64,000 bases of DNA from a virus. The stretch is from positions 23,761 to 87,760 of the IMG/VR virus record IMGVR_UViG_3300036832_001118; one strand, 5' to 3'. Positions within the stretch are counted from its first letter, which is position 1. The number at the start of each line of letters is the position of its first letter. The translations under genes were made by a program, and so were the position numbers. The notes beneath the pieces were generated by a model that saw nothing but the letters and a program-made list of their open reading frames with translations, was not told the DNA's origin and searched no databases. Below are positions 1 to 64,000 of this stretch, piece after piece.

Positions 1-1911
1 CAAGGCTGGAGCCTCACCGGCACCGTTGATGACTTCCGCTTTTACAATCGCGCTTTATCTGCGACCGAAATCAACACCATTGCCAGTCTCGGTGAAGCGG
101 TATCGGTCGGCATACCGTTGGTCTTGCGCGCGGCGGCGCGGGCACCGTTGGTCGGCGCGGGGAACGTCAATTCGCGTCTCGCAAGCACATTCAACCTAAG
201 CGCACCGTTGTCCGGTGTGGGCCAGCTTAATTCGCTTCTGGGGCGATCATCTACGCTGCAGGCCCCTCTGCTGGGTGCTGGCAATTTGCTGGCGACGATC
301 GGTCTACCGGCGCAGCCAGGCAAGCTCATTCCGATCAGCGCCGTCTTCAGCGAAGGCCTGATCGATCCGGATACGGGTCAACCCTACGGCACCTGGCACG
401 GGCGCGGCCGGATGGGTGTGACCTTCGGGCGGCTGATGGGGATCTTCGCCCAGTTTGCGGGCGAGGGCGGATGCGCGGTTACCACGACTTGGCTGCAGGC
501 CGACTATATCTGGCCCGGTATTGTCGAGGATGCCGGCGAGCAAGTGTTATACCGCCAGGCGGCGGGGCTGGAGAAGTCACTCGCCACCGTTGATGCTTAT
601 CGGTTGACCCAGACCTACGCCGAGCTGATTCGAGATCAGTGGGATCCTTACCGGATCAGCTCAACCAATCTCCCCTATTTGGCTTGGGCGATGGGGGTCA
701 ACCTGTGGGAGGACAGCTGGTCGGAAGAGTTTAAACGTTGGTGGGTCGCCAACCAGTGGACCAAGAAATACGAGCGCGGCAGCGCACTCGGGCTCAAGGA
801 CTTCGTTAACACGGTCAACGCCTCTCCGGGGATGCACGCCGAGATTGTGAACTTGGTGGTGCCGCCAGCGTGCTTCTATCCGGGCAAGGCGCTGACCGAT
901 GCTGAGCGGGCCGCTTATGTGGCGCGCTTTCCGCAATTGCGCCTCTATCCATACGCGCCGCGCCCGCAGTTGCCCTATCTCGGTTATCTCGGCGGCTACT
1001 CGCTGACTAAGGGTGGTCAAAAGATATTCGTCAAGAACGGTCACTTCCTCGGTCCGCTGCTCAAGTACTACCCGACCAACTACAACGCGGGTGGTCTCTA
1101 CCTGCGTTCAGCCTCGCTGTACGAGCCGAGGACCGGCGTGGAGACCCAGTTGACCGTGCGCACCATCACGGCCGCGTCGCAGCCGGGACAGAAGGAAATC
1201 ACCTACGACGAGATATCGCTGTCCTCTATTCCCGGCAATCTGTTCTATCCGGGAAACAACAACAAACAGTATCTGCTGGCAAGGCATCCGACCACGCAGA
1301 GGCTCAAGCACGCCGTTGTGCTGGGGCGACTACCCTATACGCCAAGCCGTCTGGTGCGAATTCCGCGTGACGGGACACTGGATCGCACACAATACCAAGC
1401 ACTATTCACTACCATTGGTACTGGCCTCGATCCGATCAAGGTGCGGCCGGAACAGGTCTATCAGATACATCCGATGCGACAGCTGGAATGGTACTGCGGC
1501 ATGCCTCTGCGCCGCACCTACCTGACCAAAACGAATGCTTGGCAATTCCTTTACGAGCGTTGGTATCTGTTCGATCCGACGCGGCTTCCCGATAACCGCA
1601 AGGCCGCCACCTACATGGGGCGCGCTCGGTTCGGTATCCATAAATATACGGCCGAGGCCGATATCCAGGCGTGGTTTACCTGGCCGAAGTTCTATGCGCG
1701 GGCCAATGGCTATTACGGCAAGGGGCGATTTTTCCCGCCCAAAAACACCAAACTGATTGATCAAATCAGGCGCGCAGTAACCGCCTCGATGGCGGCGCGC
1801 GACACTGTGCTGATCGACACAGGCATCAAGCGCACAATTCAAATCCGCGATCTGACGGTGCTCGATGGTCGATTCTCCATCGGCCAATATGTCACCGACA
1901 GGACCGCTTGA
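1..1911 (+). CDS. 5'-partial baseplate protein (P2 gpI-like) fused to an N-terminal LamG-like domain end and LxGAGxL repeats
   Basis: Frame is open from base 1 (QGWSLTGTVDDFRFYNRALSATEI, typical LamG C-terminus). The central LPYLAWAMGVNLWEDSWSEEFKR...KYERGS matches the P2 tail protein I motif. Confidence 0.75.
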   Translation, partial: QGWSLTGTVDDFRFYNRALSATEINTIASLGEAVSVGIPLVLRAAARAPLVGAGNVNSRLASTFNLSAPLSGVGQLNSLLGRSSTLQAPLLGAGNLLATIGLPAQPGKLIPISAVFSEGLIDPDTGQPYGTWHGRGRMGVTFGRLMGIFAQFAGEGGCAVTTTWLQADYIWPGIVEDAGEQVLYRQAAGLEKSLATVDAYRLTQTYAELIRDQWDPYRISSTNLPYLAWAMGVNLWEDSWSEEFKRWWVANQWTKKYERGSALGLKDFVNTVNASPGMHAEIVNLVVPPACFYPGKALTDAERAAYVARFPQLRLYPYAPRPQLPYLGYLGGYSLTKGGQKIFVKNGHFLGPLLKYYPTNYNAGGLYLRSASLYEPRTGVETQLTVRTITAASQPGQKEITYDEISLSSIPGNLFYPGNNNKQYLLARHPTTQRLKHAVVLGRLPYTPSRLVRIPRDGTLDRTQYQALFTTIGTGLDPIKVRPEQVYQIHPMRQLEWYCGMPLRRTYLTKTNAWQFLYERWYLFDPTRLPDNRKAATYMGRARFGIHKYTAEADIQAWFTWPKFYARANGYYGKGRFFPPKNTKLIDQIRRAVTASMAARDTVLIDTGIKRTIQIRDLTVLDGRFSIGQYVTDRTA

Positions 1912-1921
1912 GGAGTCAACG

Positions 1922-4507
1922 ATGGCCGAAAAAGAAGTCTTGTTTGAAGACAATATGGAGACCCAGGCGCAGGACTTTAACAACCTGCAAGACTGGATCG
2001 GCAAGTCGATTGACGACGTCGTTGTTGACGCGATCGATGCCGGCAATGCCTACACGGGTTTGGGCATATCCAAGGCGGCGGCTACCCAGGTGACCATTGC
2101 GCCGGGTAGGTTGTACTGGGGCGGTGCCGTCTACATCATGGAAGACCCGGTTACGATCGACTTTCAAACAGTTGCCGGTGGAATGCCGGTGACGCAGAAG
2201 CGGCAAATCGCCATCGTCGCGTGGGGCAGCACGATCACGACCGATGTCCAGCCGCGCAACTTCGTTGTCGACGCAGACACCGGGCAGGCGCAGCCCGAGA
2301 GCGTGGCGATGACCAGCATTCGGACCTGCAACGTTGGCCCGATCCCCGGCGTTGAAGCGCCCAGTCCTAACTATCCGGCTGTGCCCGCCACCAACTTGCT
2401 GATTGGCTACGTGCTGATGGACCCGTCTGGCGTGGTGTCCATTCAGCAGACGAGTTCAACGCAGCTTACGAATTTGACGACCCTGGGCAATGCGGTCGGC
2501 GGACTGATGGCGTGGCAGGGTATTGTTAATGGGCAGATTTCTACTCTACAGACCAGCTTGGCGGCATTGGCTGCCAGCCTGGCGAACTATGTCACCCTCG
2601 ACATGTTCAGCAAGCTAACAGATCTCGTGAATCAGATATGGCAGATCGTCAACAAGCCAGCCACTTATGTGCTCGACAGCATTGATAACTTCTTCGATTT
2701 ATCTCAGTCCGCAGTAGGCACTAATGTCGACGGACCATACGCTGCCAATGTGGCGGAGGGCATTCGCTTTGTTTCGAATGGTAACTGGACCGGAAAGTTG
2801 GTGTTGTTGAATAATACTGAGCCAGCAATTCAAGCCTGGGATACGTTCATTCTGCCGAAACCCTCGGGCATGCGCGTGCGCATGGACTGCAGTTTTCAGG
2901 GCCTTGATTGGGTCGCGGAACGTATTCTTGGGCATCCGTATTGGACCTACTCACCGCGCAAACTGGCCTGGGCACGTGAGCGGTTTCGTTGCGGCGTGCC
3001 GTTCTTGCCGTGCCCATCTCCAACGGTGTTTGCTTGGACCGGCACGCTCGATCCAGTCTACTGCAATTTGCGCTTTGATGCAGGCGACACATGGCCGGGT
3101 ATACCGTGCAACCAGCTGGTTAAGTATCCGGATGATGACTGGGATTTCCCGCGCTACATCCCGAACCGTAATTTCTATTACTGGGAAGACGCTGTCGATG
3201 TGTTTTACTGGAGCAAGGTGAGCGCCAGTCTACACTATAACCACAATCACTACGGCCAATCATTTCTCAATTCTCAAGACGGCTGGCTTGGCGGAATTAC
3301 CGTGTTCAGCATGGTGCCGAATTATTTTCAGCCACTGACCCTATTGATCTATCGCTGCGACGATCAGGGAGTGCCGGATCATCAGCAATGCATCGCTCAA
3401 CTCGATCTTGATGCTGCCGGGGTGCAGGCTTGTTACAGCAACCCGATACAATTGGGTGATTTGGTCGCTCCCGCTCAATTGACGTTTGAACTTCAACAAG
3501 CGTTACAGGCTGGCTATAGGCCTGGCGATTTTATTGGGTATACGAGCGATGAAGGTGTAAGGGCCTATATGAGTTTTGGTTTTGTCGTGGTTCCGGGTAA
3601 TTTCGTAAATAATGCGCAAGTCTGGAACATTTATTTTCCAGGTTTCCCGGTCTTTGCCTATCCGGTGCGACTGACGTTCTCGCCAGTATATCTCGAAGCT
3701 GGCAAGCGTTATTCGTTTCATCTAGGCAGCCAATCCGATCATCAGTTCGCAGTCTCCATTGACCCGTCCTGCTACTCAGTGCATCACGGCGATTTCTGGG
3801 AGTACGATGGCTCTGCTTGGTTCCGGGTTGTGACGGGTGGGCCACGGACGCTGCGCTTCATGCTGCATTATCTGGTCTGGGGACAGTATGGGCAGAACAC
3901 GCCGACCGGGCAGCTGCGCTACGATGTGGAGATGCAGCCGCTGTCTCTAACCGGCGGCATCCAATCGGCCGACATTCTGGCTGAGCATATCATTCCAGCA
4001 GCCACGGACCTGAGCTATGCGCTGTTTCTCAACAATAAGTGGCAGCCGTTCGATTCCAACCCGAATAACCCGACGCCGCTTAATTCTTCGGTACAACTGG
4101 CACGCTTGAAGATCGTCTTCACCGGCACGACCGATTTGATGCCTGGTGTTAGCCTGACCAACAGCCAAGTAAAGCTGACAGGTACGACGCAGAACCAGTT
4201 CTATCACATCTCGACCAACATCTCGCGCGGCTCGCCGACCGGTACTGGCCTTCAGGTCATTACCAGCTCGACCAATTTCGTGCCGGCCCATCATACGCTG
4301 AGCTGCTTCATCCACACGACGGCGCGACAGACGCCGACGACAGTCAGCCCCCCTGTGGTGCTGAGCGACGGAGTCACCACTCAGCACGTCTGGCAGTTTA
4401 CGACGGGGGTCACCTCTGTCAGCAACTATCAGGTGGAATTGTCGGGCGGCACTGATGGTACCGGCGACAACTTTGTGGTCAACCAACGATCGGCCTACGG
4501 TAAATAA
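1922..4507 (+). CDS. Large baseplate/tail structural protein
   Basis: ATG at 1922 after GAGGAG; beta-rich ORF of about 860 aa between gpI-like and fibre genes. Confidence 0.6.
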   Translation: MAEKEVLFEDNMETQAQDFNNLQDWIGKSIDDVVVDAIDAGNAYTGLGISKAAATQVTIAPGRLYWGGAVYIMEDPVTIDFQTVAGGMPVTQKRQIAIVAWGSTITTDVQPRNFVVDADTGQAQPESVAMTSIRTCNVGPIPGVEAPSPNYPAVPATNLLIGYVLMDPSGVVSIQQTSSTQLTNLTTLGNAVGGLMAWQGIVNGQISTLQTSLAALAASLANYVTLDMFSKLTDLVNQIWQIVNKPATYVLDSIDNFFDLSQSAVGTNVDGPYAANVAEGIRFVSNGNWTGKLVLLNNTEPAIQAWDTFILPKPSGMRVRMDCSFQGLDWVAERILGHPYWTYSPRKLAWARERFRCGVPFLPCPSPTVFAWTGTLDPVYCNLRFDAGDTWPGIPCNQLVKYPDDDWDFPRYIPNRNFYYWEDAVDVFYWSKVSASLHYNHNHYGQSFLNSQDGWLGGITVFSMVPNYFQPLTLLIYRCDDQGVPDHQQCIAQLDLDAAGVQACYSNPIQLGDLVAPAQLTFELQQALQAGYRPGDFIGYTSDEGVRAYMSFGFVVVPGNFVNNAQVWNIYFPGFPVFAYPVRLTFSPVYLEAGKRYSFHLGSQSDHQFAVSIDPSCYSVHHGDFWEYDGSAWFRVVTGGPRTLRFMLHYLVWGQYGQNTPTGQLRYDVEMQPLSLTGGIQSADILAEHIIPAATDLSYALFLNNKWQPFDSNPNNPTPLNSSVQLARLKIVFTGTTDLMPGVSLTNSQVKLTGTTQNQFYHISTNISRGSPTGTGLQVITSSTNFVPAHHTLSCFIHTTARQTPTTVSPPVVLSDGVTTQHVWQFTTGVTSVSNYQVELSGGTDGTGDNFVVNQRSAYGK

Positions 4508-4518
4508 GGAGAGAAGTT

Positions 4519-4704
4519 ATGGCGGAACAGTATTATAGCGTTCGACCAAAGACGGTTTTCCAAGCCAATGACGTGATTTTCTATCCGGGGCGCGGCGACT
4601 ACATCGTTGCGGAGAGTGTTTATAACGGTAAGACCGATGATGGCCAGGCCAATTTTATGGACCTGTGCGAGTCGGCAACGCCGGTTAACGCTCCGGGCAG
4701 TTAG
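4519..4704 (+). CDS. Small hypothetical tail-region protein
   Basis: AGGAG RBS; fills the gap in the operon. Confidence 0.6.
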   Translation: MAEQYYSVRPKTVFQANDVIFYPGRGDYIVAESVYNGKTDDGQANFMDLCESATPVNAPGS

Positions 4705-4705
4705 A

Positions 4706-6067
4706 ATGGGTCAGATAATAGACCCCAACTCACTGCTGCTTAAGACCGATCAGCAGCCAGCGAATGTCGCTTTCTTCAACAATCTGATTAGCCAGATGTG
4801 TTTTGCCATCAACGGCGTTGGCACTCGCATGGATGGCTACGATGCTGCTGAGCAGAACTTGGTCAATCTGGGACTGGCCAACATCAATTCCACGCTGGGT
4901 CCCTTCCTCAGCACCCTGCAGCAGGCAGCGCAGTTAGGGTTCCTGGTGGCGGAGGCGGATGGTGTTACGGCCTCGCTGACTCTGGGGCAGCCATTCGAGC
5001 TTGTGCTGACCAGCAATGGCGCCAGCCTGTTCACCCCGACCACATGGCTGATGGCCATGGACGTGACCGACAATACCAACTGGGGCGTGCTCCAGCTGGT
5101 GAGTTGGGTGCAGGAGGACTTGAACCTCTCCACCACCTGCATCTACGCCAGCAAGACCAAGGCATCTGCTTCGTGGCAAGTGTGCTGCGGCAGTGGCGTG
5201 CTCAATGCCATGGTCAACGATCTGCAGGCTGCCAACACTGCGGCGACCAATGCGCAGAACGCGGCCAGCAGCGCGCAGACCAACGCCAATTACGTGCAGA
5301 GCGTTGCCACCACAATATCGACGTCTGGCAACGTCATCTCGGTCGCGGGCAAGGCCGGCACCGTGACGCTGGTCGAGGGTGACATTGCCAACCTGACCTC
5401 GGACTTGGCAGCGCGGCCGACCAGCACCTACGTTAACAATGCCGTGGCTGGGCTGCAGCCGCGCAGCGCCAACCTCGATCAATTGTCGAGCAGCGCCCTG
5501 ACCGCGTTCGGCTTCGCGCTGTTCAGCGCCGCTAATTCCGCCGCCGCCATGACGACACTGGGTGCGGCAGGGTTGATCAGTCCTAGCTTCAGCGGTGTGC
5601 CCAAGGCCCCAACCCAGGCACCGGGAGATAACTCAACCAACATCAGCACGACGGCATTCGTTGCGGCAGCGCTTACAACAGCGCTGGCCAGTTATCAGAC
5701 GACAGCTGGCTTGGCTACCGCAGTCGCTGGGTTGACCATTAACTCGAATCAGATAGCCGCCGCCTTCAATGACCAGACCGCCACCAGCTACACCTTTGCG
5801 GCGAGCGACGTTGGTAAGCAGATCACCCTAACCAACAGCGCCGCCATAACTGCCACCCTACCGAACAACTTGCCCAAGGGCTGGAACTGCTTGGTGTGGC
5901 AGGGCGGCGCCGGGCAGGTGACGTTCACAGCTGGCAGCGGTGCCACGCTAGTCAACCGCCAGAGCAAGACCAAGACCGCCGGGCAGTACGCGATGGTCAG
6001 CTTGATGGTGATGAGCAATAGCATTGGCACCAGCGCGGTGTACGCGCTTGGCGGGGATGCAGCCTGA
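4706..6067 (+). CDS. Tail fibre protein
   Basis: Fibre motifs VISVAGKAGTVTL and SPSFSGVPKAPTQAPGDNSTNISTTAFV; C-terminal beta domain (SYTFAASDVGK...QGGAGQVTF). Confidence 0.75.
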   Translation: MGQIIDPNSLLLKTDQQPANVAFFNNLISQMCFAINGVGTRMDGYDAAEQNLVNLGLANINSTLGPFLSTLQQAAQLGFLVAEADGVTASLTLGQPFELVLTSNGASLFTPTTWLMAMDVTDNTNWGVLQLVSWVQEDLNLSTTCIYASKTKASASWQVCCGSGVLNAMVNDLQAANTAATNAQNAASSAQTNANYVQSVATTISTSGNVISVAGKAGTVTLVEGDIANLTSDLAARPTSTYVNNAVAGLQPRSANLDQLSSSALTAFGFALFSAANSAAAMTTLGAAGLISPSFSGVPKAPTQAPGDNSTNISTTAFVAAALTTALASYQTTAGLATAVAGLTINSNQIAAAFNDQTATSYTFAASDVGKQITLTNSAAITATLPNNLPKGWNCLVWQGGAGQVTFTAGSGATLVNRQSKTKTAGQYAMVSLMVMSNSIGTSAVYALGGDAA

Positions 6068-6771
6068 TGCTGATGGTGCCAAGCACGCGCGGGTTCGTCG
6101 GCGCTGTACCGCTGCCGCCCTCAGCGCTTGACCCAAATTTTAGCGTGCCGGCGATAACGCTGAGCAACAACAACTTGACCGCCATCGGCAACTCGACGAC
6201 CAGCTCCGGCTCGGTGCTCGGTACCCAAGGGGCGGCCAGCGGCAAGCGCTACTTCGAGGCAACCTTCGATATCCTGGCCACTACTCCAAATGGGCTGGGG
6301 TCATTCGTCGGCGTGGTCAACACCTACTTCACGCGCCTAGCATATCCGGCAGGACTGAACCTGACTTTTATGTATCCCGGCACCGACAGTTATAGCTGGG
6401 GCTTCGGCCAATACCAGGGAAATTACATGGCCCAGCTGATTGGCGGAACTCCAAGTGGTACAGCGTTTTCTGGGAGTAATGGTGCCGTCGCGATGGTCGC
6501 CGTCGACCTCGACGCGGGTCATCTTTGGTTCGGCATGAATGGAGCCTGGTGTCAGGGTAGTCCGCTTGGAACAGTCGATTTTAGCATTCCTCCAGGGGGA
6601 TCGTTAGGGGGAGCGTTGTGGCCCGCGGTCTTTGTGACCGCGAACCCGAACTTTACCCAGGTCACCTTCAACCCTGGCTACGGGCCGTTCCAATACGGGC
6701 CGCCCAGCGGCTTCATAGCCTGGGGCGCGGGCGACGGCACCGGGGCATTTGTTAGCACAAGTCCCCGTTAA
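6067..6771 (+). CDS. SPRY/B30.2-like domain tail protein
   Basis: LSNNNLTA, SGKRYFE, VAVDLDAGHLWFGMNG, LWPAV, FQYGPPSGF motifs; paralogous to the C-terminus of 21012..22511. Confidence 0.7.
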   Translation: MLMVPSTRGFVGAVPLPPSALDPNFSVPAITLSNNNLTAIGNSTTSSGSVLGTQGAASGKRYFEATFDILATTPNGLGSFVGVVNTYFTRLAYPAGLNLTFMYPGTDSYSWGFGQYQGNYMAQLIGGTPSGTAFSGSNGAVAMVAVDLDAGHLWFGMNGAWCQGSPLGTVDFSIPPGGSLGGALWPAVFVTANPNFTQVTFNPGYGPFQYGPPSGFIAWGAGDGTGAFVSTSPR

Positions 6772-6804
6772 TGATGTCCGCAATGAAACATCACAGGATA
6801 GAAA

Positions 6805-7041
6805 ATGCCCATCCAAATCAACAACCAAACACTTGAGCTGGATGGCATCCAAAGCATCCTCGTCAGCGACATTCAGCCCGACACCGACACCGACTACTTT
6901 GTCCGCATTCTCACCTTCTTTAGCGATCCAATATCCACAACCAATCGCGCGCCGTTGTTAACACTGAAACTCTATGGCGGAAGCCAGTCCACCAACGACA
7001 AGTCTGAATTAGAAATCCAAACTCCGTCTCTGGAGTTTTAG
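6805..7041 (+). CDS. Hypothetical protein
   Basis: AGGA RBS; 78-aa ORF before the terminator. Confidence 0.55.
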   Translation: MPIQINNQTLELDGIQSILVSDIQPDTDTDYFVRILTFFSDPISTTNRAPLLTLKLYGGSQSTNDKSELEIQTPSLEF

Positions 7042-7091
7042 TTCACCGAGCCTCCCTGGACCTGGATCCCTATCCCTCACAGGTCCCACCT

Positions 7092-7124
7092 GGCCGGCAG
7101 CTCGCGCTGTCGGCCTTTTTGTTT
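7092..7124 (+). terminator. Intrinsic terminator
   Basis: GGCCGGCAGC-tcgc-GCTGTCGGCC hairpin followed by a T-tract. Confidence 0.7.
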
Positions 7125-7147
7125 TCCTGCACCGAAGGAGCAGCAAC

Positions 7148-9043
7148 ATGTCTCAGCCCTATTTCGGCCTACAGTTTATCCAACTCGACGACCAGCCGAT
7201 TCCGGTGCTGGGTGCCAATATGGATGTGATTGGAATTATTGGACCGTGCAGCACGGCCGATAATACCGTGTTTCCCCTCAACACCCCCGTCCTCGTCTAC
7301 TCGAACGATACCGATACCCTACAATCGCTTGGGAGTGACGGATACATCCAAGATGCCATCAACGGCATCAATGCGCAGTTGGCTGACTTCCAGGTCGCGG
7401 CGCAACTCGTGATCGTCGTCACGCCGTATGGAACGGCCGCGGACCTCAACATCAAGACGCAGCAGACGATTGCCAACATCATGGGCAACAGCGTCATGCG
7501 CACTGGTGTGTGGGCATTCACTAACGCGGCCAATATGCTGTACTGCACGCCGCGCCTGATCATCGCCCCCGGCTATACTGGTCAGATGGCCAACAGTTTG
7601 AACACGCTGTTCGTCAACACGGTTGGTATCGGCTACGTCCCCTATGGGACCTATCAGATCCAGTTCGCGCCGGGTGTGGGCGAACTCAATGGAGCGACGT
7701 TGGTTCTTCCCACCGCGCATGCGGTGGCGGAGGCGGATGGCTCGATCCATGAGCAGGATATCTTCATTGATAGCTGGGGGGCCTGGTTCACATCGGCGCC
7801 GACCGCAACCATTGTGACGCCCGACGGGCCGCCGGTCGTGGCGCAGCGTGCTTCGGGCAGCATGATCTTCAATCAGAACCCCGGCATCGGTTCGACCATC
7901 ACGCTCGGCGGAACGACCGTGACGTTTGTCTCCGGCACGCCGACCGGCAATCAGGTGCAGATCGGCGCCAACCTGTCGATCACGCTGAACAATTTGCTGA
8001 CGATGCTCAACGCCAGCGCCGACACCAACATCAGGATCTGTCAGCCGTATACGCTGAGCACCAACCAGCTGTTGTTCATCGCGACTGCCGCGGGGGCAGC
8101 CGGCAACGGCTTCACGCTTTCCGGGACGGTCACTGGGCTCTCGATCTCTGGGCCACACCTGACGGGCGGTCAAGATGCAATGGCCTCGGTCCGGTGCACG
8201 ATGACGGCGACGGTCGCGCTCGGTGCCAACCCGGTCTGCGCAGCGCTCGGCGGCGGCGTGCTCGATAATCTGATCGGGCAAGCGATTGTTGAGAGTGCCG
8301 GCACCTCGCAAATCCAGGACGAGAACTGGCGCACCACGATGAACAATCAAAGGGTCATTGCGGTCAGCGGTGGGGTGAAGATCCAGGATCCCGTGTCAGG
8401 CAACATCATCGTGGTGCCGCGAGCTGGTCGTGAGGCTGGCCTTGCTGTGGCACGTGACTTTGCCACCGGCGCGCCGTTCCACTCCTGGGCCAACCAGCCC
8501 ATCCAGGGCATCGTCGGGCCCGCCCGCACGGTCGAGTTCTCACTGACTGATCCGGCCTGTGAGGGGCAGCAACTGCTTGCCGCCAATATCGGCATCATCG
8601 CCCGCGGTTTGATTGGTGTGGAAACGGCGGTCAGTTCCGGCGGGTTCATCTCGATCACGTTGGACAACACAGGGGATGATCCTCTGTGGCAAATGATTAA
8701 CGTAAAACGCGGCAGAGACTTCATTCACCTCAGTCTCATGCCAGTGTTGCGGACCTACCTCGGGCGCTCCAATATTGATCGGCAGACGGTAACTAATGTT
8801 ATCACCACGATCAATGACTTCCTGTTCACCCTGAAGGCGCGCCAGCAAATCATCGACGGCAAGGCGTCATTCAACGGCAGCTTCAACACCGCAGGCGAAA
8901 TCCGGCTCGGTCACCTGACCGTTGGGTTCTCCGCCGAAGAAGCGCCGGTGCTCAAACTGATCACGACCATGTCGTCTCGGTACAAACCTGCGATAGATCA
9001 AATGGTCGCACAGCTAGAGCAACAGCTAAATATCTCGGCCTAA
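7148..9043 (+). CDS. Contractile tail sheath protein (P2 FI-like)
   Basis: FPLNTPVL, TGVWAF...PRLIIAPGYT, PFHSWANQPIQGIVG and W..INVKRGRDFI sheath motifs; strong AAGGAG RBS. Confidence 0.9.
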   Translation: MSQPYFGLQFIQLDDQPIPVLGANMDVIGIIGPCSTADNTVFPLNTPVLVYSNDTDTLQSLGSDGYIQDAINGINAQLADFQVAAQLVIVVTPYGTAADLNIKTQQTIANIMGNSVMRTGVWAFTNAANMLYCTPRLIIAPGYTGQMANSLNTLFVNTVGIGYVPYGTYQIQFAPGVGELNGATLVLPTAHAVAEADGSIHEQDIFIDSWGAWFTSAPTATIVTPDGPPVVAQRASGSMIFNQNPGIGSTITLGGTTVTFVSGTPTGNQVQIGANLSITLNNLLTMLNASADTNIRICQPYTLSTNQLLFIATAAGAAGNGFTLSGTVTGLSISGPHLTGGQDAMASVRCTMTATVALGANPVCAALGGGVLDNLIGQAIVESAGTSQIQDENWRTTMNNQRVIAVSGGVKIQDPVSGNIIVVPRAGREAGLAVARDFATGAPFHSWANQPIQGIVGPARTVEFSLTDPACEGQQLLAANIGIIARGLIGVETAVSSGGFISITLDNTGDDPLWQMINVKRGRDFIHLSLMPVLRTYLGRSNIDRQTVTNVITTINDFLFTLKARQQIIDGKASFNGSFNTAGEIRLGHLTVGFSAEEAPVLKLITTMSSRYKPAIDQMVAQLEQQLNISA

Positions 9044-9083
9044 ATCCGAAGGAAGTCGGAAGTACTGGCATAAAAATCTGATA

Positions 9084-9125
9084 TCCGCTATGGTGGTGCC
9101 TGCCACTCGGCATCATCATAGCGGA
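9084..9125 (+). promoter_or_regulatory. 17-bp RNA hairpin overlapping the RBS of the HNH gene
   Basis: TCCGCTATGGTGGTGCC pairs with GGCATCATCATAGCGGA (GU allowed); the 3' arm includes the start of the GGAGGG SD before GTG 9133. Confidence 0.6.
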
Positions 9126-9132
9126 GGGAAAC

Positions 9133-9642
9133 GTGAGCCATATCATAGGCTTAATAGGAGAGCGCTTCGGGCGTCTATTGGTCATTGCCAGGGGCCCAAG
9201 CACTAAAGTTAACGGTTTTGCTTGTTGGGCTTGTCAGTGCGATTGCGGCAAGGTCACGGTCGTTAGCGGCATTAACCTACGGAATGGTCAGACCCGCTCC
9301 TGTGGATGTCTTAGGAAAGAAATGCTTGACGCCGGATTACATGTCACTCACGGGAATCGTCGCGGCCGTAAATCAACGCCAGAATATCAAACTTGGCTTG
9401 AGATGATGCGCCGTTGTTACAATCCGAACTTCATTGGTTTCAAAGATTACGGGGGTCGAGGTATTCGAGTTTGCAGAAAGTGGCGCCGGTCATTTGAGGC
9501 GTTTCTTGCTGATGTAGATAGGCGCCCGTCGCCTGAATACTCGATAGATCGTATCAACAACAACGGAAATTACGAGCCCGGCAACGTGCGTTGGGCTACG
9601 CGTAAAGAACAAGCAAACAATAGACGACCGCGGACAAAGTAA
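9133..9642 (+). CDS. Free-standing HNH homing endonuclease
   Basis: GERFGRLLV, CQCDCG, SCGCL, YGGRGIRVC..W, SIDRINNNGNYEPGNVRWAT..EQANN; lower GC than the flanks. Confidence 0.9.
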   Translation: MSHIIGLIGERFGRLLVIARGPSTKVNGFACWACQCDCGKVTVVSGINLRNGQTRSCGCLRKEMLDAGLHVTHGNRRGRKSTPEYQTWLEMMRRCYNPNFIGFKDYGGRGIRVCRKWRRSFEAFLADVDRRPSPEYSIDRINNNGNYEPGNVRWATRKEQANNRRPRTK

Positions 9643-9690
9643 CGCGGCGGCGACGAAGTTCGCCTGAATCAACCAAACACACCGTTTCCG

Positions 9691-9720
9691 AAACCCGGCC
9701 TTCGCGCCGGGTTTTTTGTT
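9691..9720 (+). terminator. Intrinsic terminator
   Basis: AAACCCGGC-cttcgc-GCCGGGTTT followed by further Ts. Confidence 0.75.
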
Positions 9721-9768
9721 GCCCGGAACACACTTCAAGCGGCCATACAAGAGCAGGAGTACTTCAAG

Positions 9769-10359
9769 ATGGCTAACCCAGTTTGGACTTTGGAAGATGC
9801 GAACATGTTCTGCGGTGTCGGTCCCACCGACAACACGGCCAGCAACCATCTGGTGCTGACCGAAGTAAAGCTCCCTGGCCTCGACATGCAGTACGTCGAC
9901 CATCGCGCTGGTGGCGCGCCGATTGCGATCGAAGTCAGCACAGTGATCGCCCGGCTTGAGTGCACGTTCGTCTGCGTCGGGCTGCAGGATCAGATCATCA
10001 AGCTGATAGGCAGTTGGAACAACACCATGAACTGGTTCTGGATCTATGGTGTGATCCGCGACCAAGGTAATGGCACGGCAGCTCAGGCGGCCGCGGCGAT
10101 CAAAGGTCAGCTTGGCCGTGCCGATCCGCAGAACTATCGACGTGGCGATCTAATGCACACGAACTACGCCATTCGCGGCATTACGCACTACGAATTCAAC
10201 ATCGCGGGCGCGAATGTGGTGCTCTGGGATTATATGTCCAACACCAGGATCATTGGCGACGTCGATCAGAACCGGGTCATCAATACCTTCCTCAACACCG
10301 CGGCAGTGACAGCGGCCCCGGCGATCTCGACCGTGTTCCCATTCCAGCCGGGTGAATAA
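9769..10359 (+). CDS. Tail tube protein (P2 FII-like)
   Basis: Position after the sheath; EVKLPGL...DHRAGG motif; AGGAG RBS. Confidence 0.85.
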   Translation: MANPVWTLEDANMFCGVGPTDNTASNHLVLTEVKLPGLDMQYVDHRAGGAPIAIEVSTVIARLECTFVCVGLQDQIIKLIGSWNNTMNWFWIYGVIRDQGNGTAAQAAAAIKGQLGRADPQNYRRGDLMHTNYAIRGITHYEFNIAGANVVLWDYMSNTRIIGDVDQNRVINTFLNTAAVTAAPAISTVFPFQPGE

Positions 10360-10893
10360 ATGAAAGCGTGGGCTATGCGCAACGACGGCACGTTCGTCGT
10401 TGAACTCTACACGCCGCTCAAGCATCAAAATCGGGAGATCGAATACATCGTCATTCAAGCTCCGCGCTACGAGCATTCCATCCGTTGGAACCGCGGTGAG
10501 ATCCCATCAGGCTTTGCCCTGTTGGCGGAACTCACCAACTTGCCAGAGCGATTGCTGCGTCAGGTGACCAATCCAGATATCGACCGCATCACCTTTGCGC
10601 TGTTCGCGCAGGCGAAGTTCGCGCAGACGGACGTGTTTGAGGGCAAGATCCCGCTCGCCACGCCGGATGAGCAGCTACCCGAAGACATGGAAACGCCAAT
10701 AGTCGATCAGGTTGATCCGCGCTTCCCGCACGTTGAAGGACCGATCAAACGCTTCCCAGCCCCGCCGGTCACACAAGTTCCCGGCGCGGCGCCACAACCC
10801 GGAGCAGCACCTGCGTCGCCAGCACCCGCAGCGCCAGCAGAGAATTTCGATCTTGGCTTTAGCGGGCCAGAAGCGATGAAGGCGGTTAGCTAA
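10360..10893 (+). CDS. Tail assembly chaperone (P2 gpE-like) with a Pro-rich tail
   Basis: VELYTPL..., LAELTNLP...D.DR motif; lies between tube and tape measure. Confidence 0.7.
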   Translation: MKAWAMRNDGTFVVELYTPLKHQNREIEYIVIQAPRYEHSIRWNRGEIPSGFALLAELTNLPERLLRQVTNPDIDRITFALFAQAKFAQTDVFEGKIPLATPDEQLPEDMETPIVDQVDPRFPHVEGPIKRFPAPPVTQVPGAAPQPGAAPASPAPAAPAENFDLGFSGPEAMKAVS

Positions 10894-13800
10894 ATGGACG
10901 ACATCCTCGCCAGCGCTCAAGTTGTTTTGGAAGGCGTTGACAAAGTCAGTCCTGCTGCGACCTCGAGTATAGACGCGCTCAAACGGCTCGCCGCGACTGG
11001 CGCTGATGTACAACGGCAGCTGATCAATGCCGCACAGAACCATCAGCAAACGCTGCAAGTCCTTAATAAAATTTATGCGCAGAACCAGCAGGCGGCACAA
11101 GCCGCGGGTACGGGAGCGACCCAAGCCGCCAATGCAGCATCTCAGGCGGTTCAGAAGCATACGCAAACGGTCCAACAAGTACCTCCCGCACTTAATGCGG
11201 CGGGACGTGCCGCCAATCAGCTGCAGAAACAACTGACGGATGCGTTCTCGGTCTATGCGATTGAGGAGTTCATTCGCAAGTCTTACATGGCTTTCACCAG
11301 CCAAGAATTGGCGATGCGTAGAGTTCAACTCGCCGCTGGCGGCACGACAGAGGAGATCAACAAGGTACACCGGGGACTGCACGATATAGCCACCGAAACT
11401 AACCAAGCGACCGAGAATATGGCCAAGGCGTTTCGCGACTTTCAGGCCCGATCCGGGCTGGGCTATGGTGAGGCAGTAAAGGCGTTTAGGGCCGTGGCTG
11501 ATGCCGCTGATTTGGCTGGCGTCCACGTTGACGCGATGTCGCGCGTTGCCACGGCGGCGATGGCGCAGTTGAACATCAACGACAAGGAATTGTCGCAGCT
11601 CATGGGAGCTTTTGGCAAAGCCTTCGCCGGAATGGGCAGTGAAGCTTTGCATGTCATGCCGAATATCATTGCCTTGATGCAGCGGCTTCATATCACCGGA
11701 AAGGATGCGCTTGAAGGAGTTGCTGCTGCTATCCAGGCTACAGGCAAGCTACAGGGCTCAGCTGAGGGGGCCGCGCGCGGGTATCAGGCCATCGTCGACC
11801 TGGCGTCTCGTCCAGATACTAGGCTGGGTTATGTACTTCAAGACAAAGTTCAAGCCGTTGCGGATCATATTGGCGACACTACCGATTTATACGCGGCTGC
11901 CCTTGAGAAGATGCGAGAGGAATGGAAGAAGACTGGCGGCAATTTTCGCAGCGAGATGATGCAATTGAATTTAATGTTTGAGGGCAACCAAGACGCAATA
12001 CAAACGGCCCGAGCTGCCATGAAGTTATCCGATGAGGAATTTAAAAAATACATTCAAGACTTGAAGGAAAAAATGGCGACAGAAAAAGAAGCCGCAAAGC
12101 TACATGAAGAGACCATGAGAGGAGCAATCGACGGAACGCGTAAGCTCATTGGCGCCTGGAATGATTTGGAACTTTCGATCGGCGGGCTCCTGGATAAGCT
12201 GGGCGCAACCGACAGTCTGAATAGTACCGTCACTGATTTGAAGAAGCTCACGGAATTGCTTGAGTGGCTAGATAAGTTCATGAAAGAGCATATGAGTATG
12301 GGAGGGCTCGGCGGTGTAACAAGTGGATTTGGTCTCGGGACGCGGTTTCGCGAGCATATTTTAAGTCTTCCTCCCGCCTTCAGCATGGGCACCCCGGCGC
12401 CGCCGAGAATGCAATCTGGCGGCGTTGTCACTGAACCAACCGTCGCAATGATCGGCGAGGCTGGGCCCGAAGCGGTCGTGCCGCTCGGCGGTGGTGGCGC
12501 TGATATGCGTGGCGCTGACGGCGGCACTCAAGCCGAGCGTGAGGCGGCCGAGATGTGGGGACGTCTGCATGGTCTGGCCGGAGCGCGCCACAAGCACGTC
12601 GATCTGAAGGGCCAACTCAGCCAAGAGGAATTGGACAAGATCCTGCAAGCTGAGGGAGGTGGCGGCCCTGGTGGTGGCGGCCGTGACACCGGGTGGGGAC
12701 CGGGGAGTGGACGCGGGGGAACCAGAGGGGACGGCACCTCTCGTGGTGACGGCAGAACTGACGACAATAGAACTTCCGATGTGAAGCCGCCTCCAGCGGC
12801 AGCGCCACTGCCAACGCAAGGCGCGGCTGGCATCCCTGGGTTACCCGGCAGCCCATCCGGTCCAGCGCTGACGCCTGAAGAGCGCAAAGCGGCGGGGGCG
12901 CCGAGCGGTGGAACAGGAGGAGAATTTCAAGCCGGTGGAAAGTACTCAAAATCACAGCAGGCGGCCATCAATGCCGTTGTAAATGAATGGCGCAAGGCTG
13001 GAATGTCTGATGTTGGCATTGCAGGTGTTCTTGCCAACATTCGTGAGGAATCTACATTTGATCCAACTTTGCGACATCCCGATCAGCCAAAATACGGCGG
13101 TGAAGCGCATTTTGCGCATGGCTTGTATCAGGAAGGCGGCGCTGAATGGAATAACTACGTAAGTTGGATGCAGCGGAATTATCCAAAAGGCGATTGGCGT
13201 GATCCGAAATTGCAAAGTGAATTTGCTGCTAAGAATTTGCGCGAAGGGATAGGCGACGCGCGTTATAAGGCAGTTTGGGAAAGGATGAAAAATGCCAAGA
13301 CGCCAGCGGAAGCAGCAGCGGCTTATGTTGAAGGTTATTTGAAACCTGCCGCAAAATATCGAGAAAAACGCGTTCGTGAGTTCAGGGCCGGTGGCGCTCC
13401 CGGTTTAGAGACATATGGAACCGGAACTGGTGGCCCCGCTGAGATAGCGCGACCCGACTTGCCGCCGATAGGTCAGGTCGCCGGGCTGCCGGGTGGGCCG
13501 TCTGGTCCGAGCCTGACGCCGGAACAAAGGAAAGCGGCTGCGACTGGTGGCGGTGGGGGCGGCGGCGAGGGTGGTGGCAGTGTGATCTCTCCATTCCCAG
13601 GCGCTCATGGGTTTGGAATCGGGTCTAGCAATGTTTATGGAGCAGGCAGAAGCGGAGGGCGCCGAGCGCATTCAGGTAATGATCTTCATGCCGGTGATAG
13701 TCCGGGGTCGACTCCGAATGGCACGCCTGTAGTGTCAATGACTGGTGGTACGGTTCTCTACAACGGCAGGAATTCGGGATATGGAGCAAATATTGTCATC

Positions 13801-14973
13801 AGGGGCGATGACGGCATTATTCGTAGATACGCAGTTCATGGAAGTACTGCGGATCTAAAGCCGGGAGCGCATGTTGATCAGGGGCAGTTCATTGGTCGCA
13901 TTGGGGAGAACCATCTCCATTACGAGGAAATTCCGCCTACCAGAAATGGTAGGGACAATCCAGTCTATCATGAATTTGAGAGAAATGCGAGGACCAATAC
14001 ATTTACCAACACAGCAAACCAAAGAGGAACCGTTGATCCTTCTGGCCCCCACGGATCATTGCAGAACATAGGCAAGAAAAAAGAGCAGGTCGACCAAGCA
14101 ACCGGCCCGACGAAGCCTGGCGGCAAGGGCACCAAGCTCTTCATTCATGGAATGAATTATGAGCGCTTTGGTGACGCCAGCAAGATACAAGATGAGATCG
14201 AAGCGGATGTGCGGCGTCAAGCAGCGGCCGAGGGTTACGACAACGTAGAGTTTGTTCGCGGCAGCAATAACCAGCAAAAAATTGCTGAGGCCGATGCGCG
14301 TCTGAAGAAAGGGGGTATCACGAAGGTTGATGGCTTCTCGCAGGGTGGCTACATTATCAATAATCACCTGCGAAAGAGATATCCAAAAATTGCTATGACG
14401 GATTATGGTGCCACAAAAAGTGGCGCTGATCCTAATTTCCCTGGCGTCAAACATATGCAGTTGCCGAAGGCGGCGGCTGATAGAGCTGTCGAAGAGCGTA
14501 AGGCGCGCGAGGCCAAGGCGGCACCAGCGCCTGCTGTCCGCAGCGCTGAAGTTGAGCGCGGTGAGGCAGCTGGCCTACAGGCGCGCCTCGCCCAGGCTGA
14601 CAAGGAAGCGGCGGCAGCTAAGCCCAAGAAGGAAGCGGCAGGACCGCCGCTAGCATTGAAGACGGCTAAGGCGATGGCCGAGGGCGGCATCGTCACGCGA
14701 CCGACCGATGCGCTCGTTGGCGAGGCGGGTCCCGAGGCGATCATTCCGCTGGACGGTGGCGGCTCAAGTAGTTTGGACATTGACAGTTTGCTCCGGCAAC
14801 ACGCCGAGTTGCAGGCACATATGAACCAAAATCCGATCGAGGTGCCGATGGCTGAGCCGCATCGCATGGGGGGCGGTCGCCAACCGTTCGGTCGCATGAT
14901 TGAGATGTCGCGACGTAAGACCGAAGCGCGCCGCACGGCACATGAAGTGCCGCTCGATACAGGGCCGATGTAA
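10894..14973 (+). CDS. Tape measure protein 1 with phage-tail-lysozyme-like, M23 peptidase and GxSxG hydrolase-like cargo domains
   Basis: About 480-aa helical N-terminus. Cargo motifs: GIAGVLANIREESTFDP/HGLYQ; HSGNDL...GTPV...GYG...HLHYE (M23); LFIHG...GFSQGG. Two GG.VT.PT.A..GEAGPEA..PL motifs. Confidence 0.85.
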   Translation: MDDILASAQVVLEGVDKVSPAATSSIDALKRLAATGADVQRQLINAAQNHQQTLQVLNKIYAQNQQAAQAAGTGATQAANAASQAVQKHTQTVQQVPPALNAAGRAANQLQKQLTDAFSVYAIEEFIRKSYMAFTSQELAMRRVQLAAGGTTEEINKVHRGLHDIATETNQATENMAKAFRDFQARSGLGYGEAVKAFRAVADAADLAGVHVDAMSRVATAAMAQLNINDKELSQLMGAFGKAFAGMGSEALHVMPNIIALMQRLHITGKDALEGVAAAIQATGKLQGSAEGAARGYQAIVDLASRPDTRLGYVLQDKVQAVADHIGDTTDLYAAALEKMREEWKKTGGNFRSEMMQLNLMFEGNQDAIQTARAAMKLSDEEFKKYIQDLKEKMATEKEAAKLHEETMRGAIDGTRKLIGAWNDLELSIGGLLDKLGATDSLNSTVTDLKKLTELLEWLDKFMKEHMSMGGLGGVTSGFGLGTRFREHILSLPPAFSMGTPAPPRMQSGGVVTEPTVAMIGEAGPEAVVPLGGGGADMRGADGGTQAEREAAEMWGRLHGLAGARHKHVDLKGQLSQEELDKILQAEGGGGPGGGGRDTGWGPGSGRGGTRGDGTSRGDGRTDDNRTSDVKPPPAAAPLPTQGAAGIPGLPGSPSGPALTPEERKAAGAPSGGTGGEFQAGGKYSKSQQAAINAVVNEWRKAGMSDVGIAGVLANIREESTFDPTLRHPDQPKYGGEAHFAHGLYQEGGAEWNNYVSWMQRNYPKGDWRDPKLQSEFAAKNLREGIGDARYKAVWERMKNAKTPAEAAAAYVEGYLKPAAKYREKRVREFRAGGAPGLETYGTGTGGPAEIARPDLPPIGQVAGLPGGPSGPSLTPEQRKAAATGGGGGGGEGGGSVISPFPGAHGFGIGSSNVYGAGRSGGRRAHSGNDLHAGDSPGSTPNGTPVVSMTGGTVLYNGRNSGYGANIVIRGDDGIIRRYAVHGSTADLKPGAHVDQGQFIGRIGENHLHYEEIPPTRNGRDNPVYHEFERNARTNTFTNTANQRGTVDPSGPHGSLQNIGKKKEQVDQATGPTKPGGKGTKLFIHGMNYERFGDASKIQDEIEADVRRQAAAEGYDNVEFVRGSNNQQKIAEADARLKKGGITKVDGFSQGGYIINNHLRKRYPKIAMTDYGATKSGADPNFPGVKHMQLPKAAADRAVEERKAREAKAAPAPAVRSAEVERGEAAGLQARLAQADKEAAAAKPKKEAAGPPLALKTAKAMAEGGIVTRPTDALVGEAGPEAIIPLDGGGSSSLDIDSLLRQHAELQAHMNQNPIEVPMAEPHRMGGGRQPFGRMIEMSRRKTEARRTAHEVPLDTGPM

Positions 14974-17900
14974 TGGATGAAGTTGTCGGCAGCGCCAAGG
15001 TTGTTCTGGAGGGTATCGATAAGATTAGCCCTGCCGTAACAACCAGTATCGATACACTTAAAAAGTGGGCGGCAAGTGGCGCCGATGTGCAACGGCAGTT
15101 GATCCAGGCTGCGCAGAAGCATCAACAAACACTGCAAGTGCTTAACCAGATCTACGCACAGAACCAACAAGCCGCACAAGCTGCAGGCGGCGCAACGACA
15201 CAAGCGTTCAATGCAGGAACGCAGGCGGCTCAGCAATTAACGCAGGCGGTTCAGAAAGTGCCGCCCTCACTTATTAATATCGGACAGGCCGGCGCCGTCT
15301 TACAAAAACAAGTCGCCGGCTATTTCTCGATCTACGCGATTGAGGAGTTCATTCGCAAGTCTTACATGGCTTTCACCAGTCATGAAGAACATATGCGGCG
15401 AATTCAACTCGCCTTTGGCGGTACCACAGAGGAGATCAAAAAACTACATGGTGAACTGAGTAGCCTGGCGGCAGCGGTCGGGTCAACAACAGAGAAGATG
15501 ACTGACGACCTCCGTGCGTTTATGGCCGGTTCAGGACTTGGACGCGGCGAGGCACTGGAGGCGTTCAAGGGTATTGCCATGGCGGCCGACGAGGCCGGCA
15601 TTCACGTGCAGGATATGTCACGCATTGCCACAATGGCAATGGCACAGCTGCAAATTAGCACGCGAGAGATGCCCCAGTTAATGGGGTCAATGGGTAAGGC
15701 TTTCGCTGAAATGGGCGCTGCGGCCGCGCGCGTCCTGCCGAATATCATCACTTTGATGCAGCAGATCGGCCTTACAGGCAAAGCCAATCTGCAAGCCGCC
15801 TTGGCCATCGCCGAGGTCAGCACAAAAGCTACCGGCGACGCAGAGATTTCTTGGCGTAATCTGCAGACCATATTGCAGCAAATGGGCGATCCCGAAAGCA
15901 AATTGAATCGTCAGGCGGCGGATAGGTTCGACGCTTTCAAACAGAATATTGGCGATACCATCGATGCATACATGATTGCCGTTGATTGGACGCGGGATGT
16001 TATGAAGCGGCATCCCGACATCCGCAGCGTAAACGCTGAAATGGATTGGATGTTTGGCCATAATGTGCAGCTGCAGGAACAGTTAAAACACGATGCGGCA
16101 GTCGAGCGGGATGAGTTATATAAAACATTACGGGCCCAGAAGGATGCGCTCGGTAATGTCAAGGAGATCGATGAGGCGCATCAAAAGTTTGTAAAGGGCT
16201 CAATAGATGGAACGCGTCGGCTCTCGCAAGCTTTGATCGACGTGGCAGTATCGGCCGGTGGATTTCTTGATTCGATTGGCATGACTGATACTTTGCATAG
16301 CACTGTTACCGACCTGCAACATCTCAAAGAACTCATTGAATGGTTTCAAGGGAAGAGTAAGGAGGGCGAAGACAAGGGCGGCGTTCCGAACGATGCTTCA
16401 GAGTACAGGGACATGCTGCGCCGCCGAATACACCCACCGGCTAAGCCAGAAATCAAGCCACATCAATCTGGTGGCGTTGTTAGTGAGCCGACCTTGGCAA
16501 TGATCGGTGAGGCTGGGCCGGAAGCCGTGGTCCCGCTGACACGCGGCTTTGATATGCGCGGCGCCTCGGGCGGTACGCAGGCCGAGCGGGACGCCGGGAC
16601 AATGTGGGCTCGCTTGCATGGTCTGGCACTAACGCGGACCAAGCATATCGATCTGCACGGGAAGCTGACGCAGGAAACCATCGACAAGCTGATGGGTGGC
16701 GGGGGCAGCTCTGGCGGAGGTGGCGCCAGCGGGGATTCCAGCGGGGCGAGCGGGACACCGACGGGGACAAGCAGCACGACGGGTGACAGCAAATCAACTG
16801 GCGATAGCAAGGCTGATACAGGCGGTACGCAACCGGCCCCGCCTGGGGCAGAGGGAACATTCCGACCTGTTTATAAACTAGGGGGTGCTGATCTCAGCGA
16901 CGCCGTCGTCAATACGATTGCCGGCGAAGCTTACACCAACAATCAAGAGAGCGTCGATGCTGTCATCAATAATATGCTGAATCGCGTCGGATCGAAAGGC
17001 TGGGGGCCATCCGGCGACATGCAACAGGTAGCACGCGCGCGCGGTCAATATGCTGGCTATCGTAAGGCCAATGCTAAAGAAGCTGAATTTATTCGTAACA
17101 GAATCAAAGCCATCGCGTCCGGTGGGGTTAAAGACAACACTGGTGGATCAAACGAATATCGAGCAGGTTCCTACCGCGGGCCTTGGTATCAACATCATCG
17201 CGACGCACCAGTAGTTGGTGGCAATCGATTTGGCTTTAATCCAAAAGTTTCAAATGGACCTTACGCTCCTTATCCAACCAAGATGATGGCCAAGGGCGGA
17301 ATTGTTACGAAGCCTACGCTGGCGACGATCGGCGAGAATGGGCCAGAGGCCGTGGTGCCGCTCCAGGAGGTGGGTACAAAGGGGCAACAACAGCAGTTTT
17401 GGGGAATGCCGAGTGAGGGTGGAAAGGAGGGAGAAGCGGATTTAGATCCAGTACGTGCATTAGCGTTCGAGAATGAAAAAATTTTAGGACAGCCTGGGCG
17501 TCATCGTGCTTCGCAGTGGCACGAGTGGTTGAAGCAAAATCCCTATGGCCGTGGGGTAAGTGAGGGAGAAGCTATAGGTACCAATCCATTTGGGGTTCGA
17601 CAAAAGGAGTATTTGAAACAGCTAGAACGTACAATGGAGGTACAGGGAGATAACCCTGATCTCGATAAGAGAGTCTTGGAAGATTTAGGCCCTCGTCCAT
17701 CGCAAGCCAGCCTCACTGGTGGCGGCGGCTCTAGTGGTGGTGCCGGTGCCAGCATGAACTTCGGTGGTGGCTTTGGCGGCGGCGAAACATCTGCACCGGA
17801 AGGCTACACGCCGAGCGTGGCCAACATACATCCAAACGCTCATGGATTTCTTAACGCGATTGCTAGCACAGAGACAGACTTCAGCGAAAGAGAGGCTTAC

Positions 17901-18473
17901 TCCGACGCGACTAACGTCAAGAGCTACGGCGGCAACACGTCGATGTACGATTACGGCTACTATCAGATGGCTCAGCGTGACATCGACTATGCTGTCAAAA
18001 CTCTGCACATGTCTCCGGAGATAGCTCAGCATTTGACTGGTGGGCCTGATCATAAGAGTACGCTCGATCAGCAGACTGCTTCCGTTAATGAATATTTGCA
18101 GCGGCGTTATCCAGACGCTTATAGAAATCTAGTGGAGCGCGGTGACTATGAAGGCATGCGCCAGGCCACGAGGCATGGCAAAAGCTGGGTTTGGTTTGGC
18201 CTGAAAGACAAACCCAAGCAAGCTTTGACTGAGTACAACAAGGTCGCGCAGCCGCAGACCACGGCAGTGACGCCGCTGCCCAAGTCGCGACCGGCATCGG
18301 CGCAGGCAAGCGCACAGACCCACTTCAACAACAACCCGATTCAGGTGCCGGTCGCCCCGGCCAAGCTTGGGGCACACCGCCAATCGTTTGCGCGCAGCGC
18401 TGGTTGGGCGCAGCGCAAGGCGCATGCCCGCAGCGCTCGACAGGAAGCCACGGTTCATACCGGGGAGATGTAA
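14973..18473 (+). CDS. Tape measure protein 2 (paralogue) with SleB/Hydrolase_2-like and lysozyme-like cargo
   Basis: N- and C-termini are clearly homologous to TMP1. Cargo motifs: TIAGEA...AVINNMLNRV...QYAGY; FLNAIASTE...YGYYQM. Confidence 0.85.
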   Translation: MDEVVGSAKVVLEGIDKISPAVTTSIDTLKKWAASGADVQRQLIQAAQKHQQTLQVLNQIYAQNQQAAQAAGGATTQAFNAGTQAAQQLTQAVQKVPPSLINIGQAGAVLQKQVAGYFSIYAIEEFIRKSYMAFTSHEEHMRRIQLAFGGTTEEIKKLHGELSSLAAAVGSTTEKMTDDLRAFMAGSGLGRGEALEAFKGIAMAADEAGIHVQDMSRIATMAMAQLQISTREMPQLMGSMGKAFAEMGAAAARVLPNIITLMQQIGLTGKANLQAALAIAEVSTKATGDAEISWRNLQTILQQMGDPESKLNRQAADRFDAFKQNIGDTIDAYMIAVDWTRDVMKRHPDIRSVNAEMDWMFGHNVQLQEQLKHDAAVERDELYKTLRAQKDALGNVKEIDEAHQKFVKGSIDGTRRLSQALIDVAVSAGGFLDSIGMTDTLHSTVTDLQHLKELIEWFQGKSKEGEDKGGVPNDASEYRDMLRRRIHPPAKPEIKPHQSGGVVSEPTLAMIGEAGPEAVVPLTRGFDMRGASGGTQAERDAGTMWARLHGLALTRTKHIDLHGKLTQETIDKLMGGGGSSGGGGASGDSSGASGTPTGTSSTTGDSKSTGDSKADTGGTQPAPPGAEGTFRPVYKLGGADLSDAVVNTIAGEAYTNNQESVDAVINNMLNRVGSKGWGPSGDMQQVARARGQYAGYRKANAKEAEFIRNRIKAIASGGVKDNTGGSNEYRAGSYRGPWYQHHRDAPVVGGNRFGFNPKVSNGPYAPYPTKMMAKGGIVTKPTLATIGENGPEAVVPLQEVGTKGQQQQFWGMPSEGGKEGEADLDPVRALAFENEKILGQPGRHRASQWHEWLKQNPYGRGVSEGEAIGTNPFGVRQKEYLKQLERTMEVQGDNPDLDKRVLEDLGPRPSQASLTGGGGSSGGAGASMNFGGGFGGGETSAPEGYTPSVANIHPNAHGFLNAIASTETDFSEREAYSDATNVKSYGGNTSMYDYGYYQMAQRDIDYAVKTLHMSPEIAQHLTGGPDHKSTLDQQTASVNEYLQRRYPDAYRNLVERGDYEGMRQATRHGKSWVWFGLKDKPKQALTEYNKVAQPQTTAVTPLPKSRPASAQASAQTHFNNNPIQVPVAPAKLGAHRQSFARSAGWAQRKAHARSARQEATVHTGEM

Positions 18474-19121
18474 ATGGCCGTTCCACCCTTCACCGTCCCT
18501 CTTCCGAACGTCATCGGTGTCAAGAACCCGCCGGTTACCCCGCCCGTAGAGAACACTTTCAAAATCCGGCCTTATTACGAGGCTTATGCTAGCGGTCAAA
18601 CGAGCAAGTATCCCTATGCGAGCTGGCTGCAGAACGGAGCCAGCCTGTATGCGCCGACGACAGATAGCGGCATCAACAATGTTCTATACGCGTGGGGGCC
18701 GATCCAATTTATTGTTGTTGGATTGAACACGCATGAGCTGGACCACGATACGGAAACGGATTGGGCGCAGAAGGAAATTGTAAACGCGGCGATCTACAGG
18801 GAGTGGGTAGGAGAAAACGATGAGCAACTCTACGTGCGCGGGCGCATATTCCCTTATCGTATCCAGGGCATGACACAGCTCGAAGCATTCGAGTTGCAAC
18901 GGCGCGGCGGCATTGTCAACCAACTCATCCGCGGTGATGGCTTGATCATGGGCTGGTTTGCCTGTCAGAAACTCGTGCGCGGTCATACGTTCCTGTCTGC
19001 GGAAGGCGTCGGCCAGCAGATCGCTTTCGAGACCGTGCTGGTGCGTTGTCCTGTGCCCGCTGCTGACAATCGCTATTCCAGTCTTTGGGGCACCATGATC
19101 AATCCGCAGGGACTAGGCTGA
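18474..19121 (+). CDS. P2 gpU-like tail/baseplate protein
   Basis: LYAWGPIQF...WAQKEI...EWVGE...LIRGDG..MGWF motif; position after the TMPs. Confidence 0.8.
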   Translation: MAVPPFTVPLPNVIGVKNPPVTPPVENTFKIRPYYEAYASGQTSKYPYASWLQNGASLYAPTTDSGINNVLYAWGPIQFIVVGLNTHELDHDTETDWAQKEIVNAAIYREWVGENDEQLYVRGRIFPYRIQGMTQLEAFELQRRGGIVNQLIRGDGLIMGWFACQKLVRGHTFLSAEGVGQQIAFETVLVRCPVPAADNRYSSLWGTMINPQGLG

Positions 19122-19143
19122 TGGGCAAGCGTAGGTATGCCGC

Positions 19144-19413
19144 ATGGTGACCGGTTTCGAATTAGTCCAGGTGACGACAGACTACGTCACCGCAGATCTG
19201 ATTATTTGGAAGCGCTATAAGCGCAAAGCGCCGGGTATGGTCGAGCTGATGCTGGACGCCAATCCGCAGTTGGCCTTCGTGCACCGGACCACGCCGTTCA
19301 TTCCGCCGGGCACTTATCTGCGTGTGCCGATCGATCCTGGAATGATCCTTGGGCGTATCGCGCCGCTGCCCACGGATTCCTTGTGGACTGACAGGGCGGG
19401 TAGTACGCTGTGA
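19144..19413 (+). CDS. P2 gpX-like tail protein
   Basis: DLIIWKRY...VELMLDANPQLA...IPPGT.L.VP motif. Confidence 0.85.
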   Translation: MVTGFELVQVTTDYVTADLIIWKRYKRKAPGMVELMLDANPQLAFVHRTTPFIPPGTYLRVPIDPGMILGRIAPLPTDSLWTDRAGSTL

Positions 19414-20993
19414 GCAACGGCGGCATCCCGCTGCCATCGTTGCCGCCTGATCCGATCCTTGTTGGACAGCCCTTCCCGCTGCAAGGCTTGCCGCAAGCGC
19501 CGTTCGGTTCGCCAATTCTTGATACGCGACCGGGACCGCCGCAACTGCTCAACAGTGCCAGCGGCGGCGTAAACACCAGGTACACCACGGACATTTTTTC
19601 CGGGACGGACAACAATGGCAATCCGCTTCCACCGCCGCCGAACCCGTTTATCGGCTCGCCAATTCAAACTAATCGGCTGCAGGCTTTCTGCACGGTGATA
19701 GTCGCCGGAGTCGATATCACGGATAAGCTCAATCCCTATCTCATCTCGCTGCGGATAGTAGATGCCAAGGTTCCAACCGCAGAAATCGAAATCGATGACC
19801 GTGACGCACGGCTGCCGATCCCGCCATATAACGCGGATGTCAGCATCTACATTGGCTGGGTGGCTGAGGCTACCTACGTGAATTTCAAAGGTGTGATTGT
19901 GGACCTCGAATACAGCGACGCGCGCCAGGGCGGCCGACACATGACGGTGCACTGCCGGGCTGACAGCCTGAATACCAAGATGAAGGAACCAGGTTCCGAT
20001 AATGTAGGCGATGGCCCCCCACCGGGCGAGAACGTCGGCAAGACAATTCCTGTCAACGAATGGCTACAGTCCGCGGCGAAGGCGGCCGGGACGATAGTGA
20101 GTTTTGCACCCGATGCGCTGGCGAAGGCGCAGAAACTTTTGAAGGATCATCATGACCGCAACAATGAAAGCATGCAGCAATTGGTGGAGCGTGAGGCCAA
20201 GGCGGCGGGCCTCACCACGCAATATTTTCGTGGTGGGGTCAAACTCTTCGGGATCAACGACGCGCAGGGAAGTGTCATCGCCCAGGTCGGTTACAATCTG
20301 ATCAGTCTACGCGTGCGACCCTACTCGGCCCGTGGCAGCTGGAGCGACAGCAGACAACACTGGTTCGATACCAAGCTGGGCCAGTGGAAGCGAATGAAGA
20401 TCCCCATCAGCACCGGCAGCGCGCAATTCGACAGTGCGATTGGTGCGGTTGCAGGCTTCCTGTTGCCGAAACCGGCGCCAGACGAGGCGTCAGCGCAAGC
20501 CGATCGCGACGGGGGATCTAATCAGGTTGGCTTCGGTTATGGGCACGGTCGTATCTGTATCAATGGTGAGCCATCGGCACAATTCTTGTGTGCGGTAACG
20601 GTGATCGGAGTACGCTCCGGTGTGGATGGCCGTTACAAGGCTTGGGACGCGGTCGAGCATATCTATTCCCGTCAAGGCTACGTCACTTGGCTCGATGTTA
20701 TTACGGATGCGGACGGCAGCCCCGGCAGCAACGTGCTGGAAGGTCACATCGCGGCGGCTGAGTTGGGTGCGAAGTTGGCGCTAGCCTACGCAAAACAGGG
20801 CGTTAGCGCTATCGTGCCGCTTCCCAGCCCAACGCAGCTAAACCAACAAGTTCCCGCAGGAGAGCCGATCGATTCGGGTACCGCGTCGTCTCTCTTGCCA
20901 AACCTCTCACCCCCTCCGCCTGTGCCGAATGCGCCGATCCCACTTGATCCATTGGGGTCATTGGGGAGTCAACCCTTGGGAGGGTCTTTGTGA
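19410..20993 (+). CDS. P2 gpD-like baseplate hub (late control D) with Pro-rich termini
   Basis: VAGVDIT...LISLRIVD, EIEIDDRD..L..P, GVRSGVDGRY...VEH.YSRQGYVT. Confidence 0.8.
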   Translation: MSNGGIPLPSLPPDPILVGQPFPLQGLPQAPFGSPILDTRPGPPQLLNSASGGVNTRYTTDIFSGTDNNGNPLPPPPNPFIGSPIQTNRLQAFCTVIVAGVDITDKLNPYLISLRIVDAKVPTAEIEIDDRDARLPIPPYNADVSIYIGWVAEATYVNFKGVIVDLEYSDARQGGRHMTVHCRADSLNTKMKEPGSDNVGDGPPPGENVGKTIPVNEWLQSAAKAAGTIVSFAPDALAKAQKLLKDHHDRNNESMQQLVEREAKAAGLTTQYFRGGVKLFGINDAQGSVIAQVGYNLISLRVRPYSARGSWSDSRQHWFDTKLGQWKRMKIPISTGSAQFDSAIGAVAGFLLPKPAPDEASAQADRDGGSNQVGFGYGHGRICINGEPSAQFLCAVTVIGVRSGVDGRYKAWDAVEHIYSRQGYVTWLDVITDADGSPGSNVLEGHIAAAELGAKLALAYAKQGVSAIVPLPSPTQLNQQVPAGEPIDSGTASSLLPNLSPPPPVPNAPIPLDPLGSLGSQPLGGSL

Positions 20994-21011
20994 AGCATTT
21001 GGGGTCATGAT

Positions 21012-22511
21012 GTGTCCAACCGTCGCCTCGCGCACACATACACACTCCAGGCTGAGTTCGACGGCCAAGGCGTTCTAGTCGCCGATCCCTATCCGCTTTA
21101 TCCGCGTGCCTTTTTGTGGGCCCATCTCGATGACGGGATTATGGAGTCCGTCACGACCAATTGGGGCAACGAAGGCATCTACATGGAAGGCGTCGGCCCG
21201 TCGTTGGTCGGGCGCGCCGTTCCCGGTCTCGGTCCGCTGCAGCAGATCAACCTTGGCGGTGCGCTGCAGTTCGACGCTGACGGCAATCTCGCTTACGATC
21301 CGACTAACGTTGAACATCAAATCGCGGCGCTGACCGCGCAGCTGACGACGTTGCAGCAACAGTTTGCAGCGTTGAATGATCAGGTCGAGCTTCTTTACGC
21401 GACGCTCAAATCGACTGCTTTCAACCCGTATGGCCAAGCCAGCCTTGCTGGGGCAGGGGCGCTGGCTGCGGCGTTGGCCACGCCATTTTCGCTGGCGGTG
21501 CCAGCGATGCAGGCGAACGGTAATCTGCAGGCGGTAATTGGCTTTCAGCTGCCAATGGCCCCCCGAGCATTCGCCGCCGTTGGCAGCCTCACCGCAGCTG
21601 CGCTCAATGCTCTCAATATGCGATCCGCGATGACTGGGGCGGGCGCAGCCAACGTTGCTTTGATCCAAGTGCCCAGCACCGTCAAGCAACTCGGGTCCCA
21701 GTTGTTTGCTGGCGCTGGTGGCGGCGTATCAAAATTGGGCATTGGATTGGCGGCGTCAGCCACTTTGGCGGGCGCGAGCAATCTCAATGTCAGCTTGCTC
21801 ACGGCGTTGGGCAGTTCAACAAGCTTTGCTGGCGCGAGCACCTCTGCGGCCAAATTGATACAAGTGCAACGGATCTCGAGGCTTCTCTCTGGCTCTGGTG
21901 GTGCTAGCATAGATGTGCAGCTTTACCGATCGGCATTCGATCCGGTCCACAAGGGTGCGCAGGTCATTCTGTCGAACAACAACTTAACCGCCACGGTGGC
22001 CAGCGCGCCGTATCAGAGCGGATCGGCGATAGGCACAAGCTCGCGCTCCAACGGCAAGCTGTACTTTGAGGTGCACCAGGATGTGCCGATCACGACCGGC
22101 GATATCGCCACCGCCATCGGCGTGGTGACCACGGGCTTTGACGTGTCCCTGCAGGTTGGCCAGGACGTCTACAGCTGGGGCATGATGGCGGCAGACAGGA
22201 ATGGCCGGCATGATAATAACACAGATGGCGGAGGGATTCCTGCTATTGCGGGCGTCGTCTATACATTTATGGTGGCGATTGATTTCAATTACACCGGCGC
22301 CGGCAACAACACCGCGATCTACTTTGGCGTAAACGGGTCATGGTCCAATAGTGGCGCGCCGATCTGGAATAACCTGCCGCCCAACACTCTGCTCTACCCG
22401 GCGGTGTCGCCGTGGTCCGATGCTGTTGGCAATCCGTCCCAGCTCACGCTCAATATTGGGACGACCGCGTTCAACTATACTCCGCTGAGCGGCTTCTCCG
22501 CTTGGGGCTAA
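21012..22511 (+). CDS. Fibre/appendage protein with coiled coil, ~20-aa LAGAG repeats and a C-terminal SPRY-like domain
   Basis: IAALTAQLTTLQQQFAAL coiled coil; repeats; LSNNNLTA...GKLYFEV...LYPAVS...FNYTPLSGFSAWG. Confidence 0.65.
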   Translation: MSNRRLAHTYTLQAEFDGQGVLVADPYPLYPRAFLWAHLDDGIMESVTTNWGNEGIYMEGVGPSLVGRAVPGLGPLQQINLGGALQFDADGNLAYDPTNVEHQIAALTAQLTTLQQQFAALNDQVELLYATLKSTAFNPYGQASLAGAGALAAALATPFSLAVPAMQANGNLQAVIGFQLPMAPRAFAAVGSLTAAALNALNMRSAMTGAGAANVALIQVPSTVKQLGSQLFAGAGGGVSKLGIGLAASATLAGASNLNVSLLTALGSSTSFAGASTSAAKLIQVQRISRLLSGSGGASIDVQLYRSAFDPVHKGAQVILSNNNLTATVASAPYQSGSAIGTSSRSNGKLYFEVHQDVPITTGDIATAIGVVTTGFDVSLQVGQDVYSWGMMAADRNGRHDNNTDGGGIPAIAGVVYTFMVAIDFNYTGAGNNTAIYFGVNGSWSNSGAPIWNNLPPNTLLYPAVSPWSDAVGNPSQLTLNIGTTAFNYTPLSGFSAWG

Positions 22512-22530
22512 TATTAATTAGGATGGGGCA

Positions 22531-23622
22531 ATGCTTACGAGAGATGTGAAGACTGCGACTACGAGCTATGGTGATCTTGTACATTACGCTGAGCGGGAGG
22601 TCGGCGCCAAAGCCTGGGCTTGCTTTTGTCGGTTCGGTGGCGTCGGCGACAACCTCATCGCTGCTGCCGTCGCCAAGCCGCTCAAGGATCTCGGCTATCT
22701 GGTCGAATGCATCAGCCAGGAGCCAAACCACGAGCTGTTCCTCAACAACCCACACATCGATAAACTGTCGGTCTACCAGCAAGAGGATTGGCCCAAAGAT
22801 CAACTCGCCTGGTGCCAGTGGTTCGCCAAGCGGAGCAAGGAGTATGACCGCTTCGCCAATCTGAGCCATACCGTCGAGGTGCGGCATGCGGCATTCCCGG
22901 CCATGTCGTCATTTTGGTGGCCAGCACATTATCGCCGTAAGTTTTTTGCTGGCAGCTATCTGGAAACGGCCTGTGATCTGCTCGATGTTCCCTATACCTT
23001 TGATCGGCTGTTCTGGCCGACCGACGCAGAGGTCGAGAACGCGCAAGAGACGCGCAACAAGATCGGTACCGGTCCGATCATCGGCTGGTGCTGCAATGGC
23101 ACGCGCATCGATAAGGTCTATCCACAAGCTCCGCAAACCATCGGCCGCCTGATCAAAGAGTTAGATGCGCAAGTCGTGTTGATCGGTCGAGGACCGGGCA
23201 CGCCGGACTATGCGCTGGCTGAGCAGACCTTCCAAATGGTCGAAGCGCAGAACGGCAGCAAAGCCGGGCTGCAGCACGTGGGCGGCGACGGCTGGCCGTT
23301 GCGGCGGGTGTTGACGTTCACGCAATCGCTCGACCTTATCATTGGGCCAGACACCGGGCCGCTCTGGGCGGTCGCGCTCGAGCCCAGCCCGAAAATCGTG
23401 CTGCATTCGCACGCGTCAGTCGAGAACATTTGTAAACATTGGCGCAACACCGTCAGCCTGCATGCTGATCCGCGCCGCGTCGATTGCTGGCCTTGCCACA
23501 GGCTCCACGACACCGCGGATACCTGCCGCTTGAACCAATGGAAGAATGGCGCCGCCTGCATCTCCTACATTCCGGCTGATGCAGTCATCAAGGCGGCGAG
23601 ACAACTACTGCAATCAACCTGA
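22531..23622 (+). CDS. Glycosyltransferase family 9 (heptosyltransferase-like)
   Basis: RFGGVGDNL, LFLNNPHID, DLIIGPDTGPLW.A.AL..P.IVL and a C-terminal CWPC...C...C motif. Confidence 0.85.
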   Translation: MLTRDVKTATTSYGDLVHYAEREVGAKAWACFCRFGGVGDNLIAAAVAKPLKDLGYLVECISQEPNHELFLNNPHIDKLSVYQQEDWPKDQLAWCQWFAKRSKEYDRFANLSHTVEVRHAAFPAMSSFWWPAHYRRKFFAGSYLETACDLLDVPYTFDRLFWPTDAEVENAQETRNKIGTGPIIGWCCNGTRIDKVYPQAPQTIGRLIKELDAQVVLIGRGPGTPDYALAEQTFQMVEAQNGSKAGLQHVGGDGWPLRRVLTFTQSLDLIIGPDTGPLWAVALEPSPKIVLHSHASVENICKHWRNTVSLHADPRRVDCWPCHRLHDTADTCRLNQWKNGAACISYIPADAVIKAARQLLQST

Positions 23623-23649
23623 GCCAACACATTTCATAACGGTTCCCTG

Positions 23650-23672
23650 ACCCGCCACTCGGCGGGTTTTTT
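23650..23672 (+). terminator. Intrinsic terminator
   Basis: ACCCGCC-actc-GGCGGGT followed by a T-tract. Confidence 0.7.
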
Positions 23673-23685
23673 GTTGTCTGGAGAC

Positions 23686-23931
23686 ATGCTCATGCTTGAA
23701 TTCGATACGCTCGTCGTTCCGCTCGATGCCAACGTGCAACAGACGCTGGAAGCCAAGGGGCGCGAAGGCTGGATGCTGGTGCCCGGTACGACGCCGCGCG
23801 TGATCTATCAGATCTGCCGTCCAATCCAGACGCAGCCGCTCGCTGAGAACAAGGGCTTTGGCGTCCTGCGCATTGACGAGTCGCAAATCCACATCGTCGA
23901 CAAAGACGGGAACAAGGTGGAGCGCCACTGA
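23686..23931 (+). CDS. Small protein, DUF4177-like
   Basis: GGAG RBS; LEAKGREGWMLV resembles the L..LG.EGWELV motif. Confidence 0.5.
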   Translation: MLMLEFDTLVVPLDANVQQTLEAKGREGWMLVPGTTPRVIYQICRPIQTQPLAENKGFGVLRIDESQIHIVDKDGNKVERH

Positions 23932-23932
23932 C

Positions 23933-24619
23933 ATGCACGGGACCCTGATCCGCGGGATTGACGTGAATGGGCATAGCGTCGGCCCGATCGTCGATATGGA
24001 CTACAACCCGTTGATCTTCAATCAGCAGAGTATCGACGCCGCCAAGAACGTGATCTTGACGCCAACAGCCAACATCACGGTCGCAGAGCGCTGGACCAAT
24101 GAAACCGAATTTATGGTGCAGTATCTCGATCAGCTCAAACTCACGCGCGACAGCTGGGTGTTGGACTATGGCTGTGGCGTTGGTCGTCTCGCCAAAGTGA
24201 TGATCGAGCATTACGGTTGTCAGGTTGTCGGCGTTGATATTAGCAAGTCGATGCGCAGTATGGCGCATACCTATGTGCAGAGCGACCGGTTCATGTCCTG
24301 CTCGGCGGAGATGTGCGATGCGCTGGCGCCAGACTTCGATGTCGCGATTGCGGTTTGGACGCTGCAGCATTGCCGTCGCCCGATCGAGGACATCCAATTT
24401 ATCTGGCGCAACCTCAATGGCGATGGCCGACTGTTGGTATTGAATGAATCATTTCGCTATCTGCCGGTGGTCAACGGCCGCAGTTGCGATTGGGTTGATG
24501 ATCATCAGGAAGTCTGGGGCGAACTGCGCAGGCTTTTCCACCAACATTGGGAACAACCATTCCCGTCTTCACAAGGTCGCTTGGCATTTTACCAGCGGCA
24601 CGATCAAGCAGAGGAGTAA
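23933..24619 (+). CDS. Class I SAM-dependent methyltransferase
   Basis: VLDYGCGVGRL, VVGVDISKSM, FDVAIAVWTLQH. Confidence 0.9.
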   Translation: MHGTLIRGIDVNGHSVGPIVDMDYNPLIFNQQSIDAAKNVILTPTANITVAERWTNETEFMVQYLDQLKLTRDSWVLDYGCGVGRLAKVMIEHYGCQVVGVDISKSMRSMAHTYVQSDRFMSCSAEMCDALAPDFDVAIAVWTLQHCRRPIEDIQFIWRNLNGDGRLLVLNESFRYLPVVNGRSCDWVDDHQEVWGELRRLFHQHWEQPFPSSQGRLAFYQRHDQAEE

Positions 24620-24625
24620 AATGCT

Positions 24626-25036
24626 ATGGCGAATATCGGTTTGTGGGCGCAGAAGAACATGCTTGACTGGGTGCTGTTAGGAGCAGCACCAGCCAAGCCG
24701 CCCGGCACCTATGTCGGGCTGAGCCTTGGAGCGCCAACCTATCAGACCATGTCGGAGGTGGGTGCTGGCTCTGGTTACAGCCGCATCGGCGCAGCGACGA
24801 CTTGGTTTACCCCCGCGACTACCGGTGGCGGCGTTGGCACGACATGGAACGCGACCGCAGCCACGTTTGGCCCGTTCTCATCCTCGGGGGCGATCAGCGG
24901 ATTAGTCGTTGTTGACAACGCAACCAGCGCGACCCCCAACATGCTTTGGTACGGCAACTTGGCCACGCCGCGCACCCCGCTGGCGGGTGACTCTCTGGTC
25001 CTTGCCAGTAGCGCGCTGGTCATCACCTTGTCCTGA
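24626..25036 (+). CDS. Small beta-rich virion fibre subunit
   Basis: MLDWVL...YVGL...EV...GYSR...TFG...GL.V.D.AT...L.YG.L...GD.L......L.IT: a family commonly seen in phage fibre loci. Confidence 0.6.
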   Translation: MANIGLWAQKNMLDWVLLGAAPAKPPGTYVGLSLGAPTYQTMSEVGAGSGYSRIGAATTWFTPATTGGGVGTTWNATAATFGPFSSSGAISGLVVVDNATSATPNMLWYGNLATPRTPLAGDSLVLASSALVITLS

Positions 25037-25347
25037 TGGCGTGGCAACGCGGCGGCTATTGCTGCAGGTGCGGTGACTGCTGCGTCGGGAATCCGTTTCC
25101 CGATCCGGATGATCCCAACGCATCGGCGGCGATGAAACTGCCGCCCGAAGTCAATGGCTATTGCCCGCTGTTTAAGTGGGCAAACCTGCCGGAGGGCCCT
25201 GGCTTCTGCAAGGGCCACGCCGGCGCGGTACCGGCGGGACGGGAGGACCCATTCTACCTGAATGGCTGCAACGTGTGGCCACAGTCGCCAAGCGAGATTT
25301 CTGAGTACAAAAACTGTACCTACTCATTCACCTGGGTTGACGACTAG
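25036..25347 (+). CDS. Cysteine-cluster protein (CxxCxxCC, YkgJ-like)
   Basis: CCRCGDCC...CPLF...C...C..WP. Confidence 0.6.
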   Translation: MAWQRGGYCCRCGDCCVGNPFPDPDDPNASAAMKLPPEVNGYCPLFKWANLPEGPGFCKGHAGAVPAGREDPFYLNGCNVWPQSPSEISEYKNCTYSFTWVDD

Positions 25348-28300
25348 TGGCAACGAAGACCTGGTACATCCTCAACACAAATGGGGCCAGCCCAAACTTC
25401 ATGGGCAACCTCCAGGATGGAGGCACCTCTCCGAGTGTAGCTAATTGCTCCTTCGGCTATGCTCCTGGCAAGCTGGCGATCAATTCCTACTGCAAGTCAT
25501 TTCTGGGCGCCATCAGCACCAGCAGCACTAGCGGCACGACATCGTACATCAACAGTGCCGCTGGCCCAGGCAAGGGCACCGGCACAAGTACCAGCACGGC
25601 CGGTGACAGCTTCGCTACCCCCGTGCCATACTCGGTATCGTTCGCGGCCGGGACCTGGACCTTCACCTGGAACATGATCGCCAACACTGCCACCCTGACG
25701 GGTAGGCTGTGCATGAGGGTGTGGGCCAGCGTTAATCAGGACAGCACCAGCGCCAGGGAGCTGACGTCTGGGGCAGTGTTCAGCAATGTGCTGGGCATCT
25801 CGACCAGCGGCACGACGCTGACGACATCCTGGTCGGCCCCTGCCATCACCTTGAACAATGAGTATTTGTTCTTTCAATTAGAGTGGCAGGAGCAGACCAG
25901 CACTGGTAGCTCAGTCTCTGACAATGCCTTGTTCCGCCAGGGCAGCAGCATCGTCAGCGCTTCTGCTGCTGTTGTTGCCAACATCTCTGCGAACCTTGCT
26001 GGTGCCGGCGCGCTCACCGCCGACGCGACCATTCTGACTGTCGCGCTGGGCACGCCGACCGGGCCATCTGGATCGAGCGTCTGGTACAAGTTCGAAGACA
26101 GCACGACCACCGACAGCTCGGGCAACAACAACACCGGCACACTGGGCGGTTCGCCACTGCCAGTGCTGGGCACCGGCAAGTTCGGCCAGGGCATGGTGTT
26201 CGGCGGCCCCTCTGGCGGAATTGCTGTCCCGTCCGCCGCGGTTAGCGTTCCGACCGCCACCTCGTCATTCTCGGTCATGGCGTGGGTCAAGACGTCGTTT
26301 AATGGCGACGGCCAACCCATATTCGGCGGCCGCACTGGCAGCAGCACGTCGATCATTGACTTCATGCTCGGTTACAATGGTGTCGACAATGCCGGCACCA
26401 ACACAGCGTCCATCCTCGTCTGGGCCGACGATGGTTCTGGCCAGACGCACATCAACGGCACCACGGCCCTCAACGACAATGCGTGGCACCACGTGTGCGT
26501 CGTGTTTGATGGCAGCGGTGGCGCCGCGTTATCAGATAATTTTAATCGTGCAAATGGCTCGCTCGGTTCCCCCTGGATCAACTCGCCGAGCCTCACTGGG
26601 CTCGCCATCGCCAGCAATCAAGTCACGATGGGCAGCGCGGCCTGGGCGCTGGCGTACTGGGACCCAGCGGTTAACGCCGCCCCCGCCGATCAGTGGGCGT
26701 CGGTGGTTTGCTCTGCCGGGACTTTTATGGGTCCGGTGGTGCGGCATCAGTCCGGTGCATCGTCTGGCTACATGTGCTTCTACAACGGCAATGCCAGCGG
26801 CCTGATCTATCTCTACAGTTTTACTGGCGGCACGTTTAATTTTCTGAGCAACGCTGTAGGCAGTTGCAACATCGGCGATACGCTGACGCTGCAGGCCGTC
26901 GGCTCGACGCTACGGGTGCTCGTTAACGGCGTCTCCACAGGTACTTTTACCGACACAACCTATTCCAGCGGCCAGCCCGGCATCGCGGCTCAACAAGGCA
27001 CGCTCGATAATTTCAGTGCGGGTACTACGCAGACACTAAAACTCTACGTTGACGGCACCCAGCAGGGTTCGACGACGACGGCGCCGTTGACGTCGGGCAT
27101 CACGCTCAACAACGCCTATGTCGGCCGCGAGAATGCCCAAGGCTGGGGCATCACCGGCACCATCGACGACTTCCGGTTCTATCCCAAGGCGCTGACAGTA
27201 ACCGAGATCGGCACCTTGCTGGTCGGCGTGGCAGGCGCGACCACTTGGCAGGGCAGCGCGACCCCAGCAGGTACCGGTGCCCTGACTGTCAATGCCAACT
27301 TACTCGCGCAGGCTGCTGCTGTATTAGCTGGCGTTGGTGCACAGACTGCTAGTGCATGGCTGTATATGCCAGCATCACTGGCGCCTCTTGCTGGTGTCAG
27401 TGCCCTGACTACGACATTGCGGCAGAGCCTGCCTTTCGCCGCTTCGCCCTTCTCTGGTGTCGGCGCGTTTGCGCCGCTGAATCTGTCGCCGCAACTGGTC
27501 AGCAGTGCCAGTTTCAGTGGCGCCGGTCAGGCCAGTTGGCCGACGATCAATCCGATCAATCAACTGTTGGTAGCTCGGGCAACGTTGGCTGGCGCGAGCA
27601 GCGAGTCATCCGCGCTCAACGTCTTGCTTGGTACTACATCGGCGCTGAGCGGTGCGGGCCAAGCCAACTGGCCGACCACTAATCCCGTCAATCAGCTGCT
27701 GGTAGCTTCCAGCTTGCTAGCTGGTGGCAGCGCCTTGGTCGGCGACGTAACGCGAGTCGTCGGTGCGGGCACCCAGTGGCAGGGCACGGCCCTGTGGGCT
27801 GGAGCATCCACGCTCGCTGCGCAAGCAACAGCGATTCTCGTTGCCTCCTCCAGTCTGGCAGGCAGCGCAGCCCTGACCGTACAAGTTGGTGTCGGGCTCG
27901 CCACGACTGCTGCGTTGAGTGGCGCTAGCAGCCAATCGTCTGCGCTGAGTGTTCTGCTCAGAACCACATCGGCACTGAGTGGTGTCGGCGCTGCTAGTTG
28001 GCCAACGATCGATCCTATCGATCAGCTGTTGGCCGCGACCGCGACGTTGGCCGGTGCCAGCACCTCGGCATCGAGCCTGCTGACGCTGCGGCCGGTCACC
28101 GCCACGCTCGCTGGCGCCAGTGCGCAACTCGCCAGCATGACGGCGAGGATGCCCAGCGTTGCGGCCTTGGCTGGGGCTGCGACGCTTGCGGGTAGTTTAA
28201 GCCAAACTCTCTTGAGCAGTGCGATCTGGGCTGGAGCGGGCGCGGCTCTCAGCGGCCTGACGCAGCAGCTCTCTGTTAACGTGGCTTCCTTTGCTGCGGT

Positions 28301-29990
28301 CGGCAATCTTACGGGCGACGCTCCAGTGTTGCGCGCCGCCTATGCAACCTTTGCCGGCAGCAGCGCTCTCACCGTCGCTCCGGCGCAATGGCTGACTAGT
28401 ACTGCCGCATTTGCCGGCGCGGGATCGCTCATAGCCACGCCGGTCCAATGGCAGGGTATTGCAGCGCTTGCTCCGGGCGCCAGTACCCTCAACGGCGATC
28501 TCTTTATTCCTGGCCATAACGCATGGTCGGCGATCCTGAACGTCTGGCCAGCGACCGGCACCCTGATCGCTGCCACGACGGCACAGCTTGCGGCAGTTTC
28601 GAATCTTGCCGCAGCCTCCACCCTCGCCGGTTCGCTGACGACGCGGATGCCGATCAGCGCCGTGGCTACAGGCGCCGGACAACTCAGCGCAACCGCGGCG
28701 CAGGCGGTTGCGGCAAAATCGACGCTGGCTGGTGCTGGGCAATCGGCGGCCACTTCGTCGAGCCTGCAACTGGCTGCAAATGCGAGTGTTTCCGGCGTCG
28801 GCGGGCTCACCGGGAATTACTATCAATTACTATCAATTACCAGCAGCGTCCTGAACGGCCTCGGTGGTCTCGTCACGACCCCGGCCCAATGGATGCAGAC
28901 GACCTCCGCGTTGAACGGCGTTGGCGCCCTGGCTGGCGACATCGTCAAGCTCACCGGCGGCCAACTGCGGCCGATCGATGCCGTAGTCTATCTCGGAACG
29001 AGTGCGCTGACGGCGCAGACGGCCCAATGGCTGCAAGGCCTCGTGACATGGTCCGGCGCGGGCGCACTCACCCCACCGTCCGTTTCCGTCATCGAACCTG
29101 TGACGCTCTCCCTCGGTGGACAGAGTTCGATGGCCGCGTCGGCCGCTTTGCGAATGTCCGCGGTCTTCGCGGCGGCTGGCGTCGGTCAGGTCGCGGCTGA
29201 TCTCGTTCGCTTCACGCCCGGTATACAGCAGGGCTCAGCGTTGTTGACCGGCGCGTCTTTACTCGTTGCCGCCACCAGCCAGAGTATGGCCGTCAACTTG
29301 GCGCTGGCGGGCAATGGGACGCTGACGGGCCTCGGCTCTCTCAGAATGGCCGCCAGCTCGTTGTGGGCCGGGTCGAGCGTGCTGACGGCGGATCTCGGTC
29401 GCCTCGGTCAGGCTACGCAAATCGCGACGGCGCTCGCTGGGGTTGGTGGGTTCAGCGCCGTTGCCAGTTTGGCGCTACCACTCAAGGCGAGCTTTGGTGC
29501 GGCCGGCACGCTGATCGCCGTCGCCCAACAGTTAGCGGCGCTCGCACCGCAGCCATTGCAGGGCGCTGGTGCGATAAATGCGCGTGCCACCAACCTGATG
29601 GCGCTGCAAACGCTGCTCGGCGGCGCCAGCAGTCTGACGGCTGCGCCCACGCAATTCCAACAGGTCGCCGGCATTCTGGCCGCGGCCGGCTATAGCGCCG
29701 CCTACCTCGGTCAGATCCAGCTGCTCAGCCAGCAAATCCTATTCGGCACTGGCGTGCTGGGTGCCAACCTGATCCAGACGTCGATCCGGGTTGTCACCGC
29801 CACGATCATCGGGCGCCCCAGCGAATCTGGAATCAACGTTACCGGGCGCAACCCGAACACCTCCACGGTAACGGGCCAGGACGAGCGTGCCGGGATCAGC
29901 GTCACTGGGCGCAAGAGCGCCACCACGGTGACTGGTCAGAACCCGCGAACCGGCATCATCGGCCAAGGCGACTTCGTCACTCTGCATTGA
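25347..29990 (+). CDS. Giant fibre/adhesin: LamG domain with a nested lectin-like domain and ~40 copies of a ~20-aa Ala/Gly/Ser/Thr repeat
   Basis: WYKFED...DSSGNNNTG, FSVMAWVK, WHHVCVVFD, LYVDG, GTIDDFRFY.KAL; long run of LAGAG-type repeats. Confidence 0.75.
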   Translation: MATKTWYILNTNGASPNFMGNLQDGGTSPSVANCSFGYAPGKLAINSYCKSFLGAISTSSTSGTTSYINSAAGPGKGTGTSTSTAGDSFATPVPYSVSFAAGTWTFTWNMIANTATLTGRLCMRVWASVNQDSTSARELTSGAVFSNVLGISTSGTTLTTSWSAPAITLNNEYLFFQLEWQEQTSTGSSVSDNALFRQGSSIVSASAAVVANISANLAGAGALTADATILTVALGTPTGPSGSSVWYKFEDSTTTDSSGNNNTGTLGGSPLPVLGTGKFGQGMVFGGPSGGIAVPSAAVSVPTATSSFSVMAWVKTSFNGDGQPIFGGRTGSSTSIIDFMLGYNGVDNAGTNTASILVWADDGSGQTHINGTTALNDNAWHHVCVVFDGSGGAALSDNFNRANGSLGSPWINSPSLTGLAIASNQVTMGSAAWALAYWDPAVNAAPADQWASVVCSAGTFMGPVVRHQSGASSGYMCFYNGNASGLIYLYSFTGGTFNFLSNAVGSCNIGDTLTLQAVGSTLRVLVNGVSTGTFTDTTYSSGQPGIAAQQGTLDNFSAGTTQTLKLYVDGTQQGSTTTAPLTSGITLNNAYVGRENAQGWGITGTIDDFRFYPKALTVTEIGTLLVGVAGATTWQGSATPAGTGALTVNANLLAQAAAVLAGVGAQTASAWLYMPASLAPLAGVSALTTTLRQSLPFAASPFSGVGAFAPLNLSPQLVSSASFSGAGQASWPTINPINQLLVARATLAGASSESSALNVLLGTTSALSGAGQANWPTTNPVNQLLVASSLLAGGSALVGDVTRVVGAGTQWQGTALWAGASTLAAQATAILVASSSLAGSAALTVQVGVGLATTAALSGASSQSSALSVLLRTTSALSGVGAASWPTIDPIDQLLAATATLAGASTSASSLLTLRPVTATLAGASAQLASMTARMPSVAALAGAATLAGSLSQTLLSSAIWAGAGAALSGLTQQLSVNVASFAAVGNLTGDAPVLRAAYATFAGSSALTVAPAQWLTSTAAFAGAGSLIATPVQWQGIAALAPGASTLNGDLFIPGHNAWSAILNVWPATGTLIAATTAQLAAVSNLAAASTLAGSLTTRMPISAVATGAGQLSATAAQAVAAKSTLAGAGQSAATSSSLQLAANASVSGVGGLTGNYYQLLSITSSVLNGLGGLVTTPAQWMQTTSALNGVGALAGDIVKLTGGQLRPIDAVVYLGTSALTAQTAQWLQGLVTWSGAGALTPPSVSVIEPVTLSLGGQSSMAASAALRMSAVFAAAGVGQVAADLVRFTPGIQQGSALLTGASLLVAATSQSMAVNLALAGNGTLTGLGSLRMAASSLWAGSSVLTADLGRLGQATQIATALAGVGGFSAVASLALPLKASFGAAGTLIAVAQQLAALAPQPLQGAGAINARATNLMALQTLLGGASSLTAAPTQFQQVAGILAAAGYSAAYLGQIQLLSQQILFGTGVLGANLIQTSIRVVTATIIGRPSESGINVTGRNPNTSTVTGQDERAGISVTGRKSATTVTGQNPRTGIIGQGDFVTLH

Positions 29991-30003
29991 TCGGAGAGCA
30001 TCC

Positions 30004-30498
30004 GTGCCCGTCACCTATCACGCCGACATCGATGTCGTGTCCGGTACCGACTGGACGATTGCCGGCACCCTCTATGACGCCACCGGCAAACTGCTCGACG
30101 TCACCAATTGCGCGCTAGCTTGGGTGTTGCTCGATCCGGACGGCAATCCAGTTCTGCCGACCGATCTCAACATCACGATCAGTAAGACAGATCCGGTTAA
30201 TGGTGCCATCCAAATCACCGTGCCGATGCAATACACCTACCTGCGGCCAGGCCGTTACACCGATGCACTGCAAGTGACTGAGGGCACTTCGACGGACGTG
30301 TTTTGGATGGGGCAACTGCGTTGCGCCGCTAACCCGCTCAACGTGTTCAACAACATCGTTGAACAGCCCGTCCCGCCGCCAGCACCCACTTCTTCCTACG
30401 AAGAAGCGTTGGTTGTCGTGCCGCAGTGGTGGTGGACGGTGCCAAATGCAGCCGCGCCCTACTACCCCTACTACCCCTACTACGGGGGTTGGTGGTGA
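30004..30498 (+). CDS. Small beta-sandwich virion/baseplate-type protein with a (PYY)3 tail
   Basis: GTDW.I...DVTN...G.I.I.VP...T....G.Y...LQV; CCCTACTAC x3 at 30457-30483. Confidence 0.5.
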   Translation: MPVTYHADIDVVSGTDWTIAGTLYDATGKLLDVTNCALAWVLLDPDGNPVLPTDLNITISKTDPVNGAIQITVPMQYTYLRPGRYTDALQVTEGTSTDVFWMGQLRCAANPLNVFNNIVEQPVPPPAPTSSYEEALVVVPQWWWTVPNAAAPYYPYYPYYGGWW

Positions 30499-30974
30499 CG
30501 TCGCCGTGGCCGCACGACGATCAGATTAGCTTGATGCGATTCTACGGCCGTCCTGGCCGGGTGGCGATGGGCAACGTGCTGGTGCCCTGGCACATGATCT
30601 ACAACGAACCACCGCATCCGACGATTCAGCATTTCGCGATGCACGTCAAATGCGTGGCCGCGATGAACCGTATCTTGCAGGCCATCTGGGACCACTACGG
30701 CCATTCGCAGGAAGCCATCGAAGAAGTAGGCATGAATATCTGGGGCGGCGCCTACAACCCGCGCAAGATCCGCGGCTCTAACCGCTGGTCGACGCACGCG
30801 TTTGGTGCCGCGGTCGATTTCGACCCTGATCATAACGAGATGAACTTCTCACCGCATAATCCGCACAAGATGGCGCAGCCGGTGATCGACTGCTTCAAGG
30901 CTGAGGGCGCGTTCTGGGGTGGTGATTTCAGGGGCCGAAAAGATCCCATGCATTTTCAGTTTGCGCACGAATGA
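30495..30974 (+). CDS. M15 family peptidoglycan endopeptidase
   Basis: GGAYNPRKIRG..WSTHAFGAAVDFD...WGG....DPMHFQ; GTG start overlaps the upstream TGA. Confidence 0.85.
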   Translation: MTSPWPHDDQISLMRFYGRPGRVAMGNVLVPWHMIYNEPPHPTIQHFAMHVKCVAAMNRILQAIWDHYGHSQEAIEEVGMNIWGGAYNPRKIRGSNRWSTHAFGAAVDFDPDHNEMNFSPHNPHKMAQPVIDCFKAEGAFWGGDFRGRKDPMHFQFAHE

Positions 30975-30980
30975 GGTCTC

Positions 30981-31835
30981 ATGCAAGCCAACTACGACAA
31001 GTTCATCCGGCGCGTCATCGCCATGTATGAGGGTGGGTATTGCAACGATTTTGGCGACCCCGGCGGGCCGACGAAATTTGGCATCACCTGCTATGACCTG
31101 GCGCAGCACATGGGACGGAGGATGCAATCAAAAGCCGCCTGGGCGCCGATCGTGCGTGCCATGTCGTTGCAGACCGCCGAAGAAATCTATGCGAGCAAGT
31201 ATGCGACTAAGGATCGCTTTAACGAACTGGAGTCGGGCAGCGACTGTGTGATCCTCGACTACGGGATCAATAGCGGTGTGCTGCGGCCGGTGTGGATTGC
31301 ACAAAAAATCACTGGCCGCCCGCGCTCCAATATCTTCAATGACGATCTGGTCAAAGCGATCAACGACTATTCGGCGCATCGTTTCGTCGAACGTATGTGC
31401 GATGAGCGCATGACGTTCCTACGTGGGCTCGCTATCTGGCCACGCTTTCGTGGCGGCTGGTCAACGCGTGTCGCCGACCTGCGGCGCTATTGTACGAGCC
31501 TTGCCAATGACCAGCCGGTCGCGCCCCCAAGGGATGTCGTCTCCGATCACGTCGCATCTGTGAAGACGGCGCAGCGCGAATACAATCAACTCTATCAGCT
31601 GCATCTCGACGTTGATGGGTTTGAGGGGCCCGAGACCAGGGCCGTCACCCGCCGCTTCCAACAAGAGTATGGGCTCGAGGTCGACGGCATCATCGGTGAG
31701 CACACCATGGCCAAACTGGCGGAAGTCGTGCCGCCGGTGCCGGGCGTGCTTTCGTTGTTCGAGGACGAAGCGCCGGAAGCCATGGCCAAGGGTGTCGAAA
31801 ACGTTAGCGACATCCATTTGGAGTACGAACATTGA
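30981..31835 (+). CDS. Endolysin, GH108 with peptidoglycan-binding domains
   Basis: EGGY.ND.GDPGGPTKFGIT, DYGINSG, F.GGW..RV, VDGIIG..T. Confidence 0.9.
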   Translation: MQANYDKFIRRVIAMYEGGYCNDFGDPGGPTKFGITCYDLAQHMGRRMQSKAAWAPIVRAMSLQTAEEIYASKYATKDRFNELESGSDCVILDYGINSGVLRPVWIAQKITGRPRSNIFNDDLVKAINDYSAHRFVERMCDERMTFLRGLAIWPRFRGGWSTRVADLRRYCTSLANDQPVAPPRDVVSDHVASVKTAQREYNQLYQLHLDVDGFEGPETRAVTRRFQQEYGLEVDGIIGEHTMAKLAEVVPPVPGVLSLFEDEAPEAMAKGVENVSDIHLEYEH

Positions 31836-32617
31836 TCCACTATTTCGGCAAGAAGTCTGCGCGCCTTGGCGCCATCCGATTCATGGCGACCTCGTATGTT
31901 GACCTGGCGCGGCTGCCGACACCGCCGATCGTGTTCGGCCATGTCAACAATAGTTGGCCATTCTTGACTCTCGGAAACGATGCATGCGGAAATTGCGTGT
32001 GGGCAGGCGCGGCACACGAGACGCAGATTTTCCGCGCAGCAACACGCAAGCCATGGCCGCGCTTCACCGACGATAGTGTCGTCAGCGTTTACAGTCAGCA
32101 AACCGGCTACGTGCCTGGCGTGCCATCGACCGATGATGGCACCGACATGCAGGCGGCGGCGGAGTTTCGTCGCGTCACCGGTATGCCCGATGCGGATGGC
32201 GCACTGCATTTCATCAAGGCTTATGCCACCATTCCCATCACTAACGATCAGCACATGCTGGACCTGATCGTCAAACTGACCTTTGCTTTTGGCGTGATCG
32301 GCTGTGGATTTCGCATGCAACAGGCGCAGGGGACGCAGTTTGATCAGAAGCAGCCATGGAGCCTGATGCGCGGGTCGCCGATTGTTGGCGGCCACTATGT
32401 GCCCGTCGTTGGTCGCAACTCACGGGGCAATCTGGTTGGCATCAGCTGGGGCCGCACTACCGCAATCACCCCGGTTTTCATGATGGAGCAGCTGGATGAA
32501 ATGATCGTCTATCTGAGCCGCGAGTATCTGACGGCCGGAGGTCACACTCCCGAACTCTTGCAGGAAGCCCAACTCGACGCCGACTTAGCCACACTTTCCA
32601 TCCCCTCCCATGCATAA
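31832..32617 (+). CDS. Papain-like cysteine peptidase
   Basis: GND.CGNCVWA (Cys), GGHYVPVVG (His), ISWG. Confidence 0.7.
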   Translation: MIHYFGKKSARLGAIRFMATSYVDLARLPTPPIVFGHVNNSWPFLTLGNDACGNCVWAGAAHETQIFRAATRKPWPRFTDDSVVSVYSQQTGYVPGVPSTDDGTDMQAAAEFRRVTGMPDADGALHFIKAYATIPITNDQHMLDLIVKLTFAFGVIGCGFRMQQAQGTQFDQKQPWSLMRGSPIVGGHYVPVVGRNSRGNLVGISWGRTTAITPVFMMEQLDEMIVYLSREYLTAGGHTPELLQEAQLDADLATLSIPSHA

Positions 32618-32628
32618 GGAGAACTAGC

Positions 32629-33024
32629 ATGCTGTCCTACCTGAAAGGGGCCGCCGCTGCTATCGCGCTGGCCGCACTGGTCGCGTGTTCGCAGAGCGGC
32701 CAAGCGCCCGATGCCACCCTCACGCTGGAGCAAATTCAGAACTCCATCAAGGCCACCTGCAACTATGTGCCGACCATCGAGAGTATTGCCTCGCTGGCGG
32801 CGACAATCACCAGTACGATCAATCCAGCTGCGGGCGCTGCCGCTACGGTCGGCGTCGCGGTCGGCTCGGCGCTGGTGGCCGATGTCTGCAAGGCCGTGAC
32901 GGCACAGCAGGCGATGCTGAAGAGTTCAGCCAAGCCCGGCGAGCCTCTGAAAGAGCGAACCCTTGACGTCACCGTCAACGGCGTCTCCGTGCATGGTACG
33001 TTGGTCCCGGAGAATAAGACATGA
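32629..33024 (+). CDS. Lipoprotein (possible spanin component)
   Basis: Signal peptide with lipobox LVA-C; AAGGAG RBS; lies in the lysis cassette. Confidence 0.55.
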   Translation: MLSYLKGAAAAIALAALVACSQSGQAPDATLTLEQIQNSIKATCNYVPTIESIASLAATITSTINPAAGAAATVGVAVGSALVADVCKAVTAQQAMLKSSAKPGEPLKERTLDVTVNGVSVHGTLVPENKT

Positions 33025-33425
33025 CCAGCAACATCCAGGCGATGGCCGATTACATCCCGGCCGCGTGGCGCGCCTACCAGCACCTCGGCCAGATCCGCGA
33101 CCTGCAGGCGCGGGCGCTGCCGCACATCCAAGCGCTGATGGCGATGATGCCACAGGCGCAGGCGCTCTATGCGGAGATCTTCCCGGAGGCGCAGCAGTCG
33201 CAGTCGCACCCGCCGGCGCTGACCGGCATCTCGGTCGAGCAGCTCCAGCAAATGCTCAACCACTACGGCGCCAGCCTGCGCGTAGATGGCAAGTATGGCG
33301 ACCGCACCCACAAGGCGGTCGAGGCCTATCAGCGCGGACACGGGCTGATCGTTGACGGCTGGGCCGGATCGGAAACGTTGAATCACCTGTTCGGCAAGGT
33401 GTCGAGCGACGCGGCCAAGCCGTGA
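33021..33425 (+). CDS. Peptidoglycan-binding domain protein
   Basis: VEQLQQML...L.VDG.YG..T..AV.AYQ..HGL.VDG.AG.ET. Confidence 0.8.
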   Translation: MTSNIQAMADYIPAAWRAYQHLGQIRDLQARALPHIQALMAMMPQAQALYAEIFPEAQQSQSHPPALTGISVEQLQQMLNHYGASLRVDGKYGDRTHKAVEAYQRGHGLIVDGWAGSETLNHLFGKVSSDAAKP

Positions 33426-33523
33426 TCAGCAACAACGGCTGCTTACTGATCTTGAACGTTGCGGTCTGGATAATGGTTGGTCTTCTGCTCTTAATCGGCA
33501 GCGCCAAGTACGGATGAACCGCC

Positions 33524-33835
33524 ATGAAACTCAGCCAGGATCAACTCTACTCATTCGTGCGTTGGGTCATCACCGGCCTGTGCGGTTGGCTGCTGACCAA
33601 GGGCTGGATCAACGATGTGTGGGTCGAGGGCATCATCGGCGTCGCCCTGGCCATCGCCTCGCTCGGCTGGTCGATGTGGACCCACACCCCAGCGCAACAA
33701 TTAGAGGCGGTCAAGCGCATCAGCCCAGACATCAAGGTCGAGGTACCAGAGAAGGTTCTCGACGCGCATCCCTCGATTAAACAATTGGCGGATAGCAACC
33801 CAGCCTTCATGCACGTGGTGGGGCGCGATCAATAA
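33524..33835 (+). CDS. Holin-like membrane protein
   Basis: Two hydrophobic segments; located in the lysis cassette. Confidence 0.6.
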   Translation: MKLSQDQLYSFVRWVITGLCGWLLTKGWINDVWVEGIIGVALAIASLGWSMWTHTPAQQLEAVKRISPDIKVEVPEKVLDAHPSIKQLADSNPAFMHVVGRDQ

Positions 33836-33845
33836 TGGAAGACCG

Positions 33846-34250
33846 GTGGCTGATACGAATAACAATGGTCGCACTATACGCCTCCCCAGTCTCGCCACCC
33901 TCAGCGTTGTCATCGCGCTGCTGGTACAGCTCGGCGGCGTCATTGTCTGGGCGACCAACGAGCATAATGCGCGCGTCGTTTTGCAGCAACAAGTGGACGC
34001 CCGCATCCGCGATGCTGATGGCCGCCTCGTGCAATTAGATACGCGTCTGGCGCGGCTTGACGAATTCGTGCGCACGCTCAATGACAAGCAGAATGTGGTC
34101 AATACCTCGGATGCGGCCCGCTACGACAGTCTCGAAGGGCACCTGAAGCGTATGGATGATCGCGTCGACCGCATCGTGCAGGCGCTCGACCAGACATATA
34201 ATTTGCTCAACGAGCACCTGCGCAACCCAAAAATGCACCGCCAACCATGA
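33846..34250 (+). CDS. Membrane-anchored coiled-coil protein
   Basis: N-terminal TM (LSVVIALLVQLGGVIVWA) followed by a heptad-rich region. Confidence 0.55.
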   Translation: MADTNNNGRTIRLPSLATLSVVIALLVQLGGVIVWATNEHNARVVLQQQVDARIRDADGRLVQLDTRLARLDEFVRTLNDKQNVVNTSDAARYDSLEGHLKRMDDRVDRIVQALDQTYNLLNEHLRNPKMHRQP

Positions 34251-34350
34251 GACTCAGCTGCCTCGCCCGTAGGGCAGTTGATAGGGCTGCTCGCAGCCTA
34301 CCCCCATCACACGCTGTGGGCAGCCCACCCCTAATAAAAGGACGAGAGCG

Positions 34351-34845
34351 ATCGCAATACCATATGTCGCCTGCTTCTTTGGCGCCGGACCGACCGGCAT
34401 CTGGGCCTGGGGCGGGTTCTTCACGTCGTCCGGTATATGGCGCACGGCCAACCGCTTGCGCGCCATTGGGATCGAGGCGGAATGCTTTCGCTTCAATCAG
34501 ACGGAGCTTGCCGATGCGCGGCTGACGACCGCGCGCACTGCACATCGGCCGGTCGGTATGTTGGCCTACTCGCTTGGCAACACCGCGGCGCTGTGGTTGC
34601 AACAATACACGACGTGTAATTTGTTGTTTTCGATCGCCGACTCGAAGCTGGGGCGTAACACTCCGGTCAATCACATGCACACCAAGCGCTCAGTGCTGTG
34701 GCGCGGTCCTGGCGTGCTCAGTGGCGCTGGCGGCGATCTCGGCTATGACGTGGTGCACGACAGCAACAAGCCGCATCTGCTGATGGATTTCGCGCCCGAG
34801 GTTTGGCAGAACGCAATGGCCGAATTCAGCAAACTGATTGTTTGA
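34351..34845 (+). CDS. Small alpha/beta-hydrolase-like protein with an apparent non-canonical (ATC) start
   Basis: Frame is open from about 34285. AAGGA SD precedes ATC GCA ATA CCA; YVACFFGAG...MLAYSLG nucleophile-like elbow and a late His. Confidence 0.45.
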   Translation: MAIPYVACFFGAGPTGIWAWGGFFTSSGIWRTANRLRAIGIEAECFRFNQTELADARLTTARTAHRPVGMLAYSLGNTAALWLQQYTTCNLLFSIADSKLGRNTPVNHMHTKRSVLWRGPGVLSGAGGDLGYDVVHDSNKPHLLMDFAPEVWQNAMAEFSKLIV

Positions 34846-34847
34846 CG

Positions 34848-35297
34848 CTATTGCTTCGGCGCGTGACACACCTGCGTGTCCTCTGGGAACCTGCGGCAAT
34901 GCTCTTCACCCATTTGGATCACGCGTTCGCGACTTTCGTCTATTGATTCTGGTTGCGGGTCTATGACCGGCGGCGTTCCGGGCGGTCGTGCGTAGGCGGC
35001 GAATGGCACGTGCGGAGCATTCAGACTATTGGGCACCGGCCGCGATATGATCGGCGGGTGACGTTCCCATGGCGGACCGTACAGGGCCCAAGAATAGTCG
35101 TCGGGCAGTCGACAATAGGGATCGTAGTCCGCGTCGGGGCAGAAAAAGTAGTTTCCATCGCGATAGATGTGGCGCGGATACGAATAAACCTCGACCGGCG
35201 GCGGTGGTAACCGCGGCAGCGGCACGACCGGAATGCCATCGGCCAGTGCCAGCGCCGGCGAAAACGCCAGCAAACATGCTAAGATAGACCGTCTCAT
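34848..35297 (-). CDS. Secreted Pro-rich protein (moron-like)
   Basis: AAGGAGG RBS; signal peptide MRRSILACLLAFSPALALA-DG. Confidence 0.6.
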   Translation of the reverse strand: MRRSILACLLAFSPALALADGIPVVPLPRLPPPPVEVYSYPRHIYRDGNYFFCPDADYDPYCRLPDDYSWALYGPPWERHPPIISRPVPNSLNAPHVPFAAYARPPGTPPVIDPQPESIDESRERVIQMGEEHCRRFPEDTQVCHAPKQ

Positions 35298-35310
35298 TGA
35301 AGCCCTCCTT

Positions 35311-35345
35311 GCCTCGTCCCTTCGGGGGCGAGGCCTTTTTTTGTG
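35311..35345 (+). terminator. Intrinsic terminator ending the late operon
   Basis: GCCTCGTCCC-ttcg-GGGGCGAGGC followed by a T-tract. Confidence 0.75.
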
Positions 35346-35518
35346 TTTAAACGCCCCGCCCAAAATGGGCAATGCGTGCCGCCCAAAATGGGCAAGATGG
35401 CCTAAGTTACCATCAGATACAAATTTCTGTGGCGCATGACAAGCGCTACTTGACATGGTGCAAGGACAGCGCAACCATGCTGTGTGAGGATTTAACGCCG
35501 CCCCAATGGAGATGTCCG

Positions 35519-35710
35519 ATGGGTCCGCTTAGTGACAGACAGCGGCGTGAGGACGTCCAATATGCCCAAGCCCGAGAGCGCATAGAGAAGGGATGGGATG
35601 CCATACTGCGACGCGACGCAGACACTGCTGCGGATCTCCTTGAGCAGGCCGCGCATGACTTGCGCGCTATCAACAAGAAAGTCGTGCCAATTCGGGGCCC
35701 GAAAGGGTGA
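35519..35710 (+). CDS. Hypothetical early protein
   Basis: GGAG RBS; first gene after the TTGACA at 35450. Confidence 0.5.
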   Translation: MGPLSDRQRREDVQYAQARERIEKGWDAILRRDADTAADLLEQAAHDLRAINKKVVPIRGPKG

Positions 35711-35743
35711 GGGGGTTGTAACCCAGCGTATGGAGGACGCACA

Positions 35744-36079
35744 ATGAGTAGTAATGGTGGGAATGTGCAGGAAGCGGAAGGTCGGATGCGTCAACTGCCG
35801 GGTGTCATTGCCGGCATGGAGAAGACGCTGGAGCGGGAGCTGGGTCGCACTCCAGCGATCGCGCCTGATGCGCCGGAACTGAAGCGCAATACATTCACGG
35901 CCCACGAGCCATTGCAAACCATCGCTGATGCTCTCAAGCGATTGATTTGGGATGACAATGAAAAACTCGCGCAGATGATCACCTCGCATTTTCAGGCCGA
36001 GCAACCCGCATCTATGGCTGCCGCCATCCAGCGGGCCGCTGATGATTTGAGGAATGAGTACAGCAATTCGCGGCAGTAA
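35744..36079 (+). CDS. Hypothetical protein
   Basis: GGAGG RBS. Confidence 0.6.
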   Translation: MSSNGGNVQEAEGRMRQLPGVIAGMEKTLERELGRTPAIAPDAPELKRNTFTAHEPLQTIADALKRLIWDDNEKLAQMITSHFQAEQPASMAAAIQRAADDLRNEYSNSRQ

Positions 36080-36180
36080 CCAATTCCCCTGTCGCGATGG
36101 GGCCGCCGCTAGAGGGAGGAAGGGCCTTTGCCTGGCGGCGGCTCTTTTCTTGGCCCACTTGGAACCCAAAGGAAAGGCAA

Positions 36181-36462
36181 ATGAAACGCGCTCGCATCCG
36201 CGATGAGTTCGGCACCCGCAAAGGCACTAAGCTCGATAAGTTGGTTTGCTACCTTGTCCCCAAAGCCGACAAGGAGATCAAACTTAAACGACTGGCCAAG
36301 ATGATCCATCGCAAGGACAAGGTCATCGACCCGGTCAATGCGACCAGGATGAGCATCAACGGCCTTAACCGTCACATCCAGGAGCGCAACCTCCCTTATA
36401 AGCCAGTCACCTACTCTCGCGCCGGCAAAGAGATCACGCTCCGATTACAGCGCACGACTTGA
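36181..36462 (+). CDS. Basic hypothetical protein, possibly DNA-binding
   Basis: AAGG RBS; Lys/Arg-rich. Confidence 0.5.
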   Translation: MKRARIRDEFGTRKGTKLDKLVCYLVPKADKEIKLKRLAKMIHRKDKVIDPVNATRMSINGLNRHIQERNLPYKPVTYSRAGKEITLRLQRTT

Positions 36463-36595
36463 GGTGGGGCCCGCCGTCGATGGCTTATAGCTACAGAGGC
36501 TGTCGACGGCGATTGCTTTGGAGGGAGCCATGGACGACGATCTTGACGACTTCATTAATGCGTGGCTGGCACCTAAGCAGAGAAGGTGGATGCGT

Positions 36596-36790
36596 ATGGC
36601 AGATATCATTTCAACGGCAGATAAACTGGCAGAGATTAAGCGAGAGATCGCCGTGCGCCGCAACGCCTATCCCAAATGGGTCGAGGCCGGTCGCTTGACG
36701 CAGCAAAAGTCTGATTACCAATTGCGCGTCATGCAGGCTATCCAAGCCGACTATGAGCGCAAGGCGAAAGCGAGCAACACGGAGGAATAA
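36596..36790 (+). CDS. Phage hypothetical protein
   Basis: KREIAVRRNAYPKWV..GRLT motif resembles small proteins common in phage early regions. Confidence 0.6.
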   Translation: MADIISTADKLAEIKREIAVRRNAYPKWVEAGRLTQQKSDYQLRVMQAIQADYERKAKASNTEE

Positions 36791-37098
36791 AACACCGTGA
36801 AGATAACCCCATTATGAGCATGGATATATTGAATAAGTTGTTGACGGTGCATCGCACAGACGCGCGGCTGGTTTGCGTCATTCGCGCCCTCGGGGAAATC
36901 CCGGTGATCCGCTACGCCGAGGAGCACACACGAGACGGCCACACTATCACACTGACGTTTCCGGCTGAGCTGGTGGAAGTGTATCTCCCAGTTGATGCAG
37001 GCACGCGGTGAGTTCCCGTCGGACATCATCCATCGTGGGTTCGGCGACAGGCCACTGCCGGAACGCAGACCACCACCAATAACCAAGGGAGCGCGACT

Positions 37099-37569
37099 AT
37101 GTTACAGCGACGTCAAATGCTAAGCGCGAAGGAACTGCTGCTACCCAAAAAGGTGGTTGAGGCCCTGATCGCCATCCGCGACGAGCTGCGCGATGGCAAA
37201 TATCCGCACCGGTCCATCTACAGTGGCGAGACGTGGTCACCGATCAGTTACGGTTTCAACCCACAGCTCCCCCCGGACACGGAGGTATACTTCAACATGG
37301 TGCACTGGTCCATCCATTCGCGGGAGTATTCGCGGCCGTACCGAATCTGCTGCATCGGCGGCCTGGTGGAACAGCGCACCGGATATCGGATGCGTGGTGA
37401 CTTTGATTTTCAGCAGCACCAACTGTGCTATCCGGGCGGCATTCCTGACCGGCAGATTACCGAAAGCCAGGTTCGCCTGTACAACAAAATCACCCCGGAC
37501 CAAGCGGCCGACGCGATCGACAACTTCCTGTACGAGGGTGACCCACAGTGGGGGCGCGTGCTGACATGA
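37099..37569 (+). CDS. Hypothetical protein
   Basis: GGGAG RBS; FNM..W...CCIGG...ITP.QAA.AI.NFL..G.P.W. Confidence 0.6.
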   Translation: MLQRRQMLSAKELLLPKKVVEALIAIRDELRDGKYPHRSIYSGETWSPISYGFNPQLPPDTEVYFNMVHWSIHSREYSRPYRICCIGGLVEQRTGYRMRGDFDFQQHQLCYPGGIPDRQITESQVRLYNKITPDQAADAIDNFLYEGDPQWGRVLT

Positions 37570-37642
37570 ATGACCAGTTGACCATCTGGACCGGCTGCAT
37601 CGGTATCCCGACGAGGACCCTGCCATCTATGAGACTTGGGGT

Positions 37643-38122
37643 ATGATAACCCTCAAAGACCTGATTGAGTTCGCATCCAAGAACTGTGAGCAGATCTTCA
37701 AGGTCACCGGCGAAATCGTCGCCATGTTTCACATGTGCGACGCCGACGAAAACAACTTTATCTGGCAGCCGGACATGGCGGACAAAGATGCCATGGCTGC
37801 GGCGGCGCGACAGATCATGTGCGAGAAACACATCCAATCCTACGTATTCATCGACGAGGCCTGGATCTTGGAGATCAAGCGAACCCTGAAACCTGGGGAG
37901 GCGGAAGAGATCGAGCGCTTCTGTAACGAGTTTGGTGTAAGCAACCATCCGGATCGCCGCGAGGTGCTGATGTTCTACGCCGAGAGCAAGAGCGGCGAGC
38001 GTCTGCAGGCACATCGCCCCATAGTGCGCCCGGAGCACGGCAAGCCAAAACTGATGTCGCTGCGATATCCCTGGCAGGGTGGCACGTCGCGCGGACGCCT
38101 GGTTGGATTGCTGCAGCCATGA
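37643..38122 (+). CDS. Hypothetical protein
   Basis: YVFIDEAW...HPDRREVL motif; consistent with operon orientation. Confidence 0.6.
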   Translation: MITLKDLIEFASKNCEQIFKVTGEIVAMFHMCDADENNFIWQPDMADKDAMAAAARQIMCEKHIQSYVFIDEAWILEIKRTLKPGEAEEIERFCNEFGVSNHPDRREVLMFYAESKSGERLQAHRPIVRPEHGKPKLMSLRYPWQGGTSRGRLVGLLQP

Positions 38123-39111
38123 AATGCCGCCGACTGCCGCCACCGCCACCCAAAGGTTATACCTGGCTGCACCAGCGGTTGCTGCCGATTGCAGCAGTGG
38201 AATGGTGGTCGCGCCAAAATATGGCGGCGTTTGATCGCTGGGGTATTGAAACCGAAGAGCACTGGCGCAACGACCCGAGCTACCACTGGGCCGCGCAGCG
38301 CAAGAAGGTCAAGCCCATGAGCATCAAGATCTACGACGAGGACTGCCCCGGCTGCCGCCCGGCGGCAATGGATCCGGCCACCGGGCAGGTGCTGCCCGAC
38401 GACCACCCGCTGATGCAACGGATCCTGCGCGCCTGGGGCCAAACCAGTCGCGCGCAGCGCGCGGCCTGGCACAAGGTCACCTGCCAGAACTCACGCGACC
38501 CGCACGACCTGCTGCTATGCCAGCAGTTTCTCAGCGCGATCCAACATGGCGGCTGACCATGGTCCCGCCCGCCTATGCCGCCGCGGCGTACCAAGCCGCT
38601 GCCATCATGGAGGCGATGATGCGCGCCCATCGCCAACTATTGGAGGAGGAAAACGTGTGGCGGATATGGGACTATGCGGGCAGCGAGCCGTTACGTAAAT
38701 TAAACATTACCCTGGCGCAGGCGCAGTGGGCGTTCCACGAGGCCAAACGTCGGGTACGGGATAGGCATATTGGGCAGTAATTTCATGGCCATCGTGTATG
38801 CCAAGTTCGAGGTCAATATCACGTCCCGCGATGGCTGGACCAAGCTGCAGCTGGACGAACTGCGACGCTGCCTAGACCTTGCCACGCGCGCGTACACAAC
38901 CCCAGAGTATGATGGTGACGTAGAGGTTGAGCTTACCGAAACGGCAGGGGACTCGACGACGCAGGCGCAGATCGACGGAGGCGAATGACCAGCCGTGATC
39001 TGCATCTTCATGTTGGGTGCAGTGTCGGGTGTCGTGGGGACAATCTGTGTGCTCATGCTGCTGTCTTGGTACGCATAATGGCAGCACGAGATGCCCAGCC
39101 GAGGAGACTAA

Positions 39112-39393
39112 ATGATGCGCGACCTTGAAGTAACTGAGGGACAAGAGTGGTGGATACAAGAAAAGGGCGCGCAGGCCTACCTATGGCACGGCACCCTGCT
39201 CCGGCATATTGAGTTCGATGGCGAGTGTTGGCGGGCTGGTGGTTGGTACAGCTACGTGGTGCTACCGCGCTTTGGCTGGATCAACGATGTGTGCCTCATC
39301 GTTGGCCAGCTGCCGGATGACATGGCGGAAGGACTCCGCAACGCCAAAATGGACCCGCGTCACGCGCACCTCAACGAGCTCATGAAACCCTAA
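39112..39393 (+). CDS. Hypothetical protein
   Basis: GAGGAG RBS. Confidence 0.55.
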   Translation: MMRDLEVTEGQEWWIQEKGAQAYLWHGTLLRHIEFDGECWRAGGWYSYVVLPRFGWINDVCLIVGQLPDDMAEGLRNAKMDPRHAHLNELMKP

Positions 39394-39544
39394 TTAGGGA
39401 TCGAGGTAAAACCCATGCTCTACTTAATCGTTTTATTGCTGCTGTGGGTAGTATGGCTGGAGGTTCGAGTGCGCATCCTTACGCGTGAAGTGTTTGCTTT
39501 CGAAAAGGCATACGTTCACAGATTTCCACATGCAGACAAGTAAG

Positions 39545-39976
39545 ATGATTGACAAATCGACCTGGGGCGAGGGCCCGTGGCAGACCGAGCCCGACGAGCT
39601 GGACTGGACCGACGCTGTCACCGGGCTGCGCTGCCGAATTTTGCGCAACCCGCGCATGGGGATGCTGTGCGGCTACGTCGAGGTGCCACCCGAGCATCCG
39701 TTGTTCGGCCGCCATTACGATGGGGTGAATGCGCGCGTTGAGGTGCACGGCGGGGCGACCTTTGCTGAGGAGGAGGACGGACTATGGTGGATCGGCTTCG
39801 ATTGCGGCCACACCTGGGACATCGCGCCGGGGATGGATGCGATGTTGCCGCCGTATGTGCGCGAACGGAACAGAGGGAGACCAGTAGTCTACCGCAGCTT
39901 CGACTACGTCCACGACCAGTGCACCGCTTTGGCGTGGCAGATACACCAGCTAGCCGAAAAGCCCGAGGCCACGTAA
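39545..39976 (+). CDS. Phage hypothetical protein
   Basis: GPWQ.EPD, CGYV.VP.EHP, VHGG.TF, WWIGFDCGH, YR.F.YV...C..LA.Q. Confidence 0.7.
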   Translation: MIDKSTWGEGPWQTEPDELDWTDAVTGLRCRILRNPRMGMLCGYVEVPPEHPLFGRHYDGVNARVEVHGGATFAEEEDGLWWIGFDCGHTWDIAPGMDAMLPPYVRERNRGRPVVYRSFDYVHDQCTALAWQIHQLAEKPEAT

Positions 39977-40004
39977 TGTGTCCGGTGCTCAATGAGGAAG
40001 CGCA

Positions 40005-40178
40005 ATGCCAAAGAGCAAGAAAAAATTCGGATCCAATTTCAAAGTACTTGATGCGCACGTCATCCAGCCCGAGGAATACGCGGAGGCGCCGGAGTTGACC
40101 GACGAGCAGCTCGCCCAGGCCGATCTGTATGAGGGCGGCAAGCTGATCCGCCGCGGCAAGCCGCGGTCGCGGCAATGA
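40005..40178 (+). CDS. Truncated BrnA-like antitoxin (N-terminal part only, 57 aa)
   Basis: GAGGAAG RBS. MPKSKKKFGSNFKVLDAHVIQPEEYAEAPELTDEQLAQADLYEGGKLIRRGKP resembles BrnA N-termini and stops before the RHH domain. Not in the ORF track. Confidence 0.65.
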   Translation: MPKSKKKFGSNFKVLDAHVIQPEEYAEAPELTDEQLAQADLYEGGKLIRRGKPRSRQ

Positions 40179-40306
40179 TCGTCGCGTCGGCTGGCTCAAC
40201 ACCAATTTCCACCAAAGCGGCATAAAGATCAGAGCGAACTGTCCCCATCAGACTGGGCCTCCCATCGGTGTGGCGTTCCTTAGCCGTCCAGTACGTTAAA
40301 GCTCTC

Positions 40307-41116
40307 TCAGCCCTTCTCTCCGGTGAGGGCGAACTTCTTCGGCTTGAACATCTGGAACGCACGCAGCAGCCGCTCCTCGCTAGCGGCAACGCGGCTATCA
40401 GGGTGCAGCAGCGACAGCACAAGGTTGAACTCGGCAGCCGTCATGATCTTCTTCTGCTTCTGCATGAACTCAAGATAAAAACGCTTGGTTTCGGAGGCCT
40501 CGTTCTGCTCCTGCTGCAACGTCGGCATGATGCGCTTGATGTGATCCCTGATCTCCGTCATGCGGCGCTGGTCGTATTCGTTATCGAGTTTGCGTTGATG
40601 CTGTCTAATCGCCGCACTAAGTTTTTGCTGGGCTGACATCGACAACATTTTGCGGTTGATTTCCGGCTCAGCATTGGCCGCCGCGTCGCGTCTGATTTCC
40701 TCGTCTTTGAGTATTCTCGATGTTTGCCGCGAGCCGATCCCGACTTCGGCTGCTATATCTTTGGTTGATCGTCCGACCTCTTTGGAGGAAATCACCTGAT
40801 CCTTGACCCGTTCGGACTTGGACCCCTTTTTGTAGCCGGAGCTGCCTTTTGGTCGTCCGCCCTTGGGGCGAGCAGGTTTAGACATGATGTCTAAACCCTC
40901 CAAGTCCCGACTGATTTGCCGTTGGCTCACCTTCAGCTTGTCAGCGATCTGCTGCTCAGTCATGCCGTCTTTGTAAAGCTCGGCCGCCTCCTCACGCCGC
41001 CATTCCGCCTGCTGGCTTGGCGATAGATACTCATAAGGCGCCCCGCAGGAACACTTGGCATCGGTCAGCGCTCCGCAAGCGGTGCAACGCAACGTCAGAG
41101 TTGTGCGTGCGTCCAT
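40307..41116 (-). CDS. Zn-ribbon plus double HTH DNA-binding protein
   Basis: CTAC...CSC; GMTEQQIADKLKVSQRQISRDL; STKDIAAEVGIGSRQTSRIL; GGGAGG RBS. Confidence 0.7.
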   Translation of the reverse strand: MDARTTLTLRCTACGALTDAKCSCGAPYEYLSPSQQAEWRREEAAELYKDGMTEQQIADKLKVSQRQISRDLEGLDIMSKPARPKGGRPKGSSGYKKGSKSERVKDQVISSKEVGRSTKDIAAEVGIGSRQTSRILKDEEIRRDAAANAEPEINRKMLSMSAQQKLSAAIRQHQRKLDNEYDQRRMTEIRDHIKRIMPTLQQEQNEASETKRFYLEFMQKQKKIMTAAEFNLVLSLLHPDSRVAASEERLLRAFQMFKPKKFALTGEKG

Positions 41117-41188
41117 CGTATCCTCCCATAGACAAAGACCGGGGAAGTTTTCATCCCCCGGCCCCCGTATGGCGCGTAGTCAGATCAA

Positions 41189-41593
41189 TCACTCTGCGGG
41201 TTGCGGCGATGAACCGAGTAGGTTGTTGCGTGCAGTTTGAATTCGTTGCGAACGACCTACGCCTCGTCTCGTCATGCAGCGCTTGATAGCGGTGGATAGC
41301 TCACCCAACATCGCATTAATGATCCTGGGATTGCCGCCATTTTTTTGTGCGCTCGCCTTGACTTTGCGCGCCATCTCCGCGTCATCGAAGCAGACTCGGC
41401 CATTAGGCGAGTTCTCAATGTTGACGCTGGCGGCGGTGAGGCGGAAGTCTTCGTCTTCATTATAGAGCGCCTCGACTTCGGGCTCCACGACCTGAGAAAG
41501 CGGTCGTGGCTTTCCCCGGACAGGTGCCGGCATCTGGAGCGGTAATTCCGGCGCACACCGTGCGAGCGCAGTACGCTGTTCACGCGCAGTCAT
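41189..41593 (-). CDS. Hypothetical protein
   Basis: GGGAGG RBS before ATG 41593. Confidence 0.55.
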   Translation of the reverse strand: MTAREQRTALARCAPELPLQMPAPVRGKPRPLSQVVEPEVEALYNEDEDFRLTAASVNIENSPNGRVCFDDAEMARKVKASAQKNGGNPRIINAMLGELSTAIKRCMTRRGVGRSQRIQTARNNLLGSSPQPAE

Positions 41594-41730
41594 TAGTATT
41601 CCTCCCTTTGGACCGCTGGTAGTGTATGCACACCAATCGCGTATCATTAAGATGGCCGCTAACAAAGTCAATGCGGATATTAAGAAAATTTTAAGCTATC
41701 ATTTGTCATGCTATCTTCTTTGGAGAAACC

Positions 41731-41955
41731 ATGCTTGATCGCATGACGCACAAGGTAAGAGACGCTGGCGTAATAGCCGCGATTGAGGCCGCTGGCGGCA
41801 TTCGCGCTTTGGCCCGCGCCCTCGATCTCTCCCATGTGTCGGTGCTCCGGTGGACGTCGGTGCCGATCCGATACTTGCTACAGATCGAAGAAATCACCGG
41901 CGTCCCGCGCGAGAAACTGCGGCCCGAGCTTTATCGCAAGCCAAGGCGCCCATAG
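41731..41955 (+). CDS. Cro/YdaS-like HTH regulator
   Basis: AIEAAGG..ALARAL.LS..SV..W..VP......IE..TGV....LRPELY. Confidence 0.85.
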   Translation: MLDRMTHKVRDAGVIAAIEAAGGIRALARALDLSHVSVLRWTSVPIRYLLQIEEITGVPREKLRPELYRKPRRP

Positions 41956-42068
41956 CTTTTGAGCCCGTGGCCGGTACTCGGGCATAGGGCGGCCCGGCCA
42001 ACTGCACGATCTGGTCCATCAGCCTCCCCGCGAACCTTTGCGGAACAAAAAACCAAATCTTGAGCACG

Positions 42069-42206
42069 GGTGAGAATTTTGGTGAGAATTTGCCTGCTAA
42101 GTGCTTTCGCTGCCACACTGCCGTATTTTTGCAACGAAGTTGTCAGTGTTTATAGATCAATGGGTTACAGACGAATTCTCACCAGAAAGTTCTCACCGGT
42201 GAGAAT
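42069..42206. other. Putative attP with integrase arm-type repeats
   Basis: GGTGAGAAT-type repeats at 42069, 42081 and 42198, with inverted copies at 42174 and 42188, around a central segment downstream of the integrase. Confidence 0.6.
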
Positions 42207-42244
42207 GTGCACAGAGCGCGAACAAAGGCTTAAGTCACCCCTGT

Positions 42245-42602
42245 TCATGCGGTATCTGAATCGCCTAATTCAGTCGGAACCTGCCAAATTGCTTCGGCAT
42301 TGCGGATCATGTTGAGAATTTTGATCGACACGCGCGTGGGGCGCCATCCCTGATGCCAGCGAAGCCGAAATTCAGCCTCGGGCATTAGTGTCGGCCCAAA
42401 CTCTTGGTACCAAGCTGCCCATGCCAACGCCAAGGCGTCTTGGCGCGCCTGGGCGAGATAGTGAGCATAGGCTGCGCGGAACTTTTTCGTGCCTGGGGTA
42501 CCTGGGAGCGGTCCGTAATGTTGGGCCTTAGTGCGGAAATAATAATATTTGCTCTTGCGCCGCATCACGAAGGTCGGAAGGTTCAGTTTTTTTTGCAGGC
42601 AT
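42245..42602 (-). CDS. Stand-alone homologue of the integrase N-terminal arm-binding domain (possible frameshift at an A8 run; in-frame ATG at 42565)
   Basis: KYYYFRTKAQHYGPLPGTPGTKKFRAAY compared with integrase GRYYFRTKTYYGGALPAPDDPTFNVEY. Confidence 0.55.
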
Positions 42603-42725
42603 GTCCGCGTCAGCCGCCGAACAATTTCATGAAGGCGGCGCCCGCTGCGAACAAGGCAGCGCCTGCTGTCATTCCTATCAAGGCAAGCTGCCAAGGGGCG
42701 AGGCCTTTGCGGGGGCCCGCCGACA

Positions 42726-43847
42726 TCACGCTACCGCTTCCCACTTGTCCATGGCGGTGTCGTTGAGGCTGCGCTTATTCGCCTCCTGCACGTAGTAGAG
42801 CGCCATTTTGGGGGTGCGATGGCCGAGCACCGCCATGATCTCCGGGACCGTCGCCCCGGCCTCGGCCAGGGCAATGCCAGCGTTCTTGCGCAAGCCGTGC
42901 AGGGTGTAGCCCTTGGCGCCGATCTCGCGCAGCCGGTCCTTGACCCGATGCGACAGCGAATCGGCCGTATAGGCGCGCTTCCAGGACGAGGTGAGAATGA
43001 ACTTGTCGTGCTGCGGCCATGCTTGCAGAAAGGCCAGCAGCGTCTTGTGCACGCGCAGCGACAGTGGCTCGTTGGTCTTCTCCTGCACGACCCGGATACG
43101 TACGCCGGGCGCCAGCGGGCCGGAGAGGTCCGACCATTGCATCGCGATGACGTCGCCGCGCCGCTGCCCGGTATAGAGCAACAGGTGGAAGGCGCATTGC
43201 ATCGACGGGTTGGCGCCGGTGAGAAACGCCTTGATGACGTGCTCGGGCCACGGCTTATGCGCCTGCTTGACCTTGTAGTAAGTCTTGGCCTCGCGCGTCG
43301 GGTTGACCTTGCCGGTAGCTTGGAACTCCGGAAACCCCTTGGCGAACTCCCACAGATTGGAAATCAGCCGCAGGTGCTGGTCGGCGGTCGAGGCGCCATG
43401 CTCGCGATAGATGCCGGCCGTGTAGTGGTCGAGGTTGGTGACATCGACATCGTGCAACTGTGCGGCACCGATACGATCGCGGATCATGTTGAGATGCTTG
43501 CCGTAGTTATAGCGGGTCATCTTGGCGAATGCGCGGAACTCGCGCGCATGTTCGTAGTGCAGGATGAGCCAGCCGATTGAGCCCGGCAGATACGCGACCC
43601 GCACTGGTTGCGTCGGCGGCGCCAACAGTACCGCAGCGAATTGGCCCGCCATCTCTTTCGGCACCGGCACATCTGCGGCGCGGCATTTGCGCATATATTC
43701 GACGTTGAAGGTCGGATCATCTGGCGCCGGGAGCGCACCACCATAATAGGTTTTGGTGCGAAAGTAGTAGCGGCCCTTTTTGATGTTGAGGTGGGGCAGC
43801 TTCGTGTGTTGCTGCTCAGTCCTCGGTTTCGTTATCACGGTGCGCAT
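42726..43847 (-). CDS. int: Tyrosine integrase
   Basis: LYTGQRRGD (R), QEKT (K), HGLRK (H..R), VLGH, YY (Y). Confidence 0.95.
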   Translation of the reverse strand: MRTVITKPRTEQQHTKLPHLNIKKGRYYFRTKTYYGGALPAPDDPTFNVEYMRKCRAADVPVPKEMAGQFAAVLLAPPTQPVRVAYLPGSIGWLILHYEHAREFRAFAKMTRYNYGKHLNMIRDRIGAAQLHDVDVTNLDHYTAGIYREHGASTADQHLRLISNLWEFAKGFPEFQATGKVNPTREAKTYYKVKQAHKPWPEHVIKAFLTGANPSMQCAFHLLLYTGQRRGDVIAMQWSDLSGPLAPGVRIRVVQEKTNEPLSLRVHKTLLAFLQAWPQHDKFILTSSWKRAYTADSLSHRVKDRLREIGAKGYTLHGLRKNAGIALAEAGATVPEIMAVLGHRTPKMALYYVQEANKRSLNDTAMDKWEAVA

Positions 43848-44124
43848 GACGTCTAAATCCTAAAACCTTATCCATTGTATTGGCGCGTCCTTCGCGCGGC
43901 TGCAAATCATCCCAAGCCGCCTCAAGCTCCAGTCGATCCCAGCGCGGAGCCCCACGCAGGCGCCGCGGCTTGGGCATCAGCCCGGTCTCAACCAAGTCGA
44001 GGAACAGCGACTTGGAAATGTCGAGGTAGGCCGCCGCCCGGTCCGCCCGCAACGCCCGCGGCGGATAGGCCAGATGATCTTGCAGCTTCGGCGTACTCAC
44101 CGTCCGCTCCATAACATATAGCAT
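43816..44124 (-). CDS. Excisionase / AlpA-like HTH
   Basis: PRALRADRAAAYLDIS...LV..G.MPKP...RWDR.EL; overlaps the int start. Confidence 0.8.
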   Translation of the reverse strand: MLYVMERTVSTPKLQDHLAYPPRALRADRAAAYLDISKSLFLDLVETGLMPKPRRLRGAPRWDRLELEAAWDDLQPREGRANTMDKVLGFRRHAHRDNETED

Positions 44125-44147
44125 GTCAAGCTAGCTTGACAAGGTCG

Positions 44148-44531
44148 CTAAGTCCCTGTTTTGACCTGTTTTAGTCGCTGCAGTCGCTTAACCGAGCGGG
44201 CTCGCGTCGTTTTAAGCTGCCGCTTCAGCATTGCGACCCATTCTTTAAGCTCATTGACGTATCGGCTGTTATAGTCGCCCCAAATAAACGTAGAAACGCG
44301 ATAAGCTGGGTTGTCATCACGACTCCTAGTGTCGTCGACGAACTGCCCACAATAATGATTGGTCAGCACATCGACATGGACTGGGTTTAATGCACATTGG
44401 CCCTTTTGATGATGCTTGGTCGTTTTGATAAGCGTGCGAACATCATATCGATTGTACTCCTCACCGCGGTACGAAGGCGTCCAATCCGCTGGAGGGATTG
44501 GCTTGAAATGCTTGCACATCAAACAGCTCAT
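44148..44531 (-). CDS. Cys-containing hypothetical protein
   Basis: CLMCKHF...GQCALNP...CGQF. Confidence 0.55.
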   Translation of the reverse strand: MSCLMCKHFKPIPPADWTPSYRGEEYNRYDVRTLIKTTKHHQKGQCALNPVHVDVLTNHYCGQFVDDTRSRDDNPAYRVSTFIWGDYNSRYVNELKEWVAMLKRQLKTTRARSVKRLQRLKQVKTGT

Positions 44532-44548
44532 TTCGGTGCGTCCCGCCG

Positions 44549-44803
44549 CTAAGTCTTTGGCCGCTTCTTGCAATGCTTGAGGTGCCGCGTCAGGCCGCCG
44601 TGGCCAAAGTACTCGCCGCCACAATACTGGCATTTGAGCTTCGGATTGCTCGGTCCTCTCAACACCCGGATGGACAGTGCGATGTCGTCCAGTTCGGTCG
44701 GCCGGTTGTTACGAAGGAATATGTTCAAATCCGCCTGTGCCTCGTTGCGTTTGCGCAGCAGCTCCAACAACTGATCACTGAAGTCGCTCATGTCATGAAC
44801 CAC
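44549..44803 (-). CDS. Small zinc-finger protein
   Basis: CQYCG.EY....GLTRHLKHC. Confidence 0.55.
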   Translation of the reverse strand: MVHDMSDFSDQLLELLRKRNEAQADLNIFLRNNRPTELDDIALSIRVLRGPSNPKLKCQYCGGEYFGHGGLTRHLKHCKKRPKT

Positions 44804-44855
44804 AACACAGCAAACATGACGACCATGGCCAGCGTTAGAATTTCGATCTCACGCA

Positions 44856-45110
44856 TCATTGGGTCTCACTATTGTTTTCAAACTCCCATAAGCGCTGTTC
44901 CAACATGTTGAAAGCGTGCCTTGAACTATTGCTGCCCTCTTTCAGCAACAAATATTGGACTGCTCCAACCAATACCCTTATTAGATCGGGGGCGTCGATG
45001 CGCGCATCCACCTTATCCAAACTGTGCATGGCTTCTTCGAGTTCGGTTTCTGTAATTTTCTTACCTAATCGAGTTTCTACTCGGTCTTTCAGGCTATCCA
45101 TTTTGGCCAT
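44856..45110 (-). CDS. Hypothetical protein
   Basis: AGGAG RBS. Confidence 0.5.
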   Translation of the reverse strand: MAKMDSLKDRVETRLGKKITETELEEAMHSLDKVDARIDAPDLIRVLVGAVQYLLLKEGSNSSRHAFNMLEQRLWEFENNSETQ

Positions 45111-45118
45111 CCCTGCTC

Positions 45119-46084
45119 CTATCCGACGCTATCCCAACCTGTGCGCCACTGTTCCAGATCAGCCGTGCGATCTTCACCGCGCAATTCGCCAGGCGGTCGA
45201 TCGCGCGGGACCCCCTGTTTATGTGCGGCGACTCCGATTGCTTTGTAGTCGAGCTTCAACTCTCCCCCCGGTTCATCCTTGAGCGGGTTCGTCACCACCT
45301 CGTGCGTGGAGCCGGTTCTGCGCGCATCGAACATTTCCTCGACCGTGGACTCCTGGTTTTTCAATGCCGAGTGCATTCCCTGTAAAATCGGCATGTGGTC
45401 GATCGTCAGATCCTCGATGCCCTTGACTGCCAAGGCGCCGTAAAGTTGTTCTGGTTTCACGCCGAATTGGGCAAATGCCTTGACGGCGCGTTCGCGACGC
45501 TCGGCCAAAGTTTTGACGTCACCCATGACGATTTGCTGGCAGGCCTTGTAGGCTTTGGCCCAAACGCCTTTAGGAATACCGGTAAAGATCGCATTGCGGA
45601 GTGCAATAGCTTGGGCCGCGTTCAGAGTTATGGCGATCATATCGTCGGAGTACATGCGGCCGCGCTTATCGGCGATGCTGCGACTCGACTCTTTGCTGAT
45701 GGTCGAATTCTTTTGCAGATCGATAAAGACCCCCTCGGCAATGACGAGTTTGTTCTCACGATCGATGCGGACAAAGCGCGCTATGCAGCGGTTGTTGCCC
45801 CACTGCGAGGCGACGATCTCGGCGAGGCGGATGGACGGACCCTTGATCGGCTTGCCTGCTCGCGGCAGCGCGTAGGCGGCTTCGGCCGCAGTCTCCTCAT
45901 CGAGCGTGGCCAGGGTCATGATATCGGCGATGGCGCTGTGCATATCGCGCGGGTATGCCTTTGCCGTGGCGATGGCGCTGTCGAGCTCGGCGCGGGCGAT
46001 GACCGATAGCGTTCCGCCTTCGTCCTGCGGCACAGGCAGCTTGCTATCGATGATTTCGCCGTCGTCGGTGACTGTTTCTGCCAT
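45119..46084 (-). CDS. Putative single-strand annealing/recombination protein
   Basis: IATAKAYPRD, Y.LPR.GK.I.GPSIRLAE, A.RNAI; adjacent to a RecE-like exonuclease. Confidence 0.6.
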   Translation of the reverse strand: MAETVTDDGEIIDSKLPVPQDEGGTLSVIARAELDSAIATAKAYPRDMHSAIADIMTLATLDEETAAEAAYALPRAGKPIKGPSIRLAEIVASQWGNNRCIARFVRIDRENKLVIAEGVFIDLQKNSTISKESSRSIADKRGRMYSDDMIAITLNAAQAIALRNAIFTGIPKGVWAKAYKACQQIVMGDVKTLAERRERAVKAFAQFGVKPEQLYGALAVKGIEDLTIDHMPILQGMHSALKNQESTVEEMFDARRTGSTHEVVTNPLKDEPGGELKLDYKAIGVAAHKQGVPRDRPPGELRGEDRTADLEQWRTGWDSVG

Positions 46085-46097
46085 GGACCTACTCCCG

Positions 46098-46997
46098 TTA
46101 TTTGTACCAATTTGGCATGTCGGCGAGTTGCAACTCCGATACTGGGTCTTGCAGCAGCCACATTTCGCCGGGCTTGAATTGTTGCTGATAGTGACGATAG
46201 ATTGCGAAGGCTTGCTGTCGATCGCGGGCGGCGATCTCTAGGATCGCGCTGCCGGGCGATAACGAGCATGACCAGCTGATGGGGGCGCCCTCGGCCTGGA
46301 AAAAGATCCACTGAAAGGCGAAGCGCTCGGCGGCGACGACGCGCTGCAGCCAAGCCGGATCGTGGTCGCCGTAGACCTTCTTGTCGCTGACAAGCTCAGG
46401 GATCTGGGTGCGGCCTTGCAAATAATGCTCGGCCTGTAAATCGTATCGATAGTCGACAATTGCGCGCCTGCAGGCTTCGTCAAATGATCGGCCAGTCCAG
46501 TTGCGGATTGATTTGAGGTCGCCGATGCCGCGCGGCTTTAAATAATCAAAGCGCGCCTTGCATCGGATGCCGGAGGCGTCCCAGAAAACCGAGACTTCCG
46601 GCACCCCGCCCTCGAACGCCGAGGCAAGGTCCGGGTTCTGCGCGATCAGCTTGGCGCTGATTTCAATGCGGTCGAAGTCCTCCCCGTCCAGTACATTCTC
46701 GCCATTGGGACACAACTCGGCCTTGGCCTTGGCGGTGAGCGTGACGAGATCGTCGGGGCGACGGACGTACAGCGAACGAAACGCTTGACTGCCTTCCAGC
46801 ACATACTTGTGCAATGCGCGGCCGAACCGCTGCTGCGGAGTTGGTTGCGACGGGCTGTAGTCGGGATTAAGCGGGCTGTCCCACCAATAATCCGGGCCGG
46901 ATTGCAGCAGCCGTTTGATGTCGGTCGAGCCGAGCGCGGAATCGGCATGATAGTCGGCTTCGTTCAGATCAAAGTAGATGCCCTGACGCTCAGCCAT
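46098..46997 (-). CDS. RecE/exonuclease VIII-like PD-(D/E)xK nuclease (DUF3799-like)
   Basis: YHAD.ALGSTDIK, GRALH..VLE, EVSVFW, CKARFDYL, DLKS, Y.Y..QA..Y. Confidence 0.85.
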   Translation of the reverse strand: MAERQGIYFDLNEADYHADSALGSTDIKRLLQSGPDYWWDSPLNPDYSPSQPTPQQRFGRALHKYVLEGSQAFRSLYVRRPDDLVTLTAKAKAELCPNGENVLDGEDFDRIEISAKLIAQNPDLASAFEGGVPEVSVFWDASGIRCKARFDYLKPRGIGDLKSIRNWTGRSFDEACRRAIVDYRYDLQAEHYLQGRTQIPELVSDKKVYGDHDPAWLQRVVAAERFAFQWIFFQAEGAPISWSCSLSPGSAILEIAARDRQQAFAIYRHYQQQFKPGEMWLLQDPVSELQLADMPNWYK

Positions 46998-47495
46998 GGG
47001 GCCACCCTGCTCAGAAGAGAAGGGACCGGCCCCCGCCGGTTTGTCAGCAAAAGCTCTAGGTTGCTATTGAGCGAGGGCCGGGCACGAGCATCAGTCGCGA
47101 TGCCCGTGCCCGGTTTACTTCACACCATGTCAAGGAGATGTCAAGGAGCTTTTCGAGCGCGCAAAATTTGCTTGCCGCAGGTCTCGGCATTCGTCAGGTA
47201 TTCGTTAAGACCGGCGCCGCCGCCGAATTGCGCGGCGATCTGTGCGCCCAGGCACCCAAGGATCATCGCTTCCCGCATTTGCTCGGCGGAGGCGAGGCTC
47301 CCCCTGCGCCGAACGCGCTCAGTGCGCAACTGAACCACGGTATCTTTCTGCAGGGCGGCAGCCGGATCGGCCATTGGGTACTCTCCCTGACACGTTCTTA
47401 TATCTTTTGGTAAGGTACGGCGCTGTCATACTCAAGGGGGACTCGGCCATATTTACGTTATAATGATGTAACGATTTTGCCCAAAATGGGCAAAC

Positions 47496-47936
47496 TTAAT
47501 GGTGCAAGGCGGATAATGTCTTGCTGGCCTTATGGATATTGGCCTCGATGGTGGCGAAATCTGCCGCCGCTGGTGCCGCTTTTGCAACCTTGTCGCTGAG
47601 CCAAAATCCGCTCCCCTCGCGCGCTAGATAGCCGACCTTCTTCATCTTTTCCATGCGTCGCTGCGCGGTCTGCCGCGCAATGCCGAGCTGCACCTCAATG
47701 TCCCGCGCCGTGGTCAGCTTGTTCTGATTATGATTGGCGATAACGATGGCCGAAATGGCCACCATATCACGCGCGATCCGGTTCTTAATACCCAACGCGC
47801 GCCAAGGCTTGCGGAAAAGTGTATCCAGCGTCTGGTAAAGAGCCGCCACTTCGCCGCGCCATGCGCTATTGACGATCTCTCGCACGGCTGTCGCTCCGAC
47901 GCCGATATGTCTTTCGATATCATGCGCGCGTGTCAC
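47496..47936 (-). CDS. Winged-HTH protein
   Basis: TARDIEVQLGIARQTAQRRMEKMKKVGYL.REG..FWLS. Confidence 0.65.
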   Translation of the reverse strand: MTRAHDIERHIGVGATAVREIVNSAWRGEVAALYQTLDTLFRKPWRALGIKNRIARDMVAISAIVIANHNQNKLTTARDIEVQLGIARQTAQRRMEKMKKVGYLAREGSGFWLSDKVAKAAPAAADFATIEANIHKASKTLSALHH

Positions 47937-48043
47937 AAAAGCTTCAAGACAGATGATGACGATGGCCGCTCAAAAAAGCGCCACATTTTTTTTGCCGCCG
48001 GCATATTTGCCAGTTTTCGGCAACCGTTGTTTTAGGCAACCGT

Positions 48044-48463
48044 TTATTTTTTCCGCTTCGATTGCAATTCCTTAGCCGCATCGATGACGAGCTTGGTGGC
48101 CTTGTCATAGGCGCTGCGCGGCATCACCGGCATTTTCGCCGTGCGCCGAGAGAGCCAATAGTGTGATCCCGCGCGCTCCACCCAGCCGACGCGGACTAAA
48201 TCGTCGAGGATACGCTGCACCGTCATGCGCGCAAGACCGCTGTGCTTGCCAATCTCATGTGCGGTAGCCGTCTCGCCCTTGAGGTGGCAGGCGATGACAC
48301 GCTGAAAGACGTGACGCATTTCCAAGACATAACGCGCCTCGAATTGGCCAAGCGTCGTGCGAAACAGCTCATCCAATCCCAGCATAAGGGTTGTGAACAC
48401 GCGCCGCTGCTTGGCGCGCCTCAGACGCGGCAGACGGTCTGCACGCTTGGTTCTTTTTGTCAC
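48044..48463 (-). CDS. Winged-HTH protein (paralogue of the neighbour)
   Basis: TAHEIGKHSGLARMTVQRILDDLVRVGWVER.G..YWLS. Confidence 0.65.
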   Translation of the reverse strand: MTKRTKRADRLPRLRRAKQRRVFTTLMLGLDELFRTTLGQFEARYVLEMRHVFQRVIACHLKGETATAHEIGKHSGLARMTVQRILDDLVRVGWVERAGSHYWLSRRTAKMPVMPRSAYDKATKLVIDAAKELQSKRKK

Positions 48464-48552
48464 GGTAACCCCAAAAAAAAGAAAGTCCGCAATCCTATAC
48501 GCAACGCAACGTGACGTAATATATCTGCAAGTATCTGATTCGCTTCACTTCC

Positions 48553-49221
48553 TCAAAGGGAAAAGTTGGTGCGACGGCGGATGGAATACACCACAGGTCC
48601 GATAATGTGGATGGCTCTGGCGGAAATATTTTGATCCTCGCCTTGACGACAATTCACCAACAAGGATCCGTCCTCGCCCCGGCGTAACTTCGCGAGCATG
48701 TACTTTTTTTCGAAGATTGCGCCGTAATAGCCGTCTGTGCTGAAGCGGTTGGCGGCGCGATCGAGAATGACAATATCTCCACGCCTGAATTCTGGTGGGA
48801 GTGCTTCGCCAACGCGGACTGCAATCAGCTTATCAGGCTCCGCGCCGAGACGTTGGACATCGGAGGCTGGCACCGCCCATTCACGCCGTGTTCGATAATA
48901 TCGCCATTCGATTTCATCATCGGGGTCGCCCCGACGCAGCCGCACATTGAGGTTCGCGTGATCCTCGAGATCCATCTCTGGCACCCAGAGCGGGACCTCT
49001 GCCCAGAGCGGCGCAGGCCCGGCGGCGAAGCGCAACCATCCTGGTGTCGTCGCCAGAAGTTGCGCGATCTGCTCGATCTTTGCTGGAGGTATGTCGATCT
49101 GACCCAACTCCATTTGGCTGAGCGCTTGCCGGCTGATGCCGAGATGCTTGGAGAGGGCGTAGGCCGAGAGACGTGCGATCTCACGCGCCTGTCGCAATCG
49201 CATTCCTGGAGTGGCTTTCAT
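48553..49221 (-). CDS. CI-like repressor (XRE HTH plus degenerate S24-like domain)
   Basis: RLRQARE...LS...L...LGISRQALSQME...IA..L.TTPGWL.F; C-terminal GDIVILD...DGYY...IIGPVV. Confidence 0.8.
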   Translation of the reverse strand: MKATPGMRLRQAREIARLSAYALSKHLGISRQALSQMELGQIDIPPAKIEQIAQLLATTPGWLRFAAGPAPLWAEVPLWVPEMDLEDHANLNVRLRRGDPDDEIEWRYYRTRREWAVPASDVQRLGAEPDKLIAVRVGEALPPEFRRGDIVILDRAANRFSTDGYYGAIFEKKYMLAKLRRGEDGSLLVNCRQGEDQNISARAIHIIGPVVYSIRRRTNFSL

Positions 49222-49307
49222 GTGTTGGCTGGCCCCGCTAAGGTTACTTGACATAGCGTCAAGGGAGCCGCATCTTTCGTCGCCAAATTGGAAGGGGGCT
49301 ATTTGCC

Positions 49308-49622
49308 GTGCCAGGCCAGCCCGACTGGGACAAGCTAAATCGCGAGGCGGTGCTGGAGGTGCGCCGCCTGTCGGCTTTGAAGTTAGCGAAGCCGGGCCAG
49401 GGGCCTGACCAGGGTCTCGCAACCTTGGCCAGGCGGTTGAACATCAGCCGACAGGCAATCGCGCTTTGGGAGGCTCGTGTTCCAGAAGCCCATGTGCCCG
49501 CGATCAAGCGCATCCTCGGCATTCCCCAGTACAAATTGCGCGGCGACAAGTGGAAGCCGTCGCGTAAGGCCAATGGCAACGCGCCCAAAATGGCCAAGCC
49601 CAGGTTAAAGCAAATTCCTTAA
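49308..49622 (+). CDS. Cro-like regulator
   Basis: LARRLNISRQAIALW..RVP......I....GIP...LR.D; divergent from CI and sharing the ISRQA recognition helix. Confidence 0.75.
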   Translation: MPGQPDWDKLNREAVLEVRRLSALKLAKPGQGPDQGLATLARRLNISRQAIALWEARVPEAHVPAIKRILGIPQYKLRGDKWKPSRKANGNAPKMAKPRLKQIP

Positions 49623-50168
49623 CACCATGTCAAGGCCAACTTGACATGGGGTGTGAGGAAACCGTGATCCGGTCGTGATTTAGGGGAGGTTTCCCGGTGA
49701 GTCCGCCGAACTTTCACAAGACCTTTCGCTTCGTCAGGCACTGCGACGCCGATGCCTATTGCAAGCTCGGCTGGTGCCCGACCCGCGCTTTGACGGGCAC
49801 CTATTACGAGCAGTTCAGCGTCCTGTTCGTCTGGATGTGTGATTGCCCGTCTCCGCAACCGAACGGAACGTCAGCATGACTATACGCGAGCAAATCAGCG
49901 ACATGATCGATCGGTTGGACGCAAACGGGCACGGCAACCTGGTCGCCGACTCCGCACCGTGCTGGATACTGCTCAACGAGGACAGCGATATCCGCGCCAT
50001 GGTGTTTTATCTCAGCGATGACACTGGCGAGGTCTGGGTCGTCGTCCCTGCAGATGCGGACCAGTCGTATCATCTGAGCCGCAAAGATGCCGCGGATCTG
50101 ATCACTGGGCAGCAGCAGAATAGTTTCAACTTTGCCCGGTTTCGACAGTCGCGCGCGAGGGCCCTGCA

Positions 50169-50633
50169 ATGACGGTGCTCGCGCAAAAGGATCTGTTCTC
50201 GAACCGCTACCGCAAGGTGCCTGCGCTCAACCCGCTTGAATACAAGATGCAAATCGCGCTGGCTGAGTTGCTGCGTTTGCTGGGACGCAAAGGTGTCGAC
50301 TGGTGGCACACGCCCAACGGCGAGCTGCGCAACAAGCGGCACGCAGCCAAGCTCAAGGCCATGGGGGTGCGGCCAGGGGTGGCTGATTTTTTCTTCACCT
50401 GGGGCGAGCCGGTGTCGGTCGCGGCCGAGCCGCAGGTGCGCATCTTTCCGCAAAACCTATTCCTGGAACTCAAGCGGCGCGGCGAGCATCTGAGCCCCGA
50501 TCAAGAGCAGTTTCGCGACAGCGTGACGGTCAAGGGCTCGTTCTACGAGGTCGCCGACAACATTGACGACGCGATTGCCATCCTTAAGCGGTACCACATC
50601 CTGCGCTCAACAACTCAAGGGATCTCGGCATGA
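50169..50633 (+). CDS. VRR-NUC family nuclease
   Basis: E...Q, WWHTPNG, KAMGV..GVAD, FLELK....LS..Q..F. Confidence 0.8.
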   Translation: MTVLAQKDLFSNRYRKVPALNPLEYKMQIALAELLRLLGRKGVDWWHTPNGELRNKRHAAKLKAMGVRPGVADFFFTWGEPVSVAAEPQVRIFPQNLFLELKRRGEHLSPDQEQFRDSVTVKGSFYEVADNIDDAIAILKRYHILRSTTQGISA

Positions 50634-51232
50634 CGGTGTGGACTGACACTGAGGGCGAAATATTGCCCGGCAAATGGAATCCCTTGGAAGACGGGCCGAT
50701 GCTGGACCACATTCCGTCGCGCTGGGACAGCCCGCATGTGATCCAGCGCTATACCGAAGCGCTGGGCTTGCTCAAGCATACGCCGCTGGGCCGCATCTAC
50801 CCGAAATTACCACAGACCTGTTGGCCCGCCTGGGAGCGTGAATGGGACGCGCTGATGGCGCGCTGTCACGATATCGAGGCGATGTCGTCCGAGGGCAAGG
50901 TCAGCGACGAATTGTACACGGCTTATAAAACCTGGGAGACCGACGCCAACTGGTCGCGGCACGATCCGCCGACCGCGCAGCAGATCAAGGAAATGGATCA
51001 TGCCTTGAGTTGGCCCGCCCGCTATTTGCTGCCATATCGGCAGCGGCTACTGGTGGCGTTTTTGTGCCTGTGCGATGGCAACGCCAAGGGCATCGAGCCG
51101 CGCCGCGTCTATCGCAATAGCCAAGCATCACGCAGCGTTCGCCTCAATCATCGCGACATTTCCTCACTTGCGCGCGCTGGCGGTGCGATCATCGCACGCG
51201 GGCTCAACGACGACAACGTGGGAGTCTTCTGA
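50630..51232 (+). CDS. Hypothetical protein (possible late-gene regulator)
   Basis: W....V..R..EA..., PTA.QI..M..AL.W motif; position typical of late regulators (inference). Confidence 0.5.
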   Translation: MTVWTDTEGEILPGKWNPLEDGPMLDHIPSRWDSPHVIQRYTEALGLLKHTPLGRIYPKLPQTCWPAWEREWDALMARCHDIEAMSSEGKVSDELYTAYKTWETDANWSRHDPPTAQQIKEMDHALSWPARYLLPYRQRLLVAFLCLCDGNAKGIEPRRVYRNSQASRSVRLNHRDISSLARAGGAIIARGLNDDNVGVF

Positions 51233-51443
51233 TGCACGAGCACGCGCCCCTCATCGCCTGCGCGGTTTCGTTTACCTGGTGCAACGACTGCAAATGCGTC
51301 CACGTCGGTTTATTTGATGAGGATCGGGAAATGATCGGCATCGGCAGTATCGGTGATATTGACCTGCTGATCAGCATGTTGCAGCAGGCCAAAGGCATGA
51401 ACAAGGACTGGATGCTGGTCGGCGAGAAGCCACTGCGAATGCA

Positions 51444-52070
51444 ATGATTATACTGCCTGACCAAGCCGCGGCTGACTACCTGCGCGCGATCGGCGCGGCG
51501 GCAGTCTATGTCTTGGCCGATCCGTGGGGGTTGAGCCGCACCGGTGCCGCCCAGAATTTGCAGCGCACATTCGACGCCTGGGAGCAGCAGCATTTTGAGC
51601 CCAAATGGATCGGCTGGGTAGGAAGCCTTGAGTTGGCCCAATGGCTCGCCGACGCACCGCGCAAGTTCAAACAAAAGCACGGCAACATCAGCGTGCTGAC
51701 CTGGGAGCAGGTGGTATTGGTCATTCGTGGCGTGGCGACAGTATCCGATCCATCCACATCAGAATATGCTCCGCTGTACCCAATCACCGATCACGAGACC
51801 GCCATCAAGAACGCGGCGCAGATGGCGCAGCGGGTGCGCATCAATATGGATGTGCTCAAGCAAAACGGTGCGCTACACCCGTTCAATGCGGCGTACAAGA
51901 AATACAATGAGGAGCGCCGCGCCAGGCGCGAGCGCGCGGTCAATTATAAGGTCTTTGAGGCCGAGCTGAGCAATAGCGTGGCCTGTATTCTTGCTTCCGG
52001 CGCCGAGCCACTGAGCGGGACCGTGCTGGCAGATATGCGACGGAAGTTTCCTTTCCTGAACAATGGTTGA
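51444..52070 (+). CDS. Hypothetical protein
   Basis: ATGA coupling with the upstream 51232..51447 ORF. Confidence 0.55.
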   Translation: MIILPDQAAADYLRAIGAAAVYVLADPWGLSRTGAAQNLQRTFDAWEQQHFEPKWIGWVGSLELAQWLADAPRKFKQKHGNISVLTWEQVVLVIRGVATVSDPSTSEYAPLYPITDHETAIKNAAQMAQRVRINMDVLKQNGALHPFNAAYKKYNEERRARRERAVNYKVFEAELSNSVACILASGAEPLSGTVLADMRRKFPFLNNG

Positions 52071-52088
52071 GCGGAAAGGCGGTGGCGC

Positions 52089-54248
52089 GTGCCCGACACT
52101 GCCGATTTTGTTGCGCTCATGGAACCGGTGGCGCTGCATCTCTTGGGTGAGCCTAATCGGCGCCTCTCAAGCGATACCGAGCTGCGCTTTGGCACCCATG
52201 GCTCGTTGTCGGTCGATCTGACCAAGGGCACTTGGTACGACCATGAGATCGGCAAAGGCGGTGGAGTGGTCGATCTCGTTCGTCATATTAAAGGCTTTCA
52301 GACCGTAGCCTGCATGCAATGGATTGATGAATTCCGCGAACGCGAGGGCAACGGTCAAGCGCCGCCTGTGCGCAAAAGCAATGGCGCACATCAGCCACAA
52401 CAGCCGCAGCCGCAACGGTCATCGCCGGGGCGTGAGGTCGAGCACTACAATTATCTCGATGAGGCGGGCAGTCTGCTTTACCAGGTGGTGCGCTATGCCG
52501 AGCCGAAGACGTTTCGCCAGCGTCGTCCCGACGGCAATGGCGGCTGGATTTGGAATATGCATGGCGTGCGCCAGGTGCCCTATCGGATGGCAGAGCTGAG
52601 CGAGGCCTTGGCCAACGAACACACGGTGTTCGTTGTTGAGGGCGAAAAGGACGTCAACACCATGTGGGCCAATGGCCTGCCGGCAACCTGCAATGCCATG
52701 GGAGCGGGAAGTTGGTCGGACACGCTGTGTCCGTTCTTTCGCGACGCCGACGTGGTGGTCATTGCCGACAATGACCCGCAGACCAAGAACGCCAAGGGCG
52801 AGCCGCTGTGTCATCAGGATGGTCGGCCCAAGCGTCCCGGCCAGGACCATGCGCATGCGGTGGCGGCGCAGCTGAGCGACAGCATTGCGCGCCGGGTGCG
52901 ACTGCTCGATCTCGGCCAAGTGTGGGCGCAATGCCCGGAGAAGGGCGATATCAGCGATTGGTTTGAGGCTGGGCTCAAGCCCGGCGATCTGTGGCAGATC
53001 GTCGAGCAGCTGCCGGAGTGGTCGCCGGAACCGCCACCCGCAGCACCTGCGATCGAGGTCGAATACGCCTTCCCGGTCAATGAAAAGGATATTCCGCCGC
53101 GCGATTGGGAGGTGCCTGGGTTGCTGATGCGCAAGCAGGTGACCGTCCTGGTGGCGCCATCCGGGTCGGGCAAGAGCCTGCTGACAATTCAGCTGGCGCT
53201 CGGATTTGCTGACGCTCAGCCGTGGGCCAATTGGCGGCCGCGCGCCAAGCTGCGCGTGCTGATGGTCAACAGCGAGGACGATATCCTGGAACAGCGCCGC
53301 CGCTTTGCCGCAGCATTGCGGGTGATGCAGGTCGATCGCGATGGCATCGCCGATAAGGTGATCCTGGCTGACAGCTCGCACGGCATCATCATTGCCAAGT
53401 TTCATTCCAGCACCAAGACCATGGTGGCGACGCCATTGTTGGAACGGCTGATAGAGACGGTCAAGCGGCATCAGGTGGATTGGATTTGTGTTGATCCATT
53501 TGCCGAGACGTTTGAGGGCGAGGAGAACAACAACGAACTGAAGTGGGCGGCAATTCTGTGGCGCGAGGTGGCGCGTCGCTGCAATGTTGCTGTCATTCTA
53601 GTGCATCACACCAAGAAGTATGCGCATGACATGGCGGGCGATGTCGATGCCGCGCGTGGCGCATCGGCCCTGATCGGGGTCGCCCGCATTGTCTCAACGC
53701 TGTTCGGCATGTCCAAGACCGAGGCGCAGGCCATGGGCGTCAAGGAGGAGGACCGTCACGACTATTTACGTTATGACGATGCTAAGGCTAATCTGAACAA
53801 GAAGTCGCCATTCGCCAAGTGGTTCAAGAAAATATCGATCACTCTGGATAATGCCCGCGGTGACATTCCCGGCGACGAGGTCGGGGCGCTCGAGCCCTGG
53901 ACGCCGCCCGGTCTGATGGATGGGATCACCGATGTCGACATTACCAACTTCATGCACCGGGTTGACCAAGGATTGTTGGATCAAAACGGTGTGCCGACCG
54001 GTGAACTCTACACGTGTTCGACCCGAAGGGACGATGACTACGAAGTCTTCCGCTGGGTCGGCGAGTTGGTCAAAGAATTCTTCAAGATCGATGAAAATGG
54101 TCGCGCGTCGCAGATGATCAAGGCGTGGCGTGAGGCCAATCCGCCGCGTCTGATCGAAACCAAATATCGGTCAAAGAAACAGCGCAAGCTACGCGGCTGC
54201 GTGCATTCCGATTTATGGGAACCGCCGAAGAGTGAGACTGACGCGTAA
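52089..54248 (+). CDS. Primase-helicase (TOPRIM plus RecA-type AAA_25 helicase)
   Basis: VFVVEGEKDV, ADND, KGDISDW; Walker A APSGSGKS; ICVDP; LVHHTKK; ARGASAL. Confidence 0.9.
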   Translation: MPDTADFVALMEPVALHLLGEPNRRLSSDTELRFGTHGSLSVDLTKGTWYDHEIGKGGGVVDLVRHIKGFQTVACMQWIDEFREREGNGQAPPVRKSNGAHQPQQPQPQRSSPGREVEHYNYLDEAGSLLYQVVRYAEPKTFRQRRPDGNGGWIWNMHGVRQVPYRMAELSEALANEHTVFVVEGEKDVNTMWANGLPATCNAMGAGSWSDTLCPFFRDADVVVIADNDPQTKNAKGEPLCHQDGRPKRPGQDHAHAVAAQLSDSIARRVRLLDLGQVWAQCPEKGDISDWFEAGLKPGDLWQIVEQLPEWSPEPPPAAPAIEVEYAFPVNEKDIPPRDWEVPGLLMRKQVTVLVAPSGSGKSLLTIQLALGFADAQPWANWRPRAKLRVLMVNSEDDILEQRRRFAAALRVMQVDRDGIADKVILADSSHGIIIAKFHSSTKTMVATPLLERLIETVKRHQVDWICVDPFAETFEGEENNNELKWAAILWREVARRCNVAVILVHHTKKYAHDMAGDVDAARGASALIGVARIVSTLFGMSKTEAQAMGVKEEDRHDYLRYDDAKANLNKKSPFAKWFKKISITLDNARGDIPGDEVGALEPWTPPGLMDGITDVDITNFMHRVDQGLLDQNGVPTGELYTCSTRRDDDYEVFRWVGELVKEFFKIDENGRASQMIKAWREANPPRLIETKYRSKKQRKLRGCVHSDLWEPPKSETDA

Positions 54249-54445
54249 TCCGGATACGAATATTAGCCTGTTCGTCGCTCATAGTTCTATCTCGAGATCG
54301 TCGTCAGTGAATATCAAGATGTGCACCGACTGAGCTATTCTCCGATCTGACCAGTCCGGATGAGCCTTAAGCATGCGACCGATAGCCTCTCGCTTGCTTT
54401 TGTTCTGCATCGCGGGCTCGGCCCTCTTCAATAGATCGCGCAGTT

Positions 54446-54763
54446 TCATTTGATGTTCCCGCTCTTGATCAGGTAGCGACCGATGGCCTCGGCCACCAGC
54501 CCAACGATGTGCTCCTGCTTTGTGTTACGATTGATGGTGACGCCAGCGAGCACCTTGTTGTCTATCGTTTGCCGTTCCTGAGAATATTCTGATCTGGGAT
54601 GGTCGCTGACGCGCAGCGTGCCGACTCTGCGAGAAAACTTATAGTACCGACTGCTGCCAATAATACTGACGTAATTTAACCGAAAGCCAGCCTTGACGAG
54701 CAGCGTTTCGGCTTCTGTCATAGCCTCGTCGATATCGATCACCTGCGTCAATAGCAGCACCAA
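54446..54763 (-). CDS. Hypothetical protein
   Basis: S.YY......LRVSDH motif. Confidence 0.5.
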   Translation of the reverse strand: MVLLLTQVIDIDEAMTEAETLLVKAGFRLNYVSIIGSSRYYKFSRRVGTLRVSDHPRSEYSQERQTIDNKVLAGVTINRNTKQEHIVGLVAEAIGRYLIKSGNIK

Positions 54764-55162
54764 ATCAGTAATCCCAGTTTAGATCGGCGCTCGATGGCTT
54801 GGCAGATCTAATTGCCCGCCCTATTCGTCGATGGAATGCGGTGGCCGCATCCAGAGACCAATCCTCAACCATACTGTAAGTTCGCGATCGGTTGGTAAGA
54901 TAAGAAAATTGAGCCACTACCCTAATGGGGTACGCATCATGCGGGCCGCGATAAAAGTTGAAATAATTAGATGCGATTTTGATTCTGGACAGCATCACCA
55001 ACTTCATCCGATTCTTGCTGTCGCGGTACTATCAGATCGGCGCGCGCACCGCAACGCGGACAGGCTGGCCATATGGTCGTGCTGCTGCGTTTGCCGCGCC
55101 AGCCGCAACGAACGCAGACTACGCGGATTTTTTCAGATCGCTTGTTGTGGCGTTTCATGAAA

Positions 55163-55513
55163 TTACTGCTTTTTTCGCGTCCTAACAAGCTTCGCGATGT
55201 GCTTGCTGGTGATAAATCCGGCCTCAAGTGCAGCGGCTTTGTTAAGAATAGCAGCTTGCGATTGTCCGTTCATCCAATATCCACCTGTATGCACATGTAT
55301 GGCAAAGCGGATCTGAACTTTGACTGCATCTCCTGATTTGGCACCAACTATACGGGCAAAGGATTCGCAAAATTCATCAAACGAATTGTTGATCCCGCGA
55401 CCGGGCGCAGGGGCGGATGGTGATTCCCATTCGGTCACGGCCCCAAACAGGACAATAAGCCGTTCGTAAAGATGCTTGCGCCCCACAGGCGTCCATATGT
55501 CTGGATCATGCAT
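55163..55513 (-). CDS. Hypothetical protein
   Basis: GGAG RBS; overlaps the end of the MTase gene. Confidence 0.55.
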   Translation of the reverse strand: MHDPDIWTPVGRKHLYERLIVLFGAVTEWESPSAPAPGRGINNSFDEFCESFARIVGAKSGDAVKVQIRFAIHVHTGGYWMNGQSQAAILNKAAALEAGFITSKHIAKLVRTRKKQ

Positions 55514-56399
55514 TTGTCATCTCCGGTTGGCGCACCCTTTGTCTTGACCATGAATCCGGTTCCGGCCGCACGATGAAGCCAATGCGTCCGAATTCATGCT
55601 TGAACGCATCGGGCTGCGGGCCGAAGTAGAAAAAGGCTTGGCCCTGTGTCGGTTGGGCTAAGCCGCCGTCGCAATCTTGGAACTTGATCCGACCTTGCGT
55701 GAAGCAGACGCAATCAGCCGCTGATATCGCGTCGTGAAACCACATCGCGTCGGTGAAATTGTGGGTCAGCGCAATGCAGGCGCTGACGCGATGGGAATTC
55801 CATTCACTGATCAGTTTGCTGATGAACTTGCCCATGGTCGGCTGTTGATACGGTGAATTGAGCCAGACCCGTCCGTACCACGGTTGATGCAACCCGTTTT
55901 GCTCTTTGTCGAAGTACTGCTTCGCCTTAACCGTCCGCTGCGCCTGCTCGCAGGATGCGGGGTCGAGATCGATATCGCCCAAAACCGCGCGTGCCCGCGA
56001 GATATATTCGAGCGGCGTATACCACTCATTGCGCCTGCGCGCGATCGTGCCGCGATACTTGGGACGAAACTGAAAGCTGATCAGTTGCCTGATCTCAGCG
56101 GCCCGCGCTAAATCCTCAACTGTGGCGCAGGGATTGGTGACGATCTCCTCAAGCTGGTTGGCCAGCTGCCAGTTTGCCGCCAGCCACTCGGCGCCTTGGA
56201 TCAGCGAGCGTGCTGCGGGCTCGTTAAAGCCGAGCACGTCCTCATGTGCTCTGATCCAGCTCTGCCATTGCTTGTGGCCAAGCGATTCCTTGCACTTGAT
56301 CAGCCCCTTGCCCGCCTCACTCAAATAAAACGGTCGGTCGTTGCTTGATGTCCTGGCCTTGCGGTAAAGAACACCGATGGCGATGGCAGCCTCGGACAT
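55506..56399 (-). CDS. Phage Dam-type N6-adenine DNA methyltransferase with a DUF3102-like N-terminus
   Basis: EWYTP, IDLDPAS, VWLNSPY, T.A.WF, GRIKF, PTQGQAFFYFG. Confidence 0.85.
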   Translation of the reverse strand: MSEAAIAIGVLYRKARTSSNDRPFYLSEAGKGLIKCKESLGHKQWQSWIRAHEDVLGFNEPAARSLIQGAEWLAANWQLANQLEEIVTNPCATVEDLARAAEIRQLISFQFRPKYRGTIARRRNEWYTPLEYISRARAVLGDIDLDPASCEQAQRTVKAKQYFDKEQNGLHQPWYGRVWLNSPYQQPTMGKFISKLISEWNSHRVSACIALTHNFTDAMWFHDAISAADCVCFTQGRIKFQDCDGGLAQPTQGQAFFYFGPQPDAFKHEFGRIGFIVRPEPDSWSRQRVRQPEMTNA

Positions 56400-56405
56400 G
56401 GCTGA

Positions 56406-57308
56406 TCACATCGTGGTATATGTTTCATTTAGTCGTGAAACATCAAGGCGTCCTGACTTGCCCGGATGTTTGTTGATGTTGTCAGCCAGCCAACGCGCTA
56501 TCTGCAGCGGCATGTCGCCAGGATGGATGCGCAACGCTTTGGCCCCAGTCTTGGCCCAGCGCGTCTTGACATGCTCGATAATCTCATCAGGCGGATGATT
56601 GATGAGTTGCTTGCGCACCGGCTCGTCGATCGGACGCGGCTGCGAGTCATAGAGAATCGCAATGCCAAACACCATGTAGCCGTAGACCCTATATCGGTCC
56701 TTCCAGCATTCCCTGATCGAGTTAAGCGATTTGACCATGACGCCATGCCTGGGGTCCATATCGAGCTGCCAGGCTTTTTCAACGTAGCTGGGCCCGCGCA
56801 AATTGCGCTTTCCCTTGCCGTTCAAGGTATAACCGCAAGCTTCGATGGCGGCCTCAAAGCCCTTGTCAGTGCCAGCCACGCCGTAAGAATGCAGCGCCGT
56901 CTCTTTTCGAATAAACTCCTTGAGGCGCCGCGAATTGGTCAAGGCGAACATCTGCGCCTCTTGAGCCTGACCGGTAGACTGAAACACCTTGCAGTCGACT
57001 TCGCGGTCTTTCTCACCGCGACGAACGAGGCCCTCCTTGCGGGTTACGCCGTCATAGATCCAGTAACTACCGTTAGGTCGTTGCGCGACAAGAAATACAT
57101 CAAGCCACGCCTCGTAAAATTCGTGCTCAATGTTATGGGCGATGCGCTCGCGCGGCCGGGTCTGATAAGACCAGTCGACCTCGAGCTCGCTGAGCTTCAG
57201 TCGAGTAATGATTCCTGATTGATGCAGGATCGGCGCAAGGAGCGCGGCTTCTTCAGGCGAAAGGATCGACTTTCGCTGCTTTCCCTTGCCGTTAAGTTTC
57301 GTCGCCAT
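56406..57308 (-). CDS. ParB-like (DUF6551-like) protein
   Basis: L.VD.SYQ.R......I...F......V..R.NG.YWIYDG.TR...EA..F...N; GAGGAGG RBS. Confidence 0.65.
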   Translation of the reverse strand: MATKLNGKGKQRKSILSPEEAALLAPILHQSGIITRLKLSELEVDWSYQTRPRERIAHNIEHEFYEAWLDVFLVAQRPNGSYWIYDGVTRKEGLVRRGEKDREVDCKVFQSTGQAQEAQMFALTNSRRLKEFIRKETALHSYGVAGTDKGFEAAIEACGYTLNGKGKRNLRGPSYVEKAWQLDMDPRHGVMVKSLNSIRECWKDRYRVYGYMVFGIAILYDSQPRPIDEPVRKQLINHPPDEIIEHVKTRWAKTGAKALRIHPGDMPLQIARWLADNINKHPGKSGRLDVSRLNETYTTM

Positions 57309-58329
57309 CTTGTTCCTCCTCGTTTTTTTCCTCCGGTAGCGGCTCGTATAGACGACTCGGCCGCAGACACAGGCCAATCACACAGAACACATCCTCAAAC
57401 CGCTGCACATCGTTGCCGAAGTAGAAAAATGCCTGACCTTGAGTTGGTGCTCCTACAATTTCGGCGGGGTGGAATTGAATCCGACCACGCGTGAAGCAGA
57501 TGCTCTGACAGACGCCCACCGCCGTATTAAACCACTCGGTATCGGTGGAGTTGTTGGTGAGCATGATTGCCGCAGTGATGCGACCTGATGCAATTTCCGC
57601 AACTAATTTGCTGATGAAGGCGGGCAGCAGCTTTTTATGATAGGGCGGGTTAAGCCATATGCGGCCGCGCCATTCCTGGCTCAAGCCGTCATCCTCAATC
57701 GTGAAGTAATCGGTGGCGTCTACTGTTTGCTGCGCCAGATCGCATGAGGCTGGATCTAGGTCAATCTCACCGAGCACTCGGCGTGTCGCCTCGATGTATA
57801 TGGCGGGCGTATAACGTTCGATTTCTCCGGTGCCTTCGGTGCCGCGCACGGTGCCGTCATTTTGCTGCTCGCAAATGCGCGTGGCGCGGTGCTTGGCGAC
57901 GTTTTGGCGCGAGACGATCTTGTCCGGATCGCTGATCCATTTTGATCGCTTGTCCGGCTTAGAACAAAAGCGCGTGTTCCAGCGATGAATTACGAGGTCG
58001 CCGGGATCGGCAGCGGGTAAGTAGGATTTCAGTGCTGAAATCCTACTTATGCCTTTTCGGCCCGATGATGCTGCTTTCTGCGATGATTCTACCGCCTCAT
58101 TGCGCCAAACGAGGTATTTGACTTGCTCGTCTATCTTGATTTTGATGGCTTTTTCCAACTGCTCACGCGCAAACGGGTCCTTGGTCTCACGCCACGCGCG
58201 GGCCCAATGCCGCTCGCCAGCCTCCGCGACGGCGATCGTCTTGAGGCCCTTATCGGGATCGTAGATGGTAACCGAGCGCTCTGCACCCAGCTCGACAAGC
58301 TCGCTCAAATGCTCGCTGATTTTGGCCAT
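57292..58329 (-). CDS. Phage Dam-type N6-adenine DNA methyltransferase with an N-terminal extension
   Basis: ERYTP, IDLDPAS, IWLNPPY, TDTEWF, GRIQF, PTQGQAFFYFG. Confidence 0.9.
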   Translation of the reverse strand: MAKISEHLSELVELGAERSVTIYDPDKGLKTIAVAEAGERHWARAWRETKDPFAREQLEKAIKIKIDEQVKYLVWRNEAVESSQKAASSGRKGISRISALKSYLPAADPGDLVIHRWNTRFCSKPDKRSKWISDPDKIVSRQNVAKHRATRICEQQNDGTVRGTEGTGEIERYTPAIYIEATRRVLGEIDLDPASCDLAQQTVDATDYFTIEDDGLSQEWRGRIWLNPPYHKKLLPAFISKLVAEIASGRITAAIMLTNNSTDTEWFNTAVGVCQSICFTRGRIQFHPAEIVGAPTQGQAFFYFGNDVQRFEDVFCVIGLCLRPSRLYEPLPEEKNEEEQDGDET

Positions 58330-58388
58330 CGAATCGCCCGCTGAAGGGCGCGATGATCATGATCTCCTTGACGCATGTCAAGTGGGTA

Positions 58389-59711
58389 TCAAGGAATGTT
58401 TTGCGGAAAGCCAACCATGGCGGCGTCATGCGCGCCCAAGAACCAACGCGCAATGCGCCCGGACAGCGATGGACACTGTGGGATAGTCGGCGTAACCGGC
58501 GCCGCCGGGGCGAGCCCATAGGTCAGCAAGTCATAGGCCGAGACGCGGTCAATGGCGCCCTCATACTTGCCCGCGATCGGCGAGGTATCCAGCACAGCCT
58601 CGCGCTCTTGCGCCGTCAACGGGCCAATACGTGAGGATGGCTTACGTATCTGGATGCGTTCTACCGGGCTCGGTGCACCGGTCTGATTCAGGAACGACAC
58701 CAGCGCCTCGCCGGTGCCGAGCTGCATGATCACCTTGGCGGTGTCGAGCTTGGGGTTCGGCCGGAAGGTGTCTGCCGCAGCTTTAACGGCCTTCTGATCG
58801 CGTGGCGTGAAGGCGCGTAGCGCGTGCTGCACGCGGTTGCCCAGCTGCCCCAGCACCTTGTCTGGGACGTCACGCGGGTTCTGGGTGACGAAGTAGACGC
58901 CAACACCTTTGGAGCGGATTAAGCGCACCACGTGCTCGATCTGATAGAGCAATGGCTTGGGCGCGTCGGTGAACAGGAGATGCGCCTCGTCAAAGAAGAA
59001 CACCAGCTTGGGCTTGTCCTGATCGCCGACCTCGGGCAGCTGCTGTTCCATTTGCGTCAGCAGCCAGAGTAGGAATGTGGCGTAGAGTTGCGGGTTGTGC
59101 ATCAGCTTATCGGCCGCCAGGATATTGATGCGGCCGCGCCCCTGTGCGTCAGTGCTGAGAAAGTCATCCAGCTCGAGCGAAGGCAAGCCAAAGAAATGGT
59201 CTGCGCCTTGGTTCTCCAGCACCAGGATCTGACGTTGGATGGTGCCGGCCGTTGGCTTGGACACGCGGCCATATTCGGCTGACCAGATGCTACCGGCTGA
59301 TGTGGTCAGGAAGGTCAGAAGGGCGCGCAGGTCCTTGAGGTCGTCTAACAGCATGCCGTGATCGCTGGCGACGCGAAAGGCAATGTTGAGTGCACCCTCC
59401 TGAACTGCGTTGAGGCCCATCATGCGGCTGAGCAGGATCGGACCGATGCTCCATATCCGCGCTCGCACCGGGTGACCCTGCTTGCCAAACAGGTCCCAGA
59501 ACAGCACGGGAAACCGATCTGATGCCGCAATGCCGGATAAATCGCCCTTGACGTCAGCGGCGAACACGGGGACGCCGGCACGGGAAAAACTCTCGGCTAA
59601 TCCCTGCAGTGTGACCGTCTTGCCGGTGCCCGTGGCGCCGGTGATTAGGCCGTGCCGGTTGGCCAGCGCAAGGTTCAGGCTTGCGCCTTTGCCTAGAAAT
59701 ATCTGATCCAT
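58389..59711 (-). CDS. HerA-like ATPase (DUF853/YjgR family)
   Basis: [57 protein letters not shown]. Confidence 0.9.
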
Positions 59712-59712
59712 T

Positions 59713-59904
59713 TTATTCCCCTCCGTATTTCATTTTGAGCTTGACGCGTTGGATCGGCAGGCCTTGCAGCAGTACGCTTTCCTCAATTGCCTTCCGCACA
59801 TCTGACTTTGTCGGGAAAACGATCGCCGTCGTCGGATCATCGTCGCTTTCCGCATAAACGCTAACCGCGCCGTCCGGTGACTCGCACAGAATAATATATG
59901 GCAT
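59713..59904 (-). CDS. Small early hypothetical protein
   Basis: Part of the tightly packed leftward operon. Confidence 0.5.
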
Positions 59905-59908
59905 GCGC

Positions 59909-60094
59909 CTACCATCCCTTTGGTATGCCGTGCTTAACGTACATCTGAATTAGCCGCGCGACGGTCTCTTTGATCGGCAACTCGCCTGACTCGTAGCGTT
60001 GCGCGGTGCGCAGGTTCACAGCCAACTTGCGCGCCAGCTCCACATTGTACAAACCAAGCTTCTCGCGTGCGGCCTTGTATTCTGACGCGTCCAT
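59909..60094 (-). CDS. Small XRE-family HTH regulator
   Basis: EYKAAREKLGL..VELARKL.VNLRTAQRYESGE.PI. Confidence 0.8.
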   Translation of the reverse strand: MDASEYKAAREKLGLYNVELARKLAVNLRTAQRYESGELPIKETVARLIQMYVKHGIPKGW

Positions 60095-60191
60095 TGCTAT
60101 TGATCCTTTCGAGCGTGGTCCTAGTTTGACCTCACAGTTTGCTAGGGTCAGCTCATGGCCGGGGGACTGCAATCCCCCGGCCGCTTTGTGT

Positions 60192-60515
60192 TTAGCGTCC
60201 ATTCCACTTTACACGGATTTCTGTCACATCGATTTTCCCGGTCGATTCATCGATAAAGGCGCCGTAAAACCACAGGCCACATCCGGCCATGTAATACGAT
60301 CCATGTTTGTCTGACGTTGAAAACTTGATATCTCTCACCGAAGCGCGGCAAGAATATTGCTGATAGAGTGCCTGCTGCACCCTTTCCTCATCACTCGGTG
60401 GAGCGGAAGGCGCTTGCGAGCCTATTACAGCGCCTAATACAGCGACCCCTGCTATGGTCCCAAATAACAGACCAACCATTGTCAGCCCGACTTTATTTTC
60501 TCTTTTTCTGTCCAT
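60192..60515 (-). CDS. Membrane-anchored hypothetical protein
   Basis: AAACTGTGAGGA leader; N-terminal TM segment. Confidence 0.55.
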   Translation of the reverse strand: MDRKRENKVGLTMVGLLFGTIAGVAVLGAVIGSQAPSAPPSDEERVQQALYQQYSCRASVRDIKFSTSDKHGSYYMAGCGLWFYGAFIDESTGKIDVTEIRVKWNGR

Positions 60516-60590
60516 CTGATAATCCTCACAGTTTGATTTGATGCACAAGCGCATCATGGGACGGGCCATCTGACCCGCCCGGTGATGGGC

Positions 60591-60815
60591 TCAAAGCGTA
60601 TCCAGAAATTCGCGGAAGGCGTCGCCATGCGCAAGAAACAACGGCGCCAATTCATTCGAGCGATCGATTGCCGCAGTCAGCGCAGATATAGCATCAAGCA
60701 TCGCCCCTCCAGCGGCAATCTGCGCCCGCCGATGTTCCTCAACTATGGCGTGATAACGGGCTGAAATATCGCCGATCCGGGCAATGATGGCGCGTTGTTC
60801 TGGCGTATAGTCCAT
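60591..60815 (-). CDS. Hypothetical protein
   Basis: GAGGAGG RBS. Confidence 0.55.
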   Translation of the reverse strand: MDYTPEQRAIIARIGDISARYHAIVEEHRRAQIAAGGAMLDAISALTAAIDRSNELAPLFLAHGDAFREFLDTL

Positions 60816-61040
60816 CTGATCCTCCTCAGTTCGCATTATTCGCCGCATGTGATGCTTGTAGCGCGCTGATAAACTCCTGAATGTTCTCCGGATCAGTGAT
60901 CAAGCTTGTGATCGCGAACCCCATAACGGCAATGGCCTCACGCTCTGATAGGCCGCGGTCCTGAAGATATTCAAGCAGCGCTATCGCCTCGTCGCGCAGC
61001 ATTTCCTCAACGTCCTCTAGATTGCTCATGTTCTGATCCC

Positions 61041-61187
61041 TCATGCTTGTTTGGTCAGCCAATAGTTCAGGCTATTCACGCGGTCCTGTGCCTCACGCTT
61101 GGTGTTCGCGTTGTAGACTTTTGTGTTTTGCTGACGGTCCCAAATCTCCCATCCGAGATCGGTCCGGTGCACATAGTAGCGTTTCAT
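61041..61187 (-). CDS. Small early protein
   Basis: AAACTGTGAGGA leader. Confidence 0.5.
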   Translation of the reverse strand: MKRYYVHRTDLGWEIWDRQQNTKVYNANTKREAQDRVNSLNYWLTKQA

Positions 61188-61250
61188 CTGATCCTCACAG
61201 TTTGGCATGATTGCCCAATTGCCCCACACAATGGCGAGGCAATAAGTCAA

Positions 61251-61484
61251 TCACTTGCCGCGTTTTGCTATTGTGTCGTTTATTCCGTATGCCTCAAAAT
61301 AATCCGCGACCAACTCAGCGTCTATGTCCGGGTCGTCGCAATCGTCTACGCGCCAGACAAGCTCGGGCCCGTCCGTGTAGATCACATGCGCCTGTTGCGC
61401 CGCGTCTTTCTCGCTGGTCGCCTCAATTTCCAGTGTGGCACTCTGATAGACGGTCTGCAGGATAGTTACGCGATACTTGGACAT
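61251..61484 (-). CDS. Small early protein
   Basis: KYRVTI......EIEA.SE..A motif common in phage early regions. Confidence 0.55.
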   Translation of the reverse strand: MSKYRVTILQTVYQSATLEIEATSEKDAAQQAHVIYTDGPELVWRVDDCDDPDIDAELVADYFEAYGINDTIAKRGK

Positions 61485-61494
61485 GGTTGCCCCA

Positions 61495-61710
61495 CTATTT
61501 CGTGAGTTGGCGATCGTGTTGCTCAAGTCGATCGAGCACGCGCGCCATTTGCGTATGCATCGCGTGCAGCTCGGTCAGGATTGCTGTTTGTCCGGTGTCA
61601 AGGCGCATGAGAATGGCGTGTTGCACGCGAAACTCATCCTTGATGCTGGCAACTTCATTGATCAGCACATCAACCCTGCTTGCCAGTAATGTCCAATCAA
61701 CCTCGGCCAT
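61495..61710 (-). CDS. Coiled-coil small protein
   Basis: ACTGTGAGGA leader; heptad pattern. Confidence 0.55.
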   Translation of the reverse strand: MAEVDWTLLASRVDVLINEVASIKDEFRVQHAILMRLDTGQTAILTELHAMHTQMARVLDRLEQHDRQLTK

Positions 61711-61745
61711 GTGTCCTCACAGTCAGCGTCATGTTAGTTTGCTTA

Positions 61746-61934
61746 TCAGTTTGTTTTTGCCGCATTGCGGGCACACATCAGCGCGCGCGCATAGGCGAGA
61801 TCAAAGGAACCGGGATTGTTGCGGTCGCCGCTAAAGGTGCCAGCGATCTCGCGTTGATTGGCGCGGCTGCGCTCTACAACATAACCCGTCGTGTTGTTGT
61901 AGTAGTCGCGGCCTAAGGTTCGAATGTTCCACAT
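61746..61934 (-). CDS. Small early protein
   Basis: AAACTGTGAGGA leader; first gene after the promoter. Confidence 0.5.
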   Translation of the reverse strand: MWNIRTLGRDYYNNTTGYVVERSRANQREIAGTFSGDRNNPGSFDLAYARALMCARNAAKTN

Positions 61935-61969
61935 GTTGTCCTCACAGTTTGGTTGTATTCAGTAAATAG

Positions 61970-61998
61970 AATATACGGCGCGGCGCCGCAAAATGCAA
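61970..61998 (-). promoter_or_regulatory. Sigma70-type early promoter with an operator in the spacer
   Basis: TTGCAT-N17-TATATT; TGCGGC-N5-GCCG(T/C)A palindromes in the spacer and at 62017-62037. Confidence 0.6.
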
Positions 61999-62386
61999 AT
62001 GGAATTGTGCGCGTTAAATGCGGCGCAATGCCGCATTATGATATGTGCTTCGTGCGCCATAATGGAGACTTGTGGGCATTCCATAATCATTAGGGGGGGG
62101 CAAAATGACAGAGGCCCAAGCCAAATTCGTCGCGGATTATATTCTCGCCGATCGCATCGCCGATACAGGAACAGGTATGCCAACCATCGTTGCCTACCTC
62201 AATAGCGGCGCCCATACCTTTCGCGGGAGCAAACTCGTATTCGACGAAATCAGTAGGCTGTTGATCCTGGACGACAACATTTTTATCCGCTGCGAACAGT
62301 GCGCCGCGATCGAAATCATTCCCAAATAAGACGCGAAAACCGAGTTTAGGGTCATTCTGTCAACTATATCACAATAATTTGATATG

Positions 62387-62630
62387 ATGGCACAGGATAC
62401 CTCTTTGGCGCAGTCAAATATGGGTGCGCCATAAGTTTTTAAAATTGGCGCCTTTATGGCGCATCATGGCGCAGGGCGACGCGTCAATACCCCCGCAAAA
62501 CTCGCATTTGCGCCATTGCGCCATGCGGGGGGTGCGAAGCACACACCCCCCGCCGCTTCGCTATGGCGCACTGGACGGCGCCGCAAAGCGTGCATGGCGC
62601 AATGGTGCAAAGAAAATGCGGGTTTTGTGG
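62387..62630. repeat. Iteron-like TGCGCCAT octamers and nested inverted repeats (putative replication origin)
   Basis: Seven exact and four variant copies in both orientations within a non-coding region. Confidence 0.55.
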
Positions 62631-62788
62631 CTTCGTGCGGCGCCAGCCATTTTCGCTTCCGCGGCTTGACCTTTAAGAAAAAATAGAAGAAATTTGGCGC
62701 GCGTTGAAAAGAGACAAGGCACAAGGGAAACAACCGTCCCAGATCGGGGCGGTTTTTTATTGGGCGTGTCGGGCACCATGGTACCACT

Positions 62789-63265
62789 GTGCCAAAACAG
62801 AAAACTTCTACAGCTGTAAAAAGCAAAACCTTCAACGGAAAGGTGCGGCAACAGCGCCTAGAACGCCAATTGCGTCCGTATGAGGCGCCAAAAGAGGCGC
62901 CAAAGAAGTTTGCTAATCCTAATGGTCGCACCAGAGGGCAGCCGAATAATATCTCGCGCCTAACACGCGAAGCTATATTCGAGGGTCTATCGCGCTGTGG
63001 CGGTCGCGAGGGTATGGTCGGGTTCGTTATCAAGGCGACAAACGAAAATATCAAAAACGGCGTAGCCATGCTCAATATGATCACGCCGCGTATTGTCGAC
63101 GCGATCGTTACCCATAACGACATGATCTTTAAGACGCTGGCTGAAGTAGACACAGAGCTCGCAGCACGCGGCTTGCCCACGTCGCAAGAGATATTCAAGC
63201 TGGATTTTAAGGGCGATACGGATGACGAGGGTATGGTCATAGAGAATGAAGTTGGTAAGGAATAG
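62789..63265 (+). CDS. Terminase small subunit-like protein
   Basis: NPNGRTRGQPN..SRL.REAI...L...GG..G; basic N-terminus and acidic C-terminus. Confidence 0.65.
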   Translation: MPKQKTSTAVKSKTFNGKVRQQRLERQLRPYEAPKEAPKKFANPNGRTRGQPNNISRLTREAIFEGLSRCGGREGMVGFVIKATNENIKNGVAMLNMITPRIVDAIVTHNDMIFKTLAEVDTELAARGLPTSQEIFKLDFKGDTDDEGMVIENEVGKE

Positions 63266-63375
63266 TAGGATTTCAGCGCTGAAAGTCTACTGTCCCCAAA
63301 CCCTATTCGCAATTCACCATTACTGCCATTGAAACCATTAGCTTATTTTCCCTAAAATAATTGTCCCCTAAGGGC

Positions 63376-63404
63376 TTGTATTGGGGACAAGGGTATGCCA
63401 TATA
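63376..63404 (+). promoter_or_regulatory. Sigma70-type promoter with an overlapping TTGTCCCC...GGGGACAA inverted repeat
   Basis: TTGTAT-N17-CATATA; inverted repeat at 63361-63390. Confidence 0.5.
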
Positions 63405-63433
63405 CAGTCTATCGAAACTGTGAGGACAAGATC

Positions 63434-63601
63434 ATGTTTGTATCACCGCAATGGAAAGAAGTTTTTGGAGTGTTCACTGCTCGCAATGGGCAATGGGCGC
63501 TTGTGTCCACCCATGGCAATCTGGCCGAGGCTATGCGCGAACGGGATTATGTGGCCCGCGATCTAGGTCAACAGGCGACCGTGCTCCGCAAGGCTCTATA
63601 G
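63434..63601 (+). CDS. Small hypothetical protein
   Basis: AAACTGTGAGGA leader before ATG 63434. Confidence 0.45.
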   Translation: MFVSPQWKEVFGVFTARNGQWALVSTHGNLAEAMRERDYVARDLGQQATVLRKAL

Positions 63602-63780
63602 GGCATAGGGAGGCCCTCTAGGGAGGGTGCCCTCAGAAACGTTTCCAGGGGCCCCAGTCGAGACGGCCCCGAAATGCGAAGCTCTCCAATGTATATCTGC
63701 CGCCACCTTTTTCCCCTAATAGGCGAATGGGTCCCATATTCAACCCCTAATACCAATGGGTCCCATATTTAGAGGTTGTC

Positions 63781-64000
63781 ATGCGTGCCGTTTTTTACTT
63801 ACGCGTCAGTACCAAGGATCAGGACACTGACAATCAGGAGCGGGAGCTTCGGGTTGCGGCGGCTCGGTTGGGTCATGAGGTGACGCACATTTATCGCGAC
63901 CATGGGATCAGCGGTGCCAAGGGTCGAGACAGGCGGCCTGGGTTTGACCAACTGCACCGGGACGCCAGCCGCGGGAAATTCGACCTCGTCATGGCCTGGT
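63781..64000 (+). CDS. Serine recombinase (resolvase family), 3'-partial
   Basis: MRAVFYLRVSTKDQ...Q...L...Y.D.GISGAK...RPGF..L...A..GKFD.V..W; GAGG RBS. Confidence 0.9.
   Translation, partial: MRAVFYLRVSTKDQDTDNQERELRVAAARLGHEVTHIYRDHGISGAKGRDRRPGFDQLHRDASRGKFDLVMAW

Follow-up and report, generated by a model that had tools for sequence, protein, structure and literature searches.

The uncultured soil phage IMGVR_UViG_3300036832_001118, which has a contractile tail, carries its tape-measure gene as two adjacent copies, referred to here as TMP1 and TMP2. As judged from sequence comparison, we show that this tandem duplication of a P2-like contractile-tail tape-measure gene is real and old, that both copies are conserved in a second phage, and that the same two-gene arrangement arose on three or more occasions in related phages. 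Each copy retains the parts that define a tape measure in this phage group: the N-terminus, a body of about 470 aa rich in helix formers, a GPEA motif with the next 50 aa or so, and the C-terminal tail. The window analyzed comprises 64,000 nucleotides of the record; coordinates refer to this window and all the features described are on the + strand.

TMP1 (10894..14973, 1359 aa) and TMP2 (14973..18473, 1166 aa) have intact frames and are placed in the tape-measure slot of a P2-like tail module. The first gene of the module encodes the tail sheath (7148..9043, 631 aa; phrog_23 tail sheath, E 5.3e-34), which shares 40% identity with that of Microcystis phage Mae-JY30; an HNH endonuclease gene separates it from the tail tube gene (9769..10359, 196 aa), which matches Pfam Phage_tube FII, PF04985 (E 4.7e-16, 59.5 bits vs a cut-off of 22.4). 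Directly upstream of TMP1 there is a single ORF of 177 aa (10360..10893) that, by its position, is a putative tail-assembly chaperone; PHROG and Pfam searches with it gave no match, and neither a slippery XXXYYYZ heptamer nor an open alternative frame was found in it. The downstream limit of the slot is a gene for a gpU-like tail protein (18474..19121; Pfam Phage_P2_GpU, E 4.1e-18), and the order chaperone, tape measure and gpU is identical across the 43 loci that were fetched. The preliminary description proposed that the two genes are translationally coupled through TAATG; the overlap of the TMP1 stop and the TMP2 start is indeed present in the letters (ATGTAATGG), and from it we infer coupled translation.

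Both products match PHROG tape-measure families (TMP1, phrog_10093, E 2.3e-15; TMP2, phrog_1535, E 5.7e-13, and phrog_794, E 2.6e-7, over aa 9-314), and the scores obtained with Pfam TMP_3 are 21.8 and 16.6 bits, under the cut-off of 41. In BLASTP, the N-termini (aa 1-584 of TMP1 and 1-574 of TMP2) are collinear, with 302 of 584 positions identical (52%), 10 gap positions and an E value of 3e-161, a likeness that is far beyond chance. The C-terminal tails of about 55 aa (TMP1 aa 1300-1359, 14791..14970; TMP2 aa 1105-1166, 18285..18470) are 32% identical over 111 aligned positions (E 8e-9), so that the homology proposed at both ends holds. The TMP1 body (aa 1-470, 10894..12303) is homologous to that of TMP2 and poor in proline and glycine; in composition, aa 1-460 of both proteins have 3-15% Pro+Gly and 35-68% A/E/L/Q/K/M/R. 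Identity is uneven along the N-terminal region, reaching 73-83% in aa 1-75, 106-150 and 496-555 and falling to 17-37% in aa 271-400. The longest identical run between the genes is a 44-nt tract (11257..11300, repeated at 15336..15379 in TMP2) that encodes AIEEFIRKSYMAFTS, and synonymous-site differences are found within it in the relatives L005-L007.

The middles of the two proteins had been described as completely different. This stands for the payloads, on which BLASTP and Pfam agree, but not for the whole of the middle, given that one element of about 25 aa, GG(I/V)V.xPTxAx(I/V)GExGPEA(V/I)(V/I)PL, is common to both and is their sole common element between the N- and C-terminal regions. It occurs twice per protein (repeat family D1, 4 copies, located by the regular expression GGxVxxPTxAxxGExGPEAxxPL), at aa 509-531 (12418..12486) and 1264-1287 (14683..14754) of TMP1, and at aa 500-523 (16470..16541) and 775-798 (17295..17366) of TMP2.

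A closely related phage with a single copy, IMGVR_UViG_3300036828_001341 (L006/L044), provides a reference for these genes. Its tube, chaperone-position and gpU-like proteins are 86%, 75% and 79% identical to those of the studied phage, and its tape-measure protein shares with TMP1 and TMP2 the N-terminus, the GPEA motif, the segment after it and the C-terminal tail, with a body about 31-32% identical to theirs. In contrast, it has one tape-measure gene, of 1204 aa and with other cargo. The N- and C-termini of TMP1 and TMP2 are collinear with this single gene; hence the view of the preliminary description that two complete tape-measure paralogues stand in tandem is upheld, since N-terminus, body and C-terminal tail are all common with single-copy relatives. 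For a nearly identical tail, L006 needs one copy only.

The contig is derived from a metagenome, and the 44-nt exact repeat interrupts de Bruijn (Logan) contigs inside both genes; the pair could therefore be a chimera of two strains, or else a recent redundant copy in the process of being lost. Either case is highly improbable. A Logan contig of the probable source run (X1) covers 11271..15365 with 0 differences and therefore bridges the TMP1/TMP2 junction, with a depth of 13.9-21.5 in all 30 bins, and in a second soil study (X2) pieces of both genes were found with 0-1 differences each; this independent contig and its even depth exclude the assembly artefact for which a coverage check had been advised. 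Within its own genome the N-terminal body has exactly two matches, TMP1 and TMP2 themselves, and 52% identity is far above strain variation. Loss of a redundant copy is opposed by frames that are open through 1359 and 1166 codons, and both cases by six other loci with the same arrangement and by the presence, in a second phage, of an orthologue for each copy.

These orthologues are P0004 for TMP1 (61% identical over the N-terminal body) and P0003 for TMP2 (65%), while the cross pairs are 49-52% identical. In the tree, TMP1 groups with P0004 (support 99/97) and TMP2 with P0003 (100/100), and the two groups are jointly sister to the single-copy relatives. Given their common source and the equal length of their contigs (30,446 bp), P0003 and P0004 are inferred to be on one contig; both stop short of the C-terminal tail, perhaps as a result of frameshift errors. 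Between TMP1 and TMP2, dN is 0.42 and dS 2.3, which is saturated, for a dN/dS of about 0.18. The orthologue identities and this ratio run against decay of the second copy.

Among 28 distinct related loci, the slot holds one gene in 21 and two adjacent large genes in 7. The notion that tailed phages normally have one tape-measure gene is thus borne out for most of the loci surveyed, but duplication is recurrent: the tree of the paired genes requires three or more independent duplications. In six of the seven pairs, BLASTP finds homology over the N-terminal 410-580 aa (E 3e-30 to 3e-161). The C-terminal tail motif is kept in 14 of 14 paired proteins, and in every pair the two genes either touch or share 1-4 nt. 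In a clade of five phages, all the first copies group together (support 97), as do all the second copies (98); the two groups are sisters and branch in congruent order, and one duplication is retained throughout the five phages. For L050 and L051, dN/dS is 0.27 in the first copy and 0.31 in the second, and in this clade the duplicate is kept by purifying selection. In all seven pairs the upstream copy is the longer one (1130-1359 aa vs 735-1166 aa); the gap is 193 aa between TMP1 and TMP2 and 255 to 471 aa in the other pairs. A full-text literature search for tandem tape-measure paralogues found no paper.

The cargo of TMP1 includes two domains above their Pfam cut-offs, as anticipated: a Phage_lysozyme2 domain (aa 693-828, 12970..13377; PF18013, E 8.1e-18, 65.4 bits vs 28.2), which matches PDB 3csr (phi29 gp13) with an E value of 9e-4, and a Peptidase_M23 domain (aa 940-1011, 13711..13926; PF01551, E 5.1e-13, 49.5 bits vs 28.7), which matches PDB 3nyy (LytM) with an E value of 1.2e-4. 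The translation of the latter contains HSGND and HLH, which we take to be the zinc-ligand motifs HxxxD and HxH. The third, a candidate small alpha/beta-hydrolase-like domain (aa 1075-1215, 14116..14538), was previously called a GxSxG hydrolase and is recognised by motifs (FIHGM, GFSQGGY and GAD..FPGVKH). Of these, HG, GFSxGGY and D..FPGVxH, including the Asp and the His, are conserved between TMP1 and P0007, but the Pfam search gave no match; no short homologue was found for this region, and its Atlas scores of 0.83-0.87, all below 0.9, are leads only.

The TMP2 cargo begins with a SleB/Hydrolase_2-like domain (aa 620-770, 16830..17282). The resemblance, also noted earlier, lies under the threshold (PF07486, E 0.0015; scores of 19.6 and 18.6 bits vs a gathering cut-off of 27), yet 13 of 39 aligned homologues match PF07486 at E <= 0.01 (best 1.9e-6). 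Among the best 150 of 539 matches, most are confined to this region, with identities mostly of about 45-68%, and a PDB search with the profile of these homologues found no chain; we treat the domain as a distant relative of Hydrolase_2/SleB and not as a member. It is followed by a domain of unknown function (aa 800-905, 17370..17687) that has no Pfam match and shares 67 of 105 residues with P0011. The last one (aa 940-1095, 17790..18257) is conserved and possibly transglycosylase-like, and is also found in L015_B (46%) and P0012 (59%). In this domain, labelled lysozyme-like earlier, two Glu residues and a DYGxxQM motif (DYG..QM) are nearly invariant in 11 sequences, but no match was obtained for it in Pfam, in PDB or by hhalign to the TMP1 lysozyme domain, and Atlas scores of 0.81-0.84 to SLT and lysozyme2 clusters serve as leads only. 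The six cargo labels therefore consist of two that pass curated thresholds, one sub-threshold SleB/Hydrolase_2 relative, two defined by motifs and one unknown, and the claim of five or six distinct envelope-degrading enzymes was overstated.

Regarding function, we lean towards the reading, to which we give slightly better than an even chance, that both paralogues are present in the same tail as a mixed bundle and are expelled together with their different enzymes. One operon message would yield both proteins, coupled via TAATG; the single upstream chaperone would handle both, and they would be loaded together into one tail-tube lumen, with the length-matched N-terminal bodies side by side and the C-terminal tails at the hub/spike. 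Upon contraction, both proteins would be expelled into the host envelope, where the lysozyme, the M23 peptidase and the possible esterase of TMP1, along with the SleB-like hydrolase and the two further conserved domains of TMP2, would open the wall locally. With two cargo sets in one tail, the duplication would enlarge and diversify the enzyme load while the ruler part kept its length. The unequal totals within the pairs fit this proposal poorly if the length of the whole protein determines that of the tail; other points against it are that the conserved termini could reflect common partners (chaperone, hub) instead of contact between the paralogues, that the TMP_3 scores of both proteins are below threshold, and that four of the six cargo labels are without threshold-level support.

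The same unequal lengths, the entirely different payloads and the weakly conserved aa 271-400, which in bodies only 52% identical could make bundles self-specific, would also suit homomeric bundles only, in which case one cell would release two tail populations with either enzyme set, a mixture that could act as bet-hedging where wall chemistry or growth state varies; L006, with its near-identical tail, manages with one gene. We regard this as unlikely, given that both proteins would be made in one cell, from overlapping and presumably coupled genes and with a single chaperone, that long stretches are still 73-83% identical, and that no sign of regulated or alternative expression was seen. The published lumen densities point as well to more than one chain set per tail.

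A division of labour in which one copy is the length ruler and the other an ejected cargo carrier, which would use the N- and C-terminal modules merely for loading into the tube, is in our estimation rather improbable. It would account for the consistently longer upstream copy; in addition, no Pfam domain was recognised in the second copies of the five-phage clade (3 of 3 tested), and in A-1(L) only three of six chains are reported to be at the spike (PMC10966104). Nonetheless, both bodies are full-length and collinear and the C-terminal tail is kept, neither of which a pure cargo carrier would obviously need, and the two copies evolve at similar rates.

Co-loading of TMP1 and TMP2 in a mixed bundle is plausible by analogy with other contractile tails. 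For P2 (preprint) and A-1(L) (PMC10966104), the lumen density is described as consistent with six chains, with only three C-termini docked at the spike, which suggests two non-equivalent chain sets. It is conceivable, although we doubt it, that the paralogues are these two sets (three + three) of a six-chain bundle, which would then be a naturally occurring hetero-hexamer, with a separate docking role and separate enzyme cargo for each set. If so, the disputed 3-versus-6 stoichiometry of myophage tape measures, and their arrangement, could be read directly in two-gene phages, where sequence and mass tell the two chain sets apart.

The usual view of the tape measure is that of a homo-oligomeric ruler encoded by one gene. 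Duplications that recur, in 7 of 28 loci and with three or more origins, and that are under selection suggest that two different chains can come to be used by a tail. They are relevant to the structural question of the number and arrangement of chains in the lumen, and to the diversification of the enzymes injected by phages. As cargo domains have been shuffled from lineage to lineage, tape-measure genes provide a natural repertoire of wall enzymes for delivery by tails. For annotation pipelines, a second tape-measure gene should not be merged or dropped as a frameshift artefact.

The P2 tail module consists of FI (sheath), FII (tube), E/E+E' (chaperone), T (tape measure), U and D. In the studied phage, sheath, tube, small chaperone-position gene, tape measure and gpU follow the same order; in contrast to P2, the T slot holds two genes, an HNH endonuclease gene stands between sheath and tube, and no frameshift signal was found in the chaperone-position gene. 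P2 gpT has about 815 aa, and TMP1 and TMP2 are 1.4-1.7 times as long. In the phi29 tail-knob enzyme gp13 (PDB 3csq, 3csr; the TMP1 lysozyme part has matches with E values of 9e-4 and 4e-3), an N-terminal lysozyme-type domain precedes an M23 peptidase as in TMP1, but gp13 is a stand-alone protein at the tail tip of a phage with a short tail, whereas the TMP1 pair is embedded in a tape measure. Single-gene tape measures with a built-in wall hydrolase are the TMP of mycobacteriophage TM4 and pb2 of T5; phiCbK gp95 is reported to be a single-gene tape measure with a CHAP domain (PMC3556154). In common with these three, TMP1 and TMP2 are predicted from their genes to be long helical rulers of the lumen, with peptidoglycan-degrading domains, that are expelled at infection; phiCbK, TM4 and T5 have one such gene, whereas the studied phage has two tandem paralogues with two or three cargo domains each. 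A-1(L) gp13 (PMC10966104) and P2 gpT (preprint) indicate that a contractile-tail lumen may hold two non-equivalent three-chain sets; there all the chains come from one gene, whereas here, by analogy, two genes could supply the two sets.

The source IMG/VR record comprises 87,760 bp, is classed as linear and has a CheckV completeness estimate of 94%; the window corresponds to its bases 23761-87760. Two adjacent open ORFs on the plus strand, TMP1 (10894..14973, 1359 aa) and TMP2 (14973..18473, 1166 aa), overlap by one base within the sequence ...ATGTAATGG...; both match PHROG tape-measure families, and both score under the threshold of the Pfam tape-measure model TMP_3. The preliminary description had proposed that the two proteins share their termini, and this was borne out by BLASTP: aa 1-584 of TMP1 align with aa 1-574 of TMP2 with 52% identity and 10 gap positions (E 3e-161), and the last ~55 aa are also alike (32% over 111 aligned positions, E 8e-9). 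The helical nature assigned to the body is consistent with the composition of the first ~460 aa of both proteins, which are poor in Pro and Gly and rich in helix formers. The middle regions had been described as completely different; a single element of ~25 aa, GG(I/V)V.xPTxAx(I/V)GExGPEA(V/I)(V/I)PL, is all that the two proteins have in common between the N- and C-terminal matches. This GPEA motif is present twice in each protein, at 12418-12486 (from aa 509) and 14683-14754 (from aa 1264) in TMP1, and at 16470-16541 (from aa 500) and 17295-17366 (from aa 775) in TMP2. It also occurs near the C-terminal ends of the PHROG tape-measure profiles and is repeated many times in the protein P0154; a full-text literature search found no mention of it. 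Docking as a strand or serving as a site for processing are conceivable roles.

The pair is located in a P2-like contractile-tail module that includes the genes for the tail sheath (7148..9043, phrog_23, E 5.3e-34) and the tube (9769..10359, Pfam Phage_tube FII, E 4.7e-16), with an HNH endonuclease gene inserted between them (9133..9642, phrog_374, E 2.3e-63), and gpU (18474..19121, Pfam Phage_P2_GpU, E 4.1e-18), followed by a small baseplate-hub-like gene and more tail genes. A 185-aa ORF occupies the place of the endonuclease gene in the sheath/tube interval of L005, a related tail locus. Between the tube gene and TMP1 there is a gene of 177 aa (10360..10893) that is assigned as the chaperone by its position. 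From the tube gene to gpU the four gene junctions are all TAAATG or TAATG. The chaperone of long-tailed phages is usually made as two products; in contrast, neither a slippery heptamer nor an alternative frame that is open was found in the chaperone-position gene of the window, which shares its frame with TMP1, a single TAA lying between the two.

Only two matches to the tape-measure body, TMP1 and TMP2 themselves, are present in the source genome. An artefact of assembly, or a copy in decay, is a highly improbable explanation for the doubling. The probable source run (X1, labelled as soil metagenome) contains 99% of the sampled words of the window, and its Logan contigs, which were assembled anew from the same reads and are not independent data, cover 30 of 30 bins with a depth of 13.9-21.5. 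A single contig of 4095 nt spans 11271..15365 with zero differences and consequently crosses the TMP1/TMP2 junction, which together with the even depth led us to reject a chimeric assembly; the read-coverage check suggested in the preliminary description indicates that the pair is real. The Logan contigs break at 11271-11286 and 15350-15365, inside both copies of an exact repeat of 44 nt. From another soil study (X2), both genes are represented by short pieces with 0-1 differences each and a depth of about 3, none of which crosses the junction; given this partial cover (share 0.26), X2 was excluded from the evidence on gene arrangement.

The 44-nt run is identical at 11257-11300 (TMP1) and 15336-15379 (TMP2), in gene bodies that are otherwise 59% identical, and 80-86% of the residues in common have identical codons in this stretch versus about 35-55% in most other segments of the genes. 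The tail loci of three relatives (L005-L007) vary at synonymous sites across the tract, which argues against a functional element at the nucleotide level, and a short gene-conversion tract is therefore the more likely explanation. The repeat could also provide a route for deletion to one chimeric gene; no such joint was seen in runs X1 and X2.

The age of the duplication was approached through two ENA proteins retrieved by word-indexed search, P0004 (964 aa) and P0003 (693 aa), which are the orthologues of TMP1 and TMP2, respectively; several of the ENA proteins P0003, P0004, P0012, P0021 and P0140 end in or start from an apparent frameshift, and their lengths are unreliable as gene lengths. 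P0003 and P0004 are both listed on a 30,446-bp contig, presumably one and the same. Over the N-terminal body TMP1 is 61% identical to P0004 and TMP2 65% identical to P0003, whereas the four cross pairs show 49-52% identity. Each orthologue pair was recovered in the tree (99/97 for TMP1 with P0004, 100/100 for TMP2 with P0003), and the two pairs unite at 89/96 as sister to P0021, L005 and L006. According to this grouping, the gene was duplicated before the two phages diverged, with both copies probably kept since then. TMP1 and TMP2 differ by a dN of 0.42 and a saturated dS of 2.3, so that their ratio is at most about 0.18. Both P0003 and P0004 end without the C-terminal tail; since their relatives P0012 and P0021 visibly run into frameshifted sequence, the missing tails are likely due to assembly errors.

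To survey the tape-measure slot, gpU was used as a handle and 34 metagenome and 46 viral loci were fetched, which with L005-L007 and the window gave 84 scripted sources. Two without a gpU ORF and 38 too short for a tube or chaperone marker were dropped; 44 had a complete chaperone-gpU interval, and merging of tape-measure proteins at least 95% identical yielded 28 distinct loci. The survey covers phages whose gpU is 33-93% identical to that of the window, and a second ORF was detectable from 300 aa. A single tape measure, put forward as the norm in the preliminary description, is the state of 21 of the 28 loci (one large ORF of 676-1363 aa), but the other seven (the window, L015, L050, L051, L052, L055 and L060, the last six from uncultured phages) carry two adjacent large ORFs. 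In six of the seven pairs the members are homologous over their first 410-580 aa, with 24-52% identity and E-values from 3e-30 to 3e-161; the L050 pair gave a weak BLAST match (E 2.6e-4), and each of its members adjoins its L051 counterpart in the tree. The C-terminal tail motif is kept in all 14 paired proteins, with the six further pairs carrying a tail of the type ...PIK..M.V..P...(D/N)IG(F/Y)A in both copies, and in every case the paired genes either adjoin directly or share 1-4 nt. The L015 pair, for instance, lies at L015 2655-9989. In all seven pairs the upstream gene encodes the longer protein (1130-1349 aa against 735-1094 aa in the six others). A split of functions, with one paralogue as the ruler and the other as an enzyme carrier, seems quite doubtful to us as an account of the pairs.

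The origin of the pairs was analyzed with a tree of the first 470 aa (35 rows, a quick method with SH-aLRT support only). The two copies of the window group together (support 100) and adjoin the single-copy L006 (98) and then L045 (95); the two copies of L015 also group together (100) elsewhere in the tree; and L050, L051, L052, L055 and L060 form one clade that adjoins L048 and L049, each with a single copy; in this clade the first copies (97) are sister (97) to the second copies (98), and the two groups branch in a congruent order. The starred branches of this tree force at least three state changes. Read most simply, the gene was duplicated three times, and one of these duplications persisted while five phages diversified. 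One ancient duplication behind all pairs was rejected, given that each of the three pair groups adjoins single-copy relatives; some chance is left for concerted evolution at L015, a single genome. The preliminary description had named relaxed selection on the second copy as evidence against its reading; in the least saturated comparison, L050 with L051, the first copy has a dN/dS of 0.27 and the second one of 0.31. These values mark both copies as constrained, more loosely than the neighbouring genes for tube, chaperone and gpU (0.08-0.17), as generally applies to tape measures in this group.

A close relative with a single copy is L006 (IMGVR_UViG_3300036828_001341), whose tube, chaperone and gpU are 86%, 75% and 79% identical to those of the window. 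Its chaperone-gpU interval contains one gene of 1204 aa (L006 3842-7456), with the N-terminus, the GPEA motif, the following segment and the C-terminal tail as in the window, and a body that is about 31-32% identical. In comparison with flanks of 75-86%, this indicates that the tape-measure slot evolves far faster than its neighbours, and in an otherwise conserved tail module it is a hot spot at which sequence diverges or is replaced. One copy is enough in L006. Microcystis phage Mae-JY30, the closest cultured phage by sheath (40%), has one 761-aa gene in the slot. Against 50,697 phage records, neither megablast with 10000-19500 nor tblastn with TMP2 gave a match, and the protein P0007 gave one unrelated M23 match. 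Of the pattern matches obtained with the TMP2 N-terminus as a single query in viral contigs (10), with an N-terminal alignment in metagenome (291) and genome contigs (75), and with P0007 in genome contigs (52), none was confirmed. A chaperone search of viral contigs returned L005 alone.

Regarding the cargo, the lysozyme and M23 domains attributed to TMP1 are above the Pfam cut-offs: Phage_lysozyme2 at aa 693-828 (65.4 bits, cut-off 28.2) and Peptidase_M23 at aa 940-1011 (49.5 bits, cut-off 28.7), with phi29 gp13 and LytM-type enzymes as PDB sequence matches. The third proposed activity, a GxSxG hydrolase, is at the level of motifs: the region of aa ~1075-1215 shows FxHGM, GFSxGGY and D..FPGVxH, shared with P0007, has Atlas leads with scores < 0.9, and gave neither a Pfam match nor a short homologue in a search for shorter proteins. 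We therefore describe it as alpha/beta-hydrolase-like by motif only. For TMP2, the SleB-like assignment at aa 620-770 stays below the cut-off in the protein itself (Hydrolase_2, 19.6 bits, cut-off 27), and the model is matched by 13 of 39 aligned homologues of this region (best E 1.9e-6); among the best 150 of 539 matches of an exhaustive search, most match TMP2 only at aa 620-770, mostly with about 45-68% identity. A domain without assigned function follows at aa 800-905, common to P0011. The lysozyme-like label given to aa 940-1095 gained no Pfam, PDB or hhalign support and only weak Atlas leads (< 0.9); the region forms a domain conserved among phages, in which Glu residues and DYGxxQM are near-invariant. 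A phmmer search of TMP2 against PDB gave nothing meaningful, two profiles of TMP2 cargo homologues gave 0 PDB matches each, and hhalign of one of them (A3) with the TMP1 lysozyme domain gave a probability of 0.2; an alignment of mixed cargo matches (A2) was misaligned and was dropped. The aa 940-1095 domain recurs in the second copy of L015 (46%) and in P0012 (59%), and the TMP1 lysozyme domain in the first copy of L060 (61%), which shows the cargo to be mosaic. A linker, G(L/A)PGxPSGPxLTPE(Q/E)RKA, located in TMP1 at 12838-12891 (5' of the lysozyme domain) and 13483-13536 (5' of the M23 domain), with two copies each in P0004 and P0007 and absent from TMP2, resembles a cassette border at which cargo is exchanged.

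From these analyses we conclude that the window carries a real, old and conserved tandem pair of complete tape-measure-type chains, in an arrangement that is recurrent and selected. TMP1 and TMP2 would be translated together and chaperoned by the single upstream protein; both would then enter the lumen of one tube and, on contraction, be expelled with their different enzymes. We lean towards co-loading, which is plausible in the light of published passages on phage tails, including those on A-1(L), where a six-fold bundle is described in which no more than three of the C-terminal helices are docked at the spike (PMC10966104). The unequal total lengths, which differ by 193 aa in the window and by 255 to 471 aa in the remaining pairs, speak against a simple co-assembly. 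Separate tail populations, each built on one of the paralogues, are unlikely in our estimation. A full-text literature search returned no description of tandem tape-measure paralogues. TM4 and T5 pb2 are tape measures with embedded wall hydrolases. Such proteins are already established, and published passages describe gp95 of phiCbK as one of them (PMC3556154). The parts of the tandem pair are ordinary, and it is the repeated, selected doubling of the tape measure that goes beyond what the searchable literature describes.

Follow-up and report, generated by a model that had tools for sequence, protein, structure and literature searches.

A position-conserved palindrome within a phage Dam-type methylase gene, a candidate site for the gene's own product

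A Dam-type methylase gene of a soil phage holds a perfect dyad of two 15-bp arms around a TG centre (palindrome 1), and a near-copy lies 5.2 kb away (palindrome 2), which raises the question of what such a site inside coding DNA is for and which protein, if any, reads it. The original prediction was a self-addressing system, in which a DNA-binding gene contains the very site that its own product or the adjacent ParB-like protein uses and a second copy marks the origin or packaging region. Here, we analyse this locus in the window, meaning the whole stretch of 64,000 nucleotides, and in the full 87,760-bp record; the features are collected in Table 1. Both copies are present in the sequence as predicted, the first with perfect arms that encode ISRISALKSYL, the second matching it at 25 of 28 bases (89%) and beginning within the TAG stop (63263-63265) of the preceding ORF. 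By our own estimate, rather than one computed by a tool, fewer than 0.001 perfect 15+15 palindromes are expected per 64 kb. The exact half-site occurs only in palindromes 1 and 2, both in the window and in the full record, and a search of the window with three mismatches allowed returned 10 matches against 9.1 expected, which is chance level. A further imperfect palindrome proposed for the other methylase gene (about 56151-56175) has 7-nt arms with one mismatch and does not rise above the scan background.

Table 1. Features discussed in the text, in window positions
Feature	Position	Strand	Description
HTH_23 protein gene	40307..41116	-	269 aa; Pfam HTH_23 E 2.5e-10, aa 38-70
Perfect palindrome in HTH_23 gene	40875..40897	.	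11+1+11; codes aa 74-81 of HTH_23 protein
ParB-like gene (DUF6551)	56406..57377	-	between two methylase genes; not conserved alongside the palindrome
Long-form Dam-family N6-adenine methylase gene	57292..58329	-	345 aa; Pfam PF05869, phrog_111
Putative HTH-like segment of methylase	57967..58041	-	aa 97-121; short helix, turn, helix LVIHRWNTRF
Palindrome 1	58018..58049	.	15+2+15; codes aa 94-104 of methylase
ORF of 158 aa	62789..63265	+	phrog_11043 (family with no assigned function); earlier label terS
Palindrome 2	63264..63291	.	13+2+13, centre CG, 2 arm mismatches; non-coding on gene strand
127-nt repeat	63278..63404	+	identical to the record's first 127 nt
Promoter-like site	63329..63358	+	TTGAAA, 18 nt, TAAAAT; consensus match only
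Small serine recombinase gene, 5' part	63781..64000	+	cut by record end; Pfam Resolvase 1e-43; phrog_125 DNA invertase

The methylase matches the Dam family over aa 174-295 (E 8.3e-15) and has 3,679 homologues at E≤1e-5. In AlphaFold models, the protein is ordered as a helical N-domain, a linker that carries the palindrome, a helix-turn-helix (HTH)-like segment, and the catalytic domain, and the peptide encoded by the palindrome is a low-confidence loop. The palindrome sits in this peptide-tolerant loop just 5' of the HTH-coding segment and partly overlaps it. Against an operator, a site that lies 310 nt within its gene would be unusually placed for control, and a plain operator would not require the complementarity that even seemingly uncontacted positions display.

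Palindrome 1 is one case of a family-wide, position-conserved element of methylase genes. Of 54 distinct homologous genes, 44 have their strongest palindrome at the same linker position; in the remaining 10, the linker palindrome fails to beat the rest of the gene, being decayed or missing in some. With the dyad axis as the reference point for aligning 59 genes, 88-98% show complementary bases at positions ±7 to ±12, as against 19-32% beyond ±16. Of the pairing cells in a 52-sequence MAFFT alignment, 81.4% are complementary as against 50.8% in shuffles, none of 500 shuffles reaching the observed value, and slid controls of the same alignment give 40-48%; pairs altered on both sides came to 12 of 12. 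The arm sequences vary between homologues yet co-vary, which bears out the expectation that this segment is hypervariable but palindromic across homologous methylases. One subfamily has a conserved centre, approximately CAGA|YCGG, in which ±2 is G/C in 85% and ±4 is C/G in 78%. Relatives that share only the catalytic domain have a palindrome scoring at least 9 within 600 nt upstream in 80 of 137 cases, 72 of the 80 lying within the ORF, and in this wider family a 460-nt window upstream contains one in 73/132 cases compared with 9/132 for a control window of equal size. In the cyanobacterial relatives L232, L235, L239, and L241, where the methylase gene is shorter, two or three copies lie at the start codon in an operator-like arrangement, and a related but more complex repeat is found at the start codon of L228. 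It is highly unlikely that the palindrome is functionless, a permissive loop whose symmetry is kept by template-switch "quasipalindrome correction" and whose second copy is a chance duplication. The low-confidence loop and the decayed or missing palindromes of the 10 homologues are what such an origin would leave, but the element keeps its position in proteins of as little as about 36% identity and in subfamilies whose N-termini are unrelated, its centre is conserved in one subfamily, and the same layout recurs in a second HTH family, described below.

As judged from the aligned sequences, the constraint is on DNA and not on the peptide or RNA, because the dyad axis is found in all three reading frames across homologues, G·U pairs are not in excess, and centres of 0-2 nt are common. 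Among the 58 arm mismatches in 146 elements, G·T (11) and A·C (12) are about equally frequent, as they are in the dyad-aligned set of 59 genes (10 and 8), and the centre measures 0-2 nt in 48 of the 146 elements, too short for an RNA loop. These numbers count against a hairpin of the methylase transcript that controls translation, stability, or termination, an explanation that we consider improbable even though the covariation is strong, the RNA fold of palindrome 1 has an energy of -23.9 kcal/mol (z -5.3), and the palindrome abuts the start codon in the cyanobacterial relatives. An A-run precedes the stem in 49 and a T-run follows it in 46 of the 146 elements, about a third in each case against a background of 7-8%, but the combination reads the same from either strand of a palindrome and is therefore uninformative about the strand. 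A search of Rfam over positions 55000-64000 gave no matches at E≤1. An intrinsic terminator was rejected for the two copies in the window, which lack a T-run and are not among the terminator-like sites of the window.

In the relatives, the palindrome peptide is directly followed by ..EAExxTGIsxQQVSRWRxRL.., of which the protein in the window has a shortened version. Pfam matches to the segments of 98 members are weak and confined to a minority, and most of them belong to HTH families (HTH_23, 5; MarR_2, 3; HTH_29, 3; HTH_3, 3; HTH_ParB, 2); two subfamilies align across the segment with 98.9% probability (E 3.5e-17). The methylase in the window has no Pfam HTH match itself, its AlphaFold model over aa 1-168 matched no DNA-binding fold in the PDB, with no match reaching E 0.001, and the sequence match of the methylase HTH to that of the Sf6 small terminase is weak and not significant (E 0.46). 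We propose, with a confidence that is evenly divided, that the palindrome is a dyad-symmetric DNA cis-site of the methylase gene bound by the methylase's own HTH; the binding and its effect are what we infer from the sequences. A methylase dimer would bind the palindrome through its HTH, and the bound enzyme would either be docked on its own gene or throttle it, while recombination between phage genomes would leave the site and the domain that binds it together in a single cassette.

Relatives with a nearly identical recognition helix (QQVSRW) differ widely in their palindrome arms, and therefore either the specificity is determined elsewhere or pairing with each other, in a hairpin or cruciform, is all that the arms are needed for. 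In the latter case, the element would be a DNA structure, extruded under supercoiling or formed in single strands during replication, that acts by shape, such as by marking a point of pausing, nicking, or recombination, with no reader of its sequence. Such an element would leave the arms free to vary while keeping them complementary even at non-conserved positions, and the pairing is indeed strictly Watson-Crick and in many elements perfect up to the centre. We nevertheless regard this explanation as rather unlikely, since one subfamily has a fixed geometry and a conserved centre, the element always adjoins an HTH-coding segment in two unrelated families, and no gene for a nuclease or for replication accompanies it. 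This phage moreover has two copies with the same arms, which point towards a sequence-recognizing reader.

The second of these copies, palindrome 2, is peculiar to this phage in a comparison with the whole records of six relatives, and no homology to the methylase gene was found in its region beyond the palindrome itself. A role in origin or packaging had been suggested for it, and the preceding ORF had been labelled terS, a label that has no support. This ORF has no Pfam or NCBIfam match, and the large terminase gene lies about 7.4 kb beyond it (record positions 6692-8173); with neither a terS-family match nor a large terminase gene adjoining it, the ORF was rejected as a small terminase, and the origin or packaging role is unsupported. 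If the methylase binds its own site, palindrome 2, slightly decayed and with its axis 51 nt upstream of the promoter-like site of a serine recombinase cassette, would serve the same protein as another place for docking or control. Past 63404, two versions of a polymorphic recombinase cassette diverge, about 90% identical, and the other recombinase allele is complete at record positions 493..1104 (203 aa).

Could the two copies instead be crossover sites of this small serine recombinase, so that inversion of the 5.2 kb between them swaps the methylase N-terminus as an on/off or isoform switch? Inverted half-sites of 13-15 nt around a 2-bp centre are also the form of hix, gix, and res site I, a gene of the resolvase/invertase type follows palindrome 2, and two other relatives of the recombinase have palindromes of 30-32 bp located 30-70 nt upstream of their genes. 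Inversion would be expected to yield a product of the N-domain only and a methylase whose translation restarts from an in-frame ATG located seven codons ahead of the palindrome. We hold this to be very unlikely, however. Differing central dinucleotides block productive exchange by serine recombinases, and productive exchange between palindromes 1 and 2 would be blocked because their centres differ, TG (58033-58034) against CG (63277-63278). Contigs of run X1, which is probably the source sample, span both sites in their parental configuration, and no joints are listed at either one, although rare forms are invisible in contigs. Palindrome 2 is also about 500 nt from the recombinase start, and the nearest recombinase relatives (77% identity) have neither a palindrome scoring at least 10 within 6 kb nor such a methylase. 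Finally, the intragenic palindrome is family-wide, yet the recombinase was matched by tblastn in 1 of 160 loci.

The other candidate user named at the outset, the ParB-like protein, would make the palindrome a parS-like centromere or loading site. In its favour are the location of its gene between two methylase genes, the presence of the same neighbour in one relative (L007), and the precedent of phage ParB-fold proteins, often fused to or working with DNA-modifying enzymes according to passages of PMC12704722 and PMC13229309. Clustering places a ParB-like homologue close to the methylase in only 3 of 59 loci, however, and tblastn in 2 of 160, while most of those loci have the palindrome, and we consider this use of the site exceedingly unlikely. 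No neighbour gene is conserved, the commonest neighbour cluster being present in 8 of the 59 methylase loci. The prediction that each variant has matching copies elsewhere in its genome is also unsupported: a second copy was found in none of six whole records of relatives (four of them only 62-85% complete) and in 5 of 112 loci, four of these being tandem at the start of the gene and the fifth apparently due to chance. The present locus resembles the couples described in PMC12704722 and PMC13229309 in joining a modifying enzyme to a DNA-targeting module, here with a DUF6551 gene beside the methylase, but differs in that the proposed module is an HTH inside the methylase and the ParB-like gene is not conserved. 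In the searched passages of these two papers, palindromes are not mentioned and no DNA site is named.

A parallel to the methylase comes from a gene unrelated to it. The palindrome predicted at 40875 is present with perfect arms in the HTH_23 protein gene, where it lies three residues after the HTH, and a palindrome occupies the equivalent place in both homologous loci that extend over this region, one of them (L280) with two compensatory changes. With this parallel, the adjoining HTH-like segment, and the lack of a co-travelling gene, the idea of a self-addressing system survives for the gene's own product as a candidate user and is unsupported for the ParB-like protein. More tentatively, and with doubt outweighing confidence, HTH proteins of mosaic phage genomes may commonly embed their own palindromic target in their coding DNA within a few codons of the HTH as an inseparable protein-plus-site cassette. 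If true, the cassette would dock long-form Dam-type methylases on the phage's own DNA, giving self-limiting expression or methylation started in cis, and would constitute a defined, previously undescribed loading site for phage DNA-modifying enzymes.

Several known systems resemble this arrangement in part. The sites share with hix, gix, and res site I inverted half-sites of 12-15 nt, a 2-bp centre, and, for palindrome 2, a position upstream of a recombinase gene, but here the two centres are unlike and rearranged joints were not seen in contigs. The SsoII/Ecl18kI/EcoRII type of methylase, a C5-cytosine enzyme belonging to a restriction-modification system, controls its own expression by means of an N-terminal HTH that binds an operator in the promoter. 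A methylase with an extra DNA-binding region, here a predicted one, and a palindrome at its own gene are common to both; however, the present enzyme is an orphan phage methylase of the Dam type with an internal HTH-like segment, and its site is within the coding sequence or, in the cyanobacterial relatives, at the start codon. Sites embedded in the gene of their user include parS in spo0J/parB, pac in terS of the P22/SPP1 type, the lambda origin in gene O, and the pT181 origin in repC. These are likewise cis-sites in the coding DNA of the binder, here a proposed one, and such a pair stays linked in mosaic genomes. The protein considered here differs in being a methylase rather than a partition, packaging, or replication protein; a genome has a single site, iterons and an AT-rich tract are absent, and the protein contains no ParA or ParB CTPase domain.

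The gene for a Dam-family methylase of this phage contains a perfect inverted repeat (palindrome 1), and a second copy (palindrome 2) begins within the stop codon of ORF158, an ORF of 158 codons. Both exist as the original prediction described them, and they are the sole copies in the whole record. Scans of the window and of the entire record led to the rejection of chance as the origin of the palindromes. Palindrome 1 codes for ISRISALKSYL, residues 94-104 of the methylase, and its exact pattern is absent from the other viral contigs scanned. The bacterial-genome matches nearest to the methylase are Alphaproteobacteria MAGs, and single-protein scans found no close relatives of the methylase, of ORF158 or of an HTH_23 protein of the same phage. 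The methylase gene is immediately preceded by a HerA-like ATPase gene and immediately followed by a second Dam-family methylase gene and a ParB-like gene (DUF6551). The second methylase (297 aa) has an N-terminus unlike that of the first, and its gene holds no palindrome exceeding background.

Positions of the palindromes and associated features (window coordinates unless a locus is named)
Feature	Position	Strand	Details
Palindrome 1	58018-58049		Perfect 15-nt arms around TG; inside methylase gene
Methylase gene	57292-58329	minus	345 aa, Dam family, PF05869, E 8.3e-15
HerA-like ATPase gene	58389-59711	same as methylase gene	PF05872, E 1e-188
Second methylase and ParB-like genes	55506-57377		
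ORF158	62789-63265		
Palindrome 2	63264-63291		25 of 28 bases shared with palindrome 1; two mismatches, right arm
Promoter-like site	63329-63358		Right of palindrome 2
68-aa ORF			Right of palindrome 2
Small serine recombinase gene			Right of palindrome 2; cut by record end
23-bp palindrome	40875-40897		Perfect 11+1+11; inside gene 40307-41116
Cyanobacterial tandem palindromes	L232 9622-9717; L235 9644-9712; L241 9557-9717; L239 6211-6272		
Palindromes near recombinase relatives	L255 1429-1458; L260 5897-5928		30-32 bp

A homologue search with the methylase gives 3,679 proteins at E<=1e-5, and more than 100 palindrome-bearing methylase genes were examined, their DNA drawn from viral, metagenome and genome contigs with identical genes counted once throughout. 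When 29 family members (28 of 120 listed homologues and the query) are aligned together with the second methylase, the peptide encoded by the palindrome lies in a variable region ahead of a conserved LPxADPGD..HRWRKRLC block. All 12 of the first loci examined carry a palindrome at the homologous place, each of a different sequence. The best palindrome of this linker exceeds the best elsewhere in the gene in 44 of 54 distinct genes and scores at least 8 in 41 of the 54. With the dyad axes of 59 genes superimposed, complementarity is seen in 88-98% at positions ±7 to ±12 and in 19-32% beyond ±16; the centre is conserved as approximately CAGA|YCGG, and the axis occurs in all three reading frames. 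In a MAFFT alignment of 52 elements (that of the window and 51 even-centred elements of 58, the seven odd-centred ones omitted), 81.4% of cells pair versus 50.8% after shuffling (0/500) and 40-48% in slid controls, with both-side changes in 12 of 12 pairs. The expectation that this segment would be hypervariable yet palindromic in homologous methylases is thus borne out. One locus subset comprised 36 loci with matches from residue 25 or earlier and no stop.

The palindrome extends to relatives that match in the catalytic domain only: a score of at least 9 is found within 600 nt upstream in 80 of 137, in 72 of these 80 inside the ORF, and the median distance from the axis to the IDLDP motif is 248 nt versus 232 nt in the query's subfamily. 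Within a 460-nt upstream window, score 9 is reached in 73 of 132 catalytic-only genes versus 9 of 132 for a control window within the catalytic domain. Among cultured phages, protein coverage of at least 80% is reached in none of 646 matching records, and the four records inspected hold short, catalytic-only genes. Four cyanobacterial loci (L232, L235, L239 and L241) have a shorter gene with two or three tandem palindrome copies right at its start codon, and the first codons of the gene are repeated after every copy in L232 and L241; a further locus, L228, has a related, more complex repeat at its start codon. The conserved centre shows an orientation bias (six-mers 14 sense versus 3 antisense; GACC 11 versus GGTC 4), which is given little weight, the counts being uncorrected for relatedness. 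A small set of full-text word searches of the literature returned no description of a palindrome inside phage methylase genes.

Three features suggest that what is constrained is the DNA duplex or a DNA hairpin rather than an RNA fold: arm mismatches in 146 elements are G·T about as often as A·C (11 and 12 of 58), the centre is only 0-2 nt long in 48 of the 146, and the element has no match in Rfam, so that a known RNA family was rejected. In about one third of the elements the stem is flanked by an A-run on its 5' side and a T-run on its 3' side; since a palindrome is identical on both strands, these runs carry no strand information. They are missing at the two copies in the window, neither of which qualifies as a terminator.

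The palindrome is best explained as a putative DNA site of the methylase's own helix-turn-helix (HTH). In many relatives an HTH of the form ..EAExxTGIsxQQVSRWRxRL.. follows directly after the palindrome, and the subfamily of the window has a shortened form, LPAADPGDLVIHRWNTRF. Pfam matches to 98 such segments are weak and mostly to HTH families; the set represents 97 of 112 strong-palindrome loci, the other 15 having an in-frame stop or a short segment. In comparisons of 31 and 27 of the 98 segments, picked by subfamily and by eye, two subfamilies align across the HTH segment with 98.9% probability (E 3.5e-17). The small-terminase HTH of Sf6 gives a weak, non-significant sequence match to the methylase segment. 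The HTH signal in the window's own methylase is weak. In AlphaFold models the peptide encoded by the palindrome lies in a loop of low confidence that separates long helices (at residues 25-49, 52-87, 111-121 and 135-158, with a brief helix at 97-103 added in a shorter model), and a PDB fold search with the model of residues 1-168 returned generic helical bundles only, nothing at E<=0.001. The main rival is a DNA element that acts through its structure alone, and it keeps this standing because relatives can share a similar recognition helix and yet have different arms.

Across 59 loci there is no conserved neighbour gene, the commonest neighbour cluster occurring in eight, and a conserved neighbour as partner was rejected. 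The original prediction had named the adjacent ParB-like protein as one possible user of the site; this reading fails on co-occurrence, since a homologue lies near the methylase in 3 of 59 loci by clustering and 2 of 160 by tblastn. Phage ParB-fold proteins do partner with DNA-modifying enzymes according to the text of two papers (PMC12704722; PMC13229309), where palindromes are unmentioned in the passages searched. If the site is instead read by the methylase's own HTH, keeping it within the gene would hold site and reader linked, and binding might result in self-limited expression or in an enzyme docked on phage DNA.

A second gene of the same phage repeats this arrangement. The HTH_23 domain (E 2.5e-10) of the protein encoded at 40307-41116 ends three residues before the peptide encoded by a 23-bp palindrome. 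Two of five related loci cover the region, both with a palindrome at the same place: two compensatory changes separate the L280 site from that of the window, and the palindrome of L281 is a different one. One step of this comparison used 24 of 40 proteins. With a second case in the same phage, placing a palindrome beside an HTH could be a general means by which a site and its reader stay together.

Palindrome 2 is peculiar to this phage, since whole records of six relatives hold the intragenic copy only and a second copy occurs in 5 of 112 loci (four cyanobacterial tandems and one that looks like chance); the prediction that each variant would have a matching second copy is unsupported. The name terS given to ORF158 likewise has no family support, the large terminase being encoded at record 6692-8173 and the portal at record 11065-12561. 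Palindrome 2 was rejected as a relic of a second methylase gene, as tblastn and blastn similarity stops at the palindrome. With a serine recombinase gene beside it, the two palindromes might be read as crossover sites of that enzyme; this fails because their centres are unequal (TG versus CG) and the comparative data are against it. Separately, in L255 and L260 palindromes 30-70 nt upstream of the genes of serine-recombinase relatives are candidate recombinase sites, unrelated in sequence to those of the window. Both alleles described below also have two copies of a direct repeat, GGGTCCCATAT, spaced 29-31 nt apart shortly before the recombinase start codon (window 63729-63768 and record 464-505); these repeats are candidate recombinase or regulator sites.

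Other repeats occupy the same region. Several small early genes (window 60126-61951, minus strand) and the 68-aa ORF (63412-63426, plus strand) have AAACTGTGAGGA a few bases 5' of their start codons; ACTGTGAGGA is found at five places in this region, which also has six of the ten copies of CTGTGAGG in the entire record. Such a motif could be a ribosome-binding or control element that these genes share. Seven occurrences of the octamer ATGGCGCA or its complement fall in about 180 bases (62425-62601), between the leftward early genes and ORF158, with another at 62053; the cluster looks iteron- or operator-like.

The record (87,760 bp, classed linear, 94% complete, 58% G+C, probably from a soil metagenome) begins precisely on the palindrome 2 dyad axis, since its nt 1-127 are identical to window 63278-63404. 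From nt 128 the versions diverge. Over some 735 nt the ends (window 63278-64000 and record 1-736) show about 90% identity, giving two forms of a cassette made up of a small ORF and a serine recombinase. In the probable source run, depth is about 17-19 for the record-start version, 8 for the record-end version and 18-23 for the main genome, a pattern more in keeping with two alleles at a single locus than with two separate loci; our reading is of one circular or permuted genome carrying two recombinase-cassette alleles. A usual largest word size of metagenome assemblers is 127, equal to the length of the shared stretch, and the simplest account of the record start is therefore an assembly-graph vertex. 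The alternative of a true DNA end or a joint left by recombination was dropped, given 127 identical nucleotides and differences from nt 128. Contigs of the probable source run bridge both palindromes with the arrangement unchanged and list no joints at either, rare forms being invisible in contigs. Another run, X2, has a word share of just 0.18, with pieces at 85-95% identity. An invertible tail-fibre segment near the recombinase was rejected, as record 1-9000 has no strong inverted repeats.

A large methylase family carries a single gene-internal, co-varying palindrome adjoining an HTH-like segment. Orphan methylases are widespread in phages and are usually regarded as enzymes that float freely and recognise short target motifs. 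Binding of the methylase to its own gene, if real, would explain how such methylases are limited or aimed at phage DNA. Proteins with their own site inside their own gene form a short list, which these methylases would then join.
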